Below, in pieces: positions 1 to 64,000 of a DNA stretch of 64,000 bases. This DNA comes from a virus, in the IMG/VR virus record IMGVR_UViG_3300012347_000211, positions 1 to 64,000 of that record. One strand, 5' to 3'. The translations under genes and the position numbers were made by a program. The notes below the pieces were generated by a model. The model made no database searches, was not told the DNA's origin, and saw only the letters and a program-made list of their open reading frames with translations. Numbering within the stretch: position 1 is the stretch's first letter; each line of letters begins with the position of its first letter.

Positions 1-37
1 ACAGTGACACGAATCTTGACAGTAATGTCGAATTGTT

Positions 38-292
38 TCATTCTCCAACTCCGAAGTGTCGTTTGATGTTGTAACGTATTGCTTCACAGGCTGCCTCGCC
101 CTCTGCGTACATATTCTTGTCAATAAAAACGTCTGATGCCAAGCGTTGGCCGAAGTACACCGCTCTTCGCTCGTCACACAACGACATACACTCCTGCACA
201 ATCAACTCGGCGAGATATTCTATCCCGAACTCTTCATTGATCGAATCAGATATACCAGCCTGTCCAAATAGTTCAGCCATTCGTTCGTTCAT
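38..292 (-). CDS. Paralog family A member (MNER..FAELIV.EC..HFG)
   Basis: MNERMAELF / YLAELIVQEC / IKRHFGVGE. Confidence 0.85.
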   Translation of the reverse strand: MNERMAELFGQAGISDSINEEFGIEYLAELIVQECMSLCDERRAVYFGQRLASDVFIDKNMYAEGEAACEAIRYNIKRHFGVGE

Positions 293-447
293 AATCCTAC
301 CTGCTTTCCAAACAAACAATACACCTCGAACCACTTGGTCGGAGGGTTCTCAATAAAATACGGATTGACGCGGAAAGACACTTCCCAGTCCCTTGAGAAC
401 TGAAAGTGTCTTACACCAAATCGAATGTTGAACCAAAGATTACTCAT
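289..447 (-). CDS. Small hypothetical protein (52 aa, not in ORF track)
   Basis: Read manually as MSNLWFNIRFGVRHFQFSRDW...KQVGL; ATGA overlaps on both sides. Confidence 0.65.
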   Translation of the reverse strand: MSNLWFNIRFGVRHFQFSRDWEVSFRVNPYFIENPPTKWFEVYCLFGKQVGL

Positions 448-626
448 GGGTTCATCCCAAATCCAGAATCATCCAACGCATCCATCTCTTTCGTCCAACG
501 CTCAAGGAGTGCACGGAATTGCTTGCGGTTACCCTCATCATGGAAAGTATCACCGCTGAACACAGCAGCATCAACTGCATCAAGGTGGTCATCGTCTAGT
601 TGTTTGTATGCTTGATCGTATGTCAT
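444..626 (-). CDS. Hypothetical protein
   Basis: ORF in early array. Confidence 0.7.
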   Translation of the reverse strand: MTYDQAYKQLDDDHLDAVDAAVFSGDTFHDEGNRKQFRALLERWTKEMDALDDSGFGMNP

Positions 627-629
627 TCT

Positions 630-836
630 TTATACTGCCGAACAGATTAGTTGCTGAGGTTCGGCCAATGCATCCTGTAGACGCTCGACCTCTTGCTTGG
701 ACGACTCATACATGCTGATCAACCATTCGATTCGCTCAACAGTATTACCTTCACGCCAGTCCTTGCTACCTTCATACAATTCAGTCGGCAACAAGTCTCG
801 GATACGCTTCATTTCAGCTTGCAATTGTGTTTTCAT
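630..836 (-). CDS. Hypothetical protein
   Basis: Start MKTQLQ preceded by GGAG. Confidence 0.7.
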   Translation of the reverse strand: MKTQLQAEMKRIRDLLPTELYEGSKDWREGNTVERIEWLISMYESSKQEVERLQDALAEPQQLICSAV

Positions 837-837
837 T

Positions 838-1062
838 TCACTCTCCTCGAATCTGAATGATGATCTTGCCAGCCATCGTAGGATATTTGGCACGATCATC
901 GATGCCAGTGTAGTCAAACATTTCGCAAGCCTCGAAGTCGACGGGCTTCATCGTCATGTAGGACTCATAGTTGACAGTTCGTTCAACACCACAATGAACT
1001 TCAGCGTCTTGCGGGAGTGTCTTCATCCACTCGATCATTTGTGCAACAGTTATCATCATCAT
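838..1062 (-). CDS. Hypothetical protein, family B N-terminus (TV.(E/Q)LI..L..LP.D.EV)
   Basis: ITVAQMIEWMKTLPQDAEV. Confidence 0.7.
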   Translation of the reverse strand: MMMITVAQMIEWMKTLPQDAEVHCGVERTVNYESYMTMKPVDFEACEMFDYTGIDDRAKYPTMAGKIIIQIRGE

Positions 1063-1080
1063 TCCCCTATTCGATCACCA

Positions 1081-1109
1081 AGTATACACTCAGTTGACCA
1101 AACGTGCAA
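1081..1109 (-). promoter_or_regulatory. Sigma70-type early promoter
   Basis: gTTGCAC-17 bp-TATACT in an intergenic gap. Confidence 0.7.
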
Positions 1110-1114
1110 CATGG

Positions 1115-1345
1115 TCAGCAACCAACTCCGAAGTGTTTCCAGATCTTATCGCGGTAGTCCAACCAACCATGATAATATTGAGCTTCATCGATTTGCATTG
1201 GGTCTAGGGTCAGCGTTGCACATTCCCGAATAATCAGCTCAGCGAACTTCTCGTTGTATGTCTCAATCCACTTATCAACACTGATTCCATGTGGAACCTG
1301 TGTCTTAGCTTGATCGGACAGCTGCTTGATTATCGTCTTGTTCAT
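1115..1345 (-). CDS. Paralog family A member
   Basis: MNKTIIKQL / EKFAELIIREC / IWKHFGVGC. Confidence 0.85.
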   Translation of the reverse strand: MNKTIIKQLSDQAKTQVPHGISVDKWIETYNEKFAELIIRECATLTLDPMQIDEAQYYHGWLDYRDKIWKHFGVGC

Positions 1346-1485
1346 CTCTTTGTCTCATCTCGTCCATGTATCGTGAATACACTTCACACAGATCCTTGTT
1401 GCCAGAATACACAATCAGCTCACGCAAATCCGCAGCCAAACGCTCAAGCGCAACGTCAGTCGCAATCTTTGCCAGCAATTCACCA

Positions 1486-1653
1486 TCAATCATCGGTCAA
1501 CTCGAAGTGTTCTTTTAACTTATCGATGCATTCCTGACGTTTCAGGACCATGCAGCACTCCTGGACAACCAACTCTGCAAACTGTTGCAGCCTTGGCTCA
1601 CTGACCATCTGGATCTTTGCTTCGACTGCCAATTCTTTAAATCGCTCATTCAT
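1486..1653 (-). CDS. Paralog family A member, minimal version (55 aa, not in ORF track)
   Basis: Read manually as MNERFKELAVEAKIQMVSEPRLQQFAELVVQECCMVLKRQECIDKLKEHFELTDD. Confidence 0.85.
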   Translation of the reverse strand: MNERFKELAVEAKIQMVSEPRLQQFAELVVQECCMVLKRQECIDKLKEHFELTDD

Positions 1654-1664
1654 AATCAATTCCT

Positions 1665-2903
1665 TTACTTCATGCCCAACGCAGCTTTACCTGCCTTCAA
1701 TGCTTCCAGTGCTGTGGGACCAGACCACCTGCGAGTACCTTCCTCGTCACAGTACGGAGCAAGCGTTCGCTCTACCGACCACGCATGCTTGATGTTTGCC
1801 TCATCAGTAAAGCATGTCTGTGGTGGATGGCGCATGATTGCCCACTCCAACGAGTCAAGTGCACGAATCACTTCAAGTGCATCAACATGATCACTGGTCA
1901 ATGGATGAGCGTACACAGGAACATACCCAGCTGGCAACAACTGCTTCGTGAGTGAGTCTTCGGTGTGCACTAGTGCGTTCTCGGCCCACACACTCATCCC
2001 GTTACAGTGGCTGAGCTCTTCCAACTCATCCACATGCACGTATGCTATAGGATCAAATCGGTTCATTCGCACTCTTCCAAGTACTTGTAGTAGTCTTCGT
2101 TCGTGTTGTATGTGTATTCAGTGCCGTCAGCGAGGATACAATGTGGCCCAGGAGACTTTCCAGGTGTAAACTCATATAAAAACCACGTGACATCCTCAGC
2201 CATATCGCCAAATAACGCATTGGTCAACAGATCATTCTGGGCGTATAGCAAGTTGACGTATGTGTTATCGAAGAATGCTGCATTGATATCTTGCGGAATC
2301 GTTGCAAAGTACTCATCTCGCTCCGCGCCCATCTCTTTCATCTTGCGGACAACTTCTATCAATTCTGGTTTCATTGCTTTGCTCCAAACTTTTGTGAGAG
2401 ACGCTCAAACTCAGCCTTCTCTGCTTCTTCACGTTTACGGATATGCTCTGCCTGCTCAAGCATACGCACCTTCAGTTCATCATCAGTCTCTTCACGCTCA
2501 ATGGACAATTCATAACGAGGTGTTGGTTCGTTATCGTAATCATAATAAAAACGAGAATTGTAATAGCAGTGAGCATCTGGCCCATGTTGCTCGATTAGGT
2601 CTTGCACGCGTTGCAGAATCAACGACAATGGGCCTTCGAATTCCCATGTAGAGATATCATCTACACGAGTTTTAATCTTTAATCGTTTCGGCGTCATGCG
2701 TCCACCTCAATATATCCACGTGGGAAGTAGATCATCTTATCGTCTTCCCAGTACTGTTCAGGATACTCAAAACAGAACTTAGGACCAAACAGCTCAAACA
2801 CACGTTCACGGTCGCCCTCGACTACAGCAACACAGTCCTTATCGAACACCTTGCCGTTGACCTCATGGAAGTGGCCATGTCCAAATGTCACATACGTTTT
2901 CAT
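1665..2903 (-). CDS. Four hypothetical proteins (1665-2066, 2063-2374, 2371-2697, 2694-2903)
   Basis: Translationally coupled ORFs. Confidence 0.75.
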
Positions 2904-3148
2904 ACATTAGCTCCGAAGTGTTGTTTGATAGTCTTGGCACAGTCTCTAGGACCACTACTAGAGTCGGGTTCATCATCCCAACGCCACGTGTCATGGCAGC
3001 TTAAACACACCACCATGCACTCCTGCACGATTAGCTTAGCGAACACGTCCTTCGCCTTTAACGCCTGTTCTACACTCAAATTGGTGTATGTTTCAGGCAC
3101 AGCAATGTCTAGAGCCTTAGCCCACAATCTTTGATACTGATCAGTCAT
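2900..3148 (-). CDS. Paralog family A member
   Basis: DVFAKLIVQEC / IKQHFGANV. Confidence 0.85.
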   Translation of the reverse strand: MTDQYQRLWAKALDIAVPETYTNLSVEQALKAKDVFAKLIVQECMVVCLSCHDTWRWDDEPDSSSGPRDCAKTIKQHFGANV

Positions 3149-3613
3149 ATTGTAGTCTCATCTTCTTCAGATCAGCAACAGACTCGATAGGGGCCTTGCC
3201 ATGGTAGAACTCGGACCTCAACTTAGCCCATTCCTCGGTCGTGGGGTGACTGATCTTCTCCCACCCACATACAACACCTACCCACTCAGCCCACAACCCA
3301 CATTCAACCTGTGGATTCTCCTGCAGATACTGCGCGTTCTGTTGCTCTTCAGTTAGTTCGTCCCACATTACATCACCTCTAATGCACGAAACACAGCAAC
3401 GTCTCTTTCTGTTGCCTGGCGGACATACACCTCGTCTATGCTTCCGTGGCGGTGATGTGGATCGTCCATCCAGACTTGCACTACGCCATTATTAGTCCTC
3501 AAGTACTCACCAGGAGCAACGAGGGAAAGCAGATATGCCTTCGTTATCCGCTTTGTTTCTTCTTCAGATATCCGAACAACCTCGGACACTGTCTTGTGTA
3601 TTGTGATATCCAT
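3141..3613 (-). CDS. Two hypothetical proteins (3141-3368, 3368-3613)
   Basis: Coupled ORFs. Confidence 0.7.
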
Positions 3614-3615
3614 CT

Positions 3616-3885
3616 CTATACCATCTCGAATCGTTTCTTGATCTTCAGCACAGCAGCTTCCAACAGCTCGAGCCCTTCAAAACTACCAATGAAGTCGTCT
3701 GGAAATGCCTTATGATATTCGGTCGGCTCCACAGCCGCAATACAGTCTCTGATGATCAGCTCAGCAAACTTATCCAGATTCACTGATTTGGAATGCTTCG
3801 TCACTTCGCCACCATCGGGACTAAAATCTTTGTATGTGTATGTTTCTTCGGCCTGATCAGCAAGCTCTTTGATGCGTCTATTCAT
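3616..3885 (-). CDS. Paralog family A member
   Basis: MNRRIKELADQA / DKFAELIIRDC / IKKRFEMV. Confidence 0.85.
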   Translation of the reverse strand: MNRRIKELADQAEETYTYKDFSPDGGEVTKHSKSVNLDKFAELIIRDCIAAVEPTEYHKAFPDDFIGSFEGLELLEAAVLKIKKRFEMV

Positions 3886-3892
3886 TGCTTCA

Positions 3893-4204
3893 TCACCTTA
3901 CTTCCTCAAGCATACTAATCACAAAGTCTATTGCCGCCTGTTCGTTTGGCCCTAGCATCTTCTCTTCATTCTTGAATCTGCGCATGAAGTAACTGGCGCG
4001 CGATGCGTCCATGTTAGATGGTTTGGTTGATTGTGCAGGAACGGCAAAGTACACAGGAACGGCAAAGTACACAGGAACTGTGCATTCACCATATGGAGTC
4101 TTGCTGAACTCTTGCTTGCCGTGGATTGCATTATGACATAGAATCGTATTCTTTGCCAACTCGCTGATGTAGAATCCTGGTACTGGTTCGTTCCATTCGA
4201 TCAT
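3893..4204 (-). CDS. Hypothetical protein with in-frame 6-aa tandem duplication
   Basis: VPVYFA-VPVYFA-VP. Confidence 0.7.
   Translation of the reverse strand: MIEWNEPVPGFYISELAKNTILCHNAIHGKQEFSKTPYGECTVPVYFAVPVYFAVPAQSTKPSNMDASRASYFMRRFKNEEKMLGPNEQAAIDFVISMLEEVR
4036..4078 (+). repeat. 18-bp perfect tandem repeat, about 2.4 copies
   Basis: CAGGAACGGCAAAGTACA x2 + CAGGAAC. Confidence 0.95.
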
Positions 4205-4431
4205 GTTAGTGCTTTCATTGTGATTGTGAAGGGTGCGTGCTCGAGCAACATTACCCAAGAGCCATACAACACAGCACCAAGGATCAATGTTCCGATCTTT
4301 GTTAGAAGTGAGTTAGGCACACCACCGATATTATACTTGCCTAGGTTATTGATCGCTACCATCATATACGCAACAGTAGCATATGACAATACAATCACCA
4401 ATGCAGCAAATCCGATTGCAGCTAAAATCAT
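4201..4431 (-). CDS. Small membrane protein (2 TM)
   Basis: Two hydrophobic stretches. Confidence 0.7.
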   Translation of the reverse strand: MILAAIGFAALVIVLSYATVAYMMVAINNLGKYNIGGVPNSLLTKIGTLILGAVLYGSWVMLLEHAPFTITMKALT

Positions 4432-4440
4432 TCGTGTACC

Positions 4441-4692
4441 TCAGGTTGGCTTATCGTCGAATGGAGGAATTGTTGACCACTCTCCGTCTAAGTCCGATTC
4501 TAGCATAGCACATACCTTGTTGGCAACATCCTCGAGTGCTGGCAAGTCTTTGGCGAGCTGCTCATAGTTCCAAGAGAACCTGATGTTGACTACACCAGAC
4601 TCTTCCAGTCTCTTTTGCACGGAAGCAATCCTTGCTCGTGTCTCTTCTGATAATGATGTGTCCGATACCAGACGTTTGTCCATAAAATTCAT
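4441..4692 (-). CDS. Hypothetical protein
   Basis: ORF in array. Confidence 0.7.
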   Translation of the reverse strand: MNFMDKRLVSDTSLSEETRARIASVQKRLEESGVVNIRFSWNYEQLAKDLPALEDVANKVCAMLESDLDGEWSTIPPFDDKPT

Positions 4693-5024
4693 TTCGTCTC
4701 TTTCAATTGTTTCAAACGCTTCTCTAACCGCTCAATCTCGCGAGCAGTCGCAGCCTGGTATCGTTCCAGATCAGTTTCTTCACTGACCCAACGTCTGATA
4801 TTCTTCTGGCATGACGTAGTAACCATCAGTGCCCTGATCGGGAAGATGCCAAACGATTCCATATCGTGATCCGAGCATGCCTGGATGCACTCTTCCACAA
4901 TCAGCTCAGCAAACTTATCCATATACAGTTTGTTGAATTCTTTCAGTCCACCATCATTCATCGCCACCTCGAGTGCAGCGAAGTCGGCAGCCTTGGTAGC
5001 CAGTTGATCGATTCTTTTATTCAT
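4689..5024 (-). CDS. Paralog family A member with coiled-coil C-terminal extension
   Basis: MNKRIDQLA / DKFAELIVEEC. Confidence 0.85.
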   Translation of the reverse strand: MNKRIDQLATKAADFAALEVAMNDGGLKEFNKLYMDKFAELIVEECIQACSDHDMESFGIFPIRALMVTTSCQKNIRRWVSEETDLERYQAATAREIERLEKRLKQLKETK

Positions 5025-6553
5025 ATGATGGTTGATTCTTCGTGTACTCAATCATCTGAAAGCAGGCCATCACGCCGTCGACTGTCTGACAGTCAGCAAC
5101 GAACGTGCCCTTTTCGTTACGGATGTAGAATCCATTTTGCATCACTTCTACGCCGTACTTGTAGTTCTCAAGAGCTCGTCGTGCACTGAGAAACTTCTTG
5201 ATCAAATCACATTCGCTCATAACAACCCCTTATGGATACAACACAGCGTGCTTGTTAGCACCAGTACGTTTCAACTCTTCCCACTCTTCTTCGTCCATGT
5301 CTGCTTCATCAGCATCCCATTCTGTCGAATACACAGTGGTGTCCCAACCTCCGCTGACGTGGATCACATCATAGTCTATGCCGCGCAATGGACTATACCC
5401 ATTGCCCTCAGAGTCTCTCTGAAGGATCAATTCAACGTCTGGTTTTGATAACAGTAGTTGTGCTAGTTCATGTGATGTCATTCTGAGGCCTTCGGATAAC
5501 GGATATCGCTTAGTAAGCGAGCATTGATATTTCCTTGTGCATCACGGACACGGACGAATACACGGCAATCGCCTTTGTGGTCGTGATAAATTGAGTCCCA
5601 CACATAGTATCCAACAACTGTATGTGTGACCCATGTCTCTAGGCTGTTCAGATAGATCTGCACTCGGCTGCCAATCTGAGGTAGCAAGTCGCCCTCCACT
5701 GGTGGTAGAGCTGGAGGCACCTCATCATGCTTGGCCATCAATTTAGCATCATACATGCCAGCATCATATCCAGCGATGAAGTCTGGACGCAGCTTCTGGA
5801 TAGGCTCATACGGAACACTTCCGCCACCTCCCTCTAACACATCGAGGAACAGTTTCAGATAGCCGATCGCTTCTCCGATCGCTGATCTGCCATCTTGCGA
5901 CGTGCTTATGTTGTTGATGTGCCCGATCACATACGGGATCGATTCTTTCACATTCTTATATTTCATGGTTTGCCTTTAGAATGGGATATCATCATCCCAG
6001 ATCGAGGGATAGACAACTGGCTTTGGTAGTGGGGCGACGTAGTTCTCATTGTCAAAGTTGTAGAATGCTTCCCGCCACTCGCCAACCTTATGACGCAATC
6101 GGTCTTGGTTGTCAGTTAGGATCTCCATCTTGTCCAGAGTTGTATAGCTACCGCTCGGAGGATCCCATACTGTTATGTGTCCATTGAAGAACGTCCCGTC
6201 CCATGCACCATTAACTACACGGAAGTCGAAGTCTGATAGACTACGCTCCTGCTCAACTACAACTAGCAATTCGGGCCTGACACGAGTACCCAACATCAGC
6301 ATCATAGCTCTCTCCAATCATGCAACTCACACATACCATGCTCAAAGTCAAACAACACAACTCGTTCCATGTCAGGAACAGTACATGCATACGCAACCAT
6401 TGTGCTGATTGGTTTCTTCAACCACTGGCGAGTGTTCCATGGATGGCCGACAGCCGGGCGTTGCCACTTGCAATTGCAGCAGCATCGTCCGGACGAATTG
6501 CCATCCTTCATCTCCCATCCTTTAAAGCACAGGTCGGGAGTCACGCCACTCAT
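5017..6553 (-). CDS. Five hypothetical proteins (5017-5220; 5230-5481 family B; 5478-5966; 5976-6305; 6302-6553 Cys-rich)
   Basis: Coupled ORFs; the last has CCCNC and further Cys. Confidence 0.7.
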
Positions 6554-6789
6554 TTTGTTGGGATGCACTGCATTTGAAAACCACCTTGACCGCCGCCACT
6601 GTAGACAGCAATACAAGCCATGCCATTGTCGGTTGTGAACTCATATGCACGAGCATCATAACCATACATCTCGATCTTGTACTTCTTTACTTGCTTGGTT
6701 GGCCAGCCGGAGGTAGCAACAGAGTCAACTAGGCCAGCCGGAGCTGCACTAGCAAACAACATCAAACCAATTGCGATAATCTTTTTCAT
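6550..6789 (-). CDS. Small exported protein
   Basis: Signal peptide MKKIIAIGLMLFASAAPA; a Cys pair in the mature part. Confidence 0.7.
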   Translation of the reverse strand: MKKIIAIGLMLFASAAPAGLVDSVATSGWPTKQVKKYKIEMYGYDARAYEFTTDNGMACIAVYSGGGQGGFQMQCIPTK

Positions 6790-7283
6790 TGTGCGTTTCT
6801 CCAAACTGCTTTCTCTACTAACTCTTCAAGTGTCGTGCCTTCGTGGATCATCACGGCATCCAACATCATCTGCAACGTGCTGACGACAAACCCACTCGCT
6901 GCTCCCCAATAGATTGCCTTGTCCAGTACTTCTAGGATCTGGATTGCTGTTGGATGTTCATCCCACTTTGCAACCAACTCACGTAGGATTGGATCCATCT
7001 GAGTGTCAGGTGCTTCCAAGAACAACTGCTTTAATCCACTCAGGTCGTTCTTATTGTCTGTATTATTCATTGTGTCTTTCTTGACAGGGTTCTTTAACCT
7101 AATGATGTAGTGACCAAACTTGTCTGGTGCTTTGTAGAATGGGATCTTGCGAAATGTGTAGTATCGCTCCAACCACCACGCTTGTGCCTTGCCGTAGTAG
7201 ATGATCAGATAGAACAACCCGATCAGCGGCCACGCTATCAACCAATCACCGATGTTTTTAATGCGTGTCTTCAACTTTGCCAT
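6786..7283 (-). CDS. Hypothetical protein with N-terminal TM
   Basis: ORF; may be a fusion of two small genes (internal Met at about 7070). Confidence 0.6.
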   Translation of the reverse strand: MAKLKTRIKNIGDWLIAWPLIGLFYLIIYYGKAQAWWLERYYTFRKIPFYKAPDKFGHYIIRLKNPVKKDTMNNTDNKNDLSGLKQLFLEAPDTQMDPILRELVAKWDEHPTAIQILEVLDKAIYWGAASGFVVSTLQMMLDAVMIHEGTTLEELVEKAVWRNAQ

Positions 7284-7500
7284 ACTCGGTTCCGAAGTGT
7301 TCGTTAATCCTGTCTCGCTTCTGATAGAAGTTCAGCCACTGATACTGGATCACTGCATCACCTTCTCTTGGTGTGATTATACGTAAGGCCTCTGCTAGGA
7401 TCAACTTGGCAAACTTTTCTTTATCGAACGTGTGGGTCTTGTTATCCCACGTGCCGTAGTCTTCACACCGATCGATGAGATCTTTAATCTTTTCGTTCAT
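7258..7500 (-). CDS. Paralog family A member
   Basis: MNEKIKDLI / EKFAKLILAE / INEHFGTE. Confidence 0.85.
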   Translation of the reverse strand: MNEKIKDLIDRCEDYGTWDNKTHTFDKEKFAKLILAEALRIITPREGDAVIQYQWLNFYQKRDRINEHFGTEYGKVEDTH

Positions 7501-7894
7501 CTTTTGTTCTCGCAAACAGAGCATTGTATCTCGCTTGAGACTCCAGAAACTGCGGAGACTTCAAGCTGGCCTCTTGGTATCCACCATCGCCCGCCATCGC
7601 ATCAGCACCGGCCATGATGTTAGCAATTTGTGATTCGTATGCTGATGGAGGCAATGGCAACGCAATGCCGTACGCATCCGCAATGTTGTTGATGTGGATT
7701 TTAGATTGTAGATTCTCTGGTGATCTGACACCGTTGCGGGGCATGTGCAACTGAATCATTGCAATGCAGTCCTGTGCAACGAGCGTTGCGAATCGATCAA
7801 ACACAGCAACTAGGTCTTCTCTGGATGCAGGATCGCTGCTCCACCAATCATCCAACCCAGATTGTGTTGCTAAGTCAATAGTTCGTTCGTTCAT
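7484..7894 (-). CDS. Paralog family A member with C-terminal extension
   Basis: MNERTIDLA / DRFATLVAQDC. Confidence 0.8.
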   Translation of the reverse strand: MNERTIDLATQSGLDDWWSSDPASREDLVAVFDRFATLVAQDCIAMIQLHMPRNGVRSPENLQSKIHINNIADAYGIALPLPPSAYESQIANIMAGADAMAGDGGYQEASLKSPQFLESQARYNALFARTKDERKD

Positions 7895-8025
7895 CATTTG
7901 ATCTCGGCATACACGATCTGCACAATCCTGTACATATTGAACTTGTAGCTGTCGGGCTCTTCGAACACAATACTGACCTGCGGATAGTCAGGATCATCGT
8001 CGTATATAATCCAGGCTAGTTTCAT
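7894..8025 (-). CDS. Small hypothetical protein (43 aa, not in ORF track)
   Basis: MKLAWIIYDDDPDYP...VYAEIK fills the gap with overlaps. Confidence 0.6.
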   Translation of the reverse strand: MKLAWIIYDDDPDYPQVSIVFEEPDSYKFNMYRIVQIVYAEIK

Positions 8026-8390
8026 TTGTTAAACCACAACACATGAGTTGCCCACTCTGGGCACTCGACCCAACATGAGACGTGTGCGTACTGTGTCTTC
8101 GTTGCCCAGTATCCTGAGCCATCATCTGAATTGAACCATCCAGCGTCCAACGCCTTTTCCCATTCATCCAAAGAGAACAGATCGCCATACTCCGGGTGGT
8201 CCATCATTGTGGGTTTGTAATCAAGACCATACAACTCACACAATTGCTCACGTTCCCACTCATCCAGGTCTTGAGTTCCCATCACGTCGCGGAGCAACAA
8301 CTCAGCGAACTTGTTTGAATTAAACCAGGGAGGACCATACTGTCTAGCTTCCCAGCATTGTGATTCGAGTTCTTTAATTCGGTTATTCAT
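8022..8390 (-). CDS. Paralog family A member fused to an unrelated Trp-rich domain
   Basis: MNNRIKELE / NKFAELLLRD, then GWFNSDDGSGYWA..PEWATHVLWFNK. Confidence 0.8.
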   Translation of the reverse strand: MNNRIKELESQCWEARQYGPPWFNSNKFAELLLRDVMGTQDLDEWEREQLCELYGLDYKPTMMDHPEYGDLFSLDEWEKALDAGWFNSDDGSGYWATKTQYAHVSCWVECPEWATHVLWFNK

Positions 8391-8399
8391 CACGTACCC

Positions 8400-9497
8400 T
8401 TAGTATGAGATTCCGCCAATGCGGTCAAATGTGCTGATGCCACGCAGCTTCGCAGTGAGGATCACAATCTTCTTGCGTTTGTATCGCTTGGATTTGATGT
8501 CCTCATCAGTAACATACTCATTCATTTCCCAGTTGTGGTACTTCTTGTAGCATGCACGGGAATGTTCATCGTCGAATGAACTCATTTGGTATGTCTTGGG
8601 ATCGCCCTCAACATCACGGCAATCCTCCAGACGGACCATCTCCATGAAGTATGGAAGATTCATCTTGACCAGGTCAGTCTGAATCAATCCGCCAACATCC
8701 ATGTAGTCGCCAACATAGCCGTTCCACAGCTTGATCTCAGGATCGCCCTCGATCGTATTGAGCATCTCGATTAGTTTAGATTTTTTCATCGCGTACCAGA
8801 CATGCGCGCAACATTGCATGCGCAACTGCTTCCATTTCTTCAACGGAACCGAAGCTGAGGAATATCTCTTGGCCAGTATACTCTTTGTATGTGACGGAAA
8901 GCACTTCGCCAGCGCATACCTCATACTTGTAGTCATCATCGGATGATACTGTGAACGTCACTTCTGTTGTAATCATAACCCAAACTCCTTCATAATGTCA
9001 TCGGCTACATCTTTTCAGTATACTCACTATACCACCGAGCCACGATTGCTCCTACACTTGGTCACGTTTTTGTACACAAGCGATGGCAGACTGCCACTCA
9101 ATCTCTTCGACGATCTCGCACTCACTGATTGGCGTTTGTGTAATTACCTGAGTGCGGTCCCAACTAGGTTCCATGCTGACTGTGGCATAGCAATCATCTT
9201 CGGTTGTCCAGTGTGGAAAGGTGTACAGAGTCCTGTTAGTAGGTCTGTGAATGAGTTTGTAGTATACGTTGGTCATCTTCTGCCCTTAATCACAACGAAG
9301 TCGAGCTTCTCGTCCAGCCAGCTCCAATCAATGATCCACAACATGACAATGAGATTCAACACAGGAATCAACGAACACAACGTCATTGTGGCGAACTCGG
9401 GAAATCTGATATCATATCCTCGTACCCACGCATGCTGATACATAAACGTCGGTAAGGTCACGACAACACTGACCACATATAAAATTAAATATTCCAT
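8400..9497 (-). CDS. Four hypothetical proteins (8400-8789 family B; 8776-8976; 9052-9276; 9273-9497 membrane)
   Basis: ORFs in array. Confidence 0.7.
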
Positions 9498-9907
9498 CAC
9501 TTCATTCCATTCTTAGGATAGACAATCACGATCGGCTTCAGTTGCTTTTCAGCATAGTCGTGAGTATACCATGTTCCACCTTTTGGTTGCCACTTATCAT
9601 GAAGGGGCACCACAATTAGAAGATGAGTGTCGTCGACGATGTTGCGATCTCGTTGAAGGTATCCAAGGGGACGGCGGGACTCATCGCTTGGAAAGAATCC
9701 ACGTAGATTGTCTGATGTTGGGGGATGACATATGATCCTGAACCCCAGCTCACGAGCAATTGCTGCTGCTTCTACATCAACGCCTTCGCAATCGCCGTGA
9801 TGGAATTCAGCAGGACCCTTCTCGATCACCAGTGTCAGGATACGACGAACACGACGCGCTTGGTGCTCGTTCATCCCTTCACGGGTACCTGTGATTCCTA
9901 TCTTCAT
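9497..9907 (-). CDS. Stand-alone SLOG (YspA/DprA-like) domain protein
   Basis: IGITGTR, HHGDCEGVD, RDRNIVD and GGTWYT motifs. Confidence 0.75.
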   Translation of the reverse strand: MKIGITGTREGMNEHQARRVRRILTLVIEKGPAEFHHGDCEGVDVEAAAIARELGFRIICHPPTSDNLRGFFPSDESRRPLGYLQRDRNIVDDTHLLIVVPLHDKWQPKGGTWYTHDYAEKQLKPIVIVYPKNGMK

Positions 9908-10094
9908 GGTCGCTCTTTCAGTAGTCGGTACCGGTACATTCCAACCTTAATGACATATGTGCGCATCAGTCTGACTTTTTCTTTGTCGACATCAGACCAA
10001 TTCTTGTCGCCAATGTTGTGCATACGAATAAAGAACTCTTTCGAGTCCTCTATCATCCGTTCGCTGTTTCGCCATTTGGCTTCCCAGCTATCCA

Positions 10095-10505
10095 TCAATA
10101 TACTTTCTTGGCCACCATTGCAGCTAGCTTGCCATCATACTGACCAGCATAGCGTTCTTTCAATGCCTTCATAAACTCTGGCATACTCTTAAAGTAACCA
10201 GCAATGATGGTCAACTGAACTTCATCGAGTTGTTGAGGAAGGAACTCTTCCAAGATCATTCGCTCGATCACATACAACTCGGCATTCTGACCACGTGTAG
10301 TCAGTGCGTCGATCGTTTCGTTTGTGTTCTTGATGAACTTCTTAACCACAGCAACGACTTCTGCGTCTGTAGTCTCACGGTCACCAGCATTCTTGCCAAT
10401 CATTGCAGCTTCGCCGAGCAATGTGGTATACAGGCTAGCGATTGGCAAGCCTTCTTTACGAGCAGCAAGTTGCTTCTCTTTAATTTGCGCAATCAACGAC
10501 ATCAT
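10095..10505 (-). CDS. GatB/YqeY domain protein
   Basis: QLAARK..TTLLGE..TDAEVVAVVKKFIK..E..ILEEFLPQQL..DGK. Confidence 0.8.
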   Translation of the reverse strand: MMSLIAQIKEKQLAARKEGLPIASLYTTLLGEAAMIGKNAGDRETTDAEVVAVVKKFIKNTNETIDALTTRGQNAELYVIERMILEEFLPQQLDEVQLTIIAGYFKSMPEFMKALKERYAGQYDGKLAAMVAKKVY

Positions 10506-10720
10506 TTCACCTCAAAGTGTTCTTTCAGCATCGCCGCAAAGTAATCTCTACGATAGCGGTCGCTGCTGGTCATAATATGATCGACACACTCTTGAATGAT
10601 CATCTTAGCAAAGACTTCTTCAAATTCAGGAGCGATCGAGAAAGGGTGATTATCTTCGTTTGGAGCGTTCCTGACAACATCCCAAGCCCTGTACTTTAGT
10701 TCAGTTATCTTTGAGCTCAT
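10502..10720 (-). CDS. Paralog family A member
   Basis: MSSKITEL / EVFAKMIIQEC / LKEHFEVK. Confidence 0.85.
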   Translation of the reverse strand: MSSKITELKYRAWDVVRNAPNEDNHPFSIAPEFEEVFAKMIIQECVDHIMTSSDRYRRDYFAAMLKEHFEVK

Positions 10721-10731
10721 ATTCAATTCCA

Positions 10732-11339
10732 TCACTCATCGTGGTCACTGAAGCGGAATCCGCACGCCTCGAGATCGAGGTCGTCTGGAAACGTCAGTAC
10801 CTCAGAAAAACAACCTTCGTTTGCCCCGTACATCTCAAGGTCGACTCCGTCATCGCTATCGAGCAAACGTTGAGCAACTGCCTCATCACGGAACCATTGA
10901 ATGTGGCAGGACCCATCGCCACTGTCTACTGTCAGTCCAAATACTACTTGTGCCATATGTTACTTACAAATTTGTGTGATCAATTCAGCAGGAGCGCTCG
11001 ATGTATTCAAAGCCTGAGCTACTGCCACACAGCAATCGTTCCTGCTTTTCTGGTCGATAGTTCCAGCAACAATAGCAGTTCCCATCACTGCTACCACCAT
11101 TAAACAAACCCATCCAGTATCGCTCATTTTACTGCTCCTACGTATTGCGCAATCATATACCAATCAGGGGCACCTTCACCAGGCTTGATTGGATTATATT
11201 TTTCGTTGTAGTCGTTGACGTACTTGCGAGCTTCTGCCTCATTATCGAAGTAGATGCTCTCATCAATCTTACTACCCCAACCACGCTCACTCTCAATGAT
11301 GTCAACGCGGTATGTCGTCACGTGTTCAACTCTCGCCAT
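10732..11339 (-). CDS. Three hypothetical proteins (10732-10956; 10960-11127 membrane; 11124-11339)
   Basis: ORFs in array. Confidence 0.65.
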
Positions 11340-11808
11340 ACAACTTCTCCTTAACAGCAACAATCAATTCATCCATCGTCTCTACAACCTGGATACCCCA
11401 ACGCTTGCAGAGGATGTCTACGTTGCCTTTGCGCCAGAATCCCATAGGACAGCACACAACGACATTGTATGGATTGCGGAACCCAGCAACGAACCCCAAT
11501 TCGAGCAACGTGATAGGAGACTTCGTGTCTGGATCAAAGTAGAACAACACCATATTGGATTGCTCGAGTCCGTCCAGCTCCCATGTCACTTGTTGATTGA
11601 ACTGCGTATTGTGGATGCTCTGCACCCAGCTCGAGTCCCAATCATCACGACGAGGGTTGAGGAACGTCAGATTCGGTTCATCATCAAAGGCATTGACCAA
11701 ACGGGTCTGCCAGTTTTCAGCAACACCCATCTCGATCGATCCAGCCATGAAGACTGTATTGTCAGTTCCTGGTGGAACGTCGTGCGGTGCTTGTATTTGA
11801 ATTGCCAT
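11326..11808 (-). CDS. Nucleoside 2-deoxyribosyltransferase-like protein
   Basis: VFMAGSI..WQ..NPRR..QVTWE..SPITLLELG..GF.RKGNV. Confidence 0.85.
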   Translation of the reverse strand: MAIQIQAPHDVPPGTDNTVFMAGSIEMGVAENWQTRLVNAFDDEPNLTFLNPRRDDWDSSWVQSIHNTQFNQQVTWELDGLEQSNMVLFYFDPDTKSPITLLELGFVAGFRNPYNVVVCCPMGFWRKGNVDILCKRWGIQVVETMDELIVAVKEKLYGES

Positions 11809-14800
11809 TATCTGTTACCACTAAGTTTACTTGAACACACGACCTGTGTTGTACACCTGGCCCAATATGCTTTGCCATTCGAGCACAGTCCTCATATGTC
11901 TGCACAGGAGGACTGTACATCACAACTGATCCTGATGTTGTAATCAGGAACCATACCAAGACCGAGTTCACTTGAATTCCAATCGGACACAAGTCTTGTT
12001 CTTGAACTTGCGGTATGCAAGCTTGACGAAGCCTGGTTCGACTGGTGGCTTCTCTGGGCGGCTATTATACCAATCCGCAAGAACAGCGACACCGATGAAG
12101 AATCCAATTATGCCCATCACGAACAAGAACAGCGCCGTGTGCAGCTCAAGCATGGCCGCCCCTACCGCCACTTCGTATAAGTTGAACAACGACAACCCTA
12201 CCCACACTGTAGCAAGTGCGCCCGCGATAACTGCAAGCAATAACAGGAACGACCCTGCAAACACAGCACGAGTGTATTCACAGATGTCAGAGCCGTCTTC
12301 AACCCAGATACGCGTTGCACCGTAGTTTGCCAAGCGGAAGTGCCAGGCTGTGTTGCTTAATGTAAATGCTTTCATTTTGATTCCTTGTTATTGATTTTCA
12401 CGATTTGTTCTAGCTGTGTCGAGCTCAACAATAAACCACACCAACAGACACGCCACGACGATAACGATGGATGTAACTAAAGTGTACTCCACCATGCAGT
12501 AGATGATAGATCCGAAGAACGCAAAGGCGCATGCGATCACTGCCAACACGACGCCCAACGACTTTAGCCATTCCCAGGCCACGGTTCGCATCGAATCAAT
12601 TGCGTTCATCACATCTTCACGTGCTGGGAGATTGATCTTCATCATAGTATTCTTTCAAAATTGATCGGATGTCCTCGGCATACAGACGAGCAACGCCGTC
12701 CGACACACCTGCAGATTCCATCCTATTGGCAAGGAATCTTAACATACCTTCCGGAGTGGTTGCAACAGGAATATTACAACCACAATCACAACCTGGTTTA
12801 ACGATTGCCATATTATTCAGTCACCTTTACCCACCACCGTGTATCATATTTGCTTGGACGGCCATATAAGCCTGGCTCGAACGACAGAGTAGACAAACAA
12901 ACCTGCAGTGCTGTACCTGTTTGTCGGTGAAGCACCATAAAGCGTTCAACTTCCTCTTCTAGCATATCGTCGTCATCGAAGTCGACTGTCTCGCCAAGGA
13001 TCTCAGCGACATCGCCAGCAACAAACGAGTTGCCATATGGACGCTTGATGTCGATTACGGGAGCACCGTCGTATGCATCGTCATTAAACCTTGCATACAT
13101 GGCCTGCAGTAGTTTGACGTGTTGTTCAGTCAGTTCAAATGTTTCGTGGTATGTTGTCATAATTTAATCCGCGACCGCCCATGCTACCCATGTGCCATCA
13201 TGTTGTTTAGATGTTTCCCAGTATACACGACGATTGCCACAATCACAACGGCGGTCAACGCCGTCCCATCCAGCACAGTTCTCACCTTCGTCCCACGCAT
13301 CCGCACAGTTCTGGCCGTCAAAGTCAACGTACCCCTGTTCTTCAGCATCCTTCATTGCGGCATCGATTGCTTCTTGTTGAGTGGCGTACATCTTAGTTCC
13401 AATCTCGCTTGGCACACACGAAGCTCACCGCCTTGGTTAGCTGTACGCGCTGGCGTGCAATGTCCTTCTCGCATGCTGGGATTGATTTGTATTCAGCCAC
13501 AGTTTCAACTTCATACACACCTTGGTTAGGTTGTGCTTTGGATTCGATTAGAGCAACAAGGACATATTCAAGCATTACAAAATCTCCGAATCAACTTCAT
13601 CAGTTTCGAGAACGAACATCGCCTCGACGCCATCTTCCCAGCCTTGGCCATGATCATACTCCACTCGGCCAATGCCTTCGCAGAAGTGTGAGCCATAGCG
13701 TGCCACTTGCTCAGCAGTGAACTTAACCAAGTCCTCAATGTAATCGACACGGAAGATCGAATCGGAGAACTCTTTGATCATTTCCTCTTCGTCGATTCCT
13801 GGACGGAATTGGACTTTCACTGTGTGTACTGTTCTAACTTCGACTTCGTATGTCATTCTGATTCTCCAACCTTTGTAAATGTACGGACAATGACCAGCTT
13901 CTCTTCCTCAACGACATCGAGGTCGTATGCTTCGCTGATCCACTCAACTGCTTCTGGTTCAGCATGCTTGCCGCCACCATACCAATATGTCCAACCGACC
14001 CATGTGCCGTCTGGTGCCTGAGCTGCCACGCTCTTTGATTCGAGGTGACGTGAGTATGGACTCGGGATGTCAGTTTCTACTTCACCTTCACGAATCTCAT
14101 ACATTGCATCATACAGACAATCTTCGAGTTCGTCAAATACCTCATCGACATTGTCAGCCGTGACTTCTTCAATTACTTGATCGTCACCCCACGTACGGTA
14201 GAGCTCGATCGCCATCCATCTGATTTTTTGTTCTGGTGTCATGCTCGGTCTACGCTTTGTACAAAGTCCATTGCCCACTTACCGTCACGGAAGTCGCCGC
14301 GTGGATCAGAAGATCCTTCCGTACCGAACCCATCCATGCTATGGTACTCGTCCAACAAGCCGTCCATACTTTCGACGAGATAGTCAGCGAAACCTTCGTC
14401 GTTGATCACTTCATCAGTCATGCGTTGCAATACCATCAACACACGTTGTTGGTTCATTGACAAATCTTCTTCATCCATTGCGTTTCTCCTCTGTAATTCC
14501 AAGCTCACCCTTAATGATGTTCAGTGCTTCCTGCCATTCAAATCGACAACCTTCACACTCCATACACTTAGGCACCTCAGGACCTAGTACGTTGTACAGA
14601 TCCCGTAACACGTTGCGATAGTACTCATCCTTTTGCATTCTTAGCTTCCCACATCTTGCCCTTCATACCACAAGCAGCAAAGAATCGAATCTCGCGCTCA
14701 GTACGGCAATCCGACCCGTTGAACACAGATGCAGCCAATGCCCAAGCGTCTTTCTTATTCACTTCATCGTTGATACATCGCAACTGCCAATGCGAAGACT

Positions 14801-15526
14801 TGTCTGGCACAGACCACTTACACCGGTTACATAATTTGACTGTCAATATAGATTCTCCGAGTAAAGACGGTGGCCATCGCCACCAACACGACGAAAGATT
14901 TGATTCGCCGCTTCAGCAATCGGCCACGCCTCTTCACGAGTGTAGAATGTACCGAACTGATCAACAAACCCTTGCTCTTCTTTGTATGAGTCGCAACGAG
15001 TACGCTCATCGATGGCGTTCAATGTTTGATGCATCGTCATATCGTAGTGTCGTGGACTACAGACGATCAGGAATTCGTTATTGGGCAGATAGAACTTGTT
15101 AGCTGCGCACACAATACGTTTAGTCACCACTTGGTTGTTCTTTCAAGTTGTTGTTATACATGAAGATCTTTGCATAGTGTGCAAACTCCTTCGGGCAATG
15201 GTCTGGATCTGGAAGCATGTCGCCGTAGTGCTCAACCATCGCATTGCCAATCATTTCAAGCTGCTCGTCTGTCATTCTCTGTTCCGATCTTCAAACTTAC
15301 GCAGGTCGTTGCTCAACAACATAGTGATAATGCCACCAACGACAAACACAACAGCAATTATTACCTTGCCGACAGGATCATATCCACGTTCTTTGGGAAC
15401 AATCCATTCTACTGGTGTGATCCCTTGACCAAAGATGACCCATGTCCACAGGTCAACGATCCACAACATGCACGGAATGCACATGATCACACCAATACCG
15501 AATAACAAGGTTGAAAATCGAAACAT
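11762..15526 (-). CDS. Run of about 15 small hypothetical/membrane proteins (e.g. 11968-12375, 12388-12645, 12813-13160, 13164-13415, 13575-13856, 13853-14242, 14239-14478, 14471-14638, 14625-14846, 14843-15130, 15120-15275, 15272-15526)
   Basis: Coupled ORFs, several Cys-rich or hydrophobic; 14471-14638 and 15120-15275 read manually. Confidence 0.7.
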
Positions 15527-15954
15527 TATAAACTTTCAGGTTTAACTTCTATCCATGTATGATCTCCTAACCACTTAACGGCGGCAACATACTGGTACTC
15601 TGCTGGAGGTGCTGTTGACCAATCGTTTGGTCCGAGTATGGTGAGGATGGTTTTACCTTTCCTGGTATCCATTGCCAACCAATACACACCACCTGGATAC
15701 AGTTTAAAACTATACTCAGCTGCATGCACAGCATCTGTGATCTCTAGTCTGCGCTTGATGCCATCAGCCTGACTCTGCAACACTTTGACCAGATCCATGA
15801 TCCTGTCATACTCTTGCTGGGCGAACATACGCGCAGCGTTGAGCATCAAGTCCTTCTGTTGTGTTACATCAACCAACTCAAACTTAGGAGCACTCAGTTC
15901 CATTGGATACGGAAGTGAGTTCCTCTTGGCCATGTCTTCTGGAGTTATATCCAT
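15526..15954 (-). CDS. DUF2452-like protein
   Basis: LPYP..SAPKF, coiled coil, A.Y.F..PG..Y.L, P.DW, DHTW. Confidence 0.65.
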   Translation of the reverse strand: MDITPEDMAKRNSLPYPMELSAPKFELVDVTQQKDLMLNAARMFAQQEYDRIMDLVKVLQSQADGIKRRLEITDAVHAAEYSFKLYPGGVYWLAMDTRKGKTILTILGPNDWSTAPPAEYQYVAAVKWLGDHTWIEVKPESL

Positions 15955-16319
15955 TACACCACCAACCAGACTAGACCAATGTACGTCAATGCGTGTAAGA
16001 ATTGATCCAATCCAAGCAGCCACCAGAACTGCTCATGTGTATTCGGTCCCCAGCCCATCTTCGAATTGAGGTTCATCTTAACCCAATCGATGTGGTAGTG
16101 AATGATTGCGTCCATAACACCAATGTAGACGCAAGCTAACGGCGCATACCACCAGAAACACAACATGGTAGTAAGTCCGTGCAGGGAAGCGTGTAGAACG
16201 CCTCCTAGGTGCAAATAAGTGCCTTTGTTGCTCCATTGATACTTCGTCTGTAGAGGGAAGTCGACAATGAAGTGCTTCGTGAAAAGAAACAAGATCAACA
16301 GCAGCGCAACATTATCCAT
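15954..16319 (-). CDS. DUF3307-like membrane protein
   Basis: KHFIVDFPLQ..H..HG..HYHIDW.K..GLDQFLH. Confidence 0.8.
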   Translation of the reverse strand: MDNVALLLILFLFTKHFIVDFPLQTKYQWSNKGTYLHLGGVLHASLHGLTTMLCFWWYAPLACVYIGVMDAIIHYHIDWVKMNLNSKMGWGPNTHEQFWWLLGLDQFLHALTYIGLVWLVV

Positions 16320-17203
16320 ATCGTCCATTCTTTCCGTCAAATTCAAACATCTGTTTGTTACACATTGTACACCACACTTTGTACAATGTGTATGAATTGT
16401 CGTAGTAGTCACCAGGAACGTACTGCGTGGTGACTACCTTATCTTCGTGCGGACACATAGTTGAGAAGACAGCGGCCATTCCGTGTGCCTTCTTTCTCAT
16501 TTCGTCTGCCTCTCGCTTAGCATCAATCGCGATTTGTTTCATACGCTGCAACCCCTCTGGGTCACTCACAACGTACGGAGCAGATTCGTATTCTTCGAGG
16601 AACTCCCGTACCTCTTTAGGTAACTTAGCCATCACATGAACTGCAGAGCAATCCAACCGAAGAACAATGTGACCAACGGTGCAATCATTGCATTAGACAA
16701 AGATTCAATCACCAATTCAGCCTTGCTCTTTTGTGGGTCAGGAGTCTTGGTCTGCAAGTGTTGTGTGAACATGCCAACGATCAACGAGATGCCAATGGCA
16801 ACAGGCAGTGTGATCACAGGAGCACCAATGAACACTGGTACAATGAACCATTCCCACAGAGTAACAAGGACCCAAGCGCGAACAAGGACCGCACCAACAA
16901 TCAAACCAATCCCGCCCAATACAGCGAGCAATCCGATAGACAATTCAAACATAATCAATCCTTCTTCAATTTTGGATACTCGCCAGTGCGAGTGTTACCA
17001 TCACCACCATAAGGGATGCACTCGTCATCCCAACTCTCAGCATTTGTGCCATCATATTCGTCAATGTCAAGGTCAACATCGTGCCCTGATATATCACTCA
17101 ATGCATCGCGGACATAGTACGGTGCACGTGCATATGCGTCGCCAAGTGAATCAGCGACGATTACAAATTCATACCCGACACGTACCGCATACAGCTTACT
17201 CAT
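16312..17203 (-). CDS. Three hypothetical proteins (16312-16632 Zn-ribbon-like; 16632-16952 membrane; 16955-17203)
   Basis: ORFs in array. Confidence 0.65.
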
Positions 17204-17591
17204 TGAACAGCTCCGTAACATCATATTCAAATCGTTCCGACATCGCATCATACACATCTTGTGGAACATCGTGGATCGATCCGAATGCATTCTGACACAG
17301 AATCACTGTCGGGACAACATCAAACTTCTTTGCAAGTTCAAAGTAAGGACGCAATTCTCTGAGCGTAGTGAATGTGTTGGACACTACAGGACTGAACCCA
17401 CGCTTCAACAAACGCTCAGCCTCATCCAAGCACCACTGATGTGCTTCCTTGAGACGCTCACGCTCGAATGTGTATACGCCATCCTTCATCCAGAACTGAT
17501 CTGTTTCCAGATGCCAGTACCAGCCAATCAGATTCTTTGCAAGCGTTGATTTGCCACTACCTGGCAACCCACGGACCAATAACAATTTCAT
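17196..17591 (-). CDS. P-loop kinase (AAA_33 / polynucleotide-kinase-like)
   Basis: Walker A GLPGSGKST; AHQWC; VSNTFT; HDVP. Confidence 0.85.
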   Translation of the reverse strand: MKLLLVRGLPGSGKSTLAKNLIGWYWHLETDQFWMKDGVYTFERERLKEAHQWCLDEAERLLKRGFSPVVSNTFTTLRELRPYFELAKKFDVVPTVILCQNAFGSIHDVPQDVYDAMSERFEYDVTELFNE

Positions 17592-18047
17592 AATTCGTAA
17601 CGCCTTCCGTTATCAATTCCTTCACTATACACGAACCCCTCTACAGCGACACCCCATAACGCAAAGTCTTCCATCGTCCATTCACGGTTGAGGATGAGCA
17701 AGTACACTTGATCGTAGGTCAGCTCCAGCAGTTGATTTGTAGTCATGCTGCTTGCACTATTGGGATTGACTGTAGTCAGCGCTTCGATCTTCTTGCGAAG
17801 CAGTTCATTGATATTTGTGTTGTTCGTGTTGGCAGGCATGTACTTTTCCTCTGATTTTCTTGTCGTAAGATTGACCGTAAATTAAACGCCACCGCTCACC
17901 GATGCCGCGGTACCATATGAGGTCGTGTGCGTAACATGACTTGCAGTAGGTCGTGGAAGGCCCAGTGCGCCGACTGGGGTATTCATCAATACCATCGCCA
18001 TCCATTAGTTCCCAGATGACTTGGTCGGGCATGCTGAATAAGCTCAT
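17588..18047 (-). CDS. Two hypothetical proteins (17588-17839, 17805-18047)
   Basis: ORFs in array. Confidence 0.6.
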
Positions 18048-18424
18048 GGGTTTAAGTGTAGTCCTACATCAATGTAAAGAATCTTCAAATTGGACACACG
18101 GCCATGTTCGTCGACCTCGCCCGTTGCACGCAAGCGCAACTGCATTTCCATGTCGTCGAGAATCGTCCGCAGCGAGAACCCACGTGGTGTGTCTAAGATC
18201 CGTACATCACATAATGCAATGTTTCCGTCCATACGGAAGTTCTCACAAATGTGCGATACTTTCTCAAGGTCGATCTCAAGCGAATCGTCGCTGTCGTCTT
18301 GGATCTTACCTAAGATGGGACGATCGATGTTGAAGATTGCAAGTGCAAGCTCTGCGTATGGATAGATGCGACCCGAACCCTGATATTGTTCGGCGACCGC
18401 AAATGCCATGTTCGGAATCAACAT
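18044..18424 (-). CDS. Prohead-protease (gp21)-fold paralog, catalytic His and Ser absent
   Basis: Colinear with gp21 of this window: GRIY/GRKY, IDLEKVSH/INLDRVSH, ILDTPRG/VLDTPMG, LRATG/TRGMG, YIDV/AADIV. Confidence 0.8.
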   Translation of the reverse strand: MLIPNMAFAVAEQYQGSGRIYPYAELALAIFNIDRPILGKIQDDSDDSLEIDLEKVSHICENFRMDGNIALCDVRILDTPRGFSLRTILDDMEMQLRLRATGEVDEHGRVSNLKILYIDVGLHLNP

Positions 18425-18786
18425 CAGAATGCTACCTTGAGACCGAGGAGTGCGTTGTTGCGCACGACAAGGAACTGCACACCAACGATACCTGTCAGAT
18501 ATGCAGTACGGTACTTGTCACCTGCATAGTCTGCAATCAAGTAGTTGCCAACCATCCAGCTCGCAAAGTACATATTGACTTTACCCATAGACGGATGCTC
18601 ACCGAGAATCCGGTTGGTCTCGTGATACTTGTCGGGGTTCTTTACGATCTGGCGTGTCTGCATCCAGTCGGCGAGCAACAAGGCTTCGCTAGCTACAAAC
18701 AAACGCTTATCAGTTGTATCCCATTCATCAAACGCATGCGCTTGAAAGGAACACAACAACAGGATGGTGGCTAGGAGCTTTTTCAT
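18424..18786 (-). CDS. Exported/membrane protein
   Basis: Signal peptide MKKLLATILLLCSFQAHA; ETNRILGEHPS; C-terminal Phe. Confidence 0.7.
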   Translation of the reverse strand: MKKLLATILLLCSFQAHAFDEWDTTDKRLFVASEALLLADWMQTRQIVKNPDKYHETNRILGEHPSMGKVNMYFASWMVGNYLIADYAGDKYRTAYLTGIVGVQFLVVRNNALLGLKVAF

Positions 18787-18977
18787 AGGTAGCCGAGGAT
18801 AGCGCCGAGTGGGCCAACGAAGATACCAACAATACGCAAGATCAACATGCCTGTCAGCACATCAAAGCTCGAGTGAGCGATCGTAATGATATTCATCACC
18901 CATCCCACGATTGCAGCAACAACAATACCAACTTGTGCTACGACCAACGAGACCACAATCAAATCATCTTTTCTCAT
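18783..18977 (-). CDS. Small membrane protein
   Basis: GWVMNI..RIVGIFVGPLGAILGY. Confidence 0.75.
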   Translation of the reverse strand: MRKDDLIVVSLVVAQVGIVVAAIVGWVMNIITIAHSSFDVLTGMLILRIVGIFVGPLGAILGYL

Positions 18978-19002
18978 AATAAATTCCCTTTTCAATAAAC
19001 CA

Positions 19003-19031
19003 ATTATAAGGATGACCAACTATACGGTCAA
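19003..19031 (-). promoter_or_regulatory. Sigma70-type early promoter
   Basis: gTTGACC-17 bp-TATAAT. Confidence 0.85.
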
Positions 19032-19085
19032 CCAAATTCTAGCATGTAGCACGTAGCCATGCACGTCTCGTCTCCGCTAGACCGG

Positions 19086-19119
19086 AAGAAGAAAGACCGA
19101 CAGCGAAAGGTGTCGGTCT
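19086..19119 (-). terminator. Intrinsic terminator candidate
   Basis: 9-bp stem AGACCGACA/TGTCGGTCT followed by TTCTTCTT. Confidence 0.6.
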
Positions 19120-19176
19120 GCATGGTATACGGGAACACGAGGTTCCCATAATCATCCACGAAAGGCAGGAGTGCCA

Positions 19177-21241
19177 TTAGTCGTGCTCGTACTCTTCAAC
19201 ATCGAAGCCGTCACGAGTAGCGGTCACAGAGACATGATCGTCGAACATCGCTTTCAAGATCTCTTCCAATTCATTCGATTGAATCATCTTAGAAAATGCA
19301 GAGATTGATTCTGTATCGACACCAGTGAGGTCAATGTTTTTGCGGCGGTCGATGCAATATTGGCTATCGCCTGTCAAAATCCAATTCTCTTCTGCCCACA
19401 CGTCTTCATCTTCGCCATCATACTCGCCATAGCGTGTAAGGTCTTCGATCTGTTCGCCCTTGGCGTTGCTGTAGTAGGGCTCATTTACGCTAAATTCACA
19501 CGTATCGCCGTCGTTGAAGAACGGAGTGTACTGTGTCCAACGGATTACGTTGATACCAGGGTTCTTATCAAAGAACTCCTTAGTCACGCCCTTGAACAAC
19601 TCCTGTGCCTTTTCACGGAACACAGCGCGCAATGCTCGTTGCTCGTCCAACAGCTTATCAAATTCAATTTGTAGATTGCTCATAATTTACCTTTCATTTC
19701 ATTTTACTTTCATCAAACTCTTCGAATGTAATCTTTGCTTGGCACATCTGTGCTTTGCCGTCCTTAAAGTATGCTTCCCAAATGTCGCCAGACTCTTCGC
19801 CTTCGCCATGGAGCTTGAACGTCACACTAGGAAGTTTCTTAGATATGATCCTCATATCCTCCTCCCATGCATACCACTTGACGTCACTCAGACTCAAGTC
19901 GCTGTTCCATTCATACCCAGTATCCTCATTGAGCATATCGATCAACTCATCATCAACTACATGATGAAGCATTGTCAGTTTGAAATCTGTATAGTATCCC
20001 ATATCACACCCATTTAAAAATTCGTTTGTACCACGGCAACGAGTTGTATTCGTAGATCCTGGTCTCGTAGTGAATAACGTCGGAGGTCAGGCGCTTGTGC
20101 AACTTGCGCAACGGCTCATACTTTGCTTCCATCCGTGCTTCAATGATTTCTTCCACTTCTGGATCAATAGCAATGAAATGATCGGTCTTAACACCGTGCA
20201 ATACCTTGTAGACGTGGTGCACCGGTAGGCGCTGAGTCTCATCCATAAGAGCAATCATCTCATTGGAGTCCGTAAGCATGATGCTACTGAGTGGCAGAGT
20301 CATTCTGCGCATCTCAATGAAGTCACCAGTAGCCAGCACTTCCTGTTCGTTCAATGTGTATAGTTTAACACGTCTCATCTTAGTCCACCAACGGAATGTG
20401 TTTGCTGGTCGTGCGGTTCTTCTTCTCAGTGCCAGACATCCATGGCTGGATAGTCATGTTGCCCAAGTACATCTCCATCGTAGGAATGAATCCTAGGTCT
20501 TGCTGGATGTGGTCTTCAGCCACATCTCGGGGGCTGTACTCTTTTCCAGCAGAATTGTACCTAGTACGGCCGAACACCCTCTCGACGAGATGGCATCCAA
20601 ATGCCGAGTGTAGAATCGCTCGATGTCGGACGTCAGCGACGGCTTGTTTGGTTGAGTCAATGAAGTCGTCGATGTCTGCATAGTCATCTGGGACTCCGCC
20701 GTACTTCTTAGCATGAATTTTGCCATGGAGATATGGTTTCATTTTTAATCGTTACTGTCGCAGGCATTGACCCACAGAATCACATTATAAAAGATACATC
20801 CGATTGTGGTAACAGAGAGTGGTATACCAACATTGGGTGGCATGTCTACGGAGAACAGCTGTGGCCAGAACCAGACCTGTGTAACCAGGAGCGCCGCTAG
20901 CTTGTGCTTACGCTGGACTGACTCCCACTTTGCAATGATTTTGTCTTTCATCCGTTCACCCTTCTTGCCGAAAACGTCGGCTCATATTCAAGAGATACCA
21001 TATACTTTGCAATCAACGCTTTGTTCTCATCATACAACCAGAACTCCATTGCACTGCTTGGCCAGCTTCTATGTTCCCATCCATCGTGGTTATAGAGGTA
21101 GTCGTCGGCCATCGCCTCGACCAACATCTCGAATTCCCATTCGTCGATTGCATCTACTTTCCTGTACTCAAACTCAAACAGATGCTCATCGCCAGTAGGC
21201 TCCAGCTGTTCCCAACTATTGCAGTAGTAATGGTAGATCAC
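19177..21241 (-). CDS. Six hypothetical proteins (19177-19683, 19694-20002, 20004-20378, 20380-20742 DUF6915-like, 20745-20951, 20948-21241)
   Basis: Motifs WTQYTPFFNDGD and D.RHRA.LHS.FG..AEDHI..D.GFIP. Confidence 0.7.
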
Positions 21242-21522
21242 TTTACCACCGCATCGTTCAGAATAAACCAAGGCATGTCATCGATCCAGATATCAATCGA
21301 AGTCATCTGCGCCTGAAGATAATCCATCTTGCCCTTACGTGAAGTGTAGATGATTCGGTCCACCTGGTGTCCAAGGTATTTTTCAACCTCCGCACCTTCG
21401 CTTGGATATCGCATCGTGACAACATACACTGAGTGGCCACATCGCTTCACAATGCCGATGATCGTATCCCACATCACCGGATCACGGGTGTATGTGTTAT
21501 CATAATCTAATGAGATGTTCAT
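21238..21522 (-). CDS. Minimal HAD-superfamily phosphatase
   Basis: ISLDYDNT (DxDxT), VVTMR, K, WIDD. Confidence 0.75.
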   Translation of the reverse strand: MNISLDYDNTYTRDPVMWDTIIGIVKRCGHSVYVVTMRYPSEGAEVEKYLGHQVDRIIYTSRKGKMDYLQAQMTSIDIWIDDMPWFILNDAVVK

Positions 21523-23422
21523 TCGGCAGCTTTCTTAGCCTTCTTTGTTGTCTTCTCGGCAACTTCTTCGACTTGCTTAGTACCTTCTTCGATGTACGTG
21601 TCCAGCTTCTGGTTAATCAAGTCGATCACCTTCTTGCCAGTCTCTTGAACCTTCTCGTTCTGCGCGACCGTCTGTGCAGTATAAGCACCGACCATCATAT
21701 AAGCTGTACGCTCTGAGGGGATTGCGATGTTGATCGCCCCTATAATCAACGCAATGATACCAAATCGCTTCATCCACTTTTCAGCGAATGGCTGATTCTT
21801 TTCTTTTTCTTTGCGTGTACCTTCGCCGTCCCACGAATGGATCGGAAGCTCTGCCACACGGTACAAAGTGAATCCGGCGCACAAGGCACCAGTACCGACG
21901 GTCAGTGCAAGGAGAAAGCCACTGATCTTTGGCAACAAAGAGATGACGTATACGAGTAACGCGAGTTCCATTTTTTAGTCTTTCATAAAATTAGAGATGA
22001 TGCCAACAACTTCAGCATCTACTATCACTGTGGCGTCGTTGCCACGATTCTTACCAAACTGCATTGCCTTATCACAGAGCACTGCTAGCTCTTCAACCTC
22101 GTGGGCTCCCCAGCCACCCCTACAAGAAGCATAGAACCACTCATCGTCTTTCTGCGCCGCGGCCAATGCTTGTTCTTCTGTTCGGGTGAACAAACCGAAG
22201 AAGTATGGCTGCTTGTACTTTTCTACCAACTCTGCACGTTCTTTGTCGATTCGGGCTTTGCGCTTGTTGAGGTATTTGGCACATGCCAAAGATACATCAC
22301 TAGCTCGCAGCTCCGCTGTCTTAATCGTCATACCACTTTTCCGATCATGCTGTATATCAATGAGTCCAATTCTCTTTGGTAATCTCGACCAAGTCTACGG
22401 TTGTACCAAATCTTGGTCATCATCTCTTTGGTGCCATCTTCTACAAAGCAATCAATGTTGCGGGATTCCAACTCATCGATCAGCTCAGCATCACCGTAGT
22501 CTTCGATAGTGGTGATATAATCTTCAACCGCAAATCCACGGTCGCGCAATTCATCGGCTAACTCATAGTCGCCGAAATCTGATAAATTCTTACTCACAGT
22601 AGCATTCCTATAAGAAACCCAATAAGGAAAGACGCCAGTCCTACTATCACCAATGCAAGGCAATAGTACAAGTGGTCGTCAATAATTGTTTCGATTGTTG
22701 AATTCATCTTCAGTCACCTCAACAATTTCAGCGTCCTTCAAGTGGACGATATTCTTGTAGCCTGCTGGCTCCAAGCTCATATAACAGTCGCTGTGTGTGC
22801 GCAAGTATGGAACGAGTTGGCCTACTCGCTTACTGTACCACATCATCGAATCTGTACACCCAGTAATTCTCAATGCTTTCATTTTGTCAGCTCATCCATG
22901 GCTTTGTTCAGAGCCCAAATAATAAACCAGACACCAAGACCAATCAACAGGGATATGATAATGATGTCTAGTATTTGCATGTTAGAGGTTTTCTATAGAG
23001 TTCCCATCGGCAATCCACTTCTGCACTCGCTTGCGTTCATCGGAGGTCAGCTTGTGGGCGATGTTCTTGATGTATTTGAGGTCGATGAACATATCGTATG
23101 TAGATTCGACTTTTTGTAGATGTTCCATGAATTCGTCCACACGAGATACCTCAACCTGATTGAGCGTTACTGGCATCACGGCACCAAATGTTCCTGCACC
23201 AGGACCTGCCTTGAACTCATACCATGCGCCTGTACTCGTTTCGTCTAGTGCCACCGAAAAGAACGGTGCGCCGTGGCTGTACTTGTGAATCATCTTTGCA
23301 AGGCGAGCAAAGTAGGTACTTGCTGTATATCCTGGCTTCTGTGTGCTGGATATTGAACCCAGTGGCGATCCCTTGTTCGGTGTTGGCCATCCGTTGGTTA
23401 CGTCTATTCTTCGTTCTGTCAT
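21519..23422 (-). CDS. Seven hypothetical/membrane proteins (21519-21971, 21975-22331, 22328-22597, 22594-22707, 22679-22882, 22879-22980, 22982-23422)
   Basis: Coupled ORFs; two tiny TM ORFs read manually. Confidence 0.65.
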
Positions 23423-23931
23423 AATATTCTCCTTAACAATTCTGTAATCTCTTCATCGGTACTGTCGCCGAGGTCTTTCTCTTCTGTGTATACTGCGATG
23501 TCTCCAAACTTCGCCAGCCTCTTGCCTGCCTTATCGTTATCACATACTGCAATCACTGTCCTGTTCAAACATCGCAGCCAATTACGCAAGTCATATGGTG
23601 GGTCATTGCTGAGTACTGCAATGGCGCTATATCCTCGTTCAGTTAGCCTAGCAGCGTCGAATAGGCCTTCCGTGACAAACAGTATGTCTGGCGTGAGGTA
23701 GAGTGATTCTACGCCCCATACAGTATGTGTAGGCTGCTTTCTATACGTGTAGTATTTGCCGAGCTTAGGGTTATTGTTCGGTCGCTTCTCACCTTCTGGT
23801 CTGTACTGCTGGAAACCAACTAGCTGGCCACTGAGGTTCCAAAGGTAGAACGTAGCAACCCTTTCCACATCATCGATCAACGGACGGTGTAGTTCAATAT
23901 TAAGATGCCTCGACCGCAAGTGGTCGATCAT
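23419..23931 (-). CDS. Small Toprim-domain primase-like protein
   Basis: LVGFQQY, FVTEGLFDA, CDNDKAG, KDLGD; no Zn ribbon. Confidence 0.8.
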   Translation of the reverse strand: MIDHLRSRHLNIELHRPLIDDVERVATFYLWNLSGQLVGFQQYRPEGEKRPNNNPKLGKYYTYRKQPTHTVWGVESLYLTPDILFVTEGLFDAARLTERGYSAIAVLSNDPPYDLRNWLRCLNRTVIAVCDNDKAGKRLAKFGDIAVYTEEKDLGDSTDEEITELLRRIL

Positions 23932-24104
23932 CGGCGCCAGGTTAGCTGTACGCTCGGATGTTTGTTCTTCAGTCTCCATAATTTCCAAAGTGCGACGACG
24001 AACGAATTCCCTGCCCACACAGTAACGTGAGCGGTCTGGTTTTGCTCAGCAATCCACTTGGATTCCGGCCTACCCCAGTAGGAAACTTCATACGTACAAC
24101 CCAT
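23928..24104 (-). CDS. First gene of the early array, hypothetical
   Basis: AAGGAG RBS before MGCTYEV. Confidence 0.7.
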   Translation of the reverse strand: MGCTYEVSYWGRPESKWIAEQNQTAHVTVWAGNSFVVALWKLWRLKNKHPSVQLTWRR

Positions 24105-24125
24105 AATACTCCTTAATGTATCAGT

Positions 24126-24154
24126 AGTGTAAGGCAACTTTCAACAAAAGGCAA
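24126..24154 (-). promoter_or_regulatory. Sigma70-type early promoter heading the early array
   Basis: gTTGCCT-17 bp-TACACT. Confidence 0.65.
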
Positions 24155-24156
24155 CG

Positions 24157-24164
24157 TCTAAATA
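24157..24164 (+). promoter_or_regulatory. T4-type late promoter variant
   Basis: TCTAAATA 5 nt upstream of ATG; the same variant precedes gp19. Confidence 0.6.
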
Positions 24165-24169
24165 GCTAC

Positions 24170-25843
24170 ATGAACTTAAAAGAAATGAAAATGTTGGTCA
24201 AGATGAAGACCGCCATGGGCGAGTCCGTTGACCAATCTATCCTAGATCAGATTGCTGTTGAAGAGGCAAGGATTGCTGCTGAACAAGAAAAAGAGGCGAC
24301 AATCATCGAAGAACGCAAGAGCGCTTTCGGTGCAATATTCAACGACCTCGCTAAAGACATCGGTAAGCTGATGGAAGAGGACAAGAAGCGTACAGCTGAG
24401 CAGCAAGACGCAGTTGATCGTTTTGCTAGCTTACTGCAGACGATGTCTACAAAGCAACCGCAAATAGTTGAAGAAAAAACTAGCCCAGATCCTGAAATAG
24501 TAGAAAAACTTGAGGTGATTGTAGAAAAAACAGCACCTCAACCAGAACCAAAAGAAAAAACACTAGTAGAAGCTGCTGTCAGCAAGGTATCCAAGACGAC
24601 AGCACCGTCCATGTTTGTTCAACCAGAACCGCCTCTCGTTGACAGAGACATCAAGGCGATTCAACAAAAGCTAAAGTTGTTGGAGGGATGGGTCAGTAAG
24701 ATTTCCGCATCTGGTCCTGGCGGCGGTGAAGTAAACTTCCGCTACCTAGATGATGTTGCAAGATCGACCATGACGCCCAGTAACGACAATTGGGTTCTTG
24801 AGTACGATGCTACAACTAAGAAAGTTCAGTTTACCGAGCACATTGGTCCGATCCGAAGTGCCAAGTTTAACACGACTGGTCCACAGACTGCGCTGGTTCC
24901 TGGACAGATAGCATGGAACGAAGATGAAGACTGCTTAGATATCAGACACACAGATGGCACCACTCTCCAAACAGGACTAGAACAACATCTCAGAGTTCAC
25001 AATCACAATGCCGAAACTATGGTCAACGGCACAGTCGTTATGTTTGCTGGTGTAGAGAATACTAACAGCATCGCTATGCCCATCATTGGGAAATATGTCG
25101 CCGACGCCAACGCTTCGCCGCTATTCTTAATTGGTGTGTTGACGAGCGACATAGTGTCGGGTGGCATTGGCAGAGCAACCACATTCGGTTACGTTAGGAA
25201 TTTGAATACCACAGGTGCAGATGTTGGTGAAACGTGGGTTCAGGGTAATCTGCTATGGGGACACCCAACTATGCCTGGAAAAATGACCAATGTGCGTCCA
25301 TCAGCACCATATGTGTCTACATCTATAGCCGCCGTTGCTAGAGTTTCGGCGACTGATGGGCAGCTGCTTGTACGACCAACGATATGGCCGCGACTGTGGT
25401 ATGGTGATTGGTACGACACTACTAACCAAACAGCCGCATCTATTAACACAGCATATGCAGTCAAAATGAACTCAGTCAATGCCGTGTCTGGTTTTGAATT
25501 GAATGCTGGGGGTACTGTAATCAAGGCGCTCAATGCGGGACGTTATAACTTCCAATTCTCTCTCCAATTCACCTCCTCCAACTCAGCATCCTCCAAAGTG
25601 TATATTTGGTATCGTAAGAATGGTGTGGATGTTCCGCATTCCACTACCGTCCTGACCATTGCGTCCAACGGCGGTAAACTGGCACCGGCGTGGAATTTCC
25701 CTGTCTTAATGTCAGCTAATGATACGTTTACATTAATGTGGGCTGTGGACTCAACATCAGTCAGTCTGTCCGCAGAGCCGGCCACAGCGTTCTGTCCCTC
25801 CGTCCCCTCTGTCATCTTGTCCGTATCACAGACAAATCTATAA
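24170..25843 (+). CDS. Virion structural protein: acidic coiled-coil N-terminus plus beta-rich fibre/decoration domains with a C1q/BclA-like tip
   Basis: GGGEVNFRYLDDV linker; AGRYNFQFSLQF..WYRKNG.DV..S. Confidence 0.65.
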   Translation: MNLKEMKMLVKMKTAMGESVDQSILDQIAVEEARIAAEQEKEATIIEERKSAFGAIFNDLAKDIGKLMEEDKKRTAEQQDAVDRFASLLQTMSTKQPQIVEEKTSPDPEIVEKLEVIVEKTAPQPEPKEKTLVEAAVSKVSKTTAPSMFVQPEPPLVDRDIKAIQQKLKLLEGWVSKISASGPGGGEVNFRYLDDVARSTMTPSNDNWVLEYDATTKKVQFTEHIGPIRSAKFNTTGPQTALVPGQIAWNEDEDCLDIRHTDGTTLQTGLEQHLRVHNHNAETMVNGTVVMFAGVENTNSIAMPIIGKYVADANASPLFLIGVLTSDIVSGGIGRATTFGYVRNLNTTGADVGETWVQGNLLWGHPTMPGKMTNVRPSAPYVSTSIAAVARVSATDGQLLVRPTIWPRLWYGDWYDTTNQTAASINTAYAVKMNSVNAVSGFELNAGGTVIKALNAGRYNFQFSLQFTSSNSASSKVYIWYRKNGVDVPHSTTVLTIASNGGKLAPAWNFPVLMSANDTFTLMWAVDSTSVSLSAEPATAFCPSVPSVILSVSQTNL

Positions 25844-25855
25844 TAAGGAATTTAA

Positions 25856-26218
25856 ATGCTTTCATTTAAACAATATCTCAACGAATCCTGCGATTGCTGG
25901 AAGGGATACAAGCGCAAGCCTGGTACAAAGCCGTGCGCTGAGGGTTCCTGCGTCAAAGAAGAGTCTGAAATCGACGAAGCTACATACCAAGGCAAGAAAG
26001 TTCCATTGAACAAGCCGATGGCCGGTGACGTCAAGAAGTCTAAAGTATACGTCGATCCAGACGGAGACGGCAAAGCTAAAAAGGTCAACTTTGGCGACAA
26101 GAATATGACCATCAAAAAGAACATTCCTTCTCGTCGCAGCTCGTTCAGAGCACGTCACAACTGCGATGAGCCAGGACCAAAGGATAAAGCACGCTATTGG
26201 TCATGCAAAGCGTGGTAA
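25856..26218 (+). CDS. Basic DUF6321-like protein, probable internal head protein
   Basis: MLSFKQYLNE start; KKVNFGD..SFRARHNC..ARYWSC. Confidence 0.7.
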   Translation: MLSFKQYLNESCDCWKGYKRKPGTKPCAEGSCVKEESEIDEATYQGKKVPLNKPMAGDVKKSKVYVDPDGDGKAKKVNFGDKNMTIKKNIPSRRSSFRARHNCDEPGPKDKARYWSCKAW

Positions 26219-26221
26219 GAA

Positions 26222-26318
26222 TACACCTACCTTAGGACCGTTTAATTACGTAAGGTGTAAAGGAGGCCCCTGCCTACTACATCCCACTACGCCAGGTGGG
26301 AGGACACAAGTGGGGCAC
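26222..26318 (+). ncRNA. Candidate structured intergenic RNA
   Basis: Three hairpins plus a possible GCCCC/GGGGC long-range pairing; family not identified. Confidence 0.4.
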
Positions 26319-26351
26319 TAATTCTGGTCGAATGCAGGGTGTTGCAGATAT

Positions 26352-26359
26352 TATAAATA
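26352..26359 (+). promoter_or_regulatory. T4-type late promoter
   Basis: TATAAATA upstream of the fibre operon. Confidence 0.9.
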
Positions 26360-26401
26360 ATAGATCCAACTTACACCCAATCTAACGCACGAGGGCACTC
26401 A

Positions 26402-26746
26402 ATGGCAGCCTACACGACCATCGAACTAATAGTTAACCAAAAATCAACGTTTCAAGCGTCTTTCACCGTGATGGATGCTAATAGAAACGTAATTGACCTC
26501 ACTGGTTACACATCTTCCGCTAAGTTCAAACGCGATTATACTGCTGCAGATAGCACGGCAGTCAGTTTTGATACGTCTATCCCGACTCCAAACAACGGCA
26601 TTGTGTTCATTTCGCTCAATCCTGAACAAACTGCTGCCCTAGACGTCAATGCAAGGTATGTGTATGACGTCTCTATCACTTCGGGAGCTGGTGTAAAAAC
26701 TCGCATAGTACAGGGCGTTATACGAGTGAGCGGAGGGGTAAGCTAA
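26402..26746 (+). CDS. Fibre/baseplate adaptor (BppU/LtfC-like beta sandwich)
   Basis: IDLTGYT..K..G..ISL...QTAAL..RYVYDV..TRIVQG. Confidence 0.7.
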   Translation: MAAYTTIELIVNQKSTFQASFTVMDANRNVIDLTGYTSSAKFKRDYTAADSTAVSFDTSIPTPNNGIVFISLNPEQTAALDVNARYVYDVSITSGAGVKTRIVQGVIRVSGGVS

Positions 26747-29700
26747 TGGCATCCCACGATCAGAACCCAACATACATTGTTGCGGTAGAGACGTACCAAG
26801 ATGGCACAATTGTTGCCAGTCAAGGCAGCTCCAAAGTCATTCAGATCAATGGCCAAGGTATCAAGGGCGACAAGGGTGATCCAGGCCCGACATACACACT
26901 ACCAAAAGCAAATACCACCACACTGGGTGGCGTTAAGGTTGACGGCGCAAGTATCACAATCGACGACGACGGTGTTATCAGCGCTGCTGTTTCCGGTTCA
27001 AACGGAACAATTGACCTATCAGGGTACCAGACCGAAGTCGGCCTTGCATCCAACGTAGCTCAGCTTTCAGCTAATAGTGCTGCTTTTATTGGTAGCATTC
27101 CAGCATCCAACGTCGTTTCCAATTCACAACTGCAAGCAAACCTTGCAGGATATGCACAACTTACTGGCGCTACATTCACAGGAAATGTGTCTGTTGGTAA
27201 ACTGATAGCCAATGGAGGTGTTGGCACGGCTGGTCAAGTATTGACTACTAGCGGCGAAGGAAACGTATATTGGTCAACAGTCACTAGTGCAAGCAACAAT
27301 GCACCTGACCTCACCGACGTCAGTACACTAACAAACGCTGCATATTCGAATGCTATTGCTGTCGCATCGATCGATGCCCAAAATAAAGCAGCAAATGCAT
27401 ACAGCAACGCAGTATCTACGGCTGCCACCGACGCTTCGAATAAAGCAGCAACAAGCTATTCCAATGCAGTATCTACGGCTGCAACTGATGCATCGAGCAA
27501 GGCAGCAACTGCATATAGCAACGCAACGTCATATGCTGATACCAAAGCAGCTGCCGCATACAGCAACGCCACCAGCTACGTCGATGCAAAGATTGCAAAT
27601 TCGCAACTATACACAGATGCAAAATCCGCAAACGCATATAGCAATGCAGTATCATACGCAGACACAAAAGCAGCTACTGCTTATACTAATGCCGTGTCAT
27701 ATACCGACACCAAGGCGGCCGCAGCATACACGAATGCAACTAGCTATGCTGACACTAAGGCTGCAACTGCATACAGTAACGCAACCTCATATACAGACGC
27801 ACAAGTAAACAACGCTCTGTCGGTATCTGCAGCGAACACCTACGTCAACAATACATTCGCAACTAAGGTAAACTCCTCACTCTCTGGAAACGTCGCTGTA
27901 ACTGGCAATGTGTCTATCAGTGGAGTGCTGACTACCAACAACGTCACTATCCAAGGCAACCTCACGGTACTCGGAACAACGACTACAATCAATACCACTG
28001 AGCTGAGTATCAGCGACAACATCATCACGTTGAATGCAGATGCCAACGGATCGCCGACCGAGAATGCTGGTATTGAAGTAAACCGCGGTAGCTCTGCCAA
28101 CGTTGCACTAAGATGGAATGAGACTAGCGATAAGTGGCAGATGTCTGTCGATGCTAGTGGATTCGTGAACATAGCGTCCACTGACGACGTGACCCAAGCA
28201 TACACTAACGCAGTCAATCTGATTGGCCAGAGCAGTGGTGGTGGAACTGGTGATGCTGGAGTGGCATATGCAAATGCCGTATCCTTTGCGAACACTAGAG
28301 CCAATGAAGCATACGCCAACGCTGTAGTCGCAGCAAACACGCTAGCAGCCGCTGCATATTCCAACGCGACGAGCTACGCCGATACAAAGGCCGCTGCTGC
28401 GTACAGTAACGCAATCAGCTATGCAAATACGGTAGCTACATCGAGGGCCAATGAGGCATACAGCAACGCAGCTACCCTTGCGGCCGCTGCATACACCAAC
28501 GCCACGTCATATGCGGACACAAAGGCTGCTACTGCATATTCCAACGCGACCTCATATACCGACACAGCGTATAGCAATGCAGTCAGTTACGCAAATACAA
28601 TCGCGACATCAAAGGCTGGCGAAGCATATAGCAACTCAATCGGGTTCGCAAACACAATCGCAGCAACTGCGTACGCTAATGCCGTAGCCGTAGCCGCTAC
28701 TGATGCCTCTGGTAAAGCAACTACCGCATACAGCAATGCTGTGTCCGTTGCTGCTGCAGATGCAACAAGCAAGGCTGCAACTGCATACAGCAACGCAGTA
28801 TCAAAGGCTGGCGAAGCATATGCCAATGCAATCGTATATGCCAATACAGCGGCAGCAACTGCATATGCCAATGCAATCAGTTTTGCTAACACTGCAGCCA
28901 ACGCAGCATACACAAATGCAGTCGCATACGCTGCATCCAACGCATATGTCAATCAGACGTTCGCTACATTATCGGGCGCGACGTTTACTGGCAACGTAAG
29001 CACAAATGGCACCCTGACTACAGTAGATGCTGTAATCCAAGGAAATCTGACTGTATCCGGCACAACGACATACATCAACACTACGACGTTGAATATTGGT
29101 GACAACATCATCACATTGAATGCTGACGCTAGTGGGTCTCCAACAGAGAATGCTGGTATTGAAGTGAAGCGTGGTACGTCTGCTAATGCAACCATCCGAT
29201 GGAACGAGACTACAGACAAGTGGCAACTATCTGCTAACTCAGCAACATTCTTGGATATCGCAACCACAGAAGATGTGGCCGGTGCAACCACTTCTAGTAA
29301 CACTGCATATGCGAATGCCGTATCATACGCAAACACGATTGCTGCAACCGCATATAGTAACGCTGTATCACAGGCTGCGCTGACCTACATGCCGCTTTCG
29401 GGTGGCACATTCACTGGTAATGTTACGTTCACAGGATCTGCTATTGTCGCTAATGGTTCTGTCGGAACAAACGGACAAGTGCTCACATCGTCCGGCAATG
29501 GATTATACTGGACTACTGCTCAAGGCGGTGGATCTAATACAGTATACACTACAGGAAAGCAGACACTTGCGGGTAACGGATCCAATACTGAATTCACGCT
29601 CAGTTACAGCGCTGCCGAGGATGACGTGTTCGTGTTCGTGAACGGTATATATTTTCATCCAGGTGAAGATTTCTCTGTATCAAATACCACTCTAACATTC

Positions 29701-29799
29701 AACTCAGCTCCTGCGAGTGGCTCCCAGATCCGCATTAGATTTATGAACATGACTTCAGGTTCAGCTGCTCTACTGGGCGGAATTGATTTGGGCGCTTGA
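26746..29799 (+). CDS. Long fibre protein with 15-residue AYxNA coiled-coil repeats
   Basis: Short collagen GxY; repeats ADTKAATAYSNATSY; duplicated GNLTV.GTTT..DNIITLN..WNET.DKWQ domain. Confidence 0.85.
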   Translation: MASHDQNPTYIVAVETYQDGTIVASQGSSKVIQINGQGIKGDKGDPGPTYTLPKANTTTLGGVKVDGASITIDDDGVISAAVSGSNGTIDLSGYQTEVGLASNVAQLSANSAAFIGSIPASNVVSNSQLQANLAGYAQLTGATFTGNVSVGKLIANGGVGTAGQVLTTSGEGNVYWSTVTSASNNAPDLTDVSTLTNAAYSNAIAVASIDAQNKAANAYSNAVSTAATDASNKAATSYSNAVSTAATDASSKAATAYSNATSYADTKAAAAYSNATSYVDAKIANSQLYTDAKSANAYSNAVSYADTKAATAYTNAVSYTDTKAAAAYTNATSYADTKAATAYSNATSYTDAQVNNALSVSAANTYVNNTFATKVNSSLSGNVAVTGNVSISGVLTTNNVTIQGNLTVLGTTTTINTTELSISDNIITLNADANGSPTENAGIEVNRGSSANVALRWNETSDKWQMSVDASGFVNIASTDDVTQAYTNAVNLIGQSSGGGTGDAGVAYANAVSFANTRANEAYANAVVAANTLAAAAYSNATSYADTKAAAAYSNAISYANTVATSRANEAYSNAATLAAAAYTNATSYADTKAATAYSNATSYTDTAYSNAVSYANTIATSKAGEAYSNSIGFANTIAATAYANAVAVAATDASGKATTAYSNAVSVAAADATSKAATAYSNAVSKAGEAYANAIVYANTAAATAYANAISFANTAANAAYTNAVAYAASNAYVNQTFATLSGATFTGNVSTNGTLTTVDAVIQGNLTVSGTTTYINTTTLNIGDNIITLNADASGSPTENAGIEVKRGTSANATIRWNETTDKWQLSANSATFLDIATTEDVAGATTSSNTAYANAVSYANTIAATAYSNAVSQAALTYMPLSGGTFTGNVTFTGSAIVANGSVGTNGQVLTSSGNGLYWTTAQGGGSNTVYTTGKQTLAGNGSNTEFTLSYSAAEDDVFVFVNGIYFHPGEDFSVSNTTLTFNSAPASGSQIRIRFMNMTSGSAALLGGIDLGA

Positions 29800-29829
29800 T
29801 AAAATACAACTACCAGGAAACACATACAC

Positions 29830-30993
29830 ATGCCAACAACACTACAGTTCAAAAGGGGCAACACAGCAGTCGCTAGTGCATTCACTGGGGAGATTGGTGA
29901 GATTTATATCAACACCACGACAAAAGCTATTCACACCCACGATGGAGTTACTGCTGGAGGAGCTGCAATGCAGACCGCGGCAGGCCTATCCGCCAACGTT
30001 GCTACCCTAACTGCTAACAACACATCATATGTTGGATCGGTCACGGCCGCTAACGTCGTATCCAATAGCCAGCTCAGCTCGAACCTAGCTAACTACCAGA
30101 CAACCGCTGGCTTATCTGCCAACGTTGCAAAGCTGACGGCTAATAACACCTTGTACCTCGGTGGCATTGCTGCTAACCAATACGCATACGCTAATCAGGT
30201 TGGTGGCAGTAGCGGTCCTACTAATTATTTCAAAGGTCTACAGATCCTCGAGGACGTATACGAGGCAGTTGGTGCACAGAACATCATTTTCGAGAGTAGC
30301 GACGACAGTGTGTTAATCACTAGAGGCAACAATGTGTTGAATTTCAGAGTCGTTAGCAGTAACGGCAGTAGTACCGGATGGTACTCGAAGGCCAACACAA
30401 ACGCGGGGGCGACGAGTTTGTCTGTTCCTGCGGATACTTTGATAGATGGCGCAAACTACGCGCTACCACAGTTGATCGTTTTTGGCGATGATATGTCAAA
30501 CTCATATGGATCTCAGCCAACAACAGACTCTATGAGCTGGGAGCAAGTATTGAACAGCGGGACCATATACGTATGGAAGTGGACTAACCCATCAGTCGCG
30601 CCTGCAGGTATCAATTTCGAAACTGGTGGGGGTGGTGTACGGTTTGCTATGGCTCCAAGTTGGGATGCTACTCATATAGGCGAAACCCAATTCTCGCCTA
30701 ACCAGACATTTATGAGCTCAGTGGTCAATAAGTTGAACGGGGTCAACTCTTTGCCGTATTATCTGGCAGCGACATCAGAGGTGCACGGCATCACTGTTAT
30801 TACGCAGTTGGGCGTTACAGCAACTGCAGTTAATTGCACTATACACGAAACAGTAACTGGATACAGTGACACGTATGTTGTGTGGTCAATGACTAAGGCC
30901 CAAAGCGACCTAGTGTTCGATATGGCCGATATGATTACGTTCGACTCTACCGTGGCGCACTCGACGTACTATTGGTGGAAGCAGACGGTATAA
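29830..30993 (+). CDS. Tail fibre / receptor-binding protein with Mtd_N-like N-terminus
   Basis: LQFKRG..FTGEIGE..HDGVTAGG. Confidence 0.75.
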   Translation: MPTTLQFKRGNTAVASAFTGEIGEIYINTTTKAIHTHDGVTAGGAAMQTAAGLSANVATLTANNTSYVGSVTAANVVSNSQLSSNLANYQTTAGLSANVAKLTANNTLYLGGIAANQYAYANQVGGSSGPTNYFKGLQILEDVYEAVGAQNIIFESSDDSVLITRGNNVLNFRVVSSNGSSTGWYSKANTNAGATSLSVPADTLIDGANYALPQLIVFGDDMSNSYGSQPTTDSMSWEQVLNSGTIYVWKWTNPSVAPAGINFETGGGGVRFAMAPSWDATHIGETQFSPNQTFMSSVVNKLNGVNSLPYYLAATSEVHGITVITQLGVTATAVNCTIHETVTGYSDTYVVWSMTKAQSDLVFDMADMITFDSTVAHSTYYWWKQTV

Positions 30994-31003
30994 GGAGATA
31001 TAA

Positions 31004-31264
31004 ATGACAGCAGAAATAGATCCAGCAGTGCTGGCAGTGAGGACACGCAACGCTAGTATGTCGGTCCGCAGAGACCGTGATATGAGAATCAAAGACGTCC
31101 AGTGGCGAATTGAACGCCATCAGCGCGAACTGCGTCTTGGCATTCCTACTACAGAGTCTGATGAAACAATGCAGGCTATAGATCAGTATGTCGCTGATCT
31201 ATGCAGCGTACCAGACCAACCTGGATTTCCTATGGAAGTTCAGTGGCCAGTAAAGCCAACATAA
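31004..31264 (+). CDS. Tail fibre assembly chaperone
   Basis: VRRDRD..I..VQW..Y..DL..VPDQPGFP..VQWP.KP. Confidence 0.8.
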   Translation: MTAEIDPAVLAVRTRNASMSVRRDRDMRIKDVQWRIERHQRELRLGIPTTESDETMQAIDQYVADLCSVPDQPGFPMEVQWPVKPT

Positions 31265-31277
31265 CCAATAGACTACT

Positions 31278-31574
31278 ATGACAATAGCATCACAATTAGC
31301 TGACTTCATATCAGCAGCAAACGTAGCTTCTGTAGCCAACGTTGCTACGTTCACGAACGACACATCATTCGGGGCCGACGTTACGTTTTCGAATGGAGCG
31401 ATTGCGGCGAATGGAAGTATCGGCACCGCAGGCCAAGTGCTAGCATCTACCGGCAACGGGACGATGTATTGGACTGATATGTCGGCAGGCGGAAACTCCA
31501 ACTTCTCTGGTTCGTATAACAATCTCACGGACACACCAAACATCATTAGCCCATTCTTGTTGATGGGCGCATAA
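31278..31574 (+). CDS. Short fibre-like structural protein
   Basis: ANGSIGTAGQVLAS..MYW; FSGSYNNLTDTP. Confidence 0.7.
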   Translation: MTIASQLADFISAANVASVANVATFTNDTSFGADVTFSNGAIAANGSIGTAGQVLASTGNGTMYWTDMSAGGNSNFSGSYNNLTDTPNIISPFLLMGA

Positions 31575-31583
31575 GGAATTATA

Positions 31584-31913
31584 ATGGCAGTAACATACAA
31601 AGTTTTAGGACAGGTATCTCCTAGCGCCGACACAAGCACAACTCTCTACACAGCTCCTGCAAACACATCAGCTGTGATTAGTACGATAAATATATGCAAT
31701 CAGGGCGCCAATGATGCTTCTTTCAGAGTTGCAGTTCGTCCTGGTGGCGAAAGTATCGCTTCGAAGCACTACATCGCATACGGAACTACTGTTGGCGCAA
31801 GCGATGCAATTAGTTTGACTATCGGTATCACGCTAGCCGCAACGGATGTAGTGACGGTATATGCAAATGCAACTTCGGTGAGCTTCAACGCATTCGGTTC
31901 AGAATTATCATAA
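31584..31913 (+). CDS. Small beta-sandwich virion protein
   Basis: YKVLGQ..TTLYTAP..STINICN..SFNAFGSE. Confidence 0.7.
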   Translation: MAVTYKVLGQVSPSADTSTTLYTAPANTSAVISTINICNQGANDASFRVAVRPGGESIASKHYIAYGTTVGASDAISLTIGITLAATDVVTVYANATSVSFNAFGSELS

Positions 31914-31920
31914 GGTTACC

Positions 31921-34900
31921 ATGGCTTTAAAATCGTTTTCCAGACAAAATCTTAGAAACAAATCCGCTGTTGCGGCAGTTGTAGGAAGTGCCTCGCTTCC
32001 TGTAATCAATGCGATCGTCATTTGCGATTCAAACTATAACGATCTCGACGACTCTGCTTTGAACCCTGCAGGTGGTTATGCTAAGATTGTAGGAAACAAC
32101 TTTGAAGCTGGCACCATTGCTTACTTTAACGGCACAGTACTGACAACTACGTTTGTGTCGTCTCGCGAGCTGCGCATCCAGACGCCTGTGATTACAACAG
32201 GATCATATAACCTCATGTTGTTCAACTTGAGCAACGGCCAGGGCGCAATCTTCTTGAACCTCAGTGTATCGAACTTCCCAACGATCACCACGTCCGCTAA
32301 TACAGTGCTCGACGAAGAGTATGAGACGAAAGCAATCAGCGCGTCTATTGCTGCTACTGGCGACACTCCAATCACATTCAGTATCGTTCCAGGCGAAGGC
32401 AGCTTGCCAGAAGGCGTTACTCTATCCGCTAACGGAACACTGTCAGGAATTGCCCCTGTAGTTGGATCCACTACAACGTATTCGTTTGTTGTTCAGGCAA
32501 AGGATGCTCAGAAGCAAGACTCCACACGTCAATTCTCATTGACCGTTAAGACAGACGTCGTCGATTGGGTTTCACCAAACGCCGGGGCAACTGTTAGTGC
32601 ATATGAGTACACACCTTTTGCTAACATCGGCCTATCTGCAACGAGCAGAGCAGGATACGGTGTATCATTCTCGTCCAACAATCTTCCAAGTGGTCTGACT
32701 GTAACAGGAAACACTATTGTAGGTACGTCCAATACAGCTGGGTCAACGAACGTATCAATCGTAGCTACATCGAGCAACACAAACAAGACCGCAACACGTA
32801 ATATCAATGTAGTTGTCAATCCAGACGTCGTGTCATGGAGTTCTCCAGCGAATAACGCTGTGATCAGTGCGTATGAATACACTGCGTTCTCCCCAACATC
32901 GCTGAGCGCTACCAGCGCTGCAGGATTTGATGTCACATACGATGTTGATCAGCTACCTGCTGGATTGTCTGTGGACGGCGACTTCATTACCGGCACATCG
33001 AACGTTGTTGGCAACACAGCAACCACGCTCACTGCAACTGCTAATACCACAAACAGGAACGCTACTCGCAACGTCCAATTTGTAGTCAATCCCGATGCTG
33101 TTACATTCAGCAGCCCTACTCCAGGATCTGTGTTTACAGCTTATGAATATACGCCATTTGCTAACGTCACTTTATCAGCCACCAGTGCTGCTGGGTTCAA
33201 CGTAAGCTATGATGTAGGAACGCTGCCTGCGGGACTGTCCGTCACAGGGAATACAATTTCCGGAACGTCGAACGTAGCTGGTAATACCACTACAACTATC
33301 ACAGCCACAGCGAACACCACAGGACGAACAGCGACAAGCAACGTTGAATTTGTAGTTGCTGAAGACGTTGTTACTTGGAGTTCGCCTGCCAATGGCGCAA
33401 CAATCAGCACAACAACCAATCAGCCTATATCTAACGTAGCGCTAGTTGCCAACAGTGCAGCAGGGTTCGGGGTTACATACACGGCTAACGGACTACCTAC
33501 AGGAGTCACACTAGCCAATGGCGTAATCTCCGGTACCCCTACCGTGTCTGGCGAGAACCCCAACACAACTCTTGTCGCCACTGCTAGCACTACTGGCAGA
33601 ACTGCGACCAGGTATATCTACTGGACTATTAATATCTCAGGCGATTCGTTCTGGAAAAATGTGGGGTTGTTGCTAGGAGGCACAGATAGCACATCAGCCA
33701 AACCATTCATCCACGACGATAGTGTAAACAACACAACATTAATGGTTGCAGGTGATATAAAACCAAGTAATTTTAGTCCTTACGAAGGCAATGGCTACTA
33801 CAGCGTCAGCCACTCTGGCACACCAGATTATATCAGCGTACCTCATAACTCTAACTTCAGCCTGACGAGCGGCCAGACGGATACGCTCATCGTAGAAGGA
33901 TGGTTCTACTTTAATGCAGTGACTGCACAAACGTCTCTGTTTGACAAGTCGGGAGTATCTGGAACATCGTTTGCTAACTGGACGGTCTTCTTGAATGCAA
34001 GCAAACAAGTTACTTTACAGTGGGGTGTATCAGGTAGCCCAGGAACGAGCACCGTCGGACTGCTCAATTCCACAACCGTTCCGGTTGTCGGAAAGTGGTA
34101 TCATATTGCGTTTGTAAAATCGAATGCGGATTGGGCAGTGTTTGTTGACGGCACAAGAGTCATTACTTACAACGGACTGAATACAGCTGGGGATGCAAAC
34201 CCATCTGCACTGAGAATCGGATATGGTATCCAAGGTGGATCCAATGGCGCACACTTCAACGGTCATATCTCCAATGTCCGTGCATGGAGAGGAACAAGCG
34301 GCGCTCCATATTCCGCAACATCGGCGACACTAGCTGTACCAACTAGTCCATTGACTGCGATTGCAGGCACAATTTTGCTTTCACACCAGAGCGCAAGATT
34401 GGTGGATGTGTCCAGTGCGCCTGCAACACTGACATTGACCGGCGCAAACCTCAAGGTTTCACAAGCAATACCATTCACAAGTAACCCATCAACGTCCACA
34501 CTAGGCTCAGCATATTTCGATGGTAGTGGGGATTATCTAAGTGTACCCAGCTCTTCTTCTCCTGCATTTGGTACTGGGGATTTTACAGTGCAATTTTGGG
34601 TGTATCCAACTGTAAATGCAAGGCAAGATTGGTTCGACTGTAACACCAATTCGCCTAGATTATTGATTTATTACAATGGTACTAACATTGTATACTATTC
34701 CACTTCCAATAGAATAACAGGCGGTGCAATGGTTTTAAATACCTGGCAACATATTGCTCTTTCGAGAGCATCAGGCTCCACTAGACTGTTTATTAATGGC
34801 CAACAGACCGGTAATACTTTTCCAGATACTATAAATTATACATCTTCCGAGATTGTGTTGGGTAAAGACTCCGCCGGTTCGACTCACATCACTGGGTTCA

Positions 34901-36957
34901 TGTCTGATGTGCATGTGGTTAAAGGTACAGCCCTATACACTGCAGGGTTCCCAGTGCCAACGAGCCCATTAACAGCAGTATCAAACACAAGTCTGCTAAC
35001 ATTACAATACAACGGCGGCGCGACCAATAATGGTTTTGTGGATCAGAGCGGGTTCAACAATATCATTACTAGAAATGGTAACCCTACACAAGGTACGTTT
35101 AGTCCATATAGCCAAACTGGATGGAGTAATTATTATCCTGCGCTGGCGCACAGCACATACGCAGCAAACCCAATAACGAGTTTTGGCACTGGCGCGACTT
35201 TCACAGTAGAAGGTTGGGTGAACATGGCCGTATATCCAGCAACTAACTATCACTTCAGTCTACTAGCAAGTTGCGACCAAGGTACTGCGACATATTGGGC
35301 AATTGGCATCGGATCGACCGGACTCGCAACAGTGTACTGGTATGACGGCAACGCCAAACAATGTACAGGATCAACAACGCTGGTCCGAGGAGAGTGGTAT
35401 CATGTTGCTGTGGTAGTAACATCCGGAGTCGTTAAAATATTCGTCAATGGTAATGTAGAGACACTGAGTGGTACTACGACACTCACTAACCCGACTGGTA
35501 ACGCATCATATACGACTGGAACTGAACGTGGCGCCAGCAACGGTGGTTCTGCTGGCCACATCTCGAATCTGAGAATGTGTACTGCTGCAGCTTATAGCGT
35601 TGCATTTACGCCAAGTACATCTCCACTAACATCGCTGATCAATGGTTCTATCAACTCAACATTGTTAACCGCACAGAGTAACAGATTTGTCGATAACTCG
35701 AATAGCGCACGCACCATAACCTTAGGATCTACAAGACCAACTGTTCAGGCATATAGTCCATTCGGCGGTATAGGATACGATTTGAGTGTGAATGGAGGTT
35801 CGGTGTACTTCGACGGTACGGGAGATTATCTAAGTACCGCAACCGGACTGACCCACACCGACCTAACACAAGGCGACTTCACAATTGAGGCTTGGGTATA
35901 CAACATGGGCGCTGGCGCAGAGCGTTACATATACAGCCAACGTGGTGCAAGTTCCGGCTGGGAAATGCGTATCAACTCTACTAATACCTTATCGTTCTTC
36001 TATGTGACTGGTACGACTTTCACGAGTGCCAAAACAATTCCTCCTAACGCATGGACGCACGTCGCTGCGGTTAGAATTGGAACAGCATTGTCGATGTATA
36101 TTAATGGCGAGAAAGATAACACAGGATCGGGTACTATATCGAACGGCACAGTTGCGTCGGGATCCTATGGCGTTTGGCTGGGTAACAGTACATCAGCAGG
36201 TGGTGGGCTAATGCTAGGACACATCGCCGATGCTCGCTTGATCAAAGGTACCGGAATATACACATCGAACTTCCCACCACCTACATCTGCACTTTCCGCA
36301 GTCCCAGGAACAACGTATCTGGTGAACGGCACCAGTGGTGGTATCATTGACTATCACGGCAGCAACAACTTAGAAACGGTAGGCAACACACAACTCAGCT
36401 CGAGAAGTCCATATTCAGGTGCATCAGCAGGAAAGAGTTTGTATTTTGATGGTACTGGTGATAGTTTGAAAATAATTGATAATCCAATCATAAATTTTGG
36501 CTCAGGTGATTTTACAATAGAGTGCTGGGTTTATTTTAATGTGGTAAATGCACAGATGACTATTATCAATAAGGGTTGGAATAGTTCATCACCATATGCA
36601 TCATATTTGATTTGGATGACTAGTGCTGGCTCGTTGAACTTCTTAGCAAGTTCTAACGGCAGCGCTTGGAATATTGCTAATGAAAGAGTAATAGGTACGA
36701 TGACCGCCGGTGTTTGGACACACATTGCAGTGACTAGAACCGGAACAACATTCAGAGCATTTGTCAATGGAGTAATTAATGATGCATTTACATTTACTTC
36801 TTCGGCATCTTTGGCCAATATACCAGCACAAACTTTGTTTATAGGTGACAGGACAAATGGTGATACTAGTATGAATGGATATATCAAAGACCTAAGAATC
36901 ACTAAAGGCGTTGCAAGGACAATTACAGTACCCAATGCGCCACTTCCATTGAAGTAA
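31921..36957 (+). CDS. Large adhesin: Ig-like repeats plus five LamG/ConA-like lectin domains
   Basis: Repeats DVV.W.SP..LP.GL.V.G..I.GT; YFDG.GDYL..DFT(I/V)E.WV..W.H.A..G.I.D.R. Confidence 0.85.
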   Translation: MALKSFSRQNLRNKSAVAAVVGSASLPVINAIVICDSNYNDLDDSALNPAGGYAKIVGNNFEAGTIAYFNGTVLTTTFVSSRELRIQTPVITTGSYNLMLFNLSNGQGAIFLNLSVSNFPTITTSANTVLDEEYETKAISASIAATGDTPITFSIVPGEGSLPEGVTLSANGTLSGIAPVVGSTTTYSFVVQAKDAQKQDSTRQFSLTVKTDVVDWVSPNAGATVSAYEYTPFANIGLSATSRAGYGVSFSSNNLPSGLTVTGNTIVGTSNTAGSTNVSIVATSSNTNKTATRNINVVVNPDVVSWSSPANNAVISAYEYTAFSPTSLSATSAAGFDVTYDVDQLPAGLSVDGDFITGTSNVVGNTATTLTATANTTNRNATRNVQFVVNPDAVTFSSPTPGSVFTAYEYTPFANVTLSATSAAGFNVSYDVGTLPAGLSVTGNTISGTSNVAGNTTTTITATANTTGRTATSNVEFVVAEDVVTWSSPANGATISTTTNQPISNVALVANSAAGFGVTYTANGLPTGVTLANGVISGTPTVSGENPNTTLVATASTTGRTATRYIYWTINISGDSFWKNVGLLLGGTDSTSAKPFIHDDSVNNTTLMVAGDIKPSNFSPYEGNGYYSVSHSGTPDYISVPHNSNFSLTSGQTDTLIVEGWFYFNAVTAQTSLFDKSGVSGTSFANWTVFLNASKQVTLQWGVSGSPGTSTVGLLNSTTVPVVGKWYHIAFVKSNADWAVFVDGTRVITYNGLNTAGDANPSALRIGYGIQGGSNGAHFNGHISNVRAWRGTSGAPYSATSATLAVPTSPLTAIAGTILLSHQSARLVDVSSAPATLTLTGANLKVSQAIPFTSNPSTSTLGSAYFDGSGDYLSVPSSSSPAFGTGDFTVQFWVYPTVNARQDWFDCNTNSPRLLIYYNGTNIVYYSTSNRITGGAMVLNTWQHIALSRASGSTRLFINGQQTGNTFPDTINYTSSEIVLGKDSAGSTHITGFMSDVHVVKGTALYTAGFPVPTSPLTAVSNTSLLTLQYNGGATNNGFVDQSGFNNIITRNGNPTQGTFSPYSQTGWSNYYPALAHSTYAANPITSFGTGATFTVEGWVNMAVYPATNYHFSLLASCDQGTATYWAIGIGSTGLATVYWYDGNAKQCTGSTTLVRGEWYHVAVVVTSGVVKIFVNGNVETLSGTTTLTNPTGNASYTTGTERGASNGGSAGHISNLRMCTAAAYSVAFTPSTSPLTSLINGSINSTLLTAQSNRFVDNSNSARTITLGSTRPTVQAYSPFGGIGYDLSVNGGSVYFDGTGDYLSTATGLTHTDLTQGDFTIEAWVYNMGAGAERYIYSQRGASSGWEMRINSTNTLSFFYVTGTTFTSAKTIPPNAWTHVAAVRIGTALSMYINGEKDNTGSGTISNGTVASGSYGVWLGNSTSAGGGLMLGHIADARLIKGTGIYTSNFPPPTSALSAVPGTTYLVNGTSGGIIDYHGSNNLETVGNTQLSSRSPYSGASAGKSLYFDGTGDSLKIIDNPIINFGSGDFTIECWVYFNVVNAQMTIINKGWNSSSPYASYLIWMTSAGSLNFLASSNGSAWNIANERVIGTMTAGVWTHIAVTRTGTTFRAFVNGVINDAFTFTSSASLANIPAQTLFIGDRTNGDTSMNGYIKDLRITKGVARTITVPNAPLPLK

Positions 36958-36984
36958 AAAAAAAGGGGGCCTAGGCCCCCTTTA
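36956..36984. terminator. Bidirectional intrinsic terminator between convergent blocks
   Basis: A-tract + GGGGGCCTAGGCCCCC + TTTATT. Confidence 0.85.
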
Positions 36985-36997
36985 TTCGTTCCGGCTA

Positions 36998-37510
36998 TTA
37001 TCTCGATCCATACCTACCCTCGTTTCGAAGAATTGTACCGAGCATCATCAGAGTGTTCTGAACATCCTTATGATGAATTGCGTGACCGCCAGCCGCAATA
37101 AATGACTGTATCACGTCATACGTATCATCGATCAGGATAGTTTCTGGTGAGGCAAAACCAGCCTTCAGCTTACGACCAGCAACGATGTTTGCTTTGTATG
37201 GAAGGTCCTTCTTACGCAACCATTCCATCTTCTGCGACGTTACCATATCGTGGAAGTCAGATCCGCCAGATGAAGACAGGATCTCGATCTTGTAGTACCC
37301 ATCAAGAGTAGCCATTGTGTCGATCAGCTTCTGAGCCTCTGGCCACAAATCAAGATCAGCAAAGTTACGACCCTCAACGAAGTTCTTCCAGTTTGAGCGG
37401 AAGTCTCTGCGGTCACGCATTGATCCTGGCAGCACGCCATACAGTTCAAAATAACGGCGATCGAAGTTTGTCAATACGCCGTCCATATCAAAATAAATTG
37501 TCTTAATCAT
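36998..37510 (-). CDS. HAD 5'(3')-deoxyribonucleotidase-like protein
   Basis: IYFDMDGVL, ILSS, K..WL, ILIDD, AGG.AIHH. Confidence 0.85.
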   Translation of the reverse strand: MIKTIYFDMDGVLTNFDRRYFELYGVLPGSMRDRRDFRSNWKNFVEGRNFADLDLWPEAQKLIDTMATLDGYYKIEILSSSGGSDFHDMVTSQKMEWLRKKDLPYKANIVAGRKLKAGFASPETILIDDTYDVIQSFIAAGGHAIHHKDVQNTLMMLGTILRNEGRYGSR

Positions 37511-37946
37511 TTCCAAAAGGCCATTTCTTGGACGTAGCGATCGGCTGCTCCTCTTCAGGCTCAGACGAATCATCATCGTCTAGTTGTTCAATTTCAAGCG
37601 GTCCGGCGAATACAATTTCTGTATCTGTATGCTGCCAACCAATGGCGCCTAGACCCTCATACCAATCATCTTCCCATTGCTGTAAGAAGAGACCGATCTC
37701 ATCCTCTGAAAGAGAGCCGAAGTCCCACTCTTCCCAGCAACTATCCTCATAGCACTGATCTTCAATATCGAAGTCAGTGACGACCAGACTATCGTTTTTC
37801 TCGGGCTCCTCAATTTCAGGATCCTCACCAACAACGACCCAGCCCCAACGGAAGCTCGTTGTATGAGTGATTGTATTGCCATCTTTTGAGAAGGTTTCAG
37901 TCTCGCGGACATTCTTCTTCTCGTTCGTTGAAATTTTCCAGCTCAT
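37503..37946 (-). CDS. Very acidic hypothetical protein
   Basis: D/E-rich; ends KKWPF. Confidence 0.75.
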   Translation of the reverse strand: MSWKISTNEKKNVRETETFSKDGNTITHTTSFRWGWVVVGEDPEIEEPEKNDSLVVTDFDIEDQCYEDSCWEEWDFGSLSEDEIGLFLQQWEDDWYEGLGAIGWQHTDTEIVFAGPLEIEQLDDDDSSEPEEEQPIATSKKWPFGND

Positions 37947-37947
37947 A

Positions 37948-38868
37948 TTAGACATCCATAAACTTTAATTCAAACTTGTCTGCACGGTCTTCGTATTGAA
38001 TGTATCCACGCGGATTACACACCACTCGGCATGAACCAATCACATAGTCGTATACGTCGTGTGTATGGCCGTGTGTCCACAGTTTAATCTGTGGGTGGTC
38101 GAGCATAAACTCAGACAGATCTGAACTGTATGCACCATTGACGATTACATCTCGTTCATATTGTGGTTTCGTTGACAGCTTGCTTGGAGCATGGTGTCCA
38201 ACAACAACGAACTTATTGAACGGATTGGTTGCAATGGTGGATTCCAGGAACGCCATCATCTTCTTGTGATCTTCCACCGACTTCTCTGGTGAGAACTTGG
38301 CAGGACGAGTCTTGAATTCAACATACACTCGGTCTTCTGGTGGAAGAGCGATCCATTCTTCATCAGTCATGCCGACAGTTTTCATTCTGTCGTGGTACAC
38401 TCTGTAGTTCACAACCTCAGATGTGTCTTCAATGATTTTGTAGTCATTCATGTAACCCTTGATCCCATGGATCGTGACGGGGTCTTCTTTGTTCATGTTG
38501 GTCCACAACGTACCACCAACAAATGTAACGTCTTGCAGCTGGATCACTTCCTTGTCGAGGATGTGCAGGTTCTTCAAGTACCCGAGCTTTTCCTTCATGC
38601 GAGGGATCGTCTTCGTGTAGTCGCCATGATAGTGTTCATGGTTGCCAGCAATGTAGATCACATGAGGAAAGCGTGCACTACACTCTTGGAAGAATGTGTG
38701 GTACATGTCGCTACGCTTATGTGAGACAACACCGTACAGATCACGATCCATCAAATCATTAACGACACAGATGTCGCCCGACAAGATCAACACGTCAGCG
38801 TTCTCTGTATTCTCCAGCGAGATTGTTCCGAACTCTAAGTGAAGGTCCGAACATAGTGCAATTTTCAT
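37948..38868 (-). CDS. Calcineurin-like metallophosphoesterase
   Basis: SDLH, GD, GNHE, HHAP, HGHTH, NPRGY. Confidence 0.92.
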   Translation of the reverse strand: MKIALCSDLHLEFGTISLENTENADVLILSGDICVVNDLMDRDLYGVVSHKRSDMYHTFFQECSARFPHVIYIAGNHEHYHGDYTKTIPRMKEKLGYLKNLHILDKEVIQLQDVTFVGGTLWTNMNKEDPVTIHGIKGYMNDYKIIEDTSEVVNYRVYHDRMKTVGMTDEEWIALPPEDRVYVEFKTRPAKFSPEKSVEDHKKMMAFLESTIATNPFNKFVVVGHHAPSKLSTKPQYERDVIVNGAYSSDLSEFMLDHPQIKLWTHGHTHDVYDYVIGSCRVVCNPRGYIQYEDRADKFELKFMDV

Positions 38869-39002
38869 TTCACGCTCCAGTTATTCCAAATGTACTTGAT
38901 CTGCCACCACGCCATGCGTGTGAATTGATAGATTGGCGCTCCGAAGAAGCCAATAGCAACGCCGATTATAAAGTATTCCAAACCAATAGTAAACTCATGC
39001 AT
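38865..39002 (-). CDS. Small membrane protein (45 aa, not in ORF track)
   Basis: MHEFTIGLEYFIIGVAIGFFGAP... Confidence 0.55.
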   Translation of the reverse strand: MHEFTIGLEYFIIGVAIGFFGAPIYQFTRMAWWQIKYIWNNWSVK

Positions 39003-39003
39003 A

Positions 39004-39585
39004 TCAATATTTCTTTCTCTTATAATTTTTAGCCAGCATCATATCATGGGTGGACTCTGGCGAACGTCCTGAATAGTATCCAGCAGGTGGCTTAATTCCT
39101 GCAGGCAGAAGCACCTCGTCTCCAGTGTATGGATCATGGTGCCATTTGTGGTTTAGTTTTGACTGAATCCCTTTGCGGGCCATTGCAGTCTGCAAGTTGG
39201 CGATGATCGATCGCTTCTTGCCCTTGTTGTTTGACGGCTTGCGTCTCTTTGCTGCAGCCATCTTTGCACGAGTCTCTTCGGACAGCTTGCGGCCACTTAA
39301 TGTGTTGGATGTTCGCTGATGACTCAGCTTGCGTGCATCTTCGGACAGTATATGAATCCCGAACGGCTTATGTGGTTCAGGGACAGGTTCCGTTTCATCT
39401 ACAACAGACGTGACGTTGTATTGTTTGAGTGCTCGCTCGAACTGTTTGCTCTGTAACGCCTCTCGAGCAGAGTACGATGCAATCAGTTCCATATCCTGCG
39501 AACGTAGGTTGTGCTTCTTGCGGAAAGCGACGTCGCTTTCTTCAGATATATGAGCGACACCCTTTACAACAAACACACGGAACAT
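39004..39585 (-). CDS. NUMOD3-repeat DNA-binding protein (homing-endonuclease-derived, nuclease motif not seen)
   Basis: GRKLSEETRAKM, NKGKKRS, KW..D...E...P.GY..GR. Confidence 0.7.
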   Translation of the reverse strand: MFRVFVVKGVAHISEESDVAFRKKHNLRSQDMELIASYSAREALQSKQFERALKQYNVTSVVDETEPVPEPHKPFGIHILSEDARKLSHQRTSNTLSGRKLSEETRAKMAAAKRRKPSNNKGKKRSIIANLQTAMARKGIQSKLNHKWHHDPYTGDEVLLPAGIKPPAGYYSGRSPESTHDMMLAKNYKRKKY

Positions 39586-39586
39586 A

Positions 39587-39954
39587 TTACTCCGTCAGCA
39601 TTAACTCGAAGTCATCGAGCAAATCATAATCTGTTGATTGCTGGATCTCGAGAAAGTAATCTCGCATTTCGTCTTCGGTTGGATTGGTCGCTCTAAAGTT
39701 ATGGATCAATCGCTCAATAATAATTTCACGTATCGTTTTCATTTTGCCATTATATGTTTGAGTAGGATTTTAGACTCTTTCATTTGCGGATATCTGTCGA
39801 GCACTTGTTCGATCAGATCATAAGACTTACAGATAAAAATCGCACGAATGTACATCATCTCGTGCGGTTCAAGAGAATCGAACAGAGATAGATCTGCGGC
39901 GTACGCCTCAAGAGGCATACCATAAATTTCGTGTGGTAGTTCATCCATACGCAT
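39587..39954 (-). CDS. Two small hypothetical proteins (39587-39742, 39739-39954)
   Basis: First read manually as MKTIREIIIERL... Confidence 0.6.
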
Positions 39955-39956
39955 AT

Positions 39957-40457
39957 TTATTGGCCCACATCTATCCCTAATTCTTCACACACAATGATGG
40001 CTAGGATATCTTGGCGTTCATATGCTTCGATCTCCCACGGTTGTTTCAGGTAGCTGTTGAGTGTCTTGCCTTTATTAGCAATCAACTCACCATCCCACTG
40101 ATGCAACCAATTCTTTTTCTTCTTCTCATACACTGCCTGCAGACGACCTTGGTAGTATTGCTCAGCGTGTACCATCTCGTGTGCTAATGTTCCCAACAAT
40201 GGAAACACACAACGACGAGGGTCGATAATTGCCATCTCCTCGTCGCTATCGTATAGTCCGGCAATCGACTTGGCCCGGATAGGCTTCATCATCACACGAA
40301 AGCTAAGCGGAACGTCTAGCTCTTTTCTCAAGATCGGTACAGCAGATGCTAACAACCTTGCCATCTTATCAAAATCATAGACCTGATAAGCCTTGTTGTA
40401 AAACAAGTAATCTGGAGCTAAGACGTCCATGCCATAAAGGCGGTGACGTGCTCGCAT
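39957..40457 (-). CDS. Zincin-like metalloprotein
   Basis: TLAHEMVHAEQY..QPWEIEA. Confidence 0.75.
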   Translation of the reverse strand: MRARHRLYGMDVLAPDYLFYNKAYQVYDFDKMARLLASAVPILRKELDVPLSFRVMMKPIRAKSIAGLYDSDEEMAIIDPRRCVFPLLGTLAHEMVHAEQYYQGRLQAVYEKKKKNWLHQWDGELIANKGKTLNSYLKQPWEIEAYERQDILAIIVCEELGIDVGQ

Positions 40458-40678
40458 TACTTAGTGAATACGCGCTTGGTGTAGTAGTAGCTGTTCGGGT
40501 ATGTCAGGCCGAGCTGCTCTTGCAACGCCTTCAACACTTCAGTCTCCGTCTTGTTCGCACTACGCATTGTAGTGATCAAATCCAAAGCACGTTGCTTCTT
40601 TGTGTTGTCACGCTTCTTGACAGCTTTGACTTCTGGAGTTGCGATGGTATCCATAATAAATTTCCTAATGTTTAACAA
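40457..40678 (-). CDS. Small basic hypothetical protein
   Basis: First ORF after the promoter at 40704-40732. Confidence 0.7.
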   Translation of the reverse strand: MLNIRKFIMDTIATPEVKAVKKRDNTKKQRALDLITTMRSANKTETEVLKALQEQLGLTYPNSYYYTKRVFTK

Positions 40679-40703
40679 TTAAAAATGGTTATACTGTGAT
40701 ATG

Positions 40704-40732
40704 AGTATAACCGATCAAGATTAGCTAGTCAA
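40704..40732 (-). promoter_or_regulatory. Sigma70-type early promoter
   Basis: gTTGACT-17 bp-TATACT. Confidence 0.85.
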
Positions 40733-41430
40733 CGGACTGTTACTTGGCCAATCACAGCATCAGGTTTAGCCAATGCCTCATCACGACGACGTTTGTAATC
40801 TTCGTTATCGACGTTCATCAAGCTGATCGTGTCGCCGCTTTTGGCGGAAGGCTCTGGCTTGATGGTTTCACCTTTCAGTTCGCTCTCAAACTTATCGAGG
40901 CGGCGATCTGTAGTCATGCGGCGCTTAGCAGCTTCTTGAGCTTGCAGCAAGTTGTTGTCGTATGCATAACGAACCAGCACGTATGCTCGGAACTTGTTGC
41001 CTTCACGGTATACCTCTGACTTCACTCGAGTGACGCCCACGAGGTTGACGTTCTTCGATGTAGCGATTGTCAGTCGTTCGAACTGCTTGTTGCCTGTGTC
41101 CGACTTGGCATAGTTCGTTTCGGTAGCAGACTCACGAACCTTTTGATTGATATCGTTGTTGACCTTGAACGCGATCTCACGTTTGGCGGAGAATGCTGCT
41201 TTGTCTAAAGCAAGCTGAAGGTCTGTTGAGGACTCAGTAGCAGCTGCGTACATTGCATTTTCCTCGGAAGGAATATCAACATACCATGCAGGGAACTCTA
41301 CTTTGTCTTGTCGAGCTACCTCTGCTGTTGCAGTACCGGTTGCTACCTTCGGCAACTCCGTCTTGCCGACACGAGTTGTACTGCAAGCGGTCAGGGCCAA
41401 TGCAGCAATCAAAATCAATACGCGTTTCAT
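40729..41430 (-). CDS. LPP20-like lipoprotein
   Basis: Lipobox LTAC; PAWY; DLQLA.DKA...AK.EIA. Confidence 0.8.
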   Translation of the reverse strand: MKRVLILIAALALTACSTTRVGKTELPKVATGTATAEVARQDKVEFPAWYVDIPSEENAMYAAATESSTDLQLALDKAAFSAKREIAFKVNNDINQKVRESATETNYAKSDTGNKQFERLTIATSKNVNLVGVTRVKSEVYREGNKFRAYVLVRYAYDNNLLQAQEAAKRRMTTDRRLDKFESELKGETIKPEPSAKSGDTISLMNVDNEDYKRRRDEALAKPDAVIGQVTVR

Positions 41431-42206
41431 AAATCACCTTTCATAACAATAAAACCCTTTTTCAGGATCCGTTTCTTTACAACTAAATTATCTGACAATT
41501 TGTTAAACTCTGCAACATGGTAAACTTGGTTAAAGTTTTGTGGTTGTTGCACACCAACAAATACAAGTTGCTGTGTTGACTTGGTCATGTTGTTTGATGT
41601 AGATACGCGGAAGCGATATCCAGGACGAGGAAACGTACTCTCTGCTGCTGCATCGATTGCGTTCTCTGGATCGCGTGCGTTAGGAACAATGCGCGTGTAT
41701 TGATTTGTCGTGGGGTCGAAGTGAAACACATACAAATACATCTGCGCATTCGGCTGGACAGCGAATGACAATTCATCACCAGAGATGAATGCAGTCTTAT
41801 TGAGTGTAGTATTGAAGTCGAATGCAGGATCGATCTTCTGCTTGCGTTCAGAGTCTTGTTTGACTGACGCTTTGATTCTCACGTAGCATGTCCAGTCTTG
41901 GACGACCTCTTCGCGGTCTGCTACTTTACTAATGAAGCCATTGTCTGCCTCGTTAGTGAATGTATGAGTGTCGCAACTTGCGTTTCCGCTAATGTCAGAG
42001 CATTGGGATGATTGCTCAGTAGCAAAAGTTTGGCCAAGTGCTGCTCTTACGATTAGCTGCTTGGCCTTTGACTCTGCATGTTGACATGCCTCGTACTGCG
42101 ACATACGAGGACTGAATCGATGCTCGCCAACAGCTTCATACATGCCGCCAGAATTAACAGCGGCCTGCATTGCAAGCGAGACAAGAGATGATGCTAATAG
42201 TTCCAT
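41427..42206 (-). CDS. DUF4384-like envelope protein
   Basis: GDELSF.V...MYLYVF..RIVPN. Confidence 0.6.
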   Translation of the reverse strand: MELLASSLVSLAMQAAVNSGGMYEAVGEHRFSPRMSQYEACQHAESKAKQLIVRAALGQTFATEQSSQCSDISGNASCDTHTFTNEADNGFISKVADREEVVQDWTCYVRIKASVKQDSERKQKIDPAFDFNTTLNKTAFISGDELSFAVQPNAQMYLYVFHFDPTTNQYTRIVPNARDPENAIDAAAESTFPRPGYRFRVSTSNNMTKSTQQLVFVGVQQPQNFNQVYHVAEFNKLSDNLVVKKRILKKGFIVMKGDL

Positions 42207-42212
42207 GAGTCC

Positions 42213-42242
42213 ATTATATGAACAAATGGATCATTAGGTCAA
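42213..42242 (-). promoter_or_regulatory. Sigma70-type promoter, probably leaderless
   Basis: gTTGACC-18 bp-TATAAT, ATG 6 nt downstream, no SD. Confidence 0.75.
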
Positions 42243-42475
42243 CTAGTCTTTTTTGGTGGCTTTGGAGGAAAGTCTGGAAACGCTCCCCATGGCTGTTTCA
42301 ATTCGTCTGCGAGTTCTTCTGGAGGTCCAGAGTCGACCCACATCTTCGATAGCACAGTAGTGGCATTACCGCCAACAACCACATACCGACACAAGTATTC
42401 TTGGTAATCATAGGTTCCGTCTGGAACCCATGCAAATTGTTTGAATGCCATTATTCGAACAAGTCCTCGTTCCAT
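42239..42475 (-). CDS. Hypothetical protein (likely start MAFKQF at about 42451)
   Basis: ORF coupled to queD. Confidence 0.65.
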   Translation of the reverse strand: MERGLVRIMAFKQFAWVPDGTYDYQEYLCRYVVVGGNATTVLSKMWVDSGPPEELADELKQPWGAFPDFPPKPPKKTS

Positions 42476-42954
42476 TCACGGTGACCTTCGCGGTACGCCA
42501 TGTTTGCTTGTGTCTCACGAACTTCAACGCGGTAGCACCACAGACGGTCAGCTTCTGCAGGACCCCAGTAATCTGGAATGTATACGCCGTTGACAAATTT
42601 GTACAGCTGATCGGCAAGGCCTTCGCAACCAAGCTTCGGCAAGATAGTCAGCTTAGCCATTTTCTTCTCTTGCAGCTTCAAGTATGTGTCCAATTCTGGA
42701 TCATCTTCTGCCACCAACAATGTGTGGTCGAATTGGTCTTGCAATACGCCCTTCAATTCCTTCAGGCCACCATAATCAGCAGCCCAGTTACGAACGTCGA
42801 GATCGTTGGTGCCGAAGTAGAACTTCATGCTGAATGAATATCCATGAATCAGATTGCAATGAGAATCTGCACGCCACTGACGGTATGCTACTGGAAACGC
42901 ATCAACGTATTCCTTCGTGCTTGTGTATTTGTACTGGACTGTTGGTAGGCTCAT
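42451..42954 (-). CDS. queD: QueD/PTPS-like 6-carboxytetrahydropterin synthase, variant active site
   Basis: HCNLIHGY, DYGGLK, FDHTLL, GCE.LA, VEVRET. Confidence 0.85.
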   Translation of the reverse strand: MSLPTVQYKYTSTKEYVDAFPVAYRQWRADSHCNLIHGYSFSMKFYFGTNDLDVRNWAADYGGLKELKGVLQDQFDHTLLVAEDDPELDTYLKLQEKKMAKLTILPKLGCEGLADQLYKFVNGVYIPDYWGPAEADRLWCYRVEVRETQANMAYREGHREWNEDLFE

Positions 42955-43403
42955 CTTTTATCCTCGTGTTTCTGTAATTGTTTTTGATAGATTCTATCTC
43001 TCAATTCCGTCGTGCTGAAACTATGACGACGTGTGTTAAAGTAGCATTCGATTGGAAGGTCGGACCCCGTAAAGCTGCGGCCTTGGTATTCCTCGCCTAG
43101 TATTCTAATATCAATCGGGTAAGATTGCAACAGATCAAGTAGGTCTTTTTCGGTATCGTATACTACAACCTCGTCAACATACTTACACGCCTGTACCTGT
43201 GTCATCCGCTCGAATATAGATTGTACTGGCTTATTCTTCGTGTCTGGACGGTCTATGGTGGGGTCTGTTTGTATTCCGACGATCAGCCAGTCGCATAGTC
43301 CCTTTGCTTCTTTCAGCATCAGGACATGACCTGCATGGAACAGGTCAAATGTGCTGCAAGTGAACCCCACCTTCAATGTGAAGGGATGTTGTTTACTCAC
43401 CAC
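42951..43403 (-). CDS. TagD-like cytidylyltransferase
   Basis: TFDLFHAGH (HxGH), ER, YVDEVV, R.HSFSTTELR. Confidence 0.9.
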   Translation of the reverse strand: MVSKQHPFTLKVGFTCSTFDLFHAGHVLMLKEAKGLCDWLIVGIQTDPTIDRPDTKNKPVQSIFERMTQVQACKYVDEVVVYDTEKDLLDLLQSYPIDIRILGEEYQGRSFTGSDLPIECYFNTRRHSFSTTELRDRIYQKQLQKHEDKR

Positions 43404-43839
43404 GTGTCTCCCACCAGAACGTCACCCATTCTGTGTTGTCATCTCGGTTGATTGTACGGCCGTAGTAATTTGGAGTAACACCTTGGCTGGTATTCCAAAT
43501 CATCGCAGCGATATCGAACGTACTGCGATCAACTGACCAGTCCTCAATCAACTCTGATATTGTCTTACCAGAGTCGAGGATGTCGTCGACTACCAGTACC
43601 TTCTTGCCGTCTCGAATATCTTCAGCAATATCCTGAGCAGACTCTTTCATTTGGTCTTGGTGATATGTCGACCACGACACACACTTCATCGGAATGTTCA
43701 GCTGGTGAGAAAGACAGACAGCAGGGATTGCACCGCCTCGAACGATCCCCACCACGTAATCATACTTCGCTCCAACGTAGTTGATCTCGTCAACAATCTT
43801 GTTGATGTCGGTGCGGAAGTCGTTATAGGCGTAGTACAT
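43393..43839 (-). CDS. Type I phosphoribosyltransferase (Gpt-like)
   Basis: GIVRGGAIPA, VLVVDDILDSGKT, WVTFWWE. Confidence 0.9.
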   Translation of the reverse strand: MYYAYNDFRTDINKIVDEINYVGAKYDYVVGIVRGGAIPAVCLSHQLNIPMKCVSWSTYHQDQMKESAQDIAEDIRDGKKVLVVDDILDSGKTISELIEDWSVDRSTFDIAAMIWNTSQGVTPNYYGRTINRDDNTEWVTFWWETRGE

Positions 43840-43840
43840 A

Positions 43841-44734
43841 TTATTTTCCAATTACGTTACCGAAAACGTAACAGTGGTTGCGAGTGGCTACATTGAACCC
43901 GCGCTTCATTGCTTCCATAGCGATGGTCGCAACCTGCTCATCTTCTTGTTGATCTTTCGTGGCACCAACTGGCATCACCCAGAGCTCCAACGGTGTGTCT
44001 GTTTGATCACGGATAGCTGCAACGGCTGCATCCAATTCATCCCAGCATGCTTGAGTGCCGTTGACAACAAACTTCAGCACGTGGCTGTGTCCAAGACCAA
44101 TGTAGCTAGCGATCACGTCTGGCTTCACTGCATCCTTTTCACCAGATACATTGAACAGCTTTGGCGACATTGCAAAGTGAATGTGTGTGCCGCGGAAGTT
44201 GCGGAACGTGAAGTCGATGAACGAAGGCAATGCTTTTTGAGTTGCATTGGTTTCAATCGTGATCGTCTTTGCGTTGTTGCCGCGTGCCTCGAACTCATCG
44301 ATGATTGAGATCATTGCCTTTTGCCACATCATTGGCTCACCGCCAGTGAAGCACAACATCGCGTCTTGCTTTGTTACTGGATGGACGAACTTGCCTTCTG
44401 GGTTAGAAGGATGCTTCATCTCGTCTTCCATCTTCTGGCAAATCTCTGCAGCAGTGTTGTCGTGGACGAGGTGCTTGTATTTGGTAGACCACGAGTACGA
44501 CGAATCGCAGCCATGCTTCCATACTGGCAAGTCTTCAAGACGAGTGATATTGGACACATCGAATGTTGCGTATGGCAATACGTATGTCTCTGGATTGGTA
44601 GGATCTTCCTGACCGAAGCCACTACACTCTAGGTTGCAACCATAGAAGCGCAGCCACACGCTCGGCTTGCCTGCATACAAAGCTTCGCCCTGGAAGCTAT
44701 AGAAAATTTCACTGTATCTGAATGTCTTACTCAT
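43841..44734 (-). CDS. queE: 7-carboxy-7-deazaguanine synthase (radical SAM)
   Basis: EIFYSFQGE, RFYGCNLEC..GCDS, TGGEP, IETN, SPKL. Confidence 0.9.
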   Translation of the reverse strand: MSKTFRYSEIFYSFQGEALYAGKPSVWLRFYGCNLECSGFGQEDPTNPETYVLPYATFDVSNITRLEDLPVWKHGCDSSYSWSTKYKHLVHDNTAAEICQKMEDEMKHPSNPEGKFVHPVTKQDAMLCFTGGEPMMWQKAMISIIDEFEARGNNAKTITIETNATQKALPSFIDFTFRNFRGTHIHFAMSPKLFNVSGEKDAVKPDVIASYIGLGHSHVLKFVVNGTQACWDELDAAVAAIRDQTDTPLELWVMPVGATKDQQEDEQVATIAMEAMKRGFNVATRNHCYVFGNVIGK

Positions 44735-45269
44735 ACGAGACTCCATTAAATTGTTTGAACGCAATCTCACCACGCTTAGCGGCGCGCTGGATTTGTTTTT
44801 GTTGCTTGACTGCTTGCTCAAGGTGAATAGGGTTTGCCTGACGGCGATAGTCTACTCCGCGCAAGTGATCCATCTCATGTAAGAACCCTCTCGCTGTCAT
44901 CCCAGTGAACTTCTCGTTGTACATATCACCGTACACGTTCTGGAATCGAACTTTGATTAGCTTGTTGCGTTTGACTTTGACGAACAGATGAGGATGCGTG
45001 AGGCAGCTCTCTTCAAGAGTAACGACCTCCGATCCAACGTCGACTACACGAGGATTGAAACATACGAGCGGCTGCTCGGAGTATAAAGCAAAGACATTAT
45101 ACGGCAGACCACATTGGTTGGCCGAGAGGCCAAGCCCTTGGTAATGGTGCATCGTTTCAATTAGACTGTTTGCAAGCTCGATCGGGTCGCATGGAGGGTT
45201 CTTGAAATCAAACTCTTCCATCTTTTCTTTGAGCAGCGGATGGTCGGCTGATACTAATTCTAAGATCAT
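44727..45269 (-). CDS. def: Peptide deformylase
   Basis: GLGLSANQ, ESCLT, HEMDHL. Confidence 0.9.
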   Translation of the reverse strand: MILELVSADHPLLKEKMEEFDFKNPPCDPIELANSLIETMHHYQGLGLSANQCGLPYNVFALYSEQPLVCFNPRVVDVGSEVVTLEESCLTHPHLFVKVKRNKLIKVRFQNVYGDMYNEKFTGMTARGFLHEMDHLRGVDYRRQANPIHLEQAVKQQKQIQRAAKRGEIAFKQFNGVSYE

Positions 45270-45505
45270 AGCAACTTCCCGCGTGCATTAACAGACTCAT
45301 CTGTCCAGCTCTTGCCACATGCGGCGCAGCGCTTATGCGTTCTGGTGGTGGAGTTGTTGGGGCCTTTGAATGTCAGGCCATTGTCGGTGACGACAGGAGG
45401 AGTGTACAACGAAGTTGTTTCGCCACCAATCACCTCAACCATACAATCATCACGGCCACAACCTGGGCCGCCATCTACGAATTCATTTAAAAATTGTTGT
45501 GTCAT
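45266..45505 (-). CDS. Small Zn-ribbon-like protein
   Basis: CGRDDC ... CAACG. Confidence 0.6.
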   Translation of the reverse strand: MTQQFLNEFVDGGPGCGRDDCMVEVIGGETTSLYTPPVVTDNGLTFKGPNNSTTRTHKRCAACGKSWTDESVNARGKLL

Positions 45506-47217
45506 TCCACTTTCCTCGAAAAATTCTTTACCTTCTCAAACCGAACCACGTGATCAAACTTGTCGATCATCTGATCGGTCTTGTGACTAATCACGATGAT
45601 GTTTGAATCGCCAACGATTCCCTGCATAATCTTAATCAATTCATCTCCGCCCTGTGTATCCAACGAACTGTCAAAGATCTCATCCATGATCAGCAGGTTA
45701 GTACTTGCACTGTTGCGCAACTTAGCAATTGTTCTCCAAGTAAACAACAGCGCCAAGTCAATTCGGCACTTCTCACCTTCACTGAAGCTCTCGTAGCTAA
45801 AGTCGTCACGGAAACGTGACTTGATCTTTTCCTCGAAGCTCTCGTTCAACTCAAAGCTAACGAAGAAGTCCATCGCTGCAAGGTATTTGTTGATCAGCTT
45901 ATTGATCACGGGTACGTACTGTTTGATGATCTTGGTTTTGATTCCACTATCTTTCAACAGCGCCGATGCAATCTCAAACGTCTGCTTATCCTTCAACAAT
46001 TCTTCCTTGCTGCTGATATGAGACTTCAGTGAAGCCTTGTGTTCAGCAATCGCTGCAGTATTAACATCGATCTGCGTCGTGTTCTTGTTGAGCGATGTGA
46101 TTTCAGATCGTAGATCAGCAATCGACGACTGTGATGCACGAATCTCTATCTTGGCTGACGTGATGTCCTGCCTAATAGCAGACATCTGTTGATTGACTGC
46201 TTGGATCTCTGCTTGTCGGGCGCGGACTTTATCTAGCTCTGCTTTTAGAAGCACTTCTCCCTGCTCAATGTCCGTGACATCAGCCTGGTTCTTACCAACG
46301 ATTGCTTGTTTGTGATCGTGTGCGATGCCTTGGCGACAGGTAGGACAGTCGTTGTTGTCATCAAAGAACTCATTGTCCTTAATGATCTTGCTCTTCTTTG
46401 TACTCAGTACGCGCTGGAAGTCAATCAGCTTATTGATCTTGGCAGTGACCTTGGGTTCGTCAGCAATAGACTCAGCCAACGTAGCCTGCTCAGCCTCAGC
46501 ATCCGCGATCGTCTGATTGTGTTGTTCGATCTTAGCTTCGATCGAGGCAATGCGGTCTTGCTTTTGCTTAATCAACTCATCGTTGTTTTGCTTCAGAGAC
46601 TCCACATGCTTCTTGTAGATTTCAATCTTATCAGCAACGGATGATATCGAATGATCGACGCTCAGAATGCTTGTCTTGTTTGTACTGATCTTGTCCTTGA
46701 GGATCGAATTCATTACAGAGAAGATCTGGATGTCCAGCAAGTCCTCAACAATCTCTCTACGGTTAGCAGCAGTCAGTTGCATGAACGGAACAAACGATGC
46801 GCTTCCCAACACAACAATCTGCGAGAATGATTTGTGGTTCAGTTTGAGGATCTGCGTCTCAAAGTATTCCTGATACTCTTTTGCATCAGCATTCTGATCG
46901 ATCAGATTGCCATCTACGTGGATCTCAAAGATGTTCGGCTTGATACCACGGCGGATGAGGTATTCTTTCTTACCGATCGAGAATTCAATCTCCACCAGCG
47001 TACCTTTGCCGTTCACTGTATTGATCAGCTGCGCTTTGTTGATCTTTCGGAACGGCTTATTGTATAGACCAAAGCACAGAGCGTCCAGGATAGTAGACTT
47101 GCCTGCACCATTTGATCCAACGATCAGCGTAGTCGCGTATTGGTTGAGCGCGATCTCAGTAAATGTATTACCCGAACTAAGGATGTTCTTGTATCGGATG
47201 GTCTTAAAAACTATCAA
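45502..47217 (-). CDS. gp46: Recombination endonuclease ATPase subunit (Rad50/SbcC-like)
   Basis: GSNGAGKST, CPTC hook, FSEGEK, DEIFD. Confidence 0.97.
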   Translation of the reverse strand: MIVFKTIRYKNILSSGNTFTEIALNQYATTLIVGSNGAGKSTILDALCFGLYNKPFRKINKAQLINTVNGKGTLVEIEFSIGKKEYLIRRGIKPNIFEIHVDGNLIDQNADAKEYQEYFETQILKLNHKSFSQIVVLGSASFVPFMQLTAANRREIVEDLLDIQIFSVMNSILKDKISTNKTSILSVDHSISSVADKIEIYKKHVESLKQNNDELIKQKQDRIASIEAKIEQHNQTIADAEAEQATLAESIADEPKVTAKINKLIDFQRVLSTKKSKIIKDNEFFDDNNDCPTCRQGIAHDHKQAIVGKNQADVTDIEQGEVLLKAELDKVRARQAEIQAVNQQMSAIRQDITSAKIEIRASQSSIADLRSEITSLNKNTTQIDVNTAAIAEHKASLKSHISSKEELLKDKQTFEIASALLKDSGIKTKIIKQYVPVINKLINKYLAAMDFFVSFELNESFEEKIKSRFRDDFSYESFSEGEKCRIDLALLFTWRTIAKLRNSASTNLLIMDEIFDSSLDTQGGDELIKIMQGIVGDSNIIVISHKTDQMIDKFDHVVRFEKVKNFSRKVE

Positions 47218-47220
47218 CTA

Positions 47221-48279
47221 TTACTCCATATTGACTGCATCATGGTACAGATTTCTCAACAAAGAGTCAAGACGGTTACGGTCTGTTTGAACATTCAGCT
47301 GGTCAACGTACTTACTCATAATCGTTAGTGTGTCCTCAGCCTGGTCGATGATCTCTTCATCACCCTCTAGACCGAGGTTAAAATGGTCTTCCACTACTTG
47401 GATGTCTGCTGCTCCGGCCTGCTCGAGTTTATCGATTAATACATCGAACCAAATGGGATTCTCACGGTTAGTTACGATCACCTTGACGTAAGTACCCTTA
47501 ACGTGACTGAAGTCTTCGTTGGTAATGTCCTCTACGGAGTCCAACTTAGTCTCGTCGTAGTGGATCTTATTGAACATCACGAACGGATTCGGAACAAACT
47601 CCATCTCCATTGTGTCAGTATCGAACACATGGAAACCTTTTTGATCGCCATAGTCAGACCAAGTCATTTCATATGGCGTACCGAGGTAGTTGATCTTGCC
47701 AACATTAGACCTGTGGTGGAAGTGTCCAGACAGAACAATCTTATCACCGAATATGGAAGTCTCCATACCATCTTCACAAACAGAACCACGGTACATCTCA
47801 AACCCCTTCAGTTCGAAGTGGCCGAGGATTACCTTTGCAGTTGTGTTCTTGATTGCTTCAGTGATTTCCTTTTCGTTCTCTGGACAGATCCAAGGAACGA
47901 GTAGCATCTTGCAATCTTCATAATCAATCTCGAGCGGACTGTTGACGATGTTGATGCTGTGGTATGGTTCAAGCAACAGATTGGGCGAATTAACGTCGTT
48001 CGTGTTCTTGTGATACGTGTCGTGGTTACCAACTAGCATGTTGGTATCGCAGTGTTGATTCAGAGGGTCAAAGAAGTACTCTCGTGCCTGCGAAAGAGAA
48101 ACGAAGTTGATATACTTGCGACGATCGAACACATCACCCATCTGGATGACATGCAGGATGTTGTTGTCTTTAAGATACGGAAAGAACACCTCAGTATAGA
48201 ACTTACGGAAGTGTTCGTGAAAGATTAAACTATCGTTCCGTGCTCCAAAGTGAGTATCTCCCAGAAGCGCAATTTTCAT
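47221..48279 (-). CDS. gp47: Recombination endonuclease nuclease subunit (Mre11/SbcD-like)
   Basis: DTHFG, GD.FD, GNHD, SGHFH. Confidence 0.97.
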   Translation of the reverse strand: MKIALLGDTHFGARNDSLIFHEHFRKFYTEVFFPYLKDNNILHVIQMGDVFDRRKYINFVSLSQAREYFFDPLNQHCDTNMLVGNHDTYHKNTNDVNSPNLLLEPYHSINIVNSPLEIDYEDCKMLLVPWICPENEKEITEAIKNTTAKVILGHFELKGFEMYRGSVCEDGMETSIFGDKIVLSGHFHHRSNVGKINYLGTPYEMTWSDYGDQKGFHVFDTDTMEMEFVPNPFVMFNKIHYDETKLDSVEDITNEDFSHVKGTYVKVIVTNRENPIWFDVLIDKLEQAGAADIQVVEDHFNLGLEGDEEIIDQAEDTLTIMSKYVDQLNVQTDRNRLDSLLRNLYHDAVNME

Positions 48280-48288
48280 ATGTGAGTA

Positions 48289-48891
48289 TTAGGTAGTAGG
48301 ATTAGTACTATCTTCTGGCTCTTCAATTAATTCAACAGGAGCATCTTCTTCAATGAACTGATCGATCCCCTTCTTCTTGCTTTTCTTGCGCTTAACTTTT
48401 TGTTCATCCAGGCCATCTTCAAAGCTCTTGATGAAGTCGTACATATTGTCGTTCGTGATGTCGATCAACGATGATGCGATGTCTCTATCCTCGCCTTGGC
48501 TTTGTGTAACCAAGTCGTTGAAGATCATTGAGTTCTCAAGCGTCTTGTGTTTGATATACAACTGCTTCTTTTCCTTCTGAATCCTACGAAGGAAAGCGTA
48601 GTAGATGATTTGTGTGAAGTATGCGAACGGGTTGTCTGATTTCAGCGGATCGAAGTTGTCGATGTAGCAAATGCAGTTCTCGATACCGTCGCTGACCATC
48701 TCTTCACGGAAAGGATAGTTGACGAAGTTTGGCTTCGTTGATAATCGGTTTGCAATTAGCAGAACACATTCACCGATGTACTCTGGAATCTTTGGCTTGG
48801 GTGTGGAGTTCTTCTTTGATTCCAGCACGCCTGTTCTATACTCTACGATACAGGCATACAGCTGCTTATTGTCAACATAATGTACGGTCAT
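48289..48891 (-). CDS. gp55: Late transcription sigma factor
   Basis: HYVDNK, NFVNY.FREEM.SDGIENC, NPFAYFTQIIYYAFLRRI. Confidence 0.97.
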   Translation of the reverse strand: MTVHYVDNKQLYACIVEYRTGVLESKKNSTPKPKIPEYIGECVLLIANRLSTKPNFVNYPFREEMVSDGIENCICYIDNFDPLKSDNPFAYFTQIIYYAFLRRIQKEKKQLYIKHKTLENSMIFNDLVTQSQGEDRDIASSLIDITNDNMYDFIKSFEDGLDEQKVKRKKSKKKGIDQFIEEDAPVELIEEPEDSTNPTT

Positions 48892-48902
48892 TCTCAATCC
48901 TC

Positions 48903-49307
48903 TTATTGTAATGGGCCACTCGGCTCAATCTTCTTCAGTAGCTCAGCATATGTCTCATTCAAGTCTACTGGGTCCATCTCTTCAATGTCGTCGGTAGACG
49001 ATCGCTTCATCTCTTGGTCTATCCTTAGGTCAAGATCGTAGATGTATGACTCCATTGTGTACTCGTAGTATTGAGCAACAGAATCTCTTGCCCTGACTAC
49101 TTCTAATACATCCTTGGTGTCAAACATGAATGTTGGGTCTGCTGCGAACGGCATGAACCTGCTCATACTGACAGAAGGTGCGGACTGTCCCGCAACCATT
49201 CTGTAGTGAATCTGAAGTGGGTCCTGAACGATGATATACTTGGCTGTCTTCTCGACCACCACAGCTAGCATCTCAGTACCTTCCTTCAATCTGAGTAATG
49301 AAATCAA
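48903..49307 (-). CDS. Conserved Sm-like protein between uvsW and gp55
   Basis: LLRL..G.E.LA; position typical of T4-like phages. Confidence 0.7.
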   Translation of the reverse strand: MISLLRLKEGTEMLAVVVEKTAKYIIVQDPLQIHYRMVAGQSAPSVSMSRFMPFAADPTFMFDTKDVLEVVRARDSVAQYYEYTMESYIYDLDLRIDQEMKRSSTDDIEEMDPVDLNETYAELLKKIEPSGPLQ

Positions 49308-49310
49308 TGA

Positions 49311-50771
49311 TTACTCCTTGAGTTGAATAGTATAAATTTTATATGGAAACTTCTCGCTACCGTATATCTTCATACGCTCTTCAAAGTGCTTGAGTGTATG
49401 ATTCTTGTACGTCTTCCAAGACAAATCGTCAGCGATGTCGTACAGGGTAGCTCGTTGCTTCCCTTCGCTTCTCCTCAAACCACGACCAACCGATTGCAGG
49501 TTACGTACTCGTGACTTTGATGGGCTCGCGAAGATGATGTTATGGATGTTCTTAATATTAACACCAGTAGAGAATGTGCCGCTAGAAGCGATGATGATTA
49601 CGTTATCGTTGCTCTCTGCAACTACACGAACGTCCTCTCTCAACTCCCCATCAACGTTTCCGTCAACGTACAGCATAATCTTGTCTTCTGGACTGCCGAA
49701 CATCTCCTGTAGTACTTTACCATGCTTTTCGACAAATTGGAACAGGATTAACGTATTACCTTTAAGAGAAAGTGCAAGATTTTTGATGAATCTGTTTCTA
49801 TGTTCGTTCATAACGATCCATTCGATCTCATCCTTGTACAGCGCCTTCTTCATTAGATTGCGGTTTATGTCGGTGTGTTGCAAGATGATACACTTGACGG
49901 TAAAGTCTGCAAGGTGCTTTTGCTCGATCAATTCTGCAGTGGTCGTCACTTTCTTCACAGGGCCAAAGATACCTTCCAGTACCAGCTTGTTTGTGTGAGT
50001 ACCATCAAGGGTACCAGTGAAGCCGAAACGATATTCGCAATCTGGCATCTTTGCCATGATGTCGGTCAGGCTGTTTGCCTTAAACAGATGCGCCTCGTCT
50101 CCGATCACAACATCGAACTGATCGAACCATTGCTTTGGCATCTTGTAGATTGACTGCCAAGTGGAGATCACAACTCGGTGATTCGTTTCCTTTTCGACGC
50201 CAGCTGTAATCTTATGAGCGATTCCTTTTGCATACTTGGAGTATGATTCGAAGTCCGATGCCATCTGATGAACGAGAGACGTTGTAGGAACGACGATCAA
50301 AGCCTTCTTTTCTACCCTCGTCAATGCGTACATCATCGTGACGAAAATAATAAAACTCTTACCAGACGCGGTAGGGGATAGCATCAACGCGCGTTTATTC
50401 CGTATAGCGTGGATAATCGCGGCCAATTGGTAGTCTCTAGGTGGAAGAGTAAGCTCTAATTTATCACAGAACGTCAATGCATCCTGTTGTGAGAATTCTT
50501 CGCCGGAGAAATCCGAGCGATACCCAACGCTGTATCCACGATCAGCAGCGAACTGCTCGATGTATCCACGCAATCCAGCATAGATGTATCTTGTGTTGAG
50601 GTTATACAGTCTGATCTTTCCGTCCCACATCTTGGCTTTGACCTTGGGATGGAACTTGGCTCCAGGAACCGTGAATGTAAAGTATTCACTCAGCTCGTAC
50701 GCTGTTCCCTTGTCCTCGGTGTGTACTTTAATGTATACACTATTGATCTTCTCTATCTCTATGTCCGCCAT
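49311..50771 (-). CDS. uvsW: SF2 DNA helicase
   Basis: SPTASGKS, DEAH, TGT, LQSVGRGLR. Confidence 0.97.
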   Translation of the reverse strand: MADIEIEKINSVYIKVHTEDKGTAYELSEYFTFTVPGAKFHPKVKAKMWDGKIRLYNLNTRYIYAGLRGYIEQFAADRGYSVGYRSDFSGEEFSQQDALTFCDKLELTLPPRDYQLAAIIHAIRNKRALMLSPTASGKSFIIFVTMMYALTRVEKKALIVVPTTSLVHQMASDFESYSKYAKGIAHKITAGVEKETNHRVVISTWQSIYKMPKQWFDQFDVVIGDEAHLFKANSLTDIMAKMPDCEYRFGFTGTLDGTHTNKLVLEGIFGPVKKVTTTAELIEQKHLADFTVKCIILQHTDINRNLMKKALYKDEIEWIVMNEHRNRFIKNLALSLKGNTLILFQFVEKHGKVLQEMFGSPEDKIMLYVDGNVDGELREDVRVVAESNDNVIIIASSGTFSTGVNIKNIHNIIFASPSKSRVRNLQSVGRGLRRSEGKQRATLYDIADDLSWKTYKNHTLKHFEERMKIYGSEKFPYKIYTIQLKE

Positions 50772-51205
50772 TATGCTCCGTTCTGGAACTTCGCCCAATC
50801 GATCGCAGCTTTGATCTGGAATCCTCTATTAGTGAGACTCTTGATGGCTGACTCCAAGAACGTAATCTTTTCCTCTTGGATATCGATCTTCATCTGAATC
50901 AGTTGCAGTTCCTTATCACCATCGATGTGGACAGGAATATCGGTTCGCAAGATCTTCAGTGGGTTTGGTTCCCATTGGCGTTCACGAAGGGTCTCTTCGT
51001 CGAGTGTGCCGTTGTAGTACTGGAACTTGTCCTTGTACAGTTGCTTGTAATCGGCCTGGTACTTCTTCAATACCAGGCGTTCGTTTGAGTAGAGTTTGAA
51101 ATACTTTGAATGCAACTGAGGGATGCGTAGACTCTCTTCGCCTAGTTCAGTGCGATCAATATCAGAGTCAGTTTCCCAGAGTTGTTGGATGTCTTCCAGT
51201 TTCAT
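50771..51205 (-). CDS. uvsY: Recombination mediator
   Basis: W..D..ID..ESL.IPQLHSKY..RGFQIK.AIDW.KF. Confidence 0.92.
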   Translation of the reverse strand: MKLEDIQQLWETDSDIDRTELGEESLRIPQLHSKYFKLYSNERLVLKKYQADYKQLYKDKFQYYNGTLDEETLRERQWEPNPLKILRTDIPVHIDGDKELQLIQMKIDIQEEKITFLESAIKSLTNRGFQIKAAIDWAKFQNGA

Positions 51206-51231
51206 GTGTTTTCCATAACAAATAAGAGCCA

Positions 51232-51260
51232 ATTATCACCGAAAGTGATACAAAAGTCAA
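51232..51260 (-). promoter_or_regulatory. Sigma70-type promoter for the uvsY-uvsW-gp55 operon
   Basis: gTTGACT-17 bp-GATAAT, overlapped by palindrome TATCACcgaaaGTGATA. Confidence 0.75.
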
Positions 51261-51263
51261 CAG

Positions 51264-51785
51264 TTACGCTGCAATTATTTCGTATTTCTGCAGGGCAAAA
51301 GTAGCAGTAGCTTCGACGTAGCTGACGTCGGTCTGACGCGAGTCGAATGTGATTGGTGACAAATCGACTGGGAATATGTTTTTGAACGTCACTTGCTTGA
51401 GTGGGTTCATTGAGCTGCTCATAATAACGAGTGTTGCATCGGACACCAGACCTTTACCAGTCGACGTGCCATTACTAGCGAGCGACTTATATTGATCGAA
51501 GTTGTCTGGGAATCCAATACCCATCATCCAATCGTAGATGTCCATGTAGTTTCTCATCTTCTCGTCCACCTTAAATGTAACGGAGAATGAAGAGAATTCA
51601 AGATGATCGCCAGGAAGTGGCAATCGGATGAATGGCGTAGGCATTGCACTTTGGCCAAGCGTAATTGAAGGCAACGTGACTGATTGCACGAAGTAATTGA
51701 TATCAGGTGAACGTCGGATGTTGAACCTGAATCCCAACGGGGACAGGAAGTTCATCGATTCTGTTTGTCTGTCTAGTACGCTCAA
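51264..51785 (-). CDS. gp3: Tail tube terminator / tail completion protein
   Basis: NFLSP.GF.F, P.PGD.L.F, F.VDE.M.NY..IYDW, FP..LS. Confidence 0.9.
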   Translation of the reverse strand: MSVLDRQTESMNFLSPLGFRFNIRRSPDINYFVQSVTLPSITLGQSAMPTPFIRLPLPGDHLEFSSFSVTFKVDEKMRNYMDIYDWMMGIGFPDNFDQYKSLASNGTSTGKGLVSDATLVIMSSSMNPLKQVTFKNIFPVDLSPITFDSRQTDVSYVEATATFALQKYEIIAA

Positions 51786-51808
51786 TTGTTATCTCCAAAG
51801 TTGTGTTC

Positions 51809-51816
51809 TATTTATC
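51809..51816 (-). promoter_or_regulatory. Late promoter variant for gp3
   Basis: GATAAATA just past the gp23 terminator. Confidence 0.65.
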
Positions 51817-51818
51817 CA

Positions 51819-51844
51819 ATAAAAAAGGGCCCCGAAGGGCCCTT
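51819..51844 (-). terminator. gp23 intrinsic terminator
   Basis: AAGGGCCC-TTCG-GGGCCCTT-TTTT. Confidence 0.95.
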
Positions 51845-51873
51845 GAAATTACCTGTCTTCGCAGGCTTATTTT

Positions 51874-53220
51874 TTAGAGGATGTTATCCACCATCACACG
51901 GCGGTAGTAGCCGTTGCTGTCCTTAGTAAGAACGCCAAGTTGTTCTGCAGGTGTGAATGCACCGTTAGACTCTGTCACGCCAGCGAATGGGTTTGCAACC
52001 ATGCCGTAACGTGTCTTGAAGCCGATCTTAGGTTGGAAAGTCGATTGATCGACTGCGCGAACCATTTGCAATGGAACGTATGGGCAGTAGAACAAACCAG
52101 CGTCGAATGCCGATGCACCCTTGTAACCAACAGTCAAGTAGTTACCGGTTGTGTATGGATCGATGTACACGCGGATACGACCGTTCAACACGCCAGCGAA
52201 TGTAGCGCCAGTGTCATCAACGTTCAAGTTGTTGCTGTTCAAAGCAGGAGCGTAGTCAAGAACGCCAGCCATTTGAAGTGCCGAAGCGACGTCAGACGAG
52301 CAGATCAAGATGTTACCCTTACCACGACGAGTTGCCTTAGCAATCGCGTTAGCTTCACGTTCGATTTGGAACATCAAGCCCTTGAACTTTTCAACAGACC
52401 AACGACCGTTAGCGTCAACGTCCAAGTCGAAACGACCAGCAGTTGTAGTACCGGTAGAAGCGCCGCGCAAAGCAGTCACGTTAACCGAGCGAACAACTTC
52501 GCGGTTGATTTCAGCCAAGATTTCAGTTGTCAAGATGTTTGACAATTCTGTTTCTGCGTCAAGACCGTGGATAGCCTTCAAGTCTTGAGCGAGTTCCATT
52601 GTGTACTCGGCCTTTAGAGCGCGTGTACCAGCAGTAACGGAAACTTTCTCGATCGAGAATGCCATTTCTGGGAATGTAACAGAGCTATTACCCAAGCCTT
52701 CAGCAGTAGCGGTAGCCATGCCTGTGCCGTAGTTATAGATGCCAGTCTCAGCCAAGTTAGCAGTACCGGTAGTAGTGTTACCAGGAACAGTACCAACGTG
52801 CTTCAAGCCGATTGTGTTAGCGCCAGAAACGCTTGTAGCGAATGCAGTATCAGCTTCGTTGTAGAAAGCCTCAGTGCCGCCTTGTGTGCTATAGCGAGCG
52901 CGCATAGCGAAGATCAAGCCTGTTGGGCCAGTCATCGGTTGTACGCCAGCGATGTCGTAAGCGATCAAGTTAGGCATTGCACGACGAACCAAGCTAATCA
53001 AAACTGGGTCGAAGTTGTCAACGGCAGAACCTGTTGCGTTTACGTGGTTTGCTTCTGTCAAGAACTGACCACCCATTTGGCCAGATTCACGCAGAGCGCG
53101 TTCAGTGTTTTCCAAGAGAACAGCAGTTACACCACGCTTGTGAGCATCTTTGATCTGTGGAAGATCTTCGTGCTCAATAACAGGTGCCCACTTTTTTTGG
53201 ACGTCTTCAGATAGGTACAT
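51874..53220 (-). CDS. gp23: Major capsid protein
   Basis: GVQPMTGPTGLIFAMR, RALKAEYT.ELAQDLKAIHGLDAE, QPKIGFKTRYG. Confidence 0.99.
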   Translation of the reverse strand: MYLSEDVQKKWAPVIEHEDLPQIKDAHKRGVTAVLLENTERALRESGQMGGQFLTEANHVNATGSAVDNFDPVLISLVRRAMPNLIAYDIAGVQPMTGPTGLIFAMRARYSTQGGTEAFYNEADTAFATSVSGANTIGLKHVGTVPGNTTTGTANLAETGIYNYGTGMATATAEGLGNSSVTFPEMAFSIEKVSVTAGTRALKAEYTMELAQDLKAIHGLDAETELSNILTTEILAEINREVVRSVNVTALRGASTGTTTAGRFDLDVDANGRWSVEKFKGLMFQIEREANAIAKATRRGKGNILICSSDVASALQMAGVLDYAPALNSNNLNVDDTGATFAGVLNGRIRVYIDPYTTGNYLTVGYKGASAFDAGLFYCPYVPLQMVRAVDQSTFQPKIGFKTRYGMVANPFAGVTESNGAFTPAEQLGVLTKDSNGYYRRVMVDNIL

Positions 53221-53259
53221 AGTTTCCCCTTCTTTCTAGTTAAATAATTGGGTTAATGA

Positions 53260-53267
53260 TATTTATA
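53260..53267 (-). promoter_or_regulatory. Late promoter for gp23
   Basis: TATAAATA. Confidence 0.9.
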
Positions 53268-53272
53268 AACTT

Positions 53273-54292
53273 TTATTTCTTGACCGTACGAGAAATAGCT
53301 GACACGTAGTTGGCAACTGGACCTGCGGTCTTAGTTGGTGCAACTTCTTCTGTCAAATCTACCATCTCACGCTCTTCGATCAATTGTGCTGGAGCAGCTT
53401 TCTTCTCACCGAAGTATTGCTCTTTAACCATTTGCAACTTAGCTGCATATGTATCAGCATCTGAAAACTCTACGCCTTCAGCCAATGTACGGAACTTCTC
53501 TACTTGGGTCATTGCGAGACCTTCAGCGACGTCACCGAACACGTCTTCTTTGACGCTTTCTTCTAGAGCAGCAGTCAGAGTGATGTTCTCGTCGAGGACA
53601 GCATTCAATTGCGCTTCTACTTCTTCCAACTGAGCTGCGAGTTCTTCAACTACGCTAACTTGTTCGTCTGGAAGGTTGATGTGGGATTCTTCGAACACAC
53701 GCTTGATGTTACCGATCAAGTCTTCTGTCAATTCGGTGCGGAGCGATTGCTCTACAGCGACGCGGTTTTCTTCCAACCACTCTTTGACAACGTAAGAAAG
53801 ATAGTCGTCTACTTTAGCAGACACTTCTTCGATCAACTCTGCCTTAGCAGCTTCGAAGCTTTCTTGTAGTTCGGTTTCCTTAGCTTGGAATTCTTCTTCC
53901 AAGGTTGTACGCTCTTCAGCGATACGGGATGCAACAGCTGCCTCGAATAGAGTAGATGCTTGCACCTTGAAGTCTTCAGACAATTCAAAGCCGTCAAGCA
54001 TTGCTGCCACATCTTCTTTTACAGTAGATGAAGCTGCGCTTGGCTTAGTAGCGATCGATGCTTTGTTCGATGCTGCTTTGTCGCCTGTAGGCTTAGTGTT
54101 GTTTTCGCTATCTGTATCTTCGATAGCTGTGTTGGAAGGGTCTTCGACTTTTTGCATCGCGTCGCCTTGCTTCTTCGAATTTGGCAGCGTAGCGGTTCCA
54201 CCAGTTGCATCAGCAGCTTTTGAAACGCCAGTAGCGCCTCCGCCGACAGCAACAGCTTCATCGATAGTAGCCAGTAGGTCTTTCTTTGCCAT
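53273..54292 (-). CDS. gp22: Prohead scaffold protein
   Basis: LSEDFK..A.TLFEAAV, DDYLSYVV.EW.EEN. Confidence 0.95.
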   Translation of the reverse strand: MAKKDLLATIDEAVAVGGGATGVSKAADATGGTATLPNSKKQGDAMQKVEDPSNTAIEDTDSENNTKPTGDKAASNKASIATKPSAASSTVKEDVAAMLDGFELSEDFKVQASTLFEAAVASRIAEERTTLEEEFQAKETELQESFEAAKAELIEEVSAKVDDYLSYVVKEWLEENRVAVEQSLRTELTEDLIGNIKRVFEESHINLPDEQVSVVEELAAQLEEVEAQLNAVLDENITLTAALEESVKEDVFGDVAEGLAMTQVEKFRTLAEGVEFSDADTYAAKLQMVKEQYFGEKKAAPAQLIEEREMVDLTEEVAPTKTAGPVANYVSAISRTVKK

Positions 54293-54318
54293 TTGGTTCT
54301 CCTAAAAAGATTTACTTT

Positions 54319-54326
54319 TATTTATA
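54319..54326 (-). promoter_or_regulatory. Late promoter for gp22
   Basis: TATAAATA. Confidence 0.9.
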
Positions 54327-54336
54327 TGACCGTGAT

Positions 54337-54981
54337 TTACAGTTGTGTTAGGAAGCGTCTAAACAACTCAGACTTAACTTCGTCGAGACGAATTGCTGGG
54401 GTTGCTTCGATGGTCTTCTTCATCTCGTCGATGTGCTGAGCCTTAATGAGACCGTTGTCCCATACCCACTCAACACCTTCCATAATTCCCTGAACGAATG
54501 CGTCAGGTGCTGATGGTTCTGCTACAATGTCTGCAGCAGTGGCGAGATAGAAGTCGTCCTGTACTTCCATGATTCCGTTTACTTCTTTCAGAGATCCCAT
54601 GCCGCGTGTAGAGACACCAAGGCAAACTCCGCTTTCAATCAACTTACGAGCAATGTTGCCCATAGGAGTATCTAGTACGAGTGCTTTGCCGTAGAAGTCG
54701 TTGCCGTTTTGCTTTAGCTCGACAATCTTGTGTGATACGCGGTCTAGGTTAATCGATGGACCATTAGGATGGCCGAGTTCGCCTAGAGCTCTGTTTTCGT
54801 TAATGTACTTCTTCGTGTAGCGGTCGATCTCGCGTTCCAGAGTTTCCACTCTGTACTTGCGGCCGTTGCCGTTTACACGTTCTGCTTGCAAGAAGATACC
54901 TTCGATGTAGAGGTTCTTCTTACCTGATTTTTCTTCGACAATAAATTTAATGTCTGAGACTTCTTCTGTGAACAGTTTCAT
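54337..54981 (-). CDS. gp21: Prohead protease
   Basis: ALGELGHP, GVSTRGMGS, AADIVAEPSAPDAFV. Confidence 0.98.
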   Translation of the reverse strand: MKLFTEEVSDIKFIVEEKSGKKNLYIEGIFLQAERVNGNGRKYRVETLEREIDRYTKKYINENRALGELGHPNGPSINLDRVSHKIVELKQNGNDFYGKALVLDTPMGNIARKLIESGVCLGVSTRGMGSLKEVNGIMEVQDDFYLATAADIVAEPSAPDAFVQGIMEGVEWVWDNGLIKAQHIDEMKKTIEATPAIRLDEVKSELFRRFLTQL

Positions 54982-54991
54982 GTTCGAGTCC

Positions 54992-55255
54992 TTATGTGAA
55001 CGAGATTGGAGTTGCGACTGCAGAGCTCGATGTGTTGACTGCGATCAGGTCAGTCGGAGACTTGACGAGAACGATAGCGGAGTCACCTGTACCAAGGAAG
55101 ATGGTACCAATCGTTGTGCCGTTTGCGTACTGACGTGATACCAATACGTTAGCCGCTGCAATCAACGACACACGAACACAAGAGGCAGAACCAACTGTAT
55201 TACCAGTGCTGGTGAGGGCGACTTGTTCACCTACAATCTTGATTGTATCTGCCAT
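54992..55255 (-). CDS. Small beta-rich head-associated protein
   Basis: Position in the head module. Confidence 0.65.
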   Translation of the reverse strand: MADTIKIVGEQVALTSTGNTVGSASCVRVSLIAAANVLVSRQYANGTTIGTIFLGTGDSAIVLVKSPTDLIAVNTSSSAVATPISFT

Positions 55256-55257
55256 GA

Positions 55258-56058
55258 TTATTCCTCTGCAGATGCTTCAGCGATTGCTTCGTCGATCATA
55301 GCGAGTACTTCCGCGCATCCTTCTTCTGACTCGATCAACGACAGGAACTCTTCACGCTCTTCTTCGGTTTCGAATCCTTCGAGGATTACATTGAGGAAGT
55401 CAGCAGCATCGACATCTTCTGTCAATTCAACTTCTTCTCTCATCGCAGCGTACTTCTTTTGCATAGCAGCATCTGCCTTAGCATATTCGCCTGTCTCTGC
55501 AAGACGGTCGTGGATGTCGCGCAATTGATCGTGCACACCACGAACGTCGCCTACATGGCCCCAGTGAATGTTGTCACCTCTAGCCTTGCTGCTTGTGTCT
55601 AGGTGCTTACCGATACTGTCGAGCAAGCCTTTAGCTTGAGCGTGGTATTCGTGGTAGCGCTTCTGTGCGTCTTCACCTTCGTCGATTTGTTCGACGTCTT
55701 CAGCAACGCGCTTAGCAGTCGCAGTGGCGATTGCCATCTTCTTGCTCTTGTCCATGCCTGGAGTCTCGCGTTCCATTGCCTTAGCAATTTGCTCGCGCTT
55801 CTTCAGCTCAGCTGGAGTAAGAGTCTTCTCATCGACTTGTTGTACGTCTTCGTATACAGCTTCGTCATTGCCAGTACTGTGGCCATGATTCTCGCCTTCG
55901 CGTTCAACAGACTTGATGTTGGTGGCTTTGAATAGTTTGTCGTCTTCAGATGGCTTGTCGAGCTTCTTTGTGTCTACGGCATGCTTCTTGACAAAACGCT
56001 CTGTGTCGTTTGTCATATACATCTTAGACTGTTCTAGAATGTTATTGAGCGATTTCAT
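55258..56058 (-). CDS. Prohead core / internal head protein (gp68-position)
   Basis: MKSLNNILE start; many (I/L/V)-x-E sites. Confidence 0.65.
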   Translation of the reverse strand: MKSLNNILEQSKMYMTNDTERFVKKHAVDTKKLDKPSEDDKLFKATNIKSVEREGENHGHSTGNDEAVYEDVQQVDEKTLTPAELKKREQIAKAMERETPGMDKSKKMAIATATAKRVAEDVEQIDEGEDAQKRYHEYHAQAKGLLDSIGKHLDTSSKARGDNIHWGHVGDVRGVHDQLRDIHDRLAETGEYAKADAAMQKKYAAMREEVELTEDVDAADFLNVILEGFETEEEREEFLSLIESEEGCAEVLAMIDEAIAEASAEE

Positions 56059-56308
56059 CTTTTTCCTCTTCGTTGTCGGTAACCTGTTCGGTATCGGACT
56101 GCTCGTCGTCTTGAGTTGCTTCGTCCGATTGCGCTACAGGCTCAACTTCTGGCTTACCGAAGTAGTTCTGAGCGACTTCATGTTTCGTTGCATCGATGGT
56201 GTCCACCAATTTAGGGGCCATCAGCTGGTTGAAAATTTCTTTGGCCTTAACTGCATCACCTGCAATAGAAGCTCTTACGTAATCTTGGGTTGTGTATTCT
56301 GTAGTCAT
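56042..56308 (-). CDS. Acidic prohead core protein (gp67-like)
   Basis: Downstream of portal; A...F...M..K.......K.EVA..YF plus acidic tail. Confidence 0.75.
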   Translation of the reverse strand: MTTEYTTQDYVRASIAGDAVKAKEIFNQLMAPKLVDTIDATKHEVAQNYFGKPEVEPVAQSDEATQDDEQSDTEQVTDNEEEKDEIAQ

Positions 56309-56321
56309 ATTAACTCCGCAT

Positions 56322-56329
56322 TATTTATG
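56322..56329 (-). promoter_or_regulatory. Late promoter variant
   Basis: CATAAATA right after the gp20 stop. Confidence 0.65.
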
Positions 56330-57904
56330 TCATTGTTTATTCGGCTGTGCTGGCGAACCTTGTTGGTCTTGCTCTAGCTCAGGAGGGTAATAAATTTGAT
56401 TGCTCTGTTCTTTTTTGATCAGTGCATCTTCTTTCTTGATATCGTCGTCCGTCTGCAACAAGATTTTTCTACGTACCCAGTCATGCGAATAGTACTTGCC
56501 AATCACTTCGCTGGCTTGTAGTTGTTGTAGAGTTGTAAGACGCTCTCTCAAGATCTCAGACTCTTTCAGTTCAGCAAAGAAGTTATCTCTTGCGAATACG
56601 AACTTAATCAGAGGTGCAATTGTTTTCCACTCTTCGGCAGTAGTCACTTGCTTGAGGACCAGTTGCTTCTCGAGTGCTTTAATAAACAAGTGGCTGAATC
56701 GACTGCGCAGGCGGTCAATCATTTTAGAGAACTTAACTTCGTCTCTTGTAATCTCAGACGCACGTCCCATATTGAACGCGTTGTCAGATTGGAGGCGAGA
56801 TGAAGGTACGTTCAATGACTCGTAAAGTTTTCGTTGGAAGTATTCGACGTCTGTCATCTCGCCAAGGTTTTGACCACCAGCTAGTGTAGAGATCTCAGTG
56901 CCTCTACCACCCTCACGACGAGGGAGCCAGTAATCTTCAAGCATCGTCATAAACTTACGATCGTCTCTGATTTCACCAGTTGCCGAATCGTATACGACTT
57001 TGTTCTTGTGACGGACCATCATATCACGTAGATATTGTTCCGCCTTCATCTTTGGCAAGTTACCCACGTCGATGTAGAACACACGACGTTCTGGAGCACG
57101 CGCAATGCGATAGATGACGCTTGCGTCTTCTAGTGATCTCAGATTGTTTAGGGGCTTGATTGCTGAGTGCAGGTTCGACAACACGAGTGTGTTTGTCTTA
57201 TCGAGGATACCTGACGTGCAATGAATGATACTATCTTTTGTGATCTTCATTCCTGTAGTAGCGCTCGTTTGCGCACCAGCTACGGAAGATCCAGTAGTAT
57301 TGAAGCCACGCTCGTTGTACACAAAGTACTCGGCGGCCTTTTCAGTGATGGTGGCAGAATTATTATTGTTGCCAACCTTCTTTTTCTTGGTCTCTTTGAC
57401 CTTCTTGATCTTTCTAGGATCAATGTATCGTAGTTCTTGAATGCCATCATTCGGGGCATTCTTATCAATAACTACTTGGTAGTACAATCTACCATCAACG
57501 TACCAGCGTCTGAAGATGTCATAAGCCTGGTTGTTGAAATCAAGCATCGTGAGAATGTTTTGAAATTCTTCATCGATTACTTTTTTGATGTTGTCCGGTA
57601 AGTCTTTTACTTTATCAAGGTCGATCTTTACAGTATCTTCCTCTTCGTCAGTTACAATAGATTCTTGCACGACGTCGTCAACTGCACGTTCCACTTCTGG
57701 ATGCATTGACATTTCACGGTACTTAGTTACAAGTTCTGCTTCATTTTTCGCTGATCCTTCAAGATCAACCACCGTGCCCATCGTGCCGCCACTAGCGACA
57801 ACTAACGCACCATCATCATCTAATTGAGGGACGATCGCATCCAGCTCCTGCACGGGAGCAGCTGCACCAGCTCTCTTAATCTCAAAGCCTAAAAAATTTG
57901 CCAA
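56330..57904 (-). CDS. gp20: Portal protein
   Basis: RAPERRVFYIDVGNLPK.KAEQY, EDYWLPRREGGRGTEI. Confidence 0.99.
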   Translation of the reverse strand: MANFLGFEIKRAGAAAPVQELDAIVPQLDDDGALVVASGGTMGTVVDLEGSAKNEAELVTKYREMSMHPEVERAVDDVVQESIVTDEEEDTVKIDLDKVKDLPDNIKKVIDEEFQNILTMLDFNNQAYDIFRRWYVDGRLYYQVVIDKNAPNDGIQELRYIDPRKIKKVKETKKKKVGNNNNSATITEKAAEYFVYNERGFNTTGSSVAGAQTSATTGMKITKDSIIHCTSGILDKTNTLVLSNLHSAIKPLNNLRSLEDASVIYRIARAPERRVFYIDVGNLPKMKAEQYLRDMMVRHKNKVVYDSATGEIRDDRKFMTMLEDYWLPRREGGRGTEISTLAGGQNLGEMTDVEYFQRKLYESLNVPSSRLQSDNAFNMGRASEITRDEVKFSKMIDRLRSRFSHLFIKALEKQLVLKQVTTAEEWKTIAPLIKFVFARDNFFAELKESEILRERLTTLQQLQASEVIGKYYSHDWVRRKILLQTDDDIKKEDALIKKEQSNQIYYPPELEQDQQGSPAQPNKQ

Positions 57905-57920
57905 TTGATAACTCCATAGG

Positions 57921-57945
57921 GAAAGCCGGCGCGGGCGCCGGCCTT
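57921..57945 (-). terminator. GC-rich hairpin after gp19 (weak terminator/attenuator)
   Basis: GCCGGCG-CCCG-CGCCGGC-TTT. Confidence 0.65.
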
Positions 57946-57953
57946 CGGTTTAA

Positions 57954-58505
57954 TTAGGCGCCGCCGGCGTTGCCAGTGATGCCCCCAGAAACTTCCCACC
58001 AGTCGTAGGCGAAAGTAACTGAGAATTCTTCAATAGTATCAGTTGAGTTCCAATCGAGGTCGATTGTTGATACTTCAGTTGGGAAGATACCACGGAACGC
58101 ATACTCGCGGATTGGCAAGCCAGTCTTTGAGAATTGTGTTACAGTAGCGTCTGATTTATACTGCAAGGGGCTTGCAGATCCGAACGCGCGAATGTTTCCT
58201 TCGAACGTGTTGATCTGGTTGGACCACTCTTCCAGTGCGTTTCTAATCAAGAAGTCTTCGTCGTTGATAACTTGCACAGACCACGTAGCGTATGTACGAT
58301 CGCCAGCCAAGCGAACCTTACGACCGAAGTATGGAACTTCGATAACACCCAAGGTTGCAGCTGGGATTGTTGTAGCACGTGCCATGAAAGGCAACTTCAA
58401 GTCGCCCGACGCGTTGGTCGGGTTGCTGAACTGTACTTGGAAAAGGGAGTTACGAGCTCCCCCCAAGACGAGTTGACTTCTGATCTCATTTACATTAAAG
58501 GCCAT
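57954..58505 (-). CDS. gp19: Tail tube protein
   Basis: GGAR..LF.V, EVPYFGR.V..AGDRT...W, INDEDF.IR. Confidence 0.97.
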   Translation of the reverse strand: MAFNVNEIRSQLVLGGARNSLFQVQFSNPTNASGDLKLPFMARATTIPAATLGVIEVPYFGRKVRLAGDRTYATWSVQVINDEDFLIRNALEEWSNQINTFEGNIRAFGSASPLQYKSDATVTQFSKTGLPIREYAFRGIFPTEVSTIDLDWNSTDTIEEFSVTFAYDWWEVSGGITGNAGGA

Positions 58506-58522
58506 TTGTTTTCTCCTCTACC

Positions 58523-58530
58523 TATTTAGA
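58523..58530 (-). promoter_or_regulatory. Late promoter variant for gp19
   Basis: TCTAAATA. Confidence 0.65.
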
Positions 58531-61077
58531 TCAGAATTTTCCGACGACTTCAGTGAAATCTACGCCAGTACGGACTGCAACGAAGTTCAACTGGATAAAG
58601 TTGATCGACTTAGCAGGCTTGATGTAGATATCGCCAACGAATTCGTTGCGGTCAATTACTTCGCCAGTGTTGTTTGTAGTATCGCAAACGACCTTGAAGT
58701 CGTAGATACCACGACGACCCTGTACGTCGCGTAGGAATGGTTCAACCAATGCACGGAACTGAGCACGTGTGAAGTCATCGTTGAATTCGAACAATGTGAA
58801 CTTAGCTGCTGTTGCAACTGCCTTCTCAAGCACGATGAACAAACGACGTACGTTAATACGATCGAATGCGCTTGGCTTGTTGAGCAATGTCTTGTCACCA
58901 AACAAGATCACGCCTTGACCAGGGAAAGCAACAACTGGGTTGACGCCTGCCTTGTAAAGGATATCGCGCTCAGCCTTATCAGGGTTGAAAGCGAGCTTAA
59001 CAACGTTCTTGATCTGACCGCGGTTGAAACCAGCTGGAGACCACCATGGATCACGCAAGTCATCAGTACGTACGCACAAACCACCAGTATCGCCGTTCAA
59101 CGGGATCCAACGGTATACGTCGTTGTACTTGTCGTATTGGTACTTGTAACCGGAGTCAAGCACAGCATAAGAAGTGCTACGCAACGAGTTACGGAAGTTC
59201 ACTACGTTTGTTTCTTCAGATCCATCTGACACACGAACGACGTCGTCTTTGTCTGGAGAAATGAATACCACGCAATCTTTACGCTTTTCGGCAACGTTGT
59301 CGATCAGGTAGTTAGCCAATTGACCGAAGTTGTCGTTCGATGTACCACGAGCCTTACCAGCAAGGAGCAACGAAACGTCAACATCTTCAGCAGAAGCGAA
59401 CAAGTCATATGCACGAGTCAAGTCACCGATAGCGATAGTCGATTCGTCGGAACCGTCTTGGCCTTGAGTAAATGATAGCGACAATGGCTTTGTATTGGTG
59501 GAAGAAGCGATTGTACGAGCGTTTGCAGAAGCTGCGCCGGCACGATCGTTAGCAAACCATACGTATTGCGATGCGTCGTTGATTACAGTCTTGTAGTAGT
59601 TTACAGCGCCGTCTTTGGTCTTAGCATCAGTTGCACGTGAAAGTCCAGAGAACACTTCAACAACTGTACCTGGGATACCAGAAACTTCACCATCTTCGTC
59701 TACAACCACAACGTGAACTTCATCAACAGCGGCGGTGTTACCGAAGCTGGTTACATATTCGCTGGTGCCTGGAGCAACAGAAACGTTGTTGTAGTATTCC
59801 CACTTACGGGTCAACTTGTTAGTAGCTTCAACAGAAGTGTCGAAAGCTGTAGCAAGTGTGTATTGGTTATCTGTAGTGATTGTGAAAGAAGCAGCTGTCG
59901 AGTTGACAGTCAATCCGCTAACAGCAGTAACTTTCAGATATTGCTTACCGATAGACGAGTTACCAACTTCAACCACATCACCGATAGTGAGCGAGTTGAG
60001 GGTAGTGTTAGCTGTCGTGGTTGGCAAACCATCAACAAAACGTCCTGCGATACGAGCAGTAGCAGCGCTGGTTGCACCAACGATGTTGTAGCTACCTGCA
60101 GTGTACAATGCCCAAGCAGTGTTCTGACCTGTGGTAGACGACACGGTGATTGCAGTGGAGTTTACAGCAGAAACTGTACCCATAGCCACGTTAGCAGTAC
60201 CGTTAGATTGGTATACTGTTTCAGCAACTTGCCATGTACCGCTGATGTTTGTAACAGTCAATACGCCGTTTTGTGCGTTTGCCTGAACAACAACGTTCAA
60301 TTGAGTAGCGCCAACAGCCATGCTTGCTTTAGTAGCAGTGCCGTCGATGAAAGAGTTACCAGCTAGGATTTGGTCGGAAGAGTATGCTGCTGCAGAGTCG
60401 CAAACAGAAATCTTCAACGAGTTACCAATGCTTCCTGGATACTTAGCGATGTACTGGACATCAGTATCGTCATCCAATGTCGCACCAAACTCTTTATAAT
60501 CATAGTCGTCAGTATTCTTGACGGTGTAGTTATAGATGTTTGTGACGATACCGGAGTTAGCAACAGCCGACTTAACGATTGTTGTATCTTCTGTAACCAA
60601 CGTAACTGCAGTGTTAGTGCTTGCGTTGATCAAGTTTGCGGAAGTGTTGAACACACCTTGAGTGCTTGTCGAGTTGATGGTAACTGCAGTTGCGTTAACA
60701 GTAAGAACTGTACCGACAGCGGAGTTAGCACCAGACGCAAAGCGCTGATATGCTGGTTGACCAACAGTAAAGCCTGTATTAGAAGCGATATTGATAGTGA
60801 TCACACCAGGATTGGTGGTTTTAGCTGCACGTGCGACGTACAACTTATTACCGTAAGCCAAGAAGTTGGCAGCGGTAAAGAATGTTTCAGCGTTAAATGT
60901 TGTCGGCTTACCGAAACGAGCAGCAAGCTCAGACTCGGTACTGACTAACGAACGGGTATCTACAGGACCCCAACGGAACGCGCCAGCGATGGCACCTTCC
61001 GTAGAAGAGACTGCAGGGACAACCGTAGTTAGGTCAATTTCGGACACATTTACGCCAGGACTGACTTGAAATGGCAT
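58531..61077 (-). CDS. gp18: Contractile tail sheath with inserted domains
   Basis: SPGV.V.EIDLT, PWWSPAG.NRG, FDRINVRRLF, FEFND.FTR. Confidence 0.98.
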   Translation of the reverse strand: MPFQVSPGVNVSEIDLTTVVPAVSSTEGAIAGAFRWGPVDTRSLVSTESELAARFGKPTTFNAETFFTAANFLAYGNKLYVARAAKTTNPGVITINIASNTGFTVGQPAYQRFASGANSAVGTVLTVNATAVTINSTSTQGVFNTSANLINASTNTAVTLVTEDTTIVKSAVANSGIVTNIYNYTVKNTDDYDYKEFGATLDDDTDVQYIAKYPGSIGNSLKISVCDSAAAYSSDQILAGNSFIDGTATKASMAVGATQLNVVVQANAQNGVLTVTNISGTWQVAETVYQSNGTANVAMGTVSAVNSTAITVSSTTGQNTAWALYTAGSYNIVGATSAATARIAGRFVDGLPTTTANTTLNSLTIGDVVEVGNSSIGKQYLKVTAVSGLTVNSTAASFTITTDNQYTLATAFDTSVEATNKLTRKWEYYNNVSVAPGTSEYVTSFGNTAAVDEVHVVVVDEDGEVSGIPGTVVEVFSGLSRATDAKTKDGAVNYYKTVINDASQYVWFANDRAGAASANARTIASSTNTKPLSLSFTQGQDGSDESTIAIGDLTRAYDLFASAEDVDVSLLLAGKARGTSNDNFGQLANYLIDNVAEKRKDCVVFISPDKDDVVRVSDGSEETNVVNFRNSLRSTSYAVLDSGYKYQYDKYNDVYRWIPLNGDTGGLCVRTDDLRDPWWSPAGFNRGQIKNVVKLAFNPDKAERDILYKAGVNPVVAFPGQGVILFGDKTLLNKPSAFDRINVRRLFIVLEKAVATAAKFTLFEFNDDFTRAQFRALVEPFLRDVQGRRGIYDFKVVCDTTNNTGEVIDRNEFVGDIYIKPAKSINFIQLNFVAVRTGVDFTEVVGKF

Positions 61078-61120
61078 ATTGATCTCCCTATAGTAAAGGT
61101 TATACTTTTAGACTTGTGTA

Positions 61121-61128
61121 TATTTATA
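61121..61128 (-). promoter_or_regulatory. Late promoter for gp18
   Basis: TATAAATA. Confidence 0.9.
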
Positions 61129-61145
61129 AAATACCCGTTTACTAC

Positions 61146-62783
61146 TTATTGCAGTGTGTAAGCGCGCTCACCAGGATCGCCATCGAATAGCAACCATCTG
61201 TCATCATTGACCGACATGATTATGTCGTCACCTAGTGGCTGCTTATCGTCGATAATGCCAAATGGTGTCAAGTCGTCTTCGAGCATTTTCTGATTTGTCT
61301 CAGAGAATGATCTGCGGAAATCGTTATTGATTACCTCTTTTATATAGGGTTGGTTAATCATCCAGGATAACAACACCAAAGTCATTACCAAGTCATCGTT
61401 GCCATCTTCAGCTTCGAATGACTCGCCCTTTGCAGAGAATCTATAGAGTTCTTGCAGAATTTCGTGATCGTTGATGAACAGTCTATCCGACTCAATCAAC
61501 GTTTTAAGGACACTGCAGCCAATCTTCTTCACGGTCTTCGATGTCTTTACACCGATCTGCATTTGCTGTCCAGCAAAGCCGCCCGAGATGGTTTGGCTTC
61601 CTCTCTCATTCGATGTGAATAGAGTGTTCTCATATTCCAGATCGTAATAAAGAATGTCCGCTACCTGTTTACCAATGTCGTTTGATTCAACGAGTACCAA
61701 CGCATTGTTGTAATGTCTCGCGAACTTGTATACGATATCTGGATACAATAGAGACGAAATCCTGTTGTTCCTATACCGAGCAACCACCTGATATGGGAAG
61801 CTCGTTATGTCAGTTACTGTGAAGGCTGAATAATCTTGTCCAAGTGCTCTTGACGAGTCAACTACAATAGCATATAATCGCTCTGCGGCTGGTTCAGAAT
61901 ATACTTTAATATCTGAGTTCTGATGAATAGGATTGTTGTAAGTTAGCCTCATCAACACGTTAGCGTCGATCAGCGTATTAGAAGAACCCAAGAATTCACA
62001 TTCGTATTCCTGACGGAACTGCTCCGCAGATGTGTTGCGGATCGTTTCTTCTTTCCATCTTTCATCACGGCCAGGCACGCCAGACCAATGAACACTAACT
62101 CTCTTGTAGTCGTTTCGGCCTTCCTCACTATCCTTCCAAATCTTATGAAACATATTCATACCGTTTGGCGTAGATGTGATCAATACCTTAGATGTCTTAC
62201 CAGAAGAGATTGTTGGGTACACAGAAGCGAAGAACTCGTCCTGCAGAGTGTTCTGCACGAAAGCAAATTCGTCAAGGTAGATCAGGTTCTGAGACGTACC
62301 ACGAATAGCACTGGATGATGTAGCAGATGCAATGATCGAAGACTTGTTCGCCAATTCGATGTTGCCCTTGTTCCATTCGACGATGCCTTGCTGAATCCAT
62401 TTAGGTAGATTCTCATAAGCGAATTGCAGACGGCTAAGAATTTCACGAGCCTGTGATAGCTTGTTAGCCAAGATAGCGATCGAGAAGCCTTCGTTAAACA
62501 GCACATACCATAATAGCAGACCAACAATAGCCGTTGTCTTACCACACTGACGTGGCATCTTACACACAACGAAACGATTAGCGATTGCTGTGTTGAAGAT
62601 TTCCTTCTGAAACTCATATGGGCGGAACGGAACCACACCATCATCAACGCTGATGATCTTTACATAGTTTGTGATGAAGTACTCAGCATCCTCTGCACAC
62701 TTTGCATACTCGACAATTTGTTCGGCAGAGAATTCAAGAACGTCTCTGCTAGAGGAGAGGTTCTGGTTACCATTATAAGACAT
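61146..62783 (-). CDS. gp17: Terminase large subunit
   Basis: PRQCGKTT, LDEFAF, ITSTPNG.N.F, DDLVM. Confidence 0.98.
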   Translation of the reverse strand: MSYNGNQNLSSSRDVLEFSAEQIVEYAKCAEDAEYFITNYVKIISVDDGVVPFRPYEFQKEIFNTAIANRFVVCKMPRQCGKTTAIVGLLLWYVLFNEGFSIAILANKLSQAREILSRLQFAYENLPKWIQQGIVEWNKGNIELANKSSIIASATSSSAIRGTSQNLIYLDEFAFVQNTLQDEFFASVYPTISSGKTSKVLITSTPNGMNMFHKIWKDSEEGRNDYKRVSVHWSGVPGRDERWKEETIRNTSAEQFRQEYECEFLGSSNTLIDANVLMRLTYNNPIHQNSDIKVYSEPAAERLYAIVVDSSRALGQDYSAFTVTDITSFPYQVVARYRNNRISSLLYPDIVYKFARHYNNALVLVESNDIGKQVADILYYDLEYENTLFTSNERGSQTISGGFAGQQMQIGVKTSKTVKKIGCSVLKTLIESDRLFINDHEILQELYRFSAKGESFEAEDGNDDLVMTLVLLSWMINQPYIKEVINNDFRRSFSETNQKMLEDDLTPFGIIDDKQPLGDDIIMSVNDDRWLLFDGDPGERAYTLQ

Positions 62784-62786
62784 AGA

Positions 62787-63197
62787 TTAGGAGTTGTTCT
62801 TTTCTTTGAGCATCTTTAGGAGCTCAGCAGTAGAACCAACAAACATATTATTATTGGTCACTTGTTTGTTAGGCCCACTCTCGTCTTGCTTGAGTAGGTC
62901 CTTCTTGCGCTTCTGCAATTCCATCAAGTCTTTGTTTGCAGCAACGAGTGAGTTCATTAGTGTAGCCACAACTTCGTAGCTACGGGGATGCTGAGACTGT
63001 GCTGCAACATCTAGGATACCAGTCAGAGCTTCTTGACCCTTTTCGATCGTGCTCACTAAGTTGCCACGGGCATACTCAAAGTCATCTGAGATCTGTGTTG
63101 GATCTACTTGAGTTATATTGACCGCAGGCAGAACTTCTTGCATCGGAGCAAGATCCAGTGTTCTGCTAATTGGGTCATCTTTCGGTTCACTCATCAC
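62787..63197 (-). CDS. gp16: Terminase small subunit
   Basis: DFEYAR.NL, HPRSYEV, NN.FVGSTAEL. Confidence 0.95.
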   Translation of the reverse strand: MMSEPKDDPISRTLDLAPMQEVLPAVNITQVDPTQISDDFEYARGNLVSTIEKGQEALTGILDVAAQSQHPRSYEVVATLMNSLVAANKDLMELQKRKKDLLKQDESGPNKQVTNNNMFVGSTAELLKMLKEKNNS

Positions 63198-63988
63198 GTA
63201 TTCCTTATCACAATATGTCCATAATCTGTACTTGGGTCAATCGCAGAAGGGTCGATTGTTATTGCCACGTTCGATGTCGCGGTACCATTAGCCGTCTGCC
63301 CAGGCTCAAATGCCATAGAAGATAGCAGCTCAACTTCGCTTGTGGTATCATCGAAGAAGTTGGTCGTAGCAAGATGAATGAGACCGCTCTTCTTAACAGG
63401 ACCGTAAAAGTAACCTTTGACGATGAAGTCTAGCGTCCAGATAATAGCCTGACGCTCGAGGAAGTTGCCTTCGTATGTATCTTGCGAAGTAACGTTGATT
63501 AATACGATCGGGATGTCCATCGTGATCCCCATTTCAGGAATCAGATTAACAGTCGGTGTGAATTCTGGTGTAAAGTACGGAAGGATTTGTTCAACGATCT
63601 TCGATCCGTCCTCTGCGTTCTTCACTGCAATATACAGAGTGAACGACATATCATACGGTACAGGAACGTATTGTGAATTGAATTGTGTCGGCGAAGCTTG
63701 CTTAAACACCTTGGTTGGTGTTGTTAGTTTGCGGTCAGGTGCGTAGTTCAGAGTGTTTAGCTCAAACCCCATACGCGGCATTCTGATAGCAGTAGCGGTA
63801 TCCAAACGAAGGTCATTCGTGATACGAGCGAGCATCTTTTCTTTTGGTCCGTATGCAATAGGAACCTTCAACGTCTCGATCGGATTATTAGACGCGTCTG
63901 TGCGAGTAATGTAGATGTCGTTGAATAGGGTACCGAATAGCGTAACATACTTACGCATCGTGCCGTGGTAAAAGTCGCTTCCGAACAT
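63194..63988 (-). CDS. gp15: Tail sheath stabilizer / completion protein
   Basis: FYH...RKYV..FGTLFN, VPIAYGPKEK, QILPYF.P. Confidence 0.95.
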   Translation of the reverse strand: MFGSDFYHGTMRKYVTLFGTLFNDIYITRTDASNNPIETLKVPIAYGPKEKMLARITNDLRLDTATAIRMPRMGFELNTLNYAPDRKLTTPTKVFKQASPTQFNSQYVPVPYDMSFTLYIAVKNAEDGSKIVEQILPYFTPEFTPTVNLIPEMGITMDIPIVLINVTSQDTYEGNFLERQAIIWTLDFIVKGYFYGPVKKSGLIHLATTNFFDDTTSEVELLSSMAFEPGQTANGTATSNVAITIDPSAIDPSTDYGHIVIRNT

Positions 63989-64000
63989 TAGAATCTCGTT

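Follow-up and report, generated by a model that had tools for sequence, protein, structure and literature searches.

The first 11 kb of a T4-type phage contig carry ten small genes whose products share three short sequence blocks and differ in the segments between them, which raises the question of whether these genes are ordinary paralogs or products of exchange at the blocks. The DNA analyzed (the window) is a 64,000-nucleotide stretch of viral sequence, IMGVR_UViG_3300012347_000211:1-64000, in which Pfam identifies the T4-type genes Gp23 (E 4e-148), Portal_T4, Terminase_6, UvsW_N and UvsY. All ten ORFs listed in an earlier note on this DNA are present, on the minus strand, and the blocks that it described are shared by all of them: in leave-one-out searches, a profile built from nine copies retrieved the tenth in 10 of 10 cases (E 4e-12 to 3.5e-3), while the non-family ORFs among the 2,153 ORFs of the 122,554-base contig gave best E values of at least 1.3. 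Some copies have alternative GTG or TTG starts upstream; the ATG starts chosen in the earlier note suit the family alignment and are used here:

38..292, minus strand: copy 1, 84 aa; block 1 at 254-292, block 2 at 188-217, block 3 plus stop at 38-61
1115..1345, minus strand: copy 2, 76 aa; block 2 at 1220-1249
1486..1653, minus strand: copy 3, 55 aa; block 2 at 1555-1584; shortest of the ten; leave-one-out E 2.5e-6
2900..3148, minus strand: copy 4, 82 aa; block 2 at 3017-3046
3616..3885, minus strand: copy 5, 89 aa; block 1 at 3847-3885, block 2 at 3742-3771
4689..5024, minus strand: copy 6, 111 aa; degenerate block 3 with read-through extension; block 2 at 4887-4916
7258..7500, minus strand: copy 7, 80 aa; block 2 at 7387-7416; leave-one-out E 7.9e-7
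7484..7894, minus strand: copy 8, 136 aa; block 2 at 7766-7795; diverges most from the rest and has a long C-terminal extension; leave-one-out E 0.0035, the weakest recovery
8022..8390, minus strand: copy 9, 122 aa; block 2 at 8283-8312; a phrog_14149 domain is fused to its type 0 N cassette
10502..10720, minus strand: copy 10, 72 aa; block 2 at 10586-10615; leave-one-out E 1.4e-5

Copies 7 and 8 share 17 nt, at the start of the former and the end of the latter, and a search with the ten-copy profile found no eleventh copy. The C-terminal extensions reported for three copies belong to copies 6, 8 and 9; the one in copy 9 constitutes a domain of its own, phrog_14149, and the same fusion is present in protein P0125.

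The proteins are ordered as block 1 (an N-terminal helix, MNERIKEL...), an N cassette, block 2 (KFAELIVxEC, where the long helix starts), a C cassette and block 3 (IKxHFGVEE, where the last helix ends). Models of copies 1 and 5 made with AlphaFold (pLDDT 91 and 93, respectively) support the earlier suggestion of a helical scaffold with variable inserts, with the blocks placed in helix 1, helix 2 and the last helix, and the N cassette of copy 5 is predicted to form a beta-hairpin. The three blocks form the constant scaffold, and the cassettes are discrete conserved types that differ in length and even in fold. The C part is mostly 20-50 residues long, and a few reach about 130.

Profile matches (E <= 1e-3) put the size of the family at 4,590 representative clusters. 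Eighty IMG/VR loci carry 294 copies, on one strand throughout, with more than one copy in 64 of the 80 and a maximum of 11; T4-type contigs usually carry several copies each. Gp23 was found in 8 of 10 other family-bearing records tested, and the two that lack it are only 30-32% complete. The family is one of T4-type phages of fresh water, an uncharacterized and very widespread group of small acidic helical proteins. None of the ten copies matched Pfam at the curated cut-off. In PHROGs v4, eight of the ten had no match, copy 2 had a weak one (E 0.0059) and copy 9 matched only through its extra C-terminal domain; similarly, 38 of 40 homologs had no PHROGs match and the other two matched in extra C-terminal domains only. 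None of 15 proteins scored above cut-off in NCBIfam, the PADLOC models did not match the family, and family, fold and structure matches yielded no function.

The segments between the blocks are, as the earlier note stated, unrelated among the ten copies, with no cassette common to any two of them. Its further description of these segments as hypervariable does not hold, as at least 5 of the 10 copies carry cassette types that recur elsewhere at 60-95% identity. Each insert is of a conserved cassette type, and the types are shuffled rather than mutated. Among 565 unique sequences (595 before exact duplicates were collapsed, so that sharing of whole genes is undercounted), 1,717 pairs have N parts at least 70% identical; in 26 of these the C parts are at least 60% identical, and in 1,573 they are less than 40% identical. 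Conversely, C parts are at least 60% identical in 442 pairs, and the N parts are at least 70% identical in only those 26. When only genes on different contigs are counted, 1 of 89 pairs sharing the N part also shares the C part, and 1 of 93 in the reverse direction. Combinations of N with C cassettes are almost free, with the two halves near linkage equilibrium. Individual types show the same behavior. N type 0, carried by copy 9, occurs in 55 sequences with 49 different C types, its abundance being among those inflated because the database-derived proteins were chosen by likeness to the window copies, a bias that figures from the loci alone avoid only partly. C type 0, carried by copy 1, occurs in 28 sequences on 26 different N types. 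The resulting module maps are reticulate: N1 is joined to C25, C12 or C16, and N40 to C4 or C25 (contigs L025, L046 and L036). The N cassette of copy 1 is common to L084 and L004, and the C cassette of copy 2 belongs to C type 3, with a nearly identical C part following a different N part in protein P0004. The C cassette of copy 6 clustered apart at the thresholds used, as the three-member type C18; by eye it looks like C type 1, which occurs on 8 N types.

The limits of these cassettes can be read in the DNA. Copy 1 and its counterpart in L084 resemble each other from the ATG through block 2, with unrelated sequence on either side. Blastn matches between genes of different contigs that contain a complete insert fall into three groups: the N insert alone (131), the C insert alone (68) and both inserts (4). 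The N-only matches stop no more than 3 nt from where block 2 ends in 82 of 131 cases. The C-only matches start no more than 6 nt from where block 2 begins in 59 of 68 and end within 6 nt of the stop codon in 54 of 68.

The same boundaries appear between close relatives. In other metagenomes, contigs with 95-99% likeness to the window (runs X2, X4 and X5; k=31 Logan contigs) contain replaced N cassettes between retained flanks. In run X2, bases 214-278 of copy 1 are replaced by 86 other bases, with both flanks kept; in copy 5, a different stretch of 82 bases stands in place of 3772-3865 in both X4 (side 255) and X5 (side 62), which come from different studies, and this replacement ends at the first base of block 2 and at codon 7 of block 1. 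Every N-cassette replacement seen (X2, X4 and X5) has both ends inside blocks 1 and 2. Contigs of X1 and X2 match copy 2 at 1218-1249 only and are unlike the window on either side, and an X2 contig matches copy 6 at 4886-4920 only. These observations bear out the earlier proposal that the blocks act as exchange points: reassortment of N and C parts, DNA boundaries at the blocks and replacement of N cassettes at strain level together support crossover there. Another kind of change is also present. The whole of copy 4 (2912-3155) is missing from an X5 contig whose sequence carries on to either side of the gap (side 255, microhomology 2 nt), and the upstream end of this indel lies outside any family block. 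The relatives' contigs showed no clean deletion or duplication that runs from a block of one copy to a block of another. A joint in X5 from 1489 to 1650 (copy 3), with a side of just 27, was left out. One weak joint that goes back was also noted among these contigs.

The DNA repeats described in the earlier note are real: the 22-mer at 3755 and 4900 (copies 5 and 6), the 15-mer at 45 and 1122 and the 12-mer at 281 and 7883 are all present. Its list of recurring sites also holds, although it mixed two motifs, CCGAAGTGT at 51, 1128, 2913 and 7292, and CTCRAAGTGT at 1501 and 10511. The family blocks are the dominant dispersed repeats of the region. Their identity is higher than amino acid conservation plus codon bias predicts, the opposite of the first refuting result named in the earlier note. 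When the same proteins were given codons resampled 2,000 times from 72 neighboring minus-strand genes, the longest shared run reached at least 22 nt in 0.7% of simulations; shared 12-mers numbered 23 compared with 3.6 +/- 3.4 simulated (P = 0.0005), and same-codon pairs at identical residues 332 compared with 288 +/- 14.5 (P = 0.002). Across 304 genes, codon homozygosity is 0.71 in block columns versus 0.48 in inserts of the same genes, and the dominant block codons are often rare elsewhere (CGA 89% vs. 19%, GCC 82% vs. 21%, GAG 90% vs. 18% and GGA 97% vs. 32%), a trend that the codon resampling also shows in the window. Block DNA, about 30-40 nt per block, is conserved beyond the needs of the protein.

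We consider it probable, at about 0.75, that the ten genes belong to one scaffold family whose N and C cassettes are exchanged at block DNA, probably by homologous recombination, generating an N x C repertoire. Ordinary paralogy, in which protein constraint alone preserves the blocks and the inserts diverge by point mutation and small indels with no exchange, would fit the window taken by itself, where no insert is shared and the same-codon excess is modest (47% vs. 41%). In the wider gene pool, however, the same N cassette, at 85-100% identity, is joined to dozens of unrelated C cassettes of different lengths and the reverse is also found, DNA likeness stops sharply at the blocks, cassettes are replaced inside 95-99% identical flanks, and the codons at which the blocks are frozen are seldom used elsewhere. 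Ordinary paralogy is already largely refuted, unless the cassette combinations are assembly artefacts, and we rank it as the least probable explanation of all. As to artefacts, the comparative data are throughout short-read metagenome assemblies or k=31 Logan contigs, so mis-joins at shared blocks of 20-35 nt are possible, and chimeras made there would resemble intact genes because the blocks are in frame. Yet 24 identical family proteins, in the form of whole arrays, recur in differently named contigs (L007/L008, L001/L083, L072/L074, L002/L003 and L089/L090), and by a rough count about 35 of 120 listed protein clusters are found on 2-66 contigs. Moreover, the copy 5 N-cassette variant rejoins the same flanks on both sides in two runs from different studies, contigs of 100-360 kb run unbroken through tandem arrays, and modern assemblers use final k-mers and reads that mostly exceed the length of exact identity between blocks. 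Mis-assembly is accordingly an improbable source of the pattern.

Two further explanations accept that something acts at the blocks and differ on what. The blocks might be conserved as signals, block 3 for ribosome binding or translational coupling, block 1 as an initiation region and block 2 as an RNA or DNA signal, with exchange as a by-product. Block 3 is suggestive in this respect: its codons GGA-GTT-GAA-GAA-TGA are fixed at 95-98% and, in tandem arrays with 4-nt overlaps, place GGAG 7 nt before the overlapping ATGA start. Downstream starts follow copies 1 and 3, and block 1 corresponds to the first 13 codons. The codon freeze may partly serve translation, but block 2, in midgene with no start following it, is equally frozen (AAG-TTC-GCC-GAG-TTG-ATT at 73-94%, mostly minority codons). 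We judge signal conservation unlikely, if far from negligible; it does not dispute exchange at the blocks and is compatible with the preferred reading of cassette exchange within one family. A dedicated enzyme, whether a homing or site-specific endonuclease, a recombinase recognizing block DNA or a diversity-generating retroelement (DGR), would suit the great uniformity of block DNA across many phages, and T4-type phages are rich in homing endonucleases. None was seen adjoining the family genes in the window, however, the arrays are found in many different contexts, and cassettes that differ in length and fold are not the product of a base-substituting retroelement. Such an enzyme is highly improbable.

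The most likely mechanism for cassette exchange would be homologous recombination in which different family genes pair at the short conserved DNA of their blocks, either between co-infecting phages or within a single genome, carried out by the phage's own T4-type machinery. The window encodes candidate components:

45502-47217, minus strand: gp46-like (Pfam)
47221-48279, minus strand: gp47-like (Pfam)
49311-50798, minus strand: UvsW (Pfam)
50777-51178, minus strand: UvsY (Pfam PF11056, E 6e-34)

These UvsY, UvsW and gp46/47-like genes are likely agents of exchange; RecA/UvsX was sought on the 68%-complete record and not found. Identity between blocks within the window, 61-81% across 26-38 nt with a longest exact run of 22 nt, is short for efficient homologous recombination. 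The outcome would be a combinatorial N x C repertoire, represented in this genome by ten proteins. Our best guess is that these proteins of the early (hyperplastic) region are small binders directed at the host, with their specificity in the cassettes.

Several known systems resemble this arrangement in part. PeSLs are intergenic cassettes of T4-type hyperplastic regions, repeated between genes, in which a strong sigma-70-like early promoter is combined with a stem-loop terminator and through which whole genes are moved (Arbiol et al. 2010, PMC2839356; Comeau et al. 2014, PMC4122927). The likeness is that short conserved motifs among small nonessential T4-type genes are points where otherwise unrelated sequences undergo homologous exchange, with indels and replacements between close relatives; the difference is that the motifs here are coding blocks within one family and half-genes are moved in frame. 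The family blocks are not PeSLs: crude scans of positions 1-12000 found neither promoter-like sites (20 vs. 18.4 +/- 4.8, although the promoters of this phage may differ from those scanned for) nor terminator-like sites (10 vs. 7.3 +/- 2.8) enriched, and the repeated DNA lies inside coding blocks. The replacements in X2, X4 and X5 do end in a repeated motif, as in PeSLs, a likeness of function and not of membership. The gp38 tail-fiber adhesin of T2/T6-type phages has hypervariable segments parted by conserved glycine-rich motifs (Trojet et al. 2011, PMC3157838). Both systems have a structural core of conserved motifs that parts independent, easily interchanged variable segments in one protein, but gp38 is a single-copy virion protein that binds a host receptor, whereas the present family is multicopy, helical and, as far as visible, nonstructural. 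Membership in the gp38 family was rejected, as there is no Pfam match and the genes lie among small ORFs at 0-11 kb, well away from the fiber-like genes at 24-37 kb.

In polymorphic toxins and in cassette conversion of pilins and surface antigens, a conserved flank provides homology and the variable module is replaced, creating a repertoire. These cellular systems usually have one expressed locus with silent cassettes, or toxin-immunity pairs; here, in contrast, every copy is a complete gene with two independently swapped modules, drawn from a pool shared among phages. DGRs likewise keep a scaffold constant and diversify one set region of a phage protein, but they do so by base substitution, mainly at adenines, at fixed length with a reverse transcriptase and a template repeat. 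The genes were rejected as DGR targets, as their cassettes vary in length and predicted fold.

Homology-driven modular shuffling in T4-type hyperplastic regions has precedents in PeSLs, which act on whole genes, and in a single adhesin, gp38. Here the same logic operates in frame, inside a multicopy family that no database names and that comprises thousands of aquatic-metagenome clusters. Annotators gain a definition of the family, along with the caution that orthology of entire genes has no meaning here; for protein engineers, it offers a natural scaffold tolerant of cassette exchange. The family is also a natural system in which to ask what minimum homology phage recombination needs, whether DNA within coding sequence can be selected as a recombination site and how phages assemble small-protein repertoires. 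A stronger version of the idea, that the blocks are selected as DNA for use as recombination sites in a dedicated in-frame shuffling system serving a shared N x C library of host-directed binders, is one that we put forward tentatively and regard as possible but short of even odds. If it is true, such a library, for example of counter-defense or takeover factors, would turn over faster than genes diverge, and the family would be a phage analog of antigen-cassette systems, its cassettes recombined both within and between phages.

All ten small-protein genes of the repeat family listed by the earlier note are present in the window, as follows.

38-292, minus strand, copy 1
1115-1345, minus strand, copy 2
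1486-1653, minus strand, copy 3
2900-3148, minus strand, copy 4
3616-3885, minus strand, copy 5
4689-5024, minus strand, copy 6
7258-7500, minus strand, copy 7
7484-7894, minus strand, copy 8
8022-8390, minus strand, copy 9
10502-10720, minus strand, copy 10

All ten align on three shared blocks and have the same layout: block 1 (MNERIKEL...), an N cassette, block 2 (KFAELIVxEC), a C cassette and block 3 (IKxHFGVEE). They form one family, as profiles built from nine copies retrieved the left-out tenth every time (E 4e-12 to 3.5e-3), while the best nonfamily ORF among the 2153 ORFs of the contig had an E of at least 1.3. A search with the ten-copy profile revealed no eleventh copy on the contig.

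The family is undescribed and very large. No copy reached the Pfam cut-off, 8 of 10 had no PHROG match, and neither NCBIfam nor PADLOC contained a match to the family. Copy 9 matches phrog_14149 (E 5e-17), solely through an extra C-terminal domain of 60 residues (8022-8204). At E <= 1e-3, the ten-copy profile retrieved 4590 representative clusters (50% identity level) among 1.84 billion proteins, mostly 65-95 residues long. A word-indexed protein search returned 305 relatives devoid of Pfam domains, all unnamed or "hypothetical" except for one odd automatic name, and one of them from an "uncultured Caudovirales phage." Relatives are encoded by 183 stretches of IMG/VR; 80 loci were retained, with 294 copies in total, always all on one strand within a locus, and 64 of these loci harbor at least two copies, with a maximum of 11. 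Five records in which copies were counted contain 1 to 7, which places the ten of the window at the high end. A literature search, the scope of which ended short of subscription journals and bioRxiv supplements, yielded no description of the family, including in passages of a paper on aquatic T4-like phages (PMC7029224).

The virus is a T4-type phage. The window, the first 64 kb of a linear record of 122,554 bases (CheckV completeness 68%), encodes a Gp23 capsid protein (E 4e-148) and T4 portal, scaffold, sheath and terminase proteins, together with the recombination proteins UvsW and UvsY and gp46/47-like nuclease subunits. The nearest capsid is that of Stenotrophomonas phage DLP6 (70%), followed by those of Methylophilales, Pelagibacter and Sinorhizobium T4-like phages (63-66%). 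A T4-type capsid gene is also found in 8 of 10 records tested that carry the family, the remaining two being only 30-32% complete. Positions 1-24000 are dense with small minus-strand ORFs, resembling the hyperplastic region of T4-type phages; these ORFs include a YqeY-like protein (10095-10505, E 5e-9) and a nucleoside 2-deoxyribosyltransferase-like protein (11326-11808, E 1e-30). Farther along, two adjoining genes that together span 29830-36957 probably constitute a host-recognition cluster, with the following domain matches.

29830-36957 (pair), first protein, 387 aa, Mtd_N domain (PF18454, E 3.5e-7)
29830-36957 (pair), adjoining protein, 1678 aa, five Laminin_G_3 stretches and a He_PIG domain

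Against a collection of cultured and deposited phage genomes, megablast of 1-11000 and tblastn of copy 5 and of P0151, a homolog from the protein searches, gave no match. The best IMG/VR relatives (L081, L082, L001, L083, L017, L005 and others) have few genes in common with the window and in shuffled order, and thus are unsuitable for a DNA breakpoint study. When the ORF at 5478-5966 was used as a query for closer relatives, none was found in viral_contigs and a single 1371-base contig was found in metagenome_contigs. Parts of bases 1-10000 are present in 20 public runs from 15 studies, labeled as freshwater, freshwater sediment, aquatic and wastewater metagenomes.

Comparison of family members from different genomes reveals that the N and C cassettes reassort. 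The ORF at 8357-8557 of locus L084, for example, is 94% identical to copy 1 over residues 1-35 and then unrelated up to the final HFG; at the DNA level the likeness starts at the ATG and ends just past block 2, and the sequence beyond either end is unrelated. Upstream of the L084 gene lies a gene for a 253-aa protein (7599-8360) that has no counterpart upstream of copy 1, and the common N cassette thus sits in different neighborhoods. A set of 595 sequences (565 unique) from the loci and two protein searches was split after the block 2 cysteine, and N parts and C parts were compared for 158,766 pairs. The 1717 pairs with N parts at least 70% identical had C parts below 40% identity in 1573 cases and at or above 60% in 26; conversely, these 26 are the only ones with N at or above 70% among the 442 pairs with C parts at least 60% identical. 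When only genes of different contigs were considered, so that the bias from how the protein searches select sequences was largely removed, both halves were alike in 1 of 89 N-matched and 1 of 93 C-matched pairs. Individual cassettes recur widely: the N cassette of copy 9 is present in 55 sequences, where it is combined with 49 different C types, and the C cassette of copy 1 occurs on 26 different N types, often at >90% identity. Copies 1, 5 and 6 likewise have N cassettes of recurring types, as do copies 2 and 5 for the C cassette; the C part of copy 6 clustered apart (type C18), though by eye it resembles C type 1. Reticulate pairings are visible in the maps of single contigs as well, with N1 joined to C25, C12 or C16 (loci L025, L046 and L036) and N40 to C4 or C25, and in one genome (L072) the combinations N5-C5 and N14-C5 occur beside N5 joined to a third C cassette. 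Most C parts are 20-50 residues long and a few reach about 130. Such wide length differences can be explained by neither point mutation nor a retroelement. Block 2 can also link to foreign domains: copy 9 is the commonest N cassette fused to the unrelated phrog_14149 domain, the protein P0125 shows this fusion too, and P0138 is a family core fused to phrog_5437.

The exchanges map to the blocks. Genes of the family, each with 400 bases of flank, were compared between different contigs by blastn (at least 75% identity), and only matches spanning a whole insert were kept; 131 covered the N insert only, 68 the C insert only and 4 both. In 82 of 131 cases the end of an N-only match lies within 3 nt of the block 2 end; 78 of these 131 matches start no more than 6 nt from the ATG, and 39 others up to 40 nt upstream. 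The C-only matches start within 6 nt of the block 2 start in 59 of 68 cases and end within 6 nt of the stop codon in 54. The likeness nearly never extends into neighboring genes.

The same positions are seen between close strains. Logan contigs from three studies (public runs X2, X4 and X5), mostly 90-99% like the window, were compared with it. A further run, X1, possibly represents the source sample itself. In X2, copy 1 has 86 other bases in place of 214-278 and keeps both flanks (matching flank 151 bases), and in X4 and X5 copy 5 has 82 other bases in place of 3772-3865 (flanks 255 and 62). By codon count, the boundaries of these replacements lie in block 1 at codon 5 or 7 and in block 2 no farther in than its fourth base. 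Eight joints have flanks of at least 30 bases; five of them involve family genes, and in three of the five both ends fall within blocks 1 and 2. Family genes account for 25% of the stretch and blocks 1 and 2 for about 6%. Joints with shorter flanks (67->4897, 211->833, 211->7882, 213->1217, 213->1603 and 1489->1650) were excluded and probably stem from other family genes. Among the 24 loose contig ends listed of 59, 13 lie at family blocks, including contigs whose only match is block 2 of copy 2 or of copy 6, the sequence to either side being different. The proposal of shuffling at conserved blocks thus withstands the second of the two tests the earlier note set for it, whether breakpoints in relatives concentrate at the blocks. 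Copy 4 is missing from an X5 contig, with 2 nt of microhomology, and a joint that goes back (7356->4884) is weak, with a flank of 32 and a depth of 3. A run of small indels in X4 (8312-8347), from the first base of copy 9 block 2 through the N insert, gives the appearance of a forced alignment to an N cassette that has diverged or is a different one. Outside the family, the ORF at 838-1062 is missing from an X4 contig, with 4 other bases between the flanks, and X2 and X4 have 130 extra bases at 9013/9014. The minus-strand ORF at 3893-4258 contains a perfect 18-nt tandem duplication (4036-4071) that doubles the peptide VPVYFA; one unit is missing in the X1, X2 and X4 contigs.

The blocks are also conserved as DNA. 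The identities quoted by the earlier note, including a 22-nt run at 3755 and 4900, all lie where it placed them and are the foremost dispersed direct repeats of the region. As a chance test, the ten proteins were held fixed and their codons redrawn 2000 times from the usage of 72 neighboring genes. An exact run of at least 22 nt arose in 0.7% of simulations, 23 shared 12-mers were observed versus 3.6 expected (P = 0.0005), and same-codon pairs numbered 332 versus 288 ± 14.5 (P = 0.002). Block DNA identity is therefore higher than amino-acid conservation plus codon bias would give, by a margin that is modest within this genome, and the first test likewise leaves the proposal standing. Across 304 genes with available DNA, codon homozygosity at the main residue is 0.71 in block columns versus 0.48 for the same residues in the inserts of these genes, and the fixed block codon is often a minority codon elsewhere.

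Fixed codons of the blocks and their frequency in inserts
Block position 2, AAC, 87% in block versus 30% in inserts
Block position 4, CGA, 89% in block versus 19% in inserts
Block position 8, CTT, 68% in block versus 15% in inserts
Block position 32, AAG, 84% in block versus 33% in inserts
Block position 34, GCC, 82% in block versus 21% in inserts
Block position 35, GAG, 90% in block versus 18% in inserts
Block position 36, TTG, 85% in block versus 28% in inserts
Block position 84, GGA, 97% in block versus 32% in inserts
Block position 85, GTT, 95% in block versus 44% in inserts

Possible causes of this freezing are constant homogenization by exchange, selection for homology itself, or overlapping signals. 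In tandem arrays, block 3 includes a GGAG located 7 nt upstream of the ATGA at which the following, overlapping gene starts, and block 1 serves as the initiation region; neither explanation is available for block 2.

Structure predictions support the conserved helical scaffold with variable inserts that had been proposed. The copy 1 model (120 aligned relatives, pLDDT 91) has helices at 3-12, 20-52 and 56-80, and the copy 5 model (pLDDT 93) has a helix at 3-11 followed by helices at 37-52, 56-60 and 68-85, with the N cassette forming a β-hairpin at 13-35. Block 1 lies in the first helix, block 2 at the start of the long helix and block 3 at the end of the last helix, which makes the cassettes an insertion between helices 1 and 2 plus the distal part of a hairpin; from the register, block 2 should face block 3 in this predicted helical hairpin. 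The proteins are acidic (median pI 4.9), and a cysteine ends block 2 in 534 of 565 sequences, as part of C-x3-C in 163. Foldseek against the PDB found no match at E <= 1e-3, the best PDB match by sequence had an E of 0.2, and the best Z in a wide VIA-align search was 5.1, with no functional lead. BFVD matches were only to uncharacterized proteins of uncultured phages and ESM Atlas matches only to hypothetical viral clusters. Any function of the family proteins, including the anti-defense binding proposed earlier, is conjectural.

Collectively, the N/C reassortment, the ends of the blastn matches and the strain-level replacements support the conserved blocks as crossover points. All of the data are assemblies, and apparent exchange could arise as an assembly artifact; however, 24 identical family proteins recur, as whole arrays, across contigs whose record names differ, and two studies contain the copy 5 variant. 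Several observations limit the claim. The blocks within the window are only 61-81% alike, the module maps show no cassette common to any two of its ten copies, no clean block-to-block deletion was seen in the X-run contigs, and neither RecA nor UvsX was found on the record, which is 68% complete. The exchanges would be made by general homologous recombination acting on about 20-40 nt of block homology, and may take place between coinfecting phages as well as within genomes.

Among known processes, PeSL-mediated modular shuffling in the hyperplastic regions of T4-type phages comes closest; its motifs are intergenic promoter-terminator cassettes that move whole genes (PMC2839356, PMC4122927). 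The logic is the same, but the family motifs are coding, and a scan of bases 1-12000 revealed no excess of promoter-like or terminator-like sites. In the gp38 adhesin, conserved motifs likewise separate interchangeable variable segments (PMC3157838). This protein design is the same, but gp38, a virion protein encoded in a single copy, is unrelated to the family in sequence. For this undescribed and very large family, the scaffold and crossover-at-blocks readings are both supported.

Follow-up and report, generated by a model that had tools for sequence, protein, structure and literature searches.

A catalytically dead, core-only paralog of the prohead protease gp21 in a T4-like phage

We found that a small ORF in the window (the whole stretch of viral DNA analysed, 64,000 nucleotides) encodes, in 126 aa, a catalytically inactive copy of just the core of gp21, the S77 head-maturation protease of the same phage. 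Its identity as a pseudo-protease kept by selection has a probability of about 0.9. Judged by sequence, the protein belongs to a large family of dead proteases, so far uncharacterised, and is not a one-off paralog. The gene is an accessory one, absent from most related phages.

The 126-aa protein has the core and the predicted fold of gp21

The paralog and the genuine protease are encoded at the following positions:
18044..18424, minus strand: dead, core-only gp21 paralog, 126 aa (His replaced by Asp43, Ser replaced by Arg97, Asp119 kept)
54337..54981, minus strand: the real prohead protease gp21 (214 aa; GELGHP and GVSTRG present), a head-module gene flanked by gp22 and the portal side

A preliminary description of this DNA had aligned the ORF colinearly with gp21. 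BLASTP bore this out (27/90 identities, E 2e-6), and the family profile (A1) matched the phage's own gp21 with 99.3% probability (E 2.4e-20), the alignment covering residues 27-154 of 214. The motif pairs listed in that description proved to be aligned pairs; in the order paralog/gp21 they are LGKIQDD/LGELGHP, IDLEKVSH/INLDRVSH, ILDTPRG/VLDTPMG, QLRLRATG/GVSTRGMG, and YIDV/AADIV. The family profile also matched T4 gp21 (E 2.8e-11), and the ORF itself matched PHROG 207, "head maturation protease" (7.3e-7). The genuine gp21 matched Pfam Peptidase_S77 at 8.5e-37. The 126-aa ORF gave no Pfam match, PF03420 included, even at E<=10, and no match in a sequence search of solved structures.

An AlphaFold2 model of the protein (pLDDT 94.8) showed the predicted fold of gp21 and herpesvirus assemblin and not an unrelated one. 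Foldseek matched it to T4 gp21 (5jbl_A; E 1.1e-5, TM 0.81), and superposition on the same chain gave Z 14.8 and rmsd 1.6 A with 120 residues aligned; herpesvirus proteases ranked next, at Z 8.2 or less. Model residues 1-123 correspond to T4 gp21 residues 38-172 only, so that both arms of the real enzyme, the N-terminal propeptide and the C-terminal tail, are absent, as had been claimed. The 126-aa protein is strongly acidic (pI 4.6, net charge -9).

The catalytic His and Ser are lost in the paralog and across its family

The preliminary description had also stated that the catalytic His and Ser are missing, and the alignment agreed with it. His71 of the phage's own gp21 (GExxHP motif) aligns with Asp43 of the paralog, and Ser124 (GxSxRG motif) with Arg97; Asp151 aligns with Asp119, so that the third triad residue is kept. 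Two observations support the His and Ser columns as the catalytic positions: crystallised, inactive T4 gp21 (5jbl) reads GELNAP and GVASRG where native T4 has GELNHP and GVSSRG, and an H/S/D triad is named in the available part of Ali et al. 2017 (PMC5694885).

The metagenomic family of the protein comprised 319 clusters at E<=1e-3. Consistent loss of both residues in homologs, raised in the preliminary description, was found here: His and Ser were both missing in 101 of 131 short members and both kept in 2, and they were both kept in 14 of 16 full-length relatives. Taken column by column, His was present in 15/16 full-length relatives (94%) and 10/131 short members (8%), and Ser in 14/16 (88%) and 22/131 (17%). 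The Ser position was occupied by Arg in 57/131 short members. Other gp21 motifs were conserved across the family, namely NGRIYP (NGRxYP), VSH, LDTPxG, RGxG and ID. PF03420 was matched by 62/131 short members at E<=0.01; PF20034 (Peptidase_S80) was touched by 1/131, at 9.7e-4. Four long rows (P0054, P0139, P0107 and P0136), being repeat or multidomain proteins, were excluded. In a FastTree tree, short and long rows clustered separately (2 changes vs 17.2 in shuffles); the tree was built on 128 columns only and was used for short/long clustering alone, not for rooting or order of events.

Relatives varied in architecture. Member P0001 had no signal peptide of its own. A huge-phage relative carried a Tat-like leader and a C-terminal extension, and other relatives (P0092, P0139) had N-terminal extensions or tandem copies. 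The Tat-like export signal of the huge-phage relative is a poor fit to a purely cytoplasmic decoy family-wide.

When P0001, P0005, P0009, P0008 and P0017 were searched by tblastn against 50,697 GenBank phage records, no short member was found in a cultured phage, and P0008 gave no match. The matches listed were genuine full-size proteases where they could be judged, except for unannotated records of uncultured phages such as LR756511.1; two matches were inspected directly. A P-RSM6 "hypothetical protein" among the matches turned out to be P-RSM6 gp21. A fold search showed that uncharacterised proteins of 122-148 aa from cultured jumbo phages resemble the model. In IMG/VR, single-member searches with P0001, P0007, P0032 and P0019 returned no related loci, and P0008 gave loci. 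Genomic context for the family was read from two phage records and one huge-phage record. A literature search of main texts turned up neither short dead S77 paralogs in T4-like phages nor a protease decoy encoded by a phage.

The paralog lies in a putative early operon far from the head module

The following features accompany the paralog and the genuine protease:
19094..19119, minus strand: hairpin resembling a terminator (9 pairs, T-rich tail), immediately upstream of the promoter and closing the preceding unit
19003..19031, minus strand: sigma-70-like promoter before the operon, TTGACC-17-TATAAT (11/12)
18783..18977, minus strand: operon gene 1, small hydrophobic protein of 64 aa (PHROG 6006, unknown function)
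18424..18786, minus strand: operon gene 2, 120 aa; N-terminal segment resembling a signal peptide, no family match
17805..18047, minus strand: operon gene 4, Cys/His-rich protein of 80 aa
17196..17591, minus strand: P-loop protein of 131 aa (AAA_33, polynucleotide-kinase-like), further down the gene string
54319..54326, minus strand: late promoter motif of the T4 type, TATAAATA, directly following gp21, before gp22

The gene is the third behind the promoter in a translationally coupled operon, which agrees with the earlier placement behind a near-consensus sigma70 promoter (read 19031-19003). Promoter sites this good occurred twice in 64 kb, against 0.37 expected. Each stop overlaps the next start: gene 1 and gene 2 at ATGA, gene 2 and the dead protease at TGATG, and the dead protease and gene 4 at ATGA. 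In another locus, L006, gene 2 was 92% identical and gene 1 was 95% identical over the part present. The distance from the paralog to gp21 is 35.9 kb, in line with the approximately 36 kb given before, and places the paralog outside the head module. The late promoter motif TATAAATA occurred four times in the window, each time in a late region and never near the paralog. Because of the promoter, the terminator and the lack of a late motif nearby, early transcription of the paralog from the sigma-70 promoter can reasonably be inferred.

PADLOC assigned no defence or anti-defence family to the paralog and six operon neighbours, except for a generic P-loop match of the kinase-like protein. The operon neighbours in the window differ from the neighbours of the homolog in phage record G001; thus no conserved partner gene points to a pathway.

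The paralog is under purifying selection and is an accessory gene

The preliminary description had set purifying selection against a dN/dS near 1, and the data favoured the former. Relative to a 96% copy (L005), the paralog had 14 differences, all synonymous (dN 0, dS 0.19). Relative to the 82% ortholog in L006, dN/dS was 0.05-0.09, an approximate ratio given that dS was saturated (1.3-2.3). Among the natural population variants listed for the paralog, 10 of 12 were synonymous, and the reading frame was intact in three independent assemblies. A neighbouring gene had a dN/dS of 0.055, the same as that of the paralog; selection therefore does not single out the paralog.

The paralog and the genuine protease were both present in two phage records, G000 and G001 (the latter a complete record of 234,864 bp). 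Each record had two protease matches, one full length with His and Ser and one short without them. The paralog was absent from the 15 other related records searched, 4 of them near complete, and only the true protease was found there; gp21 of these four near-complete relatives was 57-70% identical. Between G000 and G001 the paralog was 37% identical and the real enzyme 69%, indicating that the paralog diverges faster. Parts of the locus were found in 20 runs of 16 studies, labelled freshwater or wastewater; four runs, all as contigs, were compared with the locus. No RNA run carrying the locus was among those listed, which says nothing for or against its expression. The carrier is a freshwater T4-like phage.

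Of what the preliminary description proposed, the pseudo-protease, the family-wide loss of His and Ser and the purifying selection thus stand as observed; its early expression stands as a prediction from the promoter region.

Two readings of the ORF would conflict with a selected pseudo-protease. It is very improbable that the 126-aa protein is still a protease that works through other residues. The VSH residue His58 shows no variation in the 8 closest relatives and is kept in 87% of the short family, Asp119 is retained, and the 2/131 short members with both His and Ser may be active mini-proteases. However, the 8 closest relatives share no invariant Ser, Cys, Asp or Glu, and the nucleophile position of the 126-aa protein is taken by Arg. 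The VSH motif is conserved equally in active proteases and is therefore not a substitute nucleophile; because the genuine protease of G001 has VCI in its place, VSH is not essential for catalysis either. A decaying duplication relic or a chance ORF would be the other reading, and the available part of Ali et al. 2017 (PMC5694885) does regard the comparable gene of a giant phage as a relic, truncated and presumably inactive. For the present gene we consider this scarcely credible. A relic is refuted by the low dN/dS, by dN 0 over 14 differences and by the frame kept intact in independent assemblies, and a relic or chance ORF fits neither a family of 319 clusters nor a model of such high pLDDT.

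Binding and shielding as a tentative function

The best explanation that we can offer for the function, and a tentative one, is that the dead copy binds and shields the targets of gp21 or gp21 itself. This mechanism is far less certain than the pseudo-protease identity, and a decoy or inhibitor function of the dead paralog is pure inference. Three published findings bear on it. The preliminary description had cited prohead proteases as triggers of CBASS, and a 2026 preprint (10.64898/2026.03.04.709575) reports, in its available part, that T4 gp21 is sufficient to activate CBASS by cleaving a CD-NTase loop. Cleavage in phiKZ occurs after a glutamyl residue and is described as "highly reminiscent" of the T4 cleavage motif in the available part of PMC9026906. 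The C-terminal region was inferred to target the protease into the prohead in the corresponding part of PMC5694885.

According to the shielding explanation, the paralog would be transcribed early from the sigma-70 promoter and, lacking the tail, would stay cytoplasmic and not enter the prohead core. It would act by binding, not by cutting. What is bound would most likely be the Glu-containing cleavage-site peptides recognised by gp21-type proteases, or the protease itself. The retained motifs would form the substrate groove, and the Arg at the Ser position may hold the P1 Glu. Cleavage outside the prohead would then be blunted, including that of host bait loops which sense phage protease (CBASS CD-NTase activation loops).

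Exaptation of the fold for a non-proteolytic task is a possibility of a more doubtful kind. The protein could, for example, serve early in host takeover as an adaptor for a host protein, or could act at the envelope alongside the membrane and secreted proteins of its operon. Translational coupling links the paralog to genes for a small membrane protein and for a protein with a signal peptide, and this set is conserved in L006. The Tat-like leader and C-terminal extension of the huge-phage relative, the N-terminal extensions or tandem copies in P0092 and P0139, the strong acidity and the patchy, accessory distribution also count for exaptation. However, P0001 lacks a signal peptide, the operon partners are not conserved beside the G001 homolog, and the family-wide motifs are those of active proteases, which suggests that a protease-like surface has been kept and not that a new one has arisen.

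Regulation or poisoning of the protease oligomer appears rather unlikely. On this reading the paralog would join the gp21 oligomer (a pentamer in T4) and play a part like that of T4 Inh, either holding gp21 inactive or outside the prohead until the right time or spoiling the protease of a co-infecting related phage. The paralog model retains the gp21 core shape almost residue for residue, and both genomes that carry the paralog also have a genuine protease. According to the available part of PMC9958956, gp21 forms a pentamer, and its N-terminal region keeps the active site blocked until the protein cleaves itself. T4 encodes a dedicated "inhibitor of protease", Inh (by annotation), and control of gp21 is therefore a known need. 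However, Inh has no similarity to the family, and the predicted early promoter is mismatched with a late enzyme. All 4 near-complete relatives manage without the paralog, which is thus not needed for head assembly. The much faster divergence of the paralog than of gp21 (37% vs 69%) does not suggest co-evolution at a tight interface.

Extending the shielding explanation to the whole family is more speculative still, and we regard it as improbable. Short dead gp21 copies would then be a widespread early cytoplasmic counter-defence that holds the Glu bait loops of host sensors or mops up stray protease, with the Arg at the former Ser position acting as a non-cutting clamp for the P1 glutamate. 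If this counter-defence reading were true, the late burst of protease would no longer trip abortive infection. A selected, non-cutting family of look-alikes without the putative capsid-loading tail is an obvious place to seek a phage countermeasure to protease-triggered CBASS, or else a further layer of control over head maturation.

Comparison with known systems

T4 gp21 (Peptidase_S77, PF03420, PDB 5jbl) shares with the paralog the fold, the motifs NGRxYP, VSH, LDTPxG, RGxG and ID, and the triad Asp. Unlike T4 gp21, the paralog has Asp43 and Arg97 and neither propeptide nor tail; its gene is 36 kb away from the head module, follows a promoter of sigma-70 type and not of late type, and is accessory and not universal. 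Two other T4 proteins were rejected as its identity. T4 Inh, annotated as restraining gp21 (NC_000866), is a 226-aa head protein made with the late genes, and hhalign showed no similarity between it and the family (E 0.28). T4 gp68, a prohead core protein, is of similar size (141 aa) and a gp21-associated core component, and it likewise shows no similarity to the family (hhalign E 0.27); unlike the paralog gene, gene 68 is part of the head module, where it sits immediately upstream of gene 21.

The nearest precedent for the dead paralog is the "cryptic protease" SPN3US gp117, which, with 201phi2-1 gp206 and PhiPA3 gp143, forms a set of paralogs in giant phiKZ-like phages (PMC5694885). As described in the available part of that paper, these are likewise short (136-161 aa), C-terminally truncated and presumably inactive second copies of the prohead protease, and each genome encodes the genuine enzyme at a separate place. 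These giant-phage paralogs derive from the S80 proteases of phiKZ-like phages, and gp117 keeps the aligned Ser and Asp. The family profile gave E 0.14 against the single gp117 sequence by hhalign, a weak test because the target is one sequence. For Ali et al. 2017 (PMC5694885), gp117 is a relic of evolution; the part available contains no analysis of selection. This sole published precedent found thus treats such genes as giant-phage relics, whereas the selection and distribution reported here indicate a function.

Homology and fold of the short paralog

The virus is a T4-like phage whose IMG/VR record comprises 122,554 bases at an estimated completeness of 68%. Contigs from 20 public runs (16 studies), labeled freshwater or wastewater, contain parts of the locus. 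The window, which is the first 64 kb of the record, encodes two proteins of the prohead protease lineage:

54337-54981, minus strand: genuine gp21 protease, 214 aa (Peptidase_S77, 8.5e-37; PHROG 207, 2.7e-80)
18044-18424, minus strand: dead protease paralog, 126 aa

The genuine gene lies in a standard head module, with the scaffold gene on one side and the portal end on the other; its product is at most ~62% identical to the gp21 of cultured phages, with Synechococcus myoviruses as top matches. The preliminary description held that the two proteins are colinear, and this was borne out. BLASTP between them gave 27/90 identities (E 2e-6), the short ORF matched PHROG 207 at 7.3e-7, and a profile of 131 short relatives matched window gp21 with 99.3% probability (E 2.4e-20, 118 columns) and T4 gp21 at E 2.8e-11. 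Searches of Pfam and of PDB sequences with the ORF alone returned no match, which explains the label "hypothetical" on such genes. An AlphaFold2 model fed with the short-relative alignment (pLDDT 94.8, pTM 0.86) had T4 gp21 as its best solved match (Foldseek 5jbl_A, E 1.1e-5, TM 0.81). VIA-align superposed model residues 1-123 on residues 38-172 of the T4 chain (Z 14.8, rmsd 1.6 Å, 120 aligned residues); the next matches, herpesvirus proteases, reached Z ≤8.2. The fold comparison thus agreed with the proposed relationship.

Loss of catalytic residues

The catalytic columns were assigned from the inactive crystallized T4 protein, in which GELNAP and GVASRG stand in place of the native GELNHP and GVSSRG, and from the H/S/D triad named in section 17 of Ali et al. 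2017 (PMC5694885). Window gp21 His71 (GELGHP) and Ser124 (GVSTRG) aligned to paralog Asp43 and Arg97, so that both residues are gone, as first supposed; Asp151 aligned to Asp119. An alternative triad appears unlikely: across the eight closest relatives no Ser, Cys, Asp or Glu was invariant (G39, H58, N62, L77, T79, P80, G82 and G102 were), and His58 is part of the VSH motif common to active proteases. The VSH histidine is not essential, because in the genuine protease of the phage record G001 (1447-2097 of locus L009) VCI replaces this otherwise highly conserved motif, with GELGHP and GVSTRG intact.

A family of short dead proteases

An exhaustive phmmer search over 1.84 billion cluster representatives gave 319 proteins at E≤1e-3. 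The query and the best 150 of these comprised 131 proteins of ≤170 aa (median ~126) and 20 longer ones. Residues were counted in an alignment that combined window gp21, the 131 short proteins and 16 long ones, after exclusion of four long rows as repeat or multidomain proteins.

Retention of the catalytic His and Ser in short and long family members
Group; n; with His; with Ser; with both; with neither
Short (≤170 aa); 131; 10; 22; 2; 101
Long (>170 aa); 16; 15; 14; 14; 1

Consistent loss among homologs, a prediction of the pseudo-protease proposal, was therefore found in the short group. Arg was the most frequent residue at the Ser position (57/131), and the gp21 motifs NGRIYP, G67, VSH, LDTPxG, RGxG and ID were still conserved. 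PF03420 was matched by 62/131 short members at E≤0.01 and PHROG 207 by 125/131. In a FastTree tree with 149 rows, the short/long label required 2 changes, vs 17.2 in shuffles; the short proteins thus group together rather than each emerging beside its phage's own protease, and the tree, built from 128 columns, supports this clustering only and nothing finer. The ESM Atlas around the query contained several viral clusters of 114-143 aa.

The complete aligned triad (His, Ser, Asp) was retained in only 2/131 short members, P0011 (146 aa) and P0060 (142 aa), which may be active mini-proteases or intermediates toward the dead form. P0092, the single long protein without His and Ser, has a short-type domain and an N-terminal extension. 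The dead gp21-like domain behaves as a module: it occurs with N- or C-terminal extensions in P0092 (231 aa) and P0136 (302 aa), and as two tandem copies in P0139 (452 aa).

Homolog P0008 sits in G001, whose 234,864-bp record is complete and has terminal repeats, ~113 kb away from the genuine S77 protease (2798-3241 of G001) and likewise embedded in a run of small same-strand genes. Synteny with the window is loose: three neighbor genes have homologs at 49-60% identity, and the immediate neighbors differ. The genuine protease without a short copy was found in 15/15 related IMG/VR records (44-223 kb; gp21 57-70% identical), four of them at least 90% complete. The gene is thus accessory and patchy. 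In LR756511.1, an uncultured 595-kb phage, the dead domain (GELGMP, FRSRGLG) lies inside a 297-aa ORF (5851-6744 of locus L004), preceded by a Tat-like leader (MINRRCFI...) and followed by a C-terminal extension of ~130 aa, so that export of some relatives is possible.

Selection on the paralog

One metagenome contig (L005) encodes an identical protein with 14 nucleotide differences, 14/14 synonymous (dN 0, dS 0.16-0.19). Against a second (L006, 82% amino-acid identity), dN/dS was 0.05-0.09 with dS saturated. The 12 variants listed inside the ORF from contigs of four runs, part of a set with 138 more across the 1.7-kb stretch, comprised 10 synonymous changes, V120A and D90N. Frame and start (MLIP...) were identical across three assemblies. 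These results argue against a decaying duplicate, for which a dN/dS near 1 had been predicted. A neighboring gene had the same ratio (0.055), a caution against over-reading the selection result. The paralog protein changes faster: in L006 its identity was 82% vs 90-95% for operon neighbors and its dN 0.124 vs 0.044 for the neighboring gene, and between this phage and G001 it was 37% identical vs 69% for the genuine protease.

Promoter and operon

19119-19094, minus strand: terminator-like hairpin, preceding the promoter
19031-19003, minus strand: TTGACC-17-TATAAT promoter (2 such sites in 64 kb vs 0.37 expected)
Operon gene 1: 64-aa membrane protein
18424-18786, minus strand: operon gene 2, 120 aa, clear signal-peptide-like N-terminus (MKKLLATILLLCSFQAHA...)
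18044-18424, minus strand: operon gene 3, dead protease
Operon gene 4: 80-aa Cys/His-rich protein
17196-17591, minus strand: downstream operon gene, stand-alone P-loop kinase-like protein, 131 aa (AAA_33 2.5e-12; PHROG 2071 "ATPase")
26352 (plus), 53260, 54319 and 61121 (minus): TATAAATA late motifs, all in late regions

The dead protease is indeed the third gene after a near-consensus promoter. The operon genes overlap through ATGA or TGATG. The 120-aa protein is translationally coupled to the dead protease and 92% conserved in L006; it had no match in Pfam, PHROGs, NCBIfam or PADLOC. The 131-aa P-loop protein, part of the early gene string, gave weak polynucleotide-kinase matches. Exact TATAAATA motifs numbered four in the window vs 1.18 expected; three lie among head/tail genes and one where the large genes of the plus-strand block start, a placement that fits late promoters of the T4 type. 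With a sigma-70-type promoter after a terminator-like hairpin and late motifs elsewhere, early transcription of the operon is a fair inference.

Natural variation was also seen here. At the junction of genes 1 and 2 (18761-18783), one contig of run X4 skips 21 bases and carries 146 other letters, and runs X2 and X4 have single-base deletions at 18984-18989, within the leader that separates the promoter from the first ATG.

Proposed function

The dead protease is a selected, non-catalytic, core-only gp21-fold protein. It would stay out of the prohead, because it lacks the C-terminal region to which prohead targeting is attributed in PMC5694885, and would act through binding. In our preferred reading, with a probability of about 0.35, it competes for gp21-type cleavage sites, or binds stray protease, and so restricts cleavage beyond the capsid. 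Speculatively, the Arg that replaces the catalytic Ser might hold the cleavage-site glutamate; phiKZ cleavage occurs after glutamate and is called "highly reminiscent" of the T4 motif in the relevant passage of a review (PMC9026906). The boldest version of this binder, an anti-CBASS decoy, is improbable; T4 gp21 alone suffices for CBASS activation, via cutting of a CD-NTase loop, according to a preprint (10.64898/2026.03.04.709575). Of the initial interpretation, a selected pseudo-protease is retained from fold, His/Ser loss and dN/dS, together with early expression at the strength stated.

An exapted role without link to proteolysis, perhaps envelope-linked, is a doubtful competitor to the binder. 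A poison or safety subunit is somewhat harder to favor; the protease is pentameric, as stated in PMC9958956. Residual proteolytic activity, with Asp43 and Arg97 in the catalytic columns, is very improbable, and a relic, given the substitution pattern, is the least credible reading.

Comparison with known systems

Structurally the paralog belongs to the gp21/S77 lineage, yet it lacks the catalytic, architectural and positional hallmarks that define the group, and classing it as a protease is therefore not warranted. T4 Inh and T4 gp68, considered as identities, were unrelated to the family (hhalign E 0.28 and 0.27). Short uncharacterized proteins from cultured jumbo phages resembled the paralog in a fold search of viral models:

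Yersinia phage fHe-Yen9-04: 144 aa, TM 0.84
Erwinia phage RAY: 148 aa
Pseudomonas phage Phabio: 124 aa
Vibrio phage River4: 122 aa

The short gp21-like architecture thus recurs among predicted models. The closest described phenomenon is the giant-phage "cryptic protease" (SPN3US gp117, 201phi2-1 gp206, PhiPA3 gp143), a paralog that Ali et al., in their treatment of it, termed "unprecedented" and interpreted as a relic (PMC5694885). As described there, that family is of S80 descent and, unlike the present one, retains the aligned Ser and Asp; hhalign against SPN3US gp117 detected no sequence relation (E 0.14), a weak test with a single-sequence target. Against this one published S80 "relic" stands an S77-derived, selected and widespread family; dead protease copies as such are not unique to this phage, and the solid finding gives a timely, testable hypothesis.
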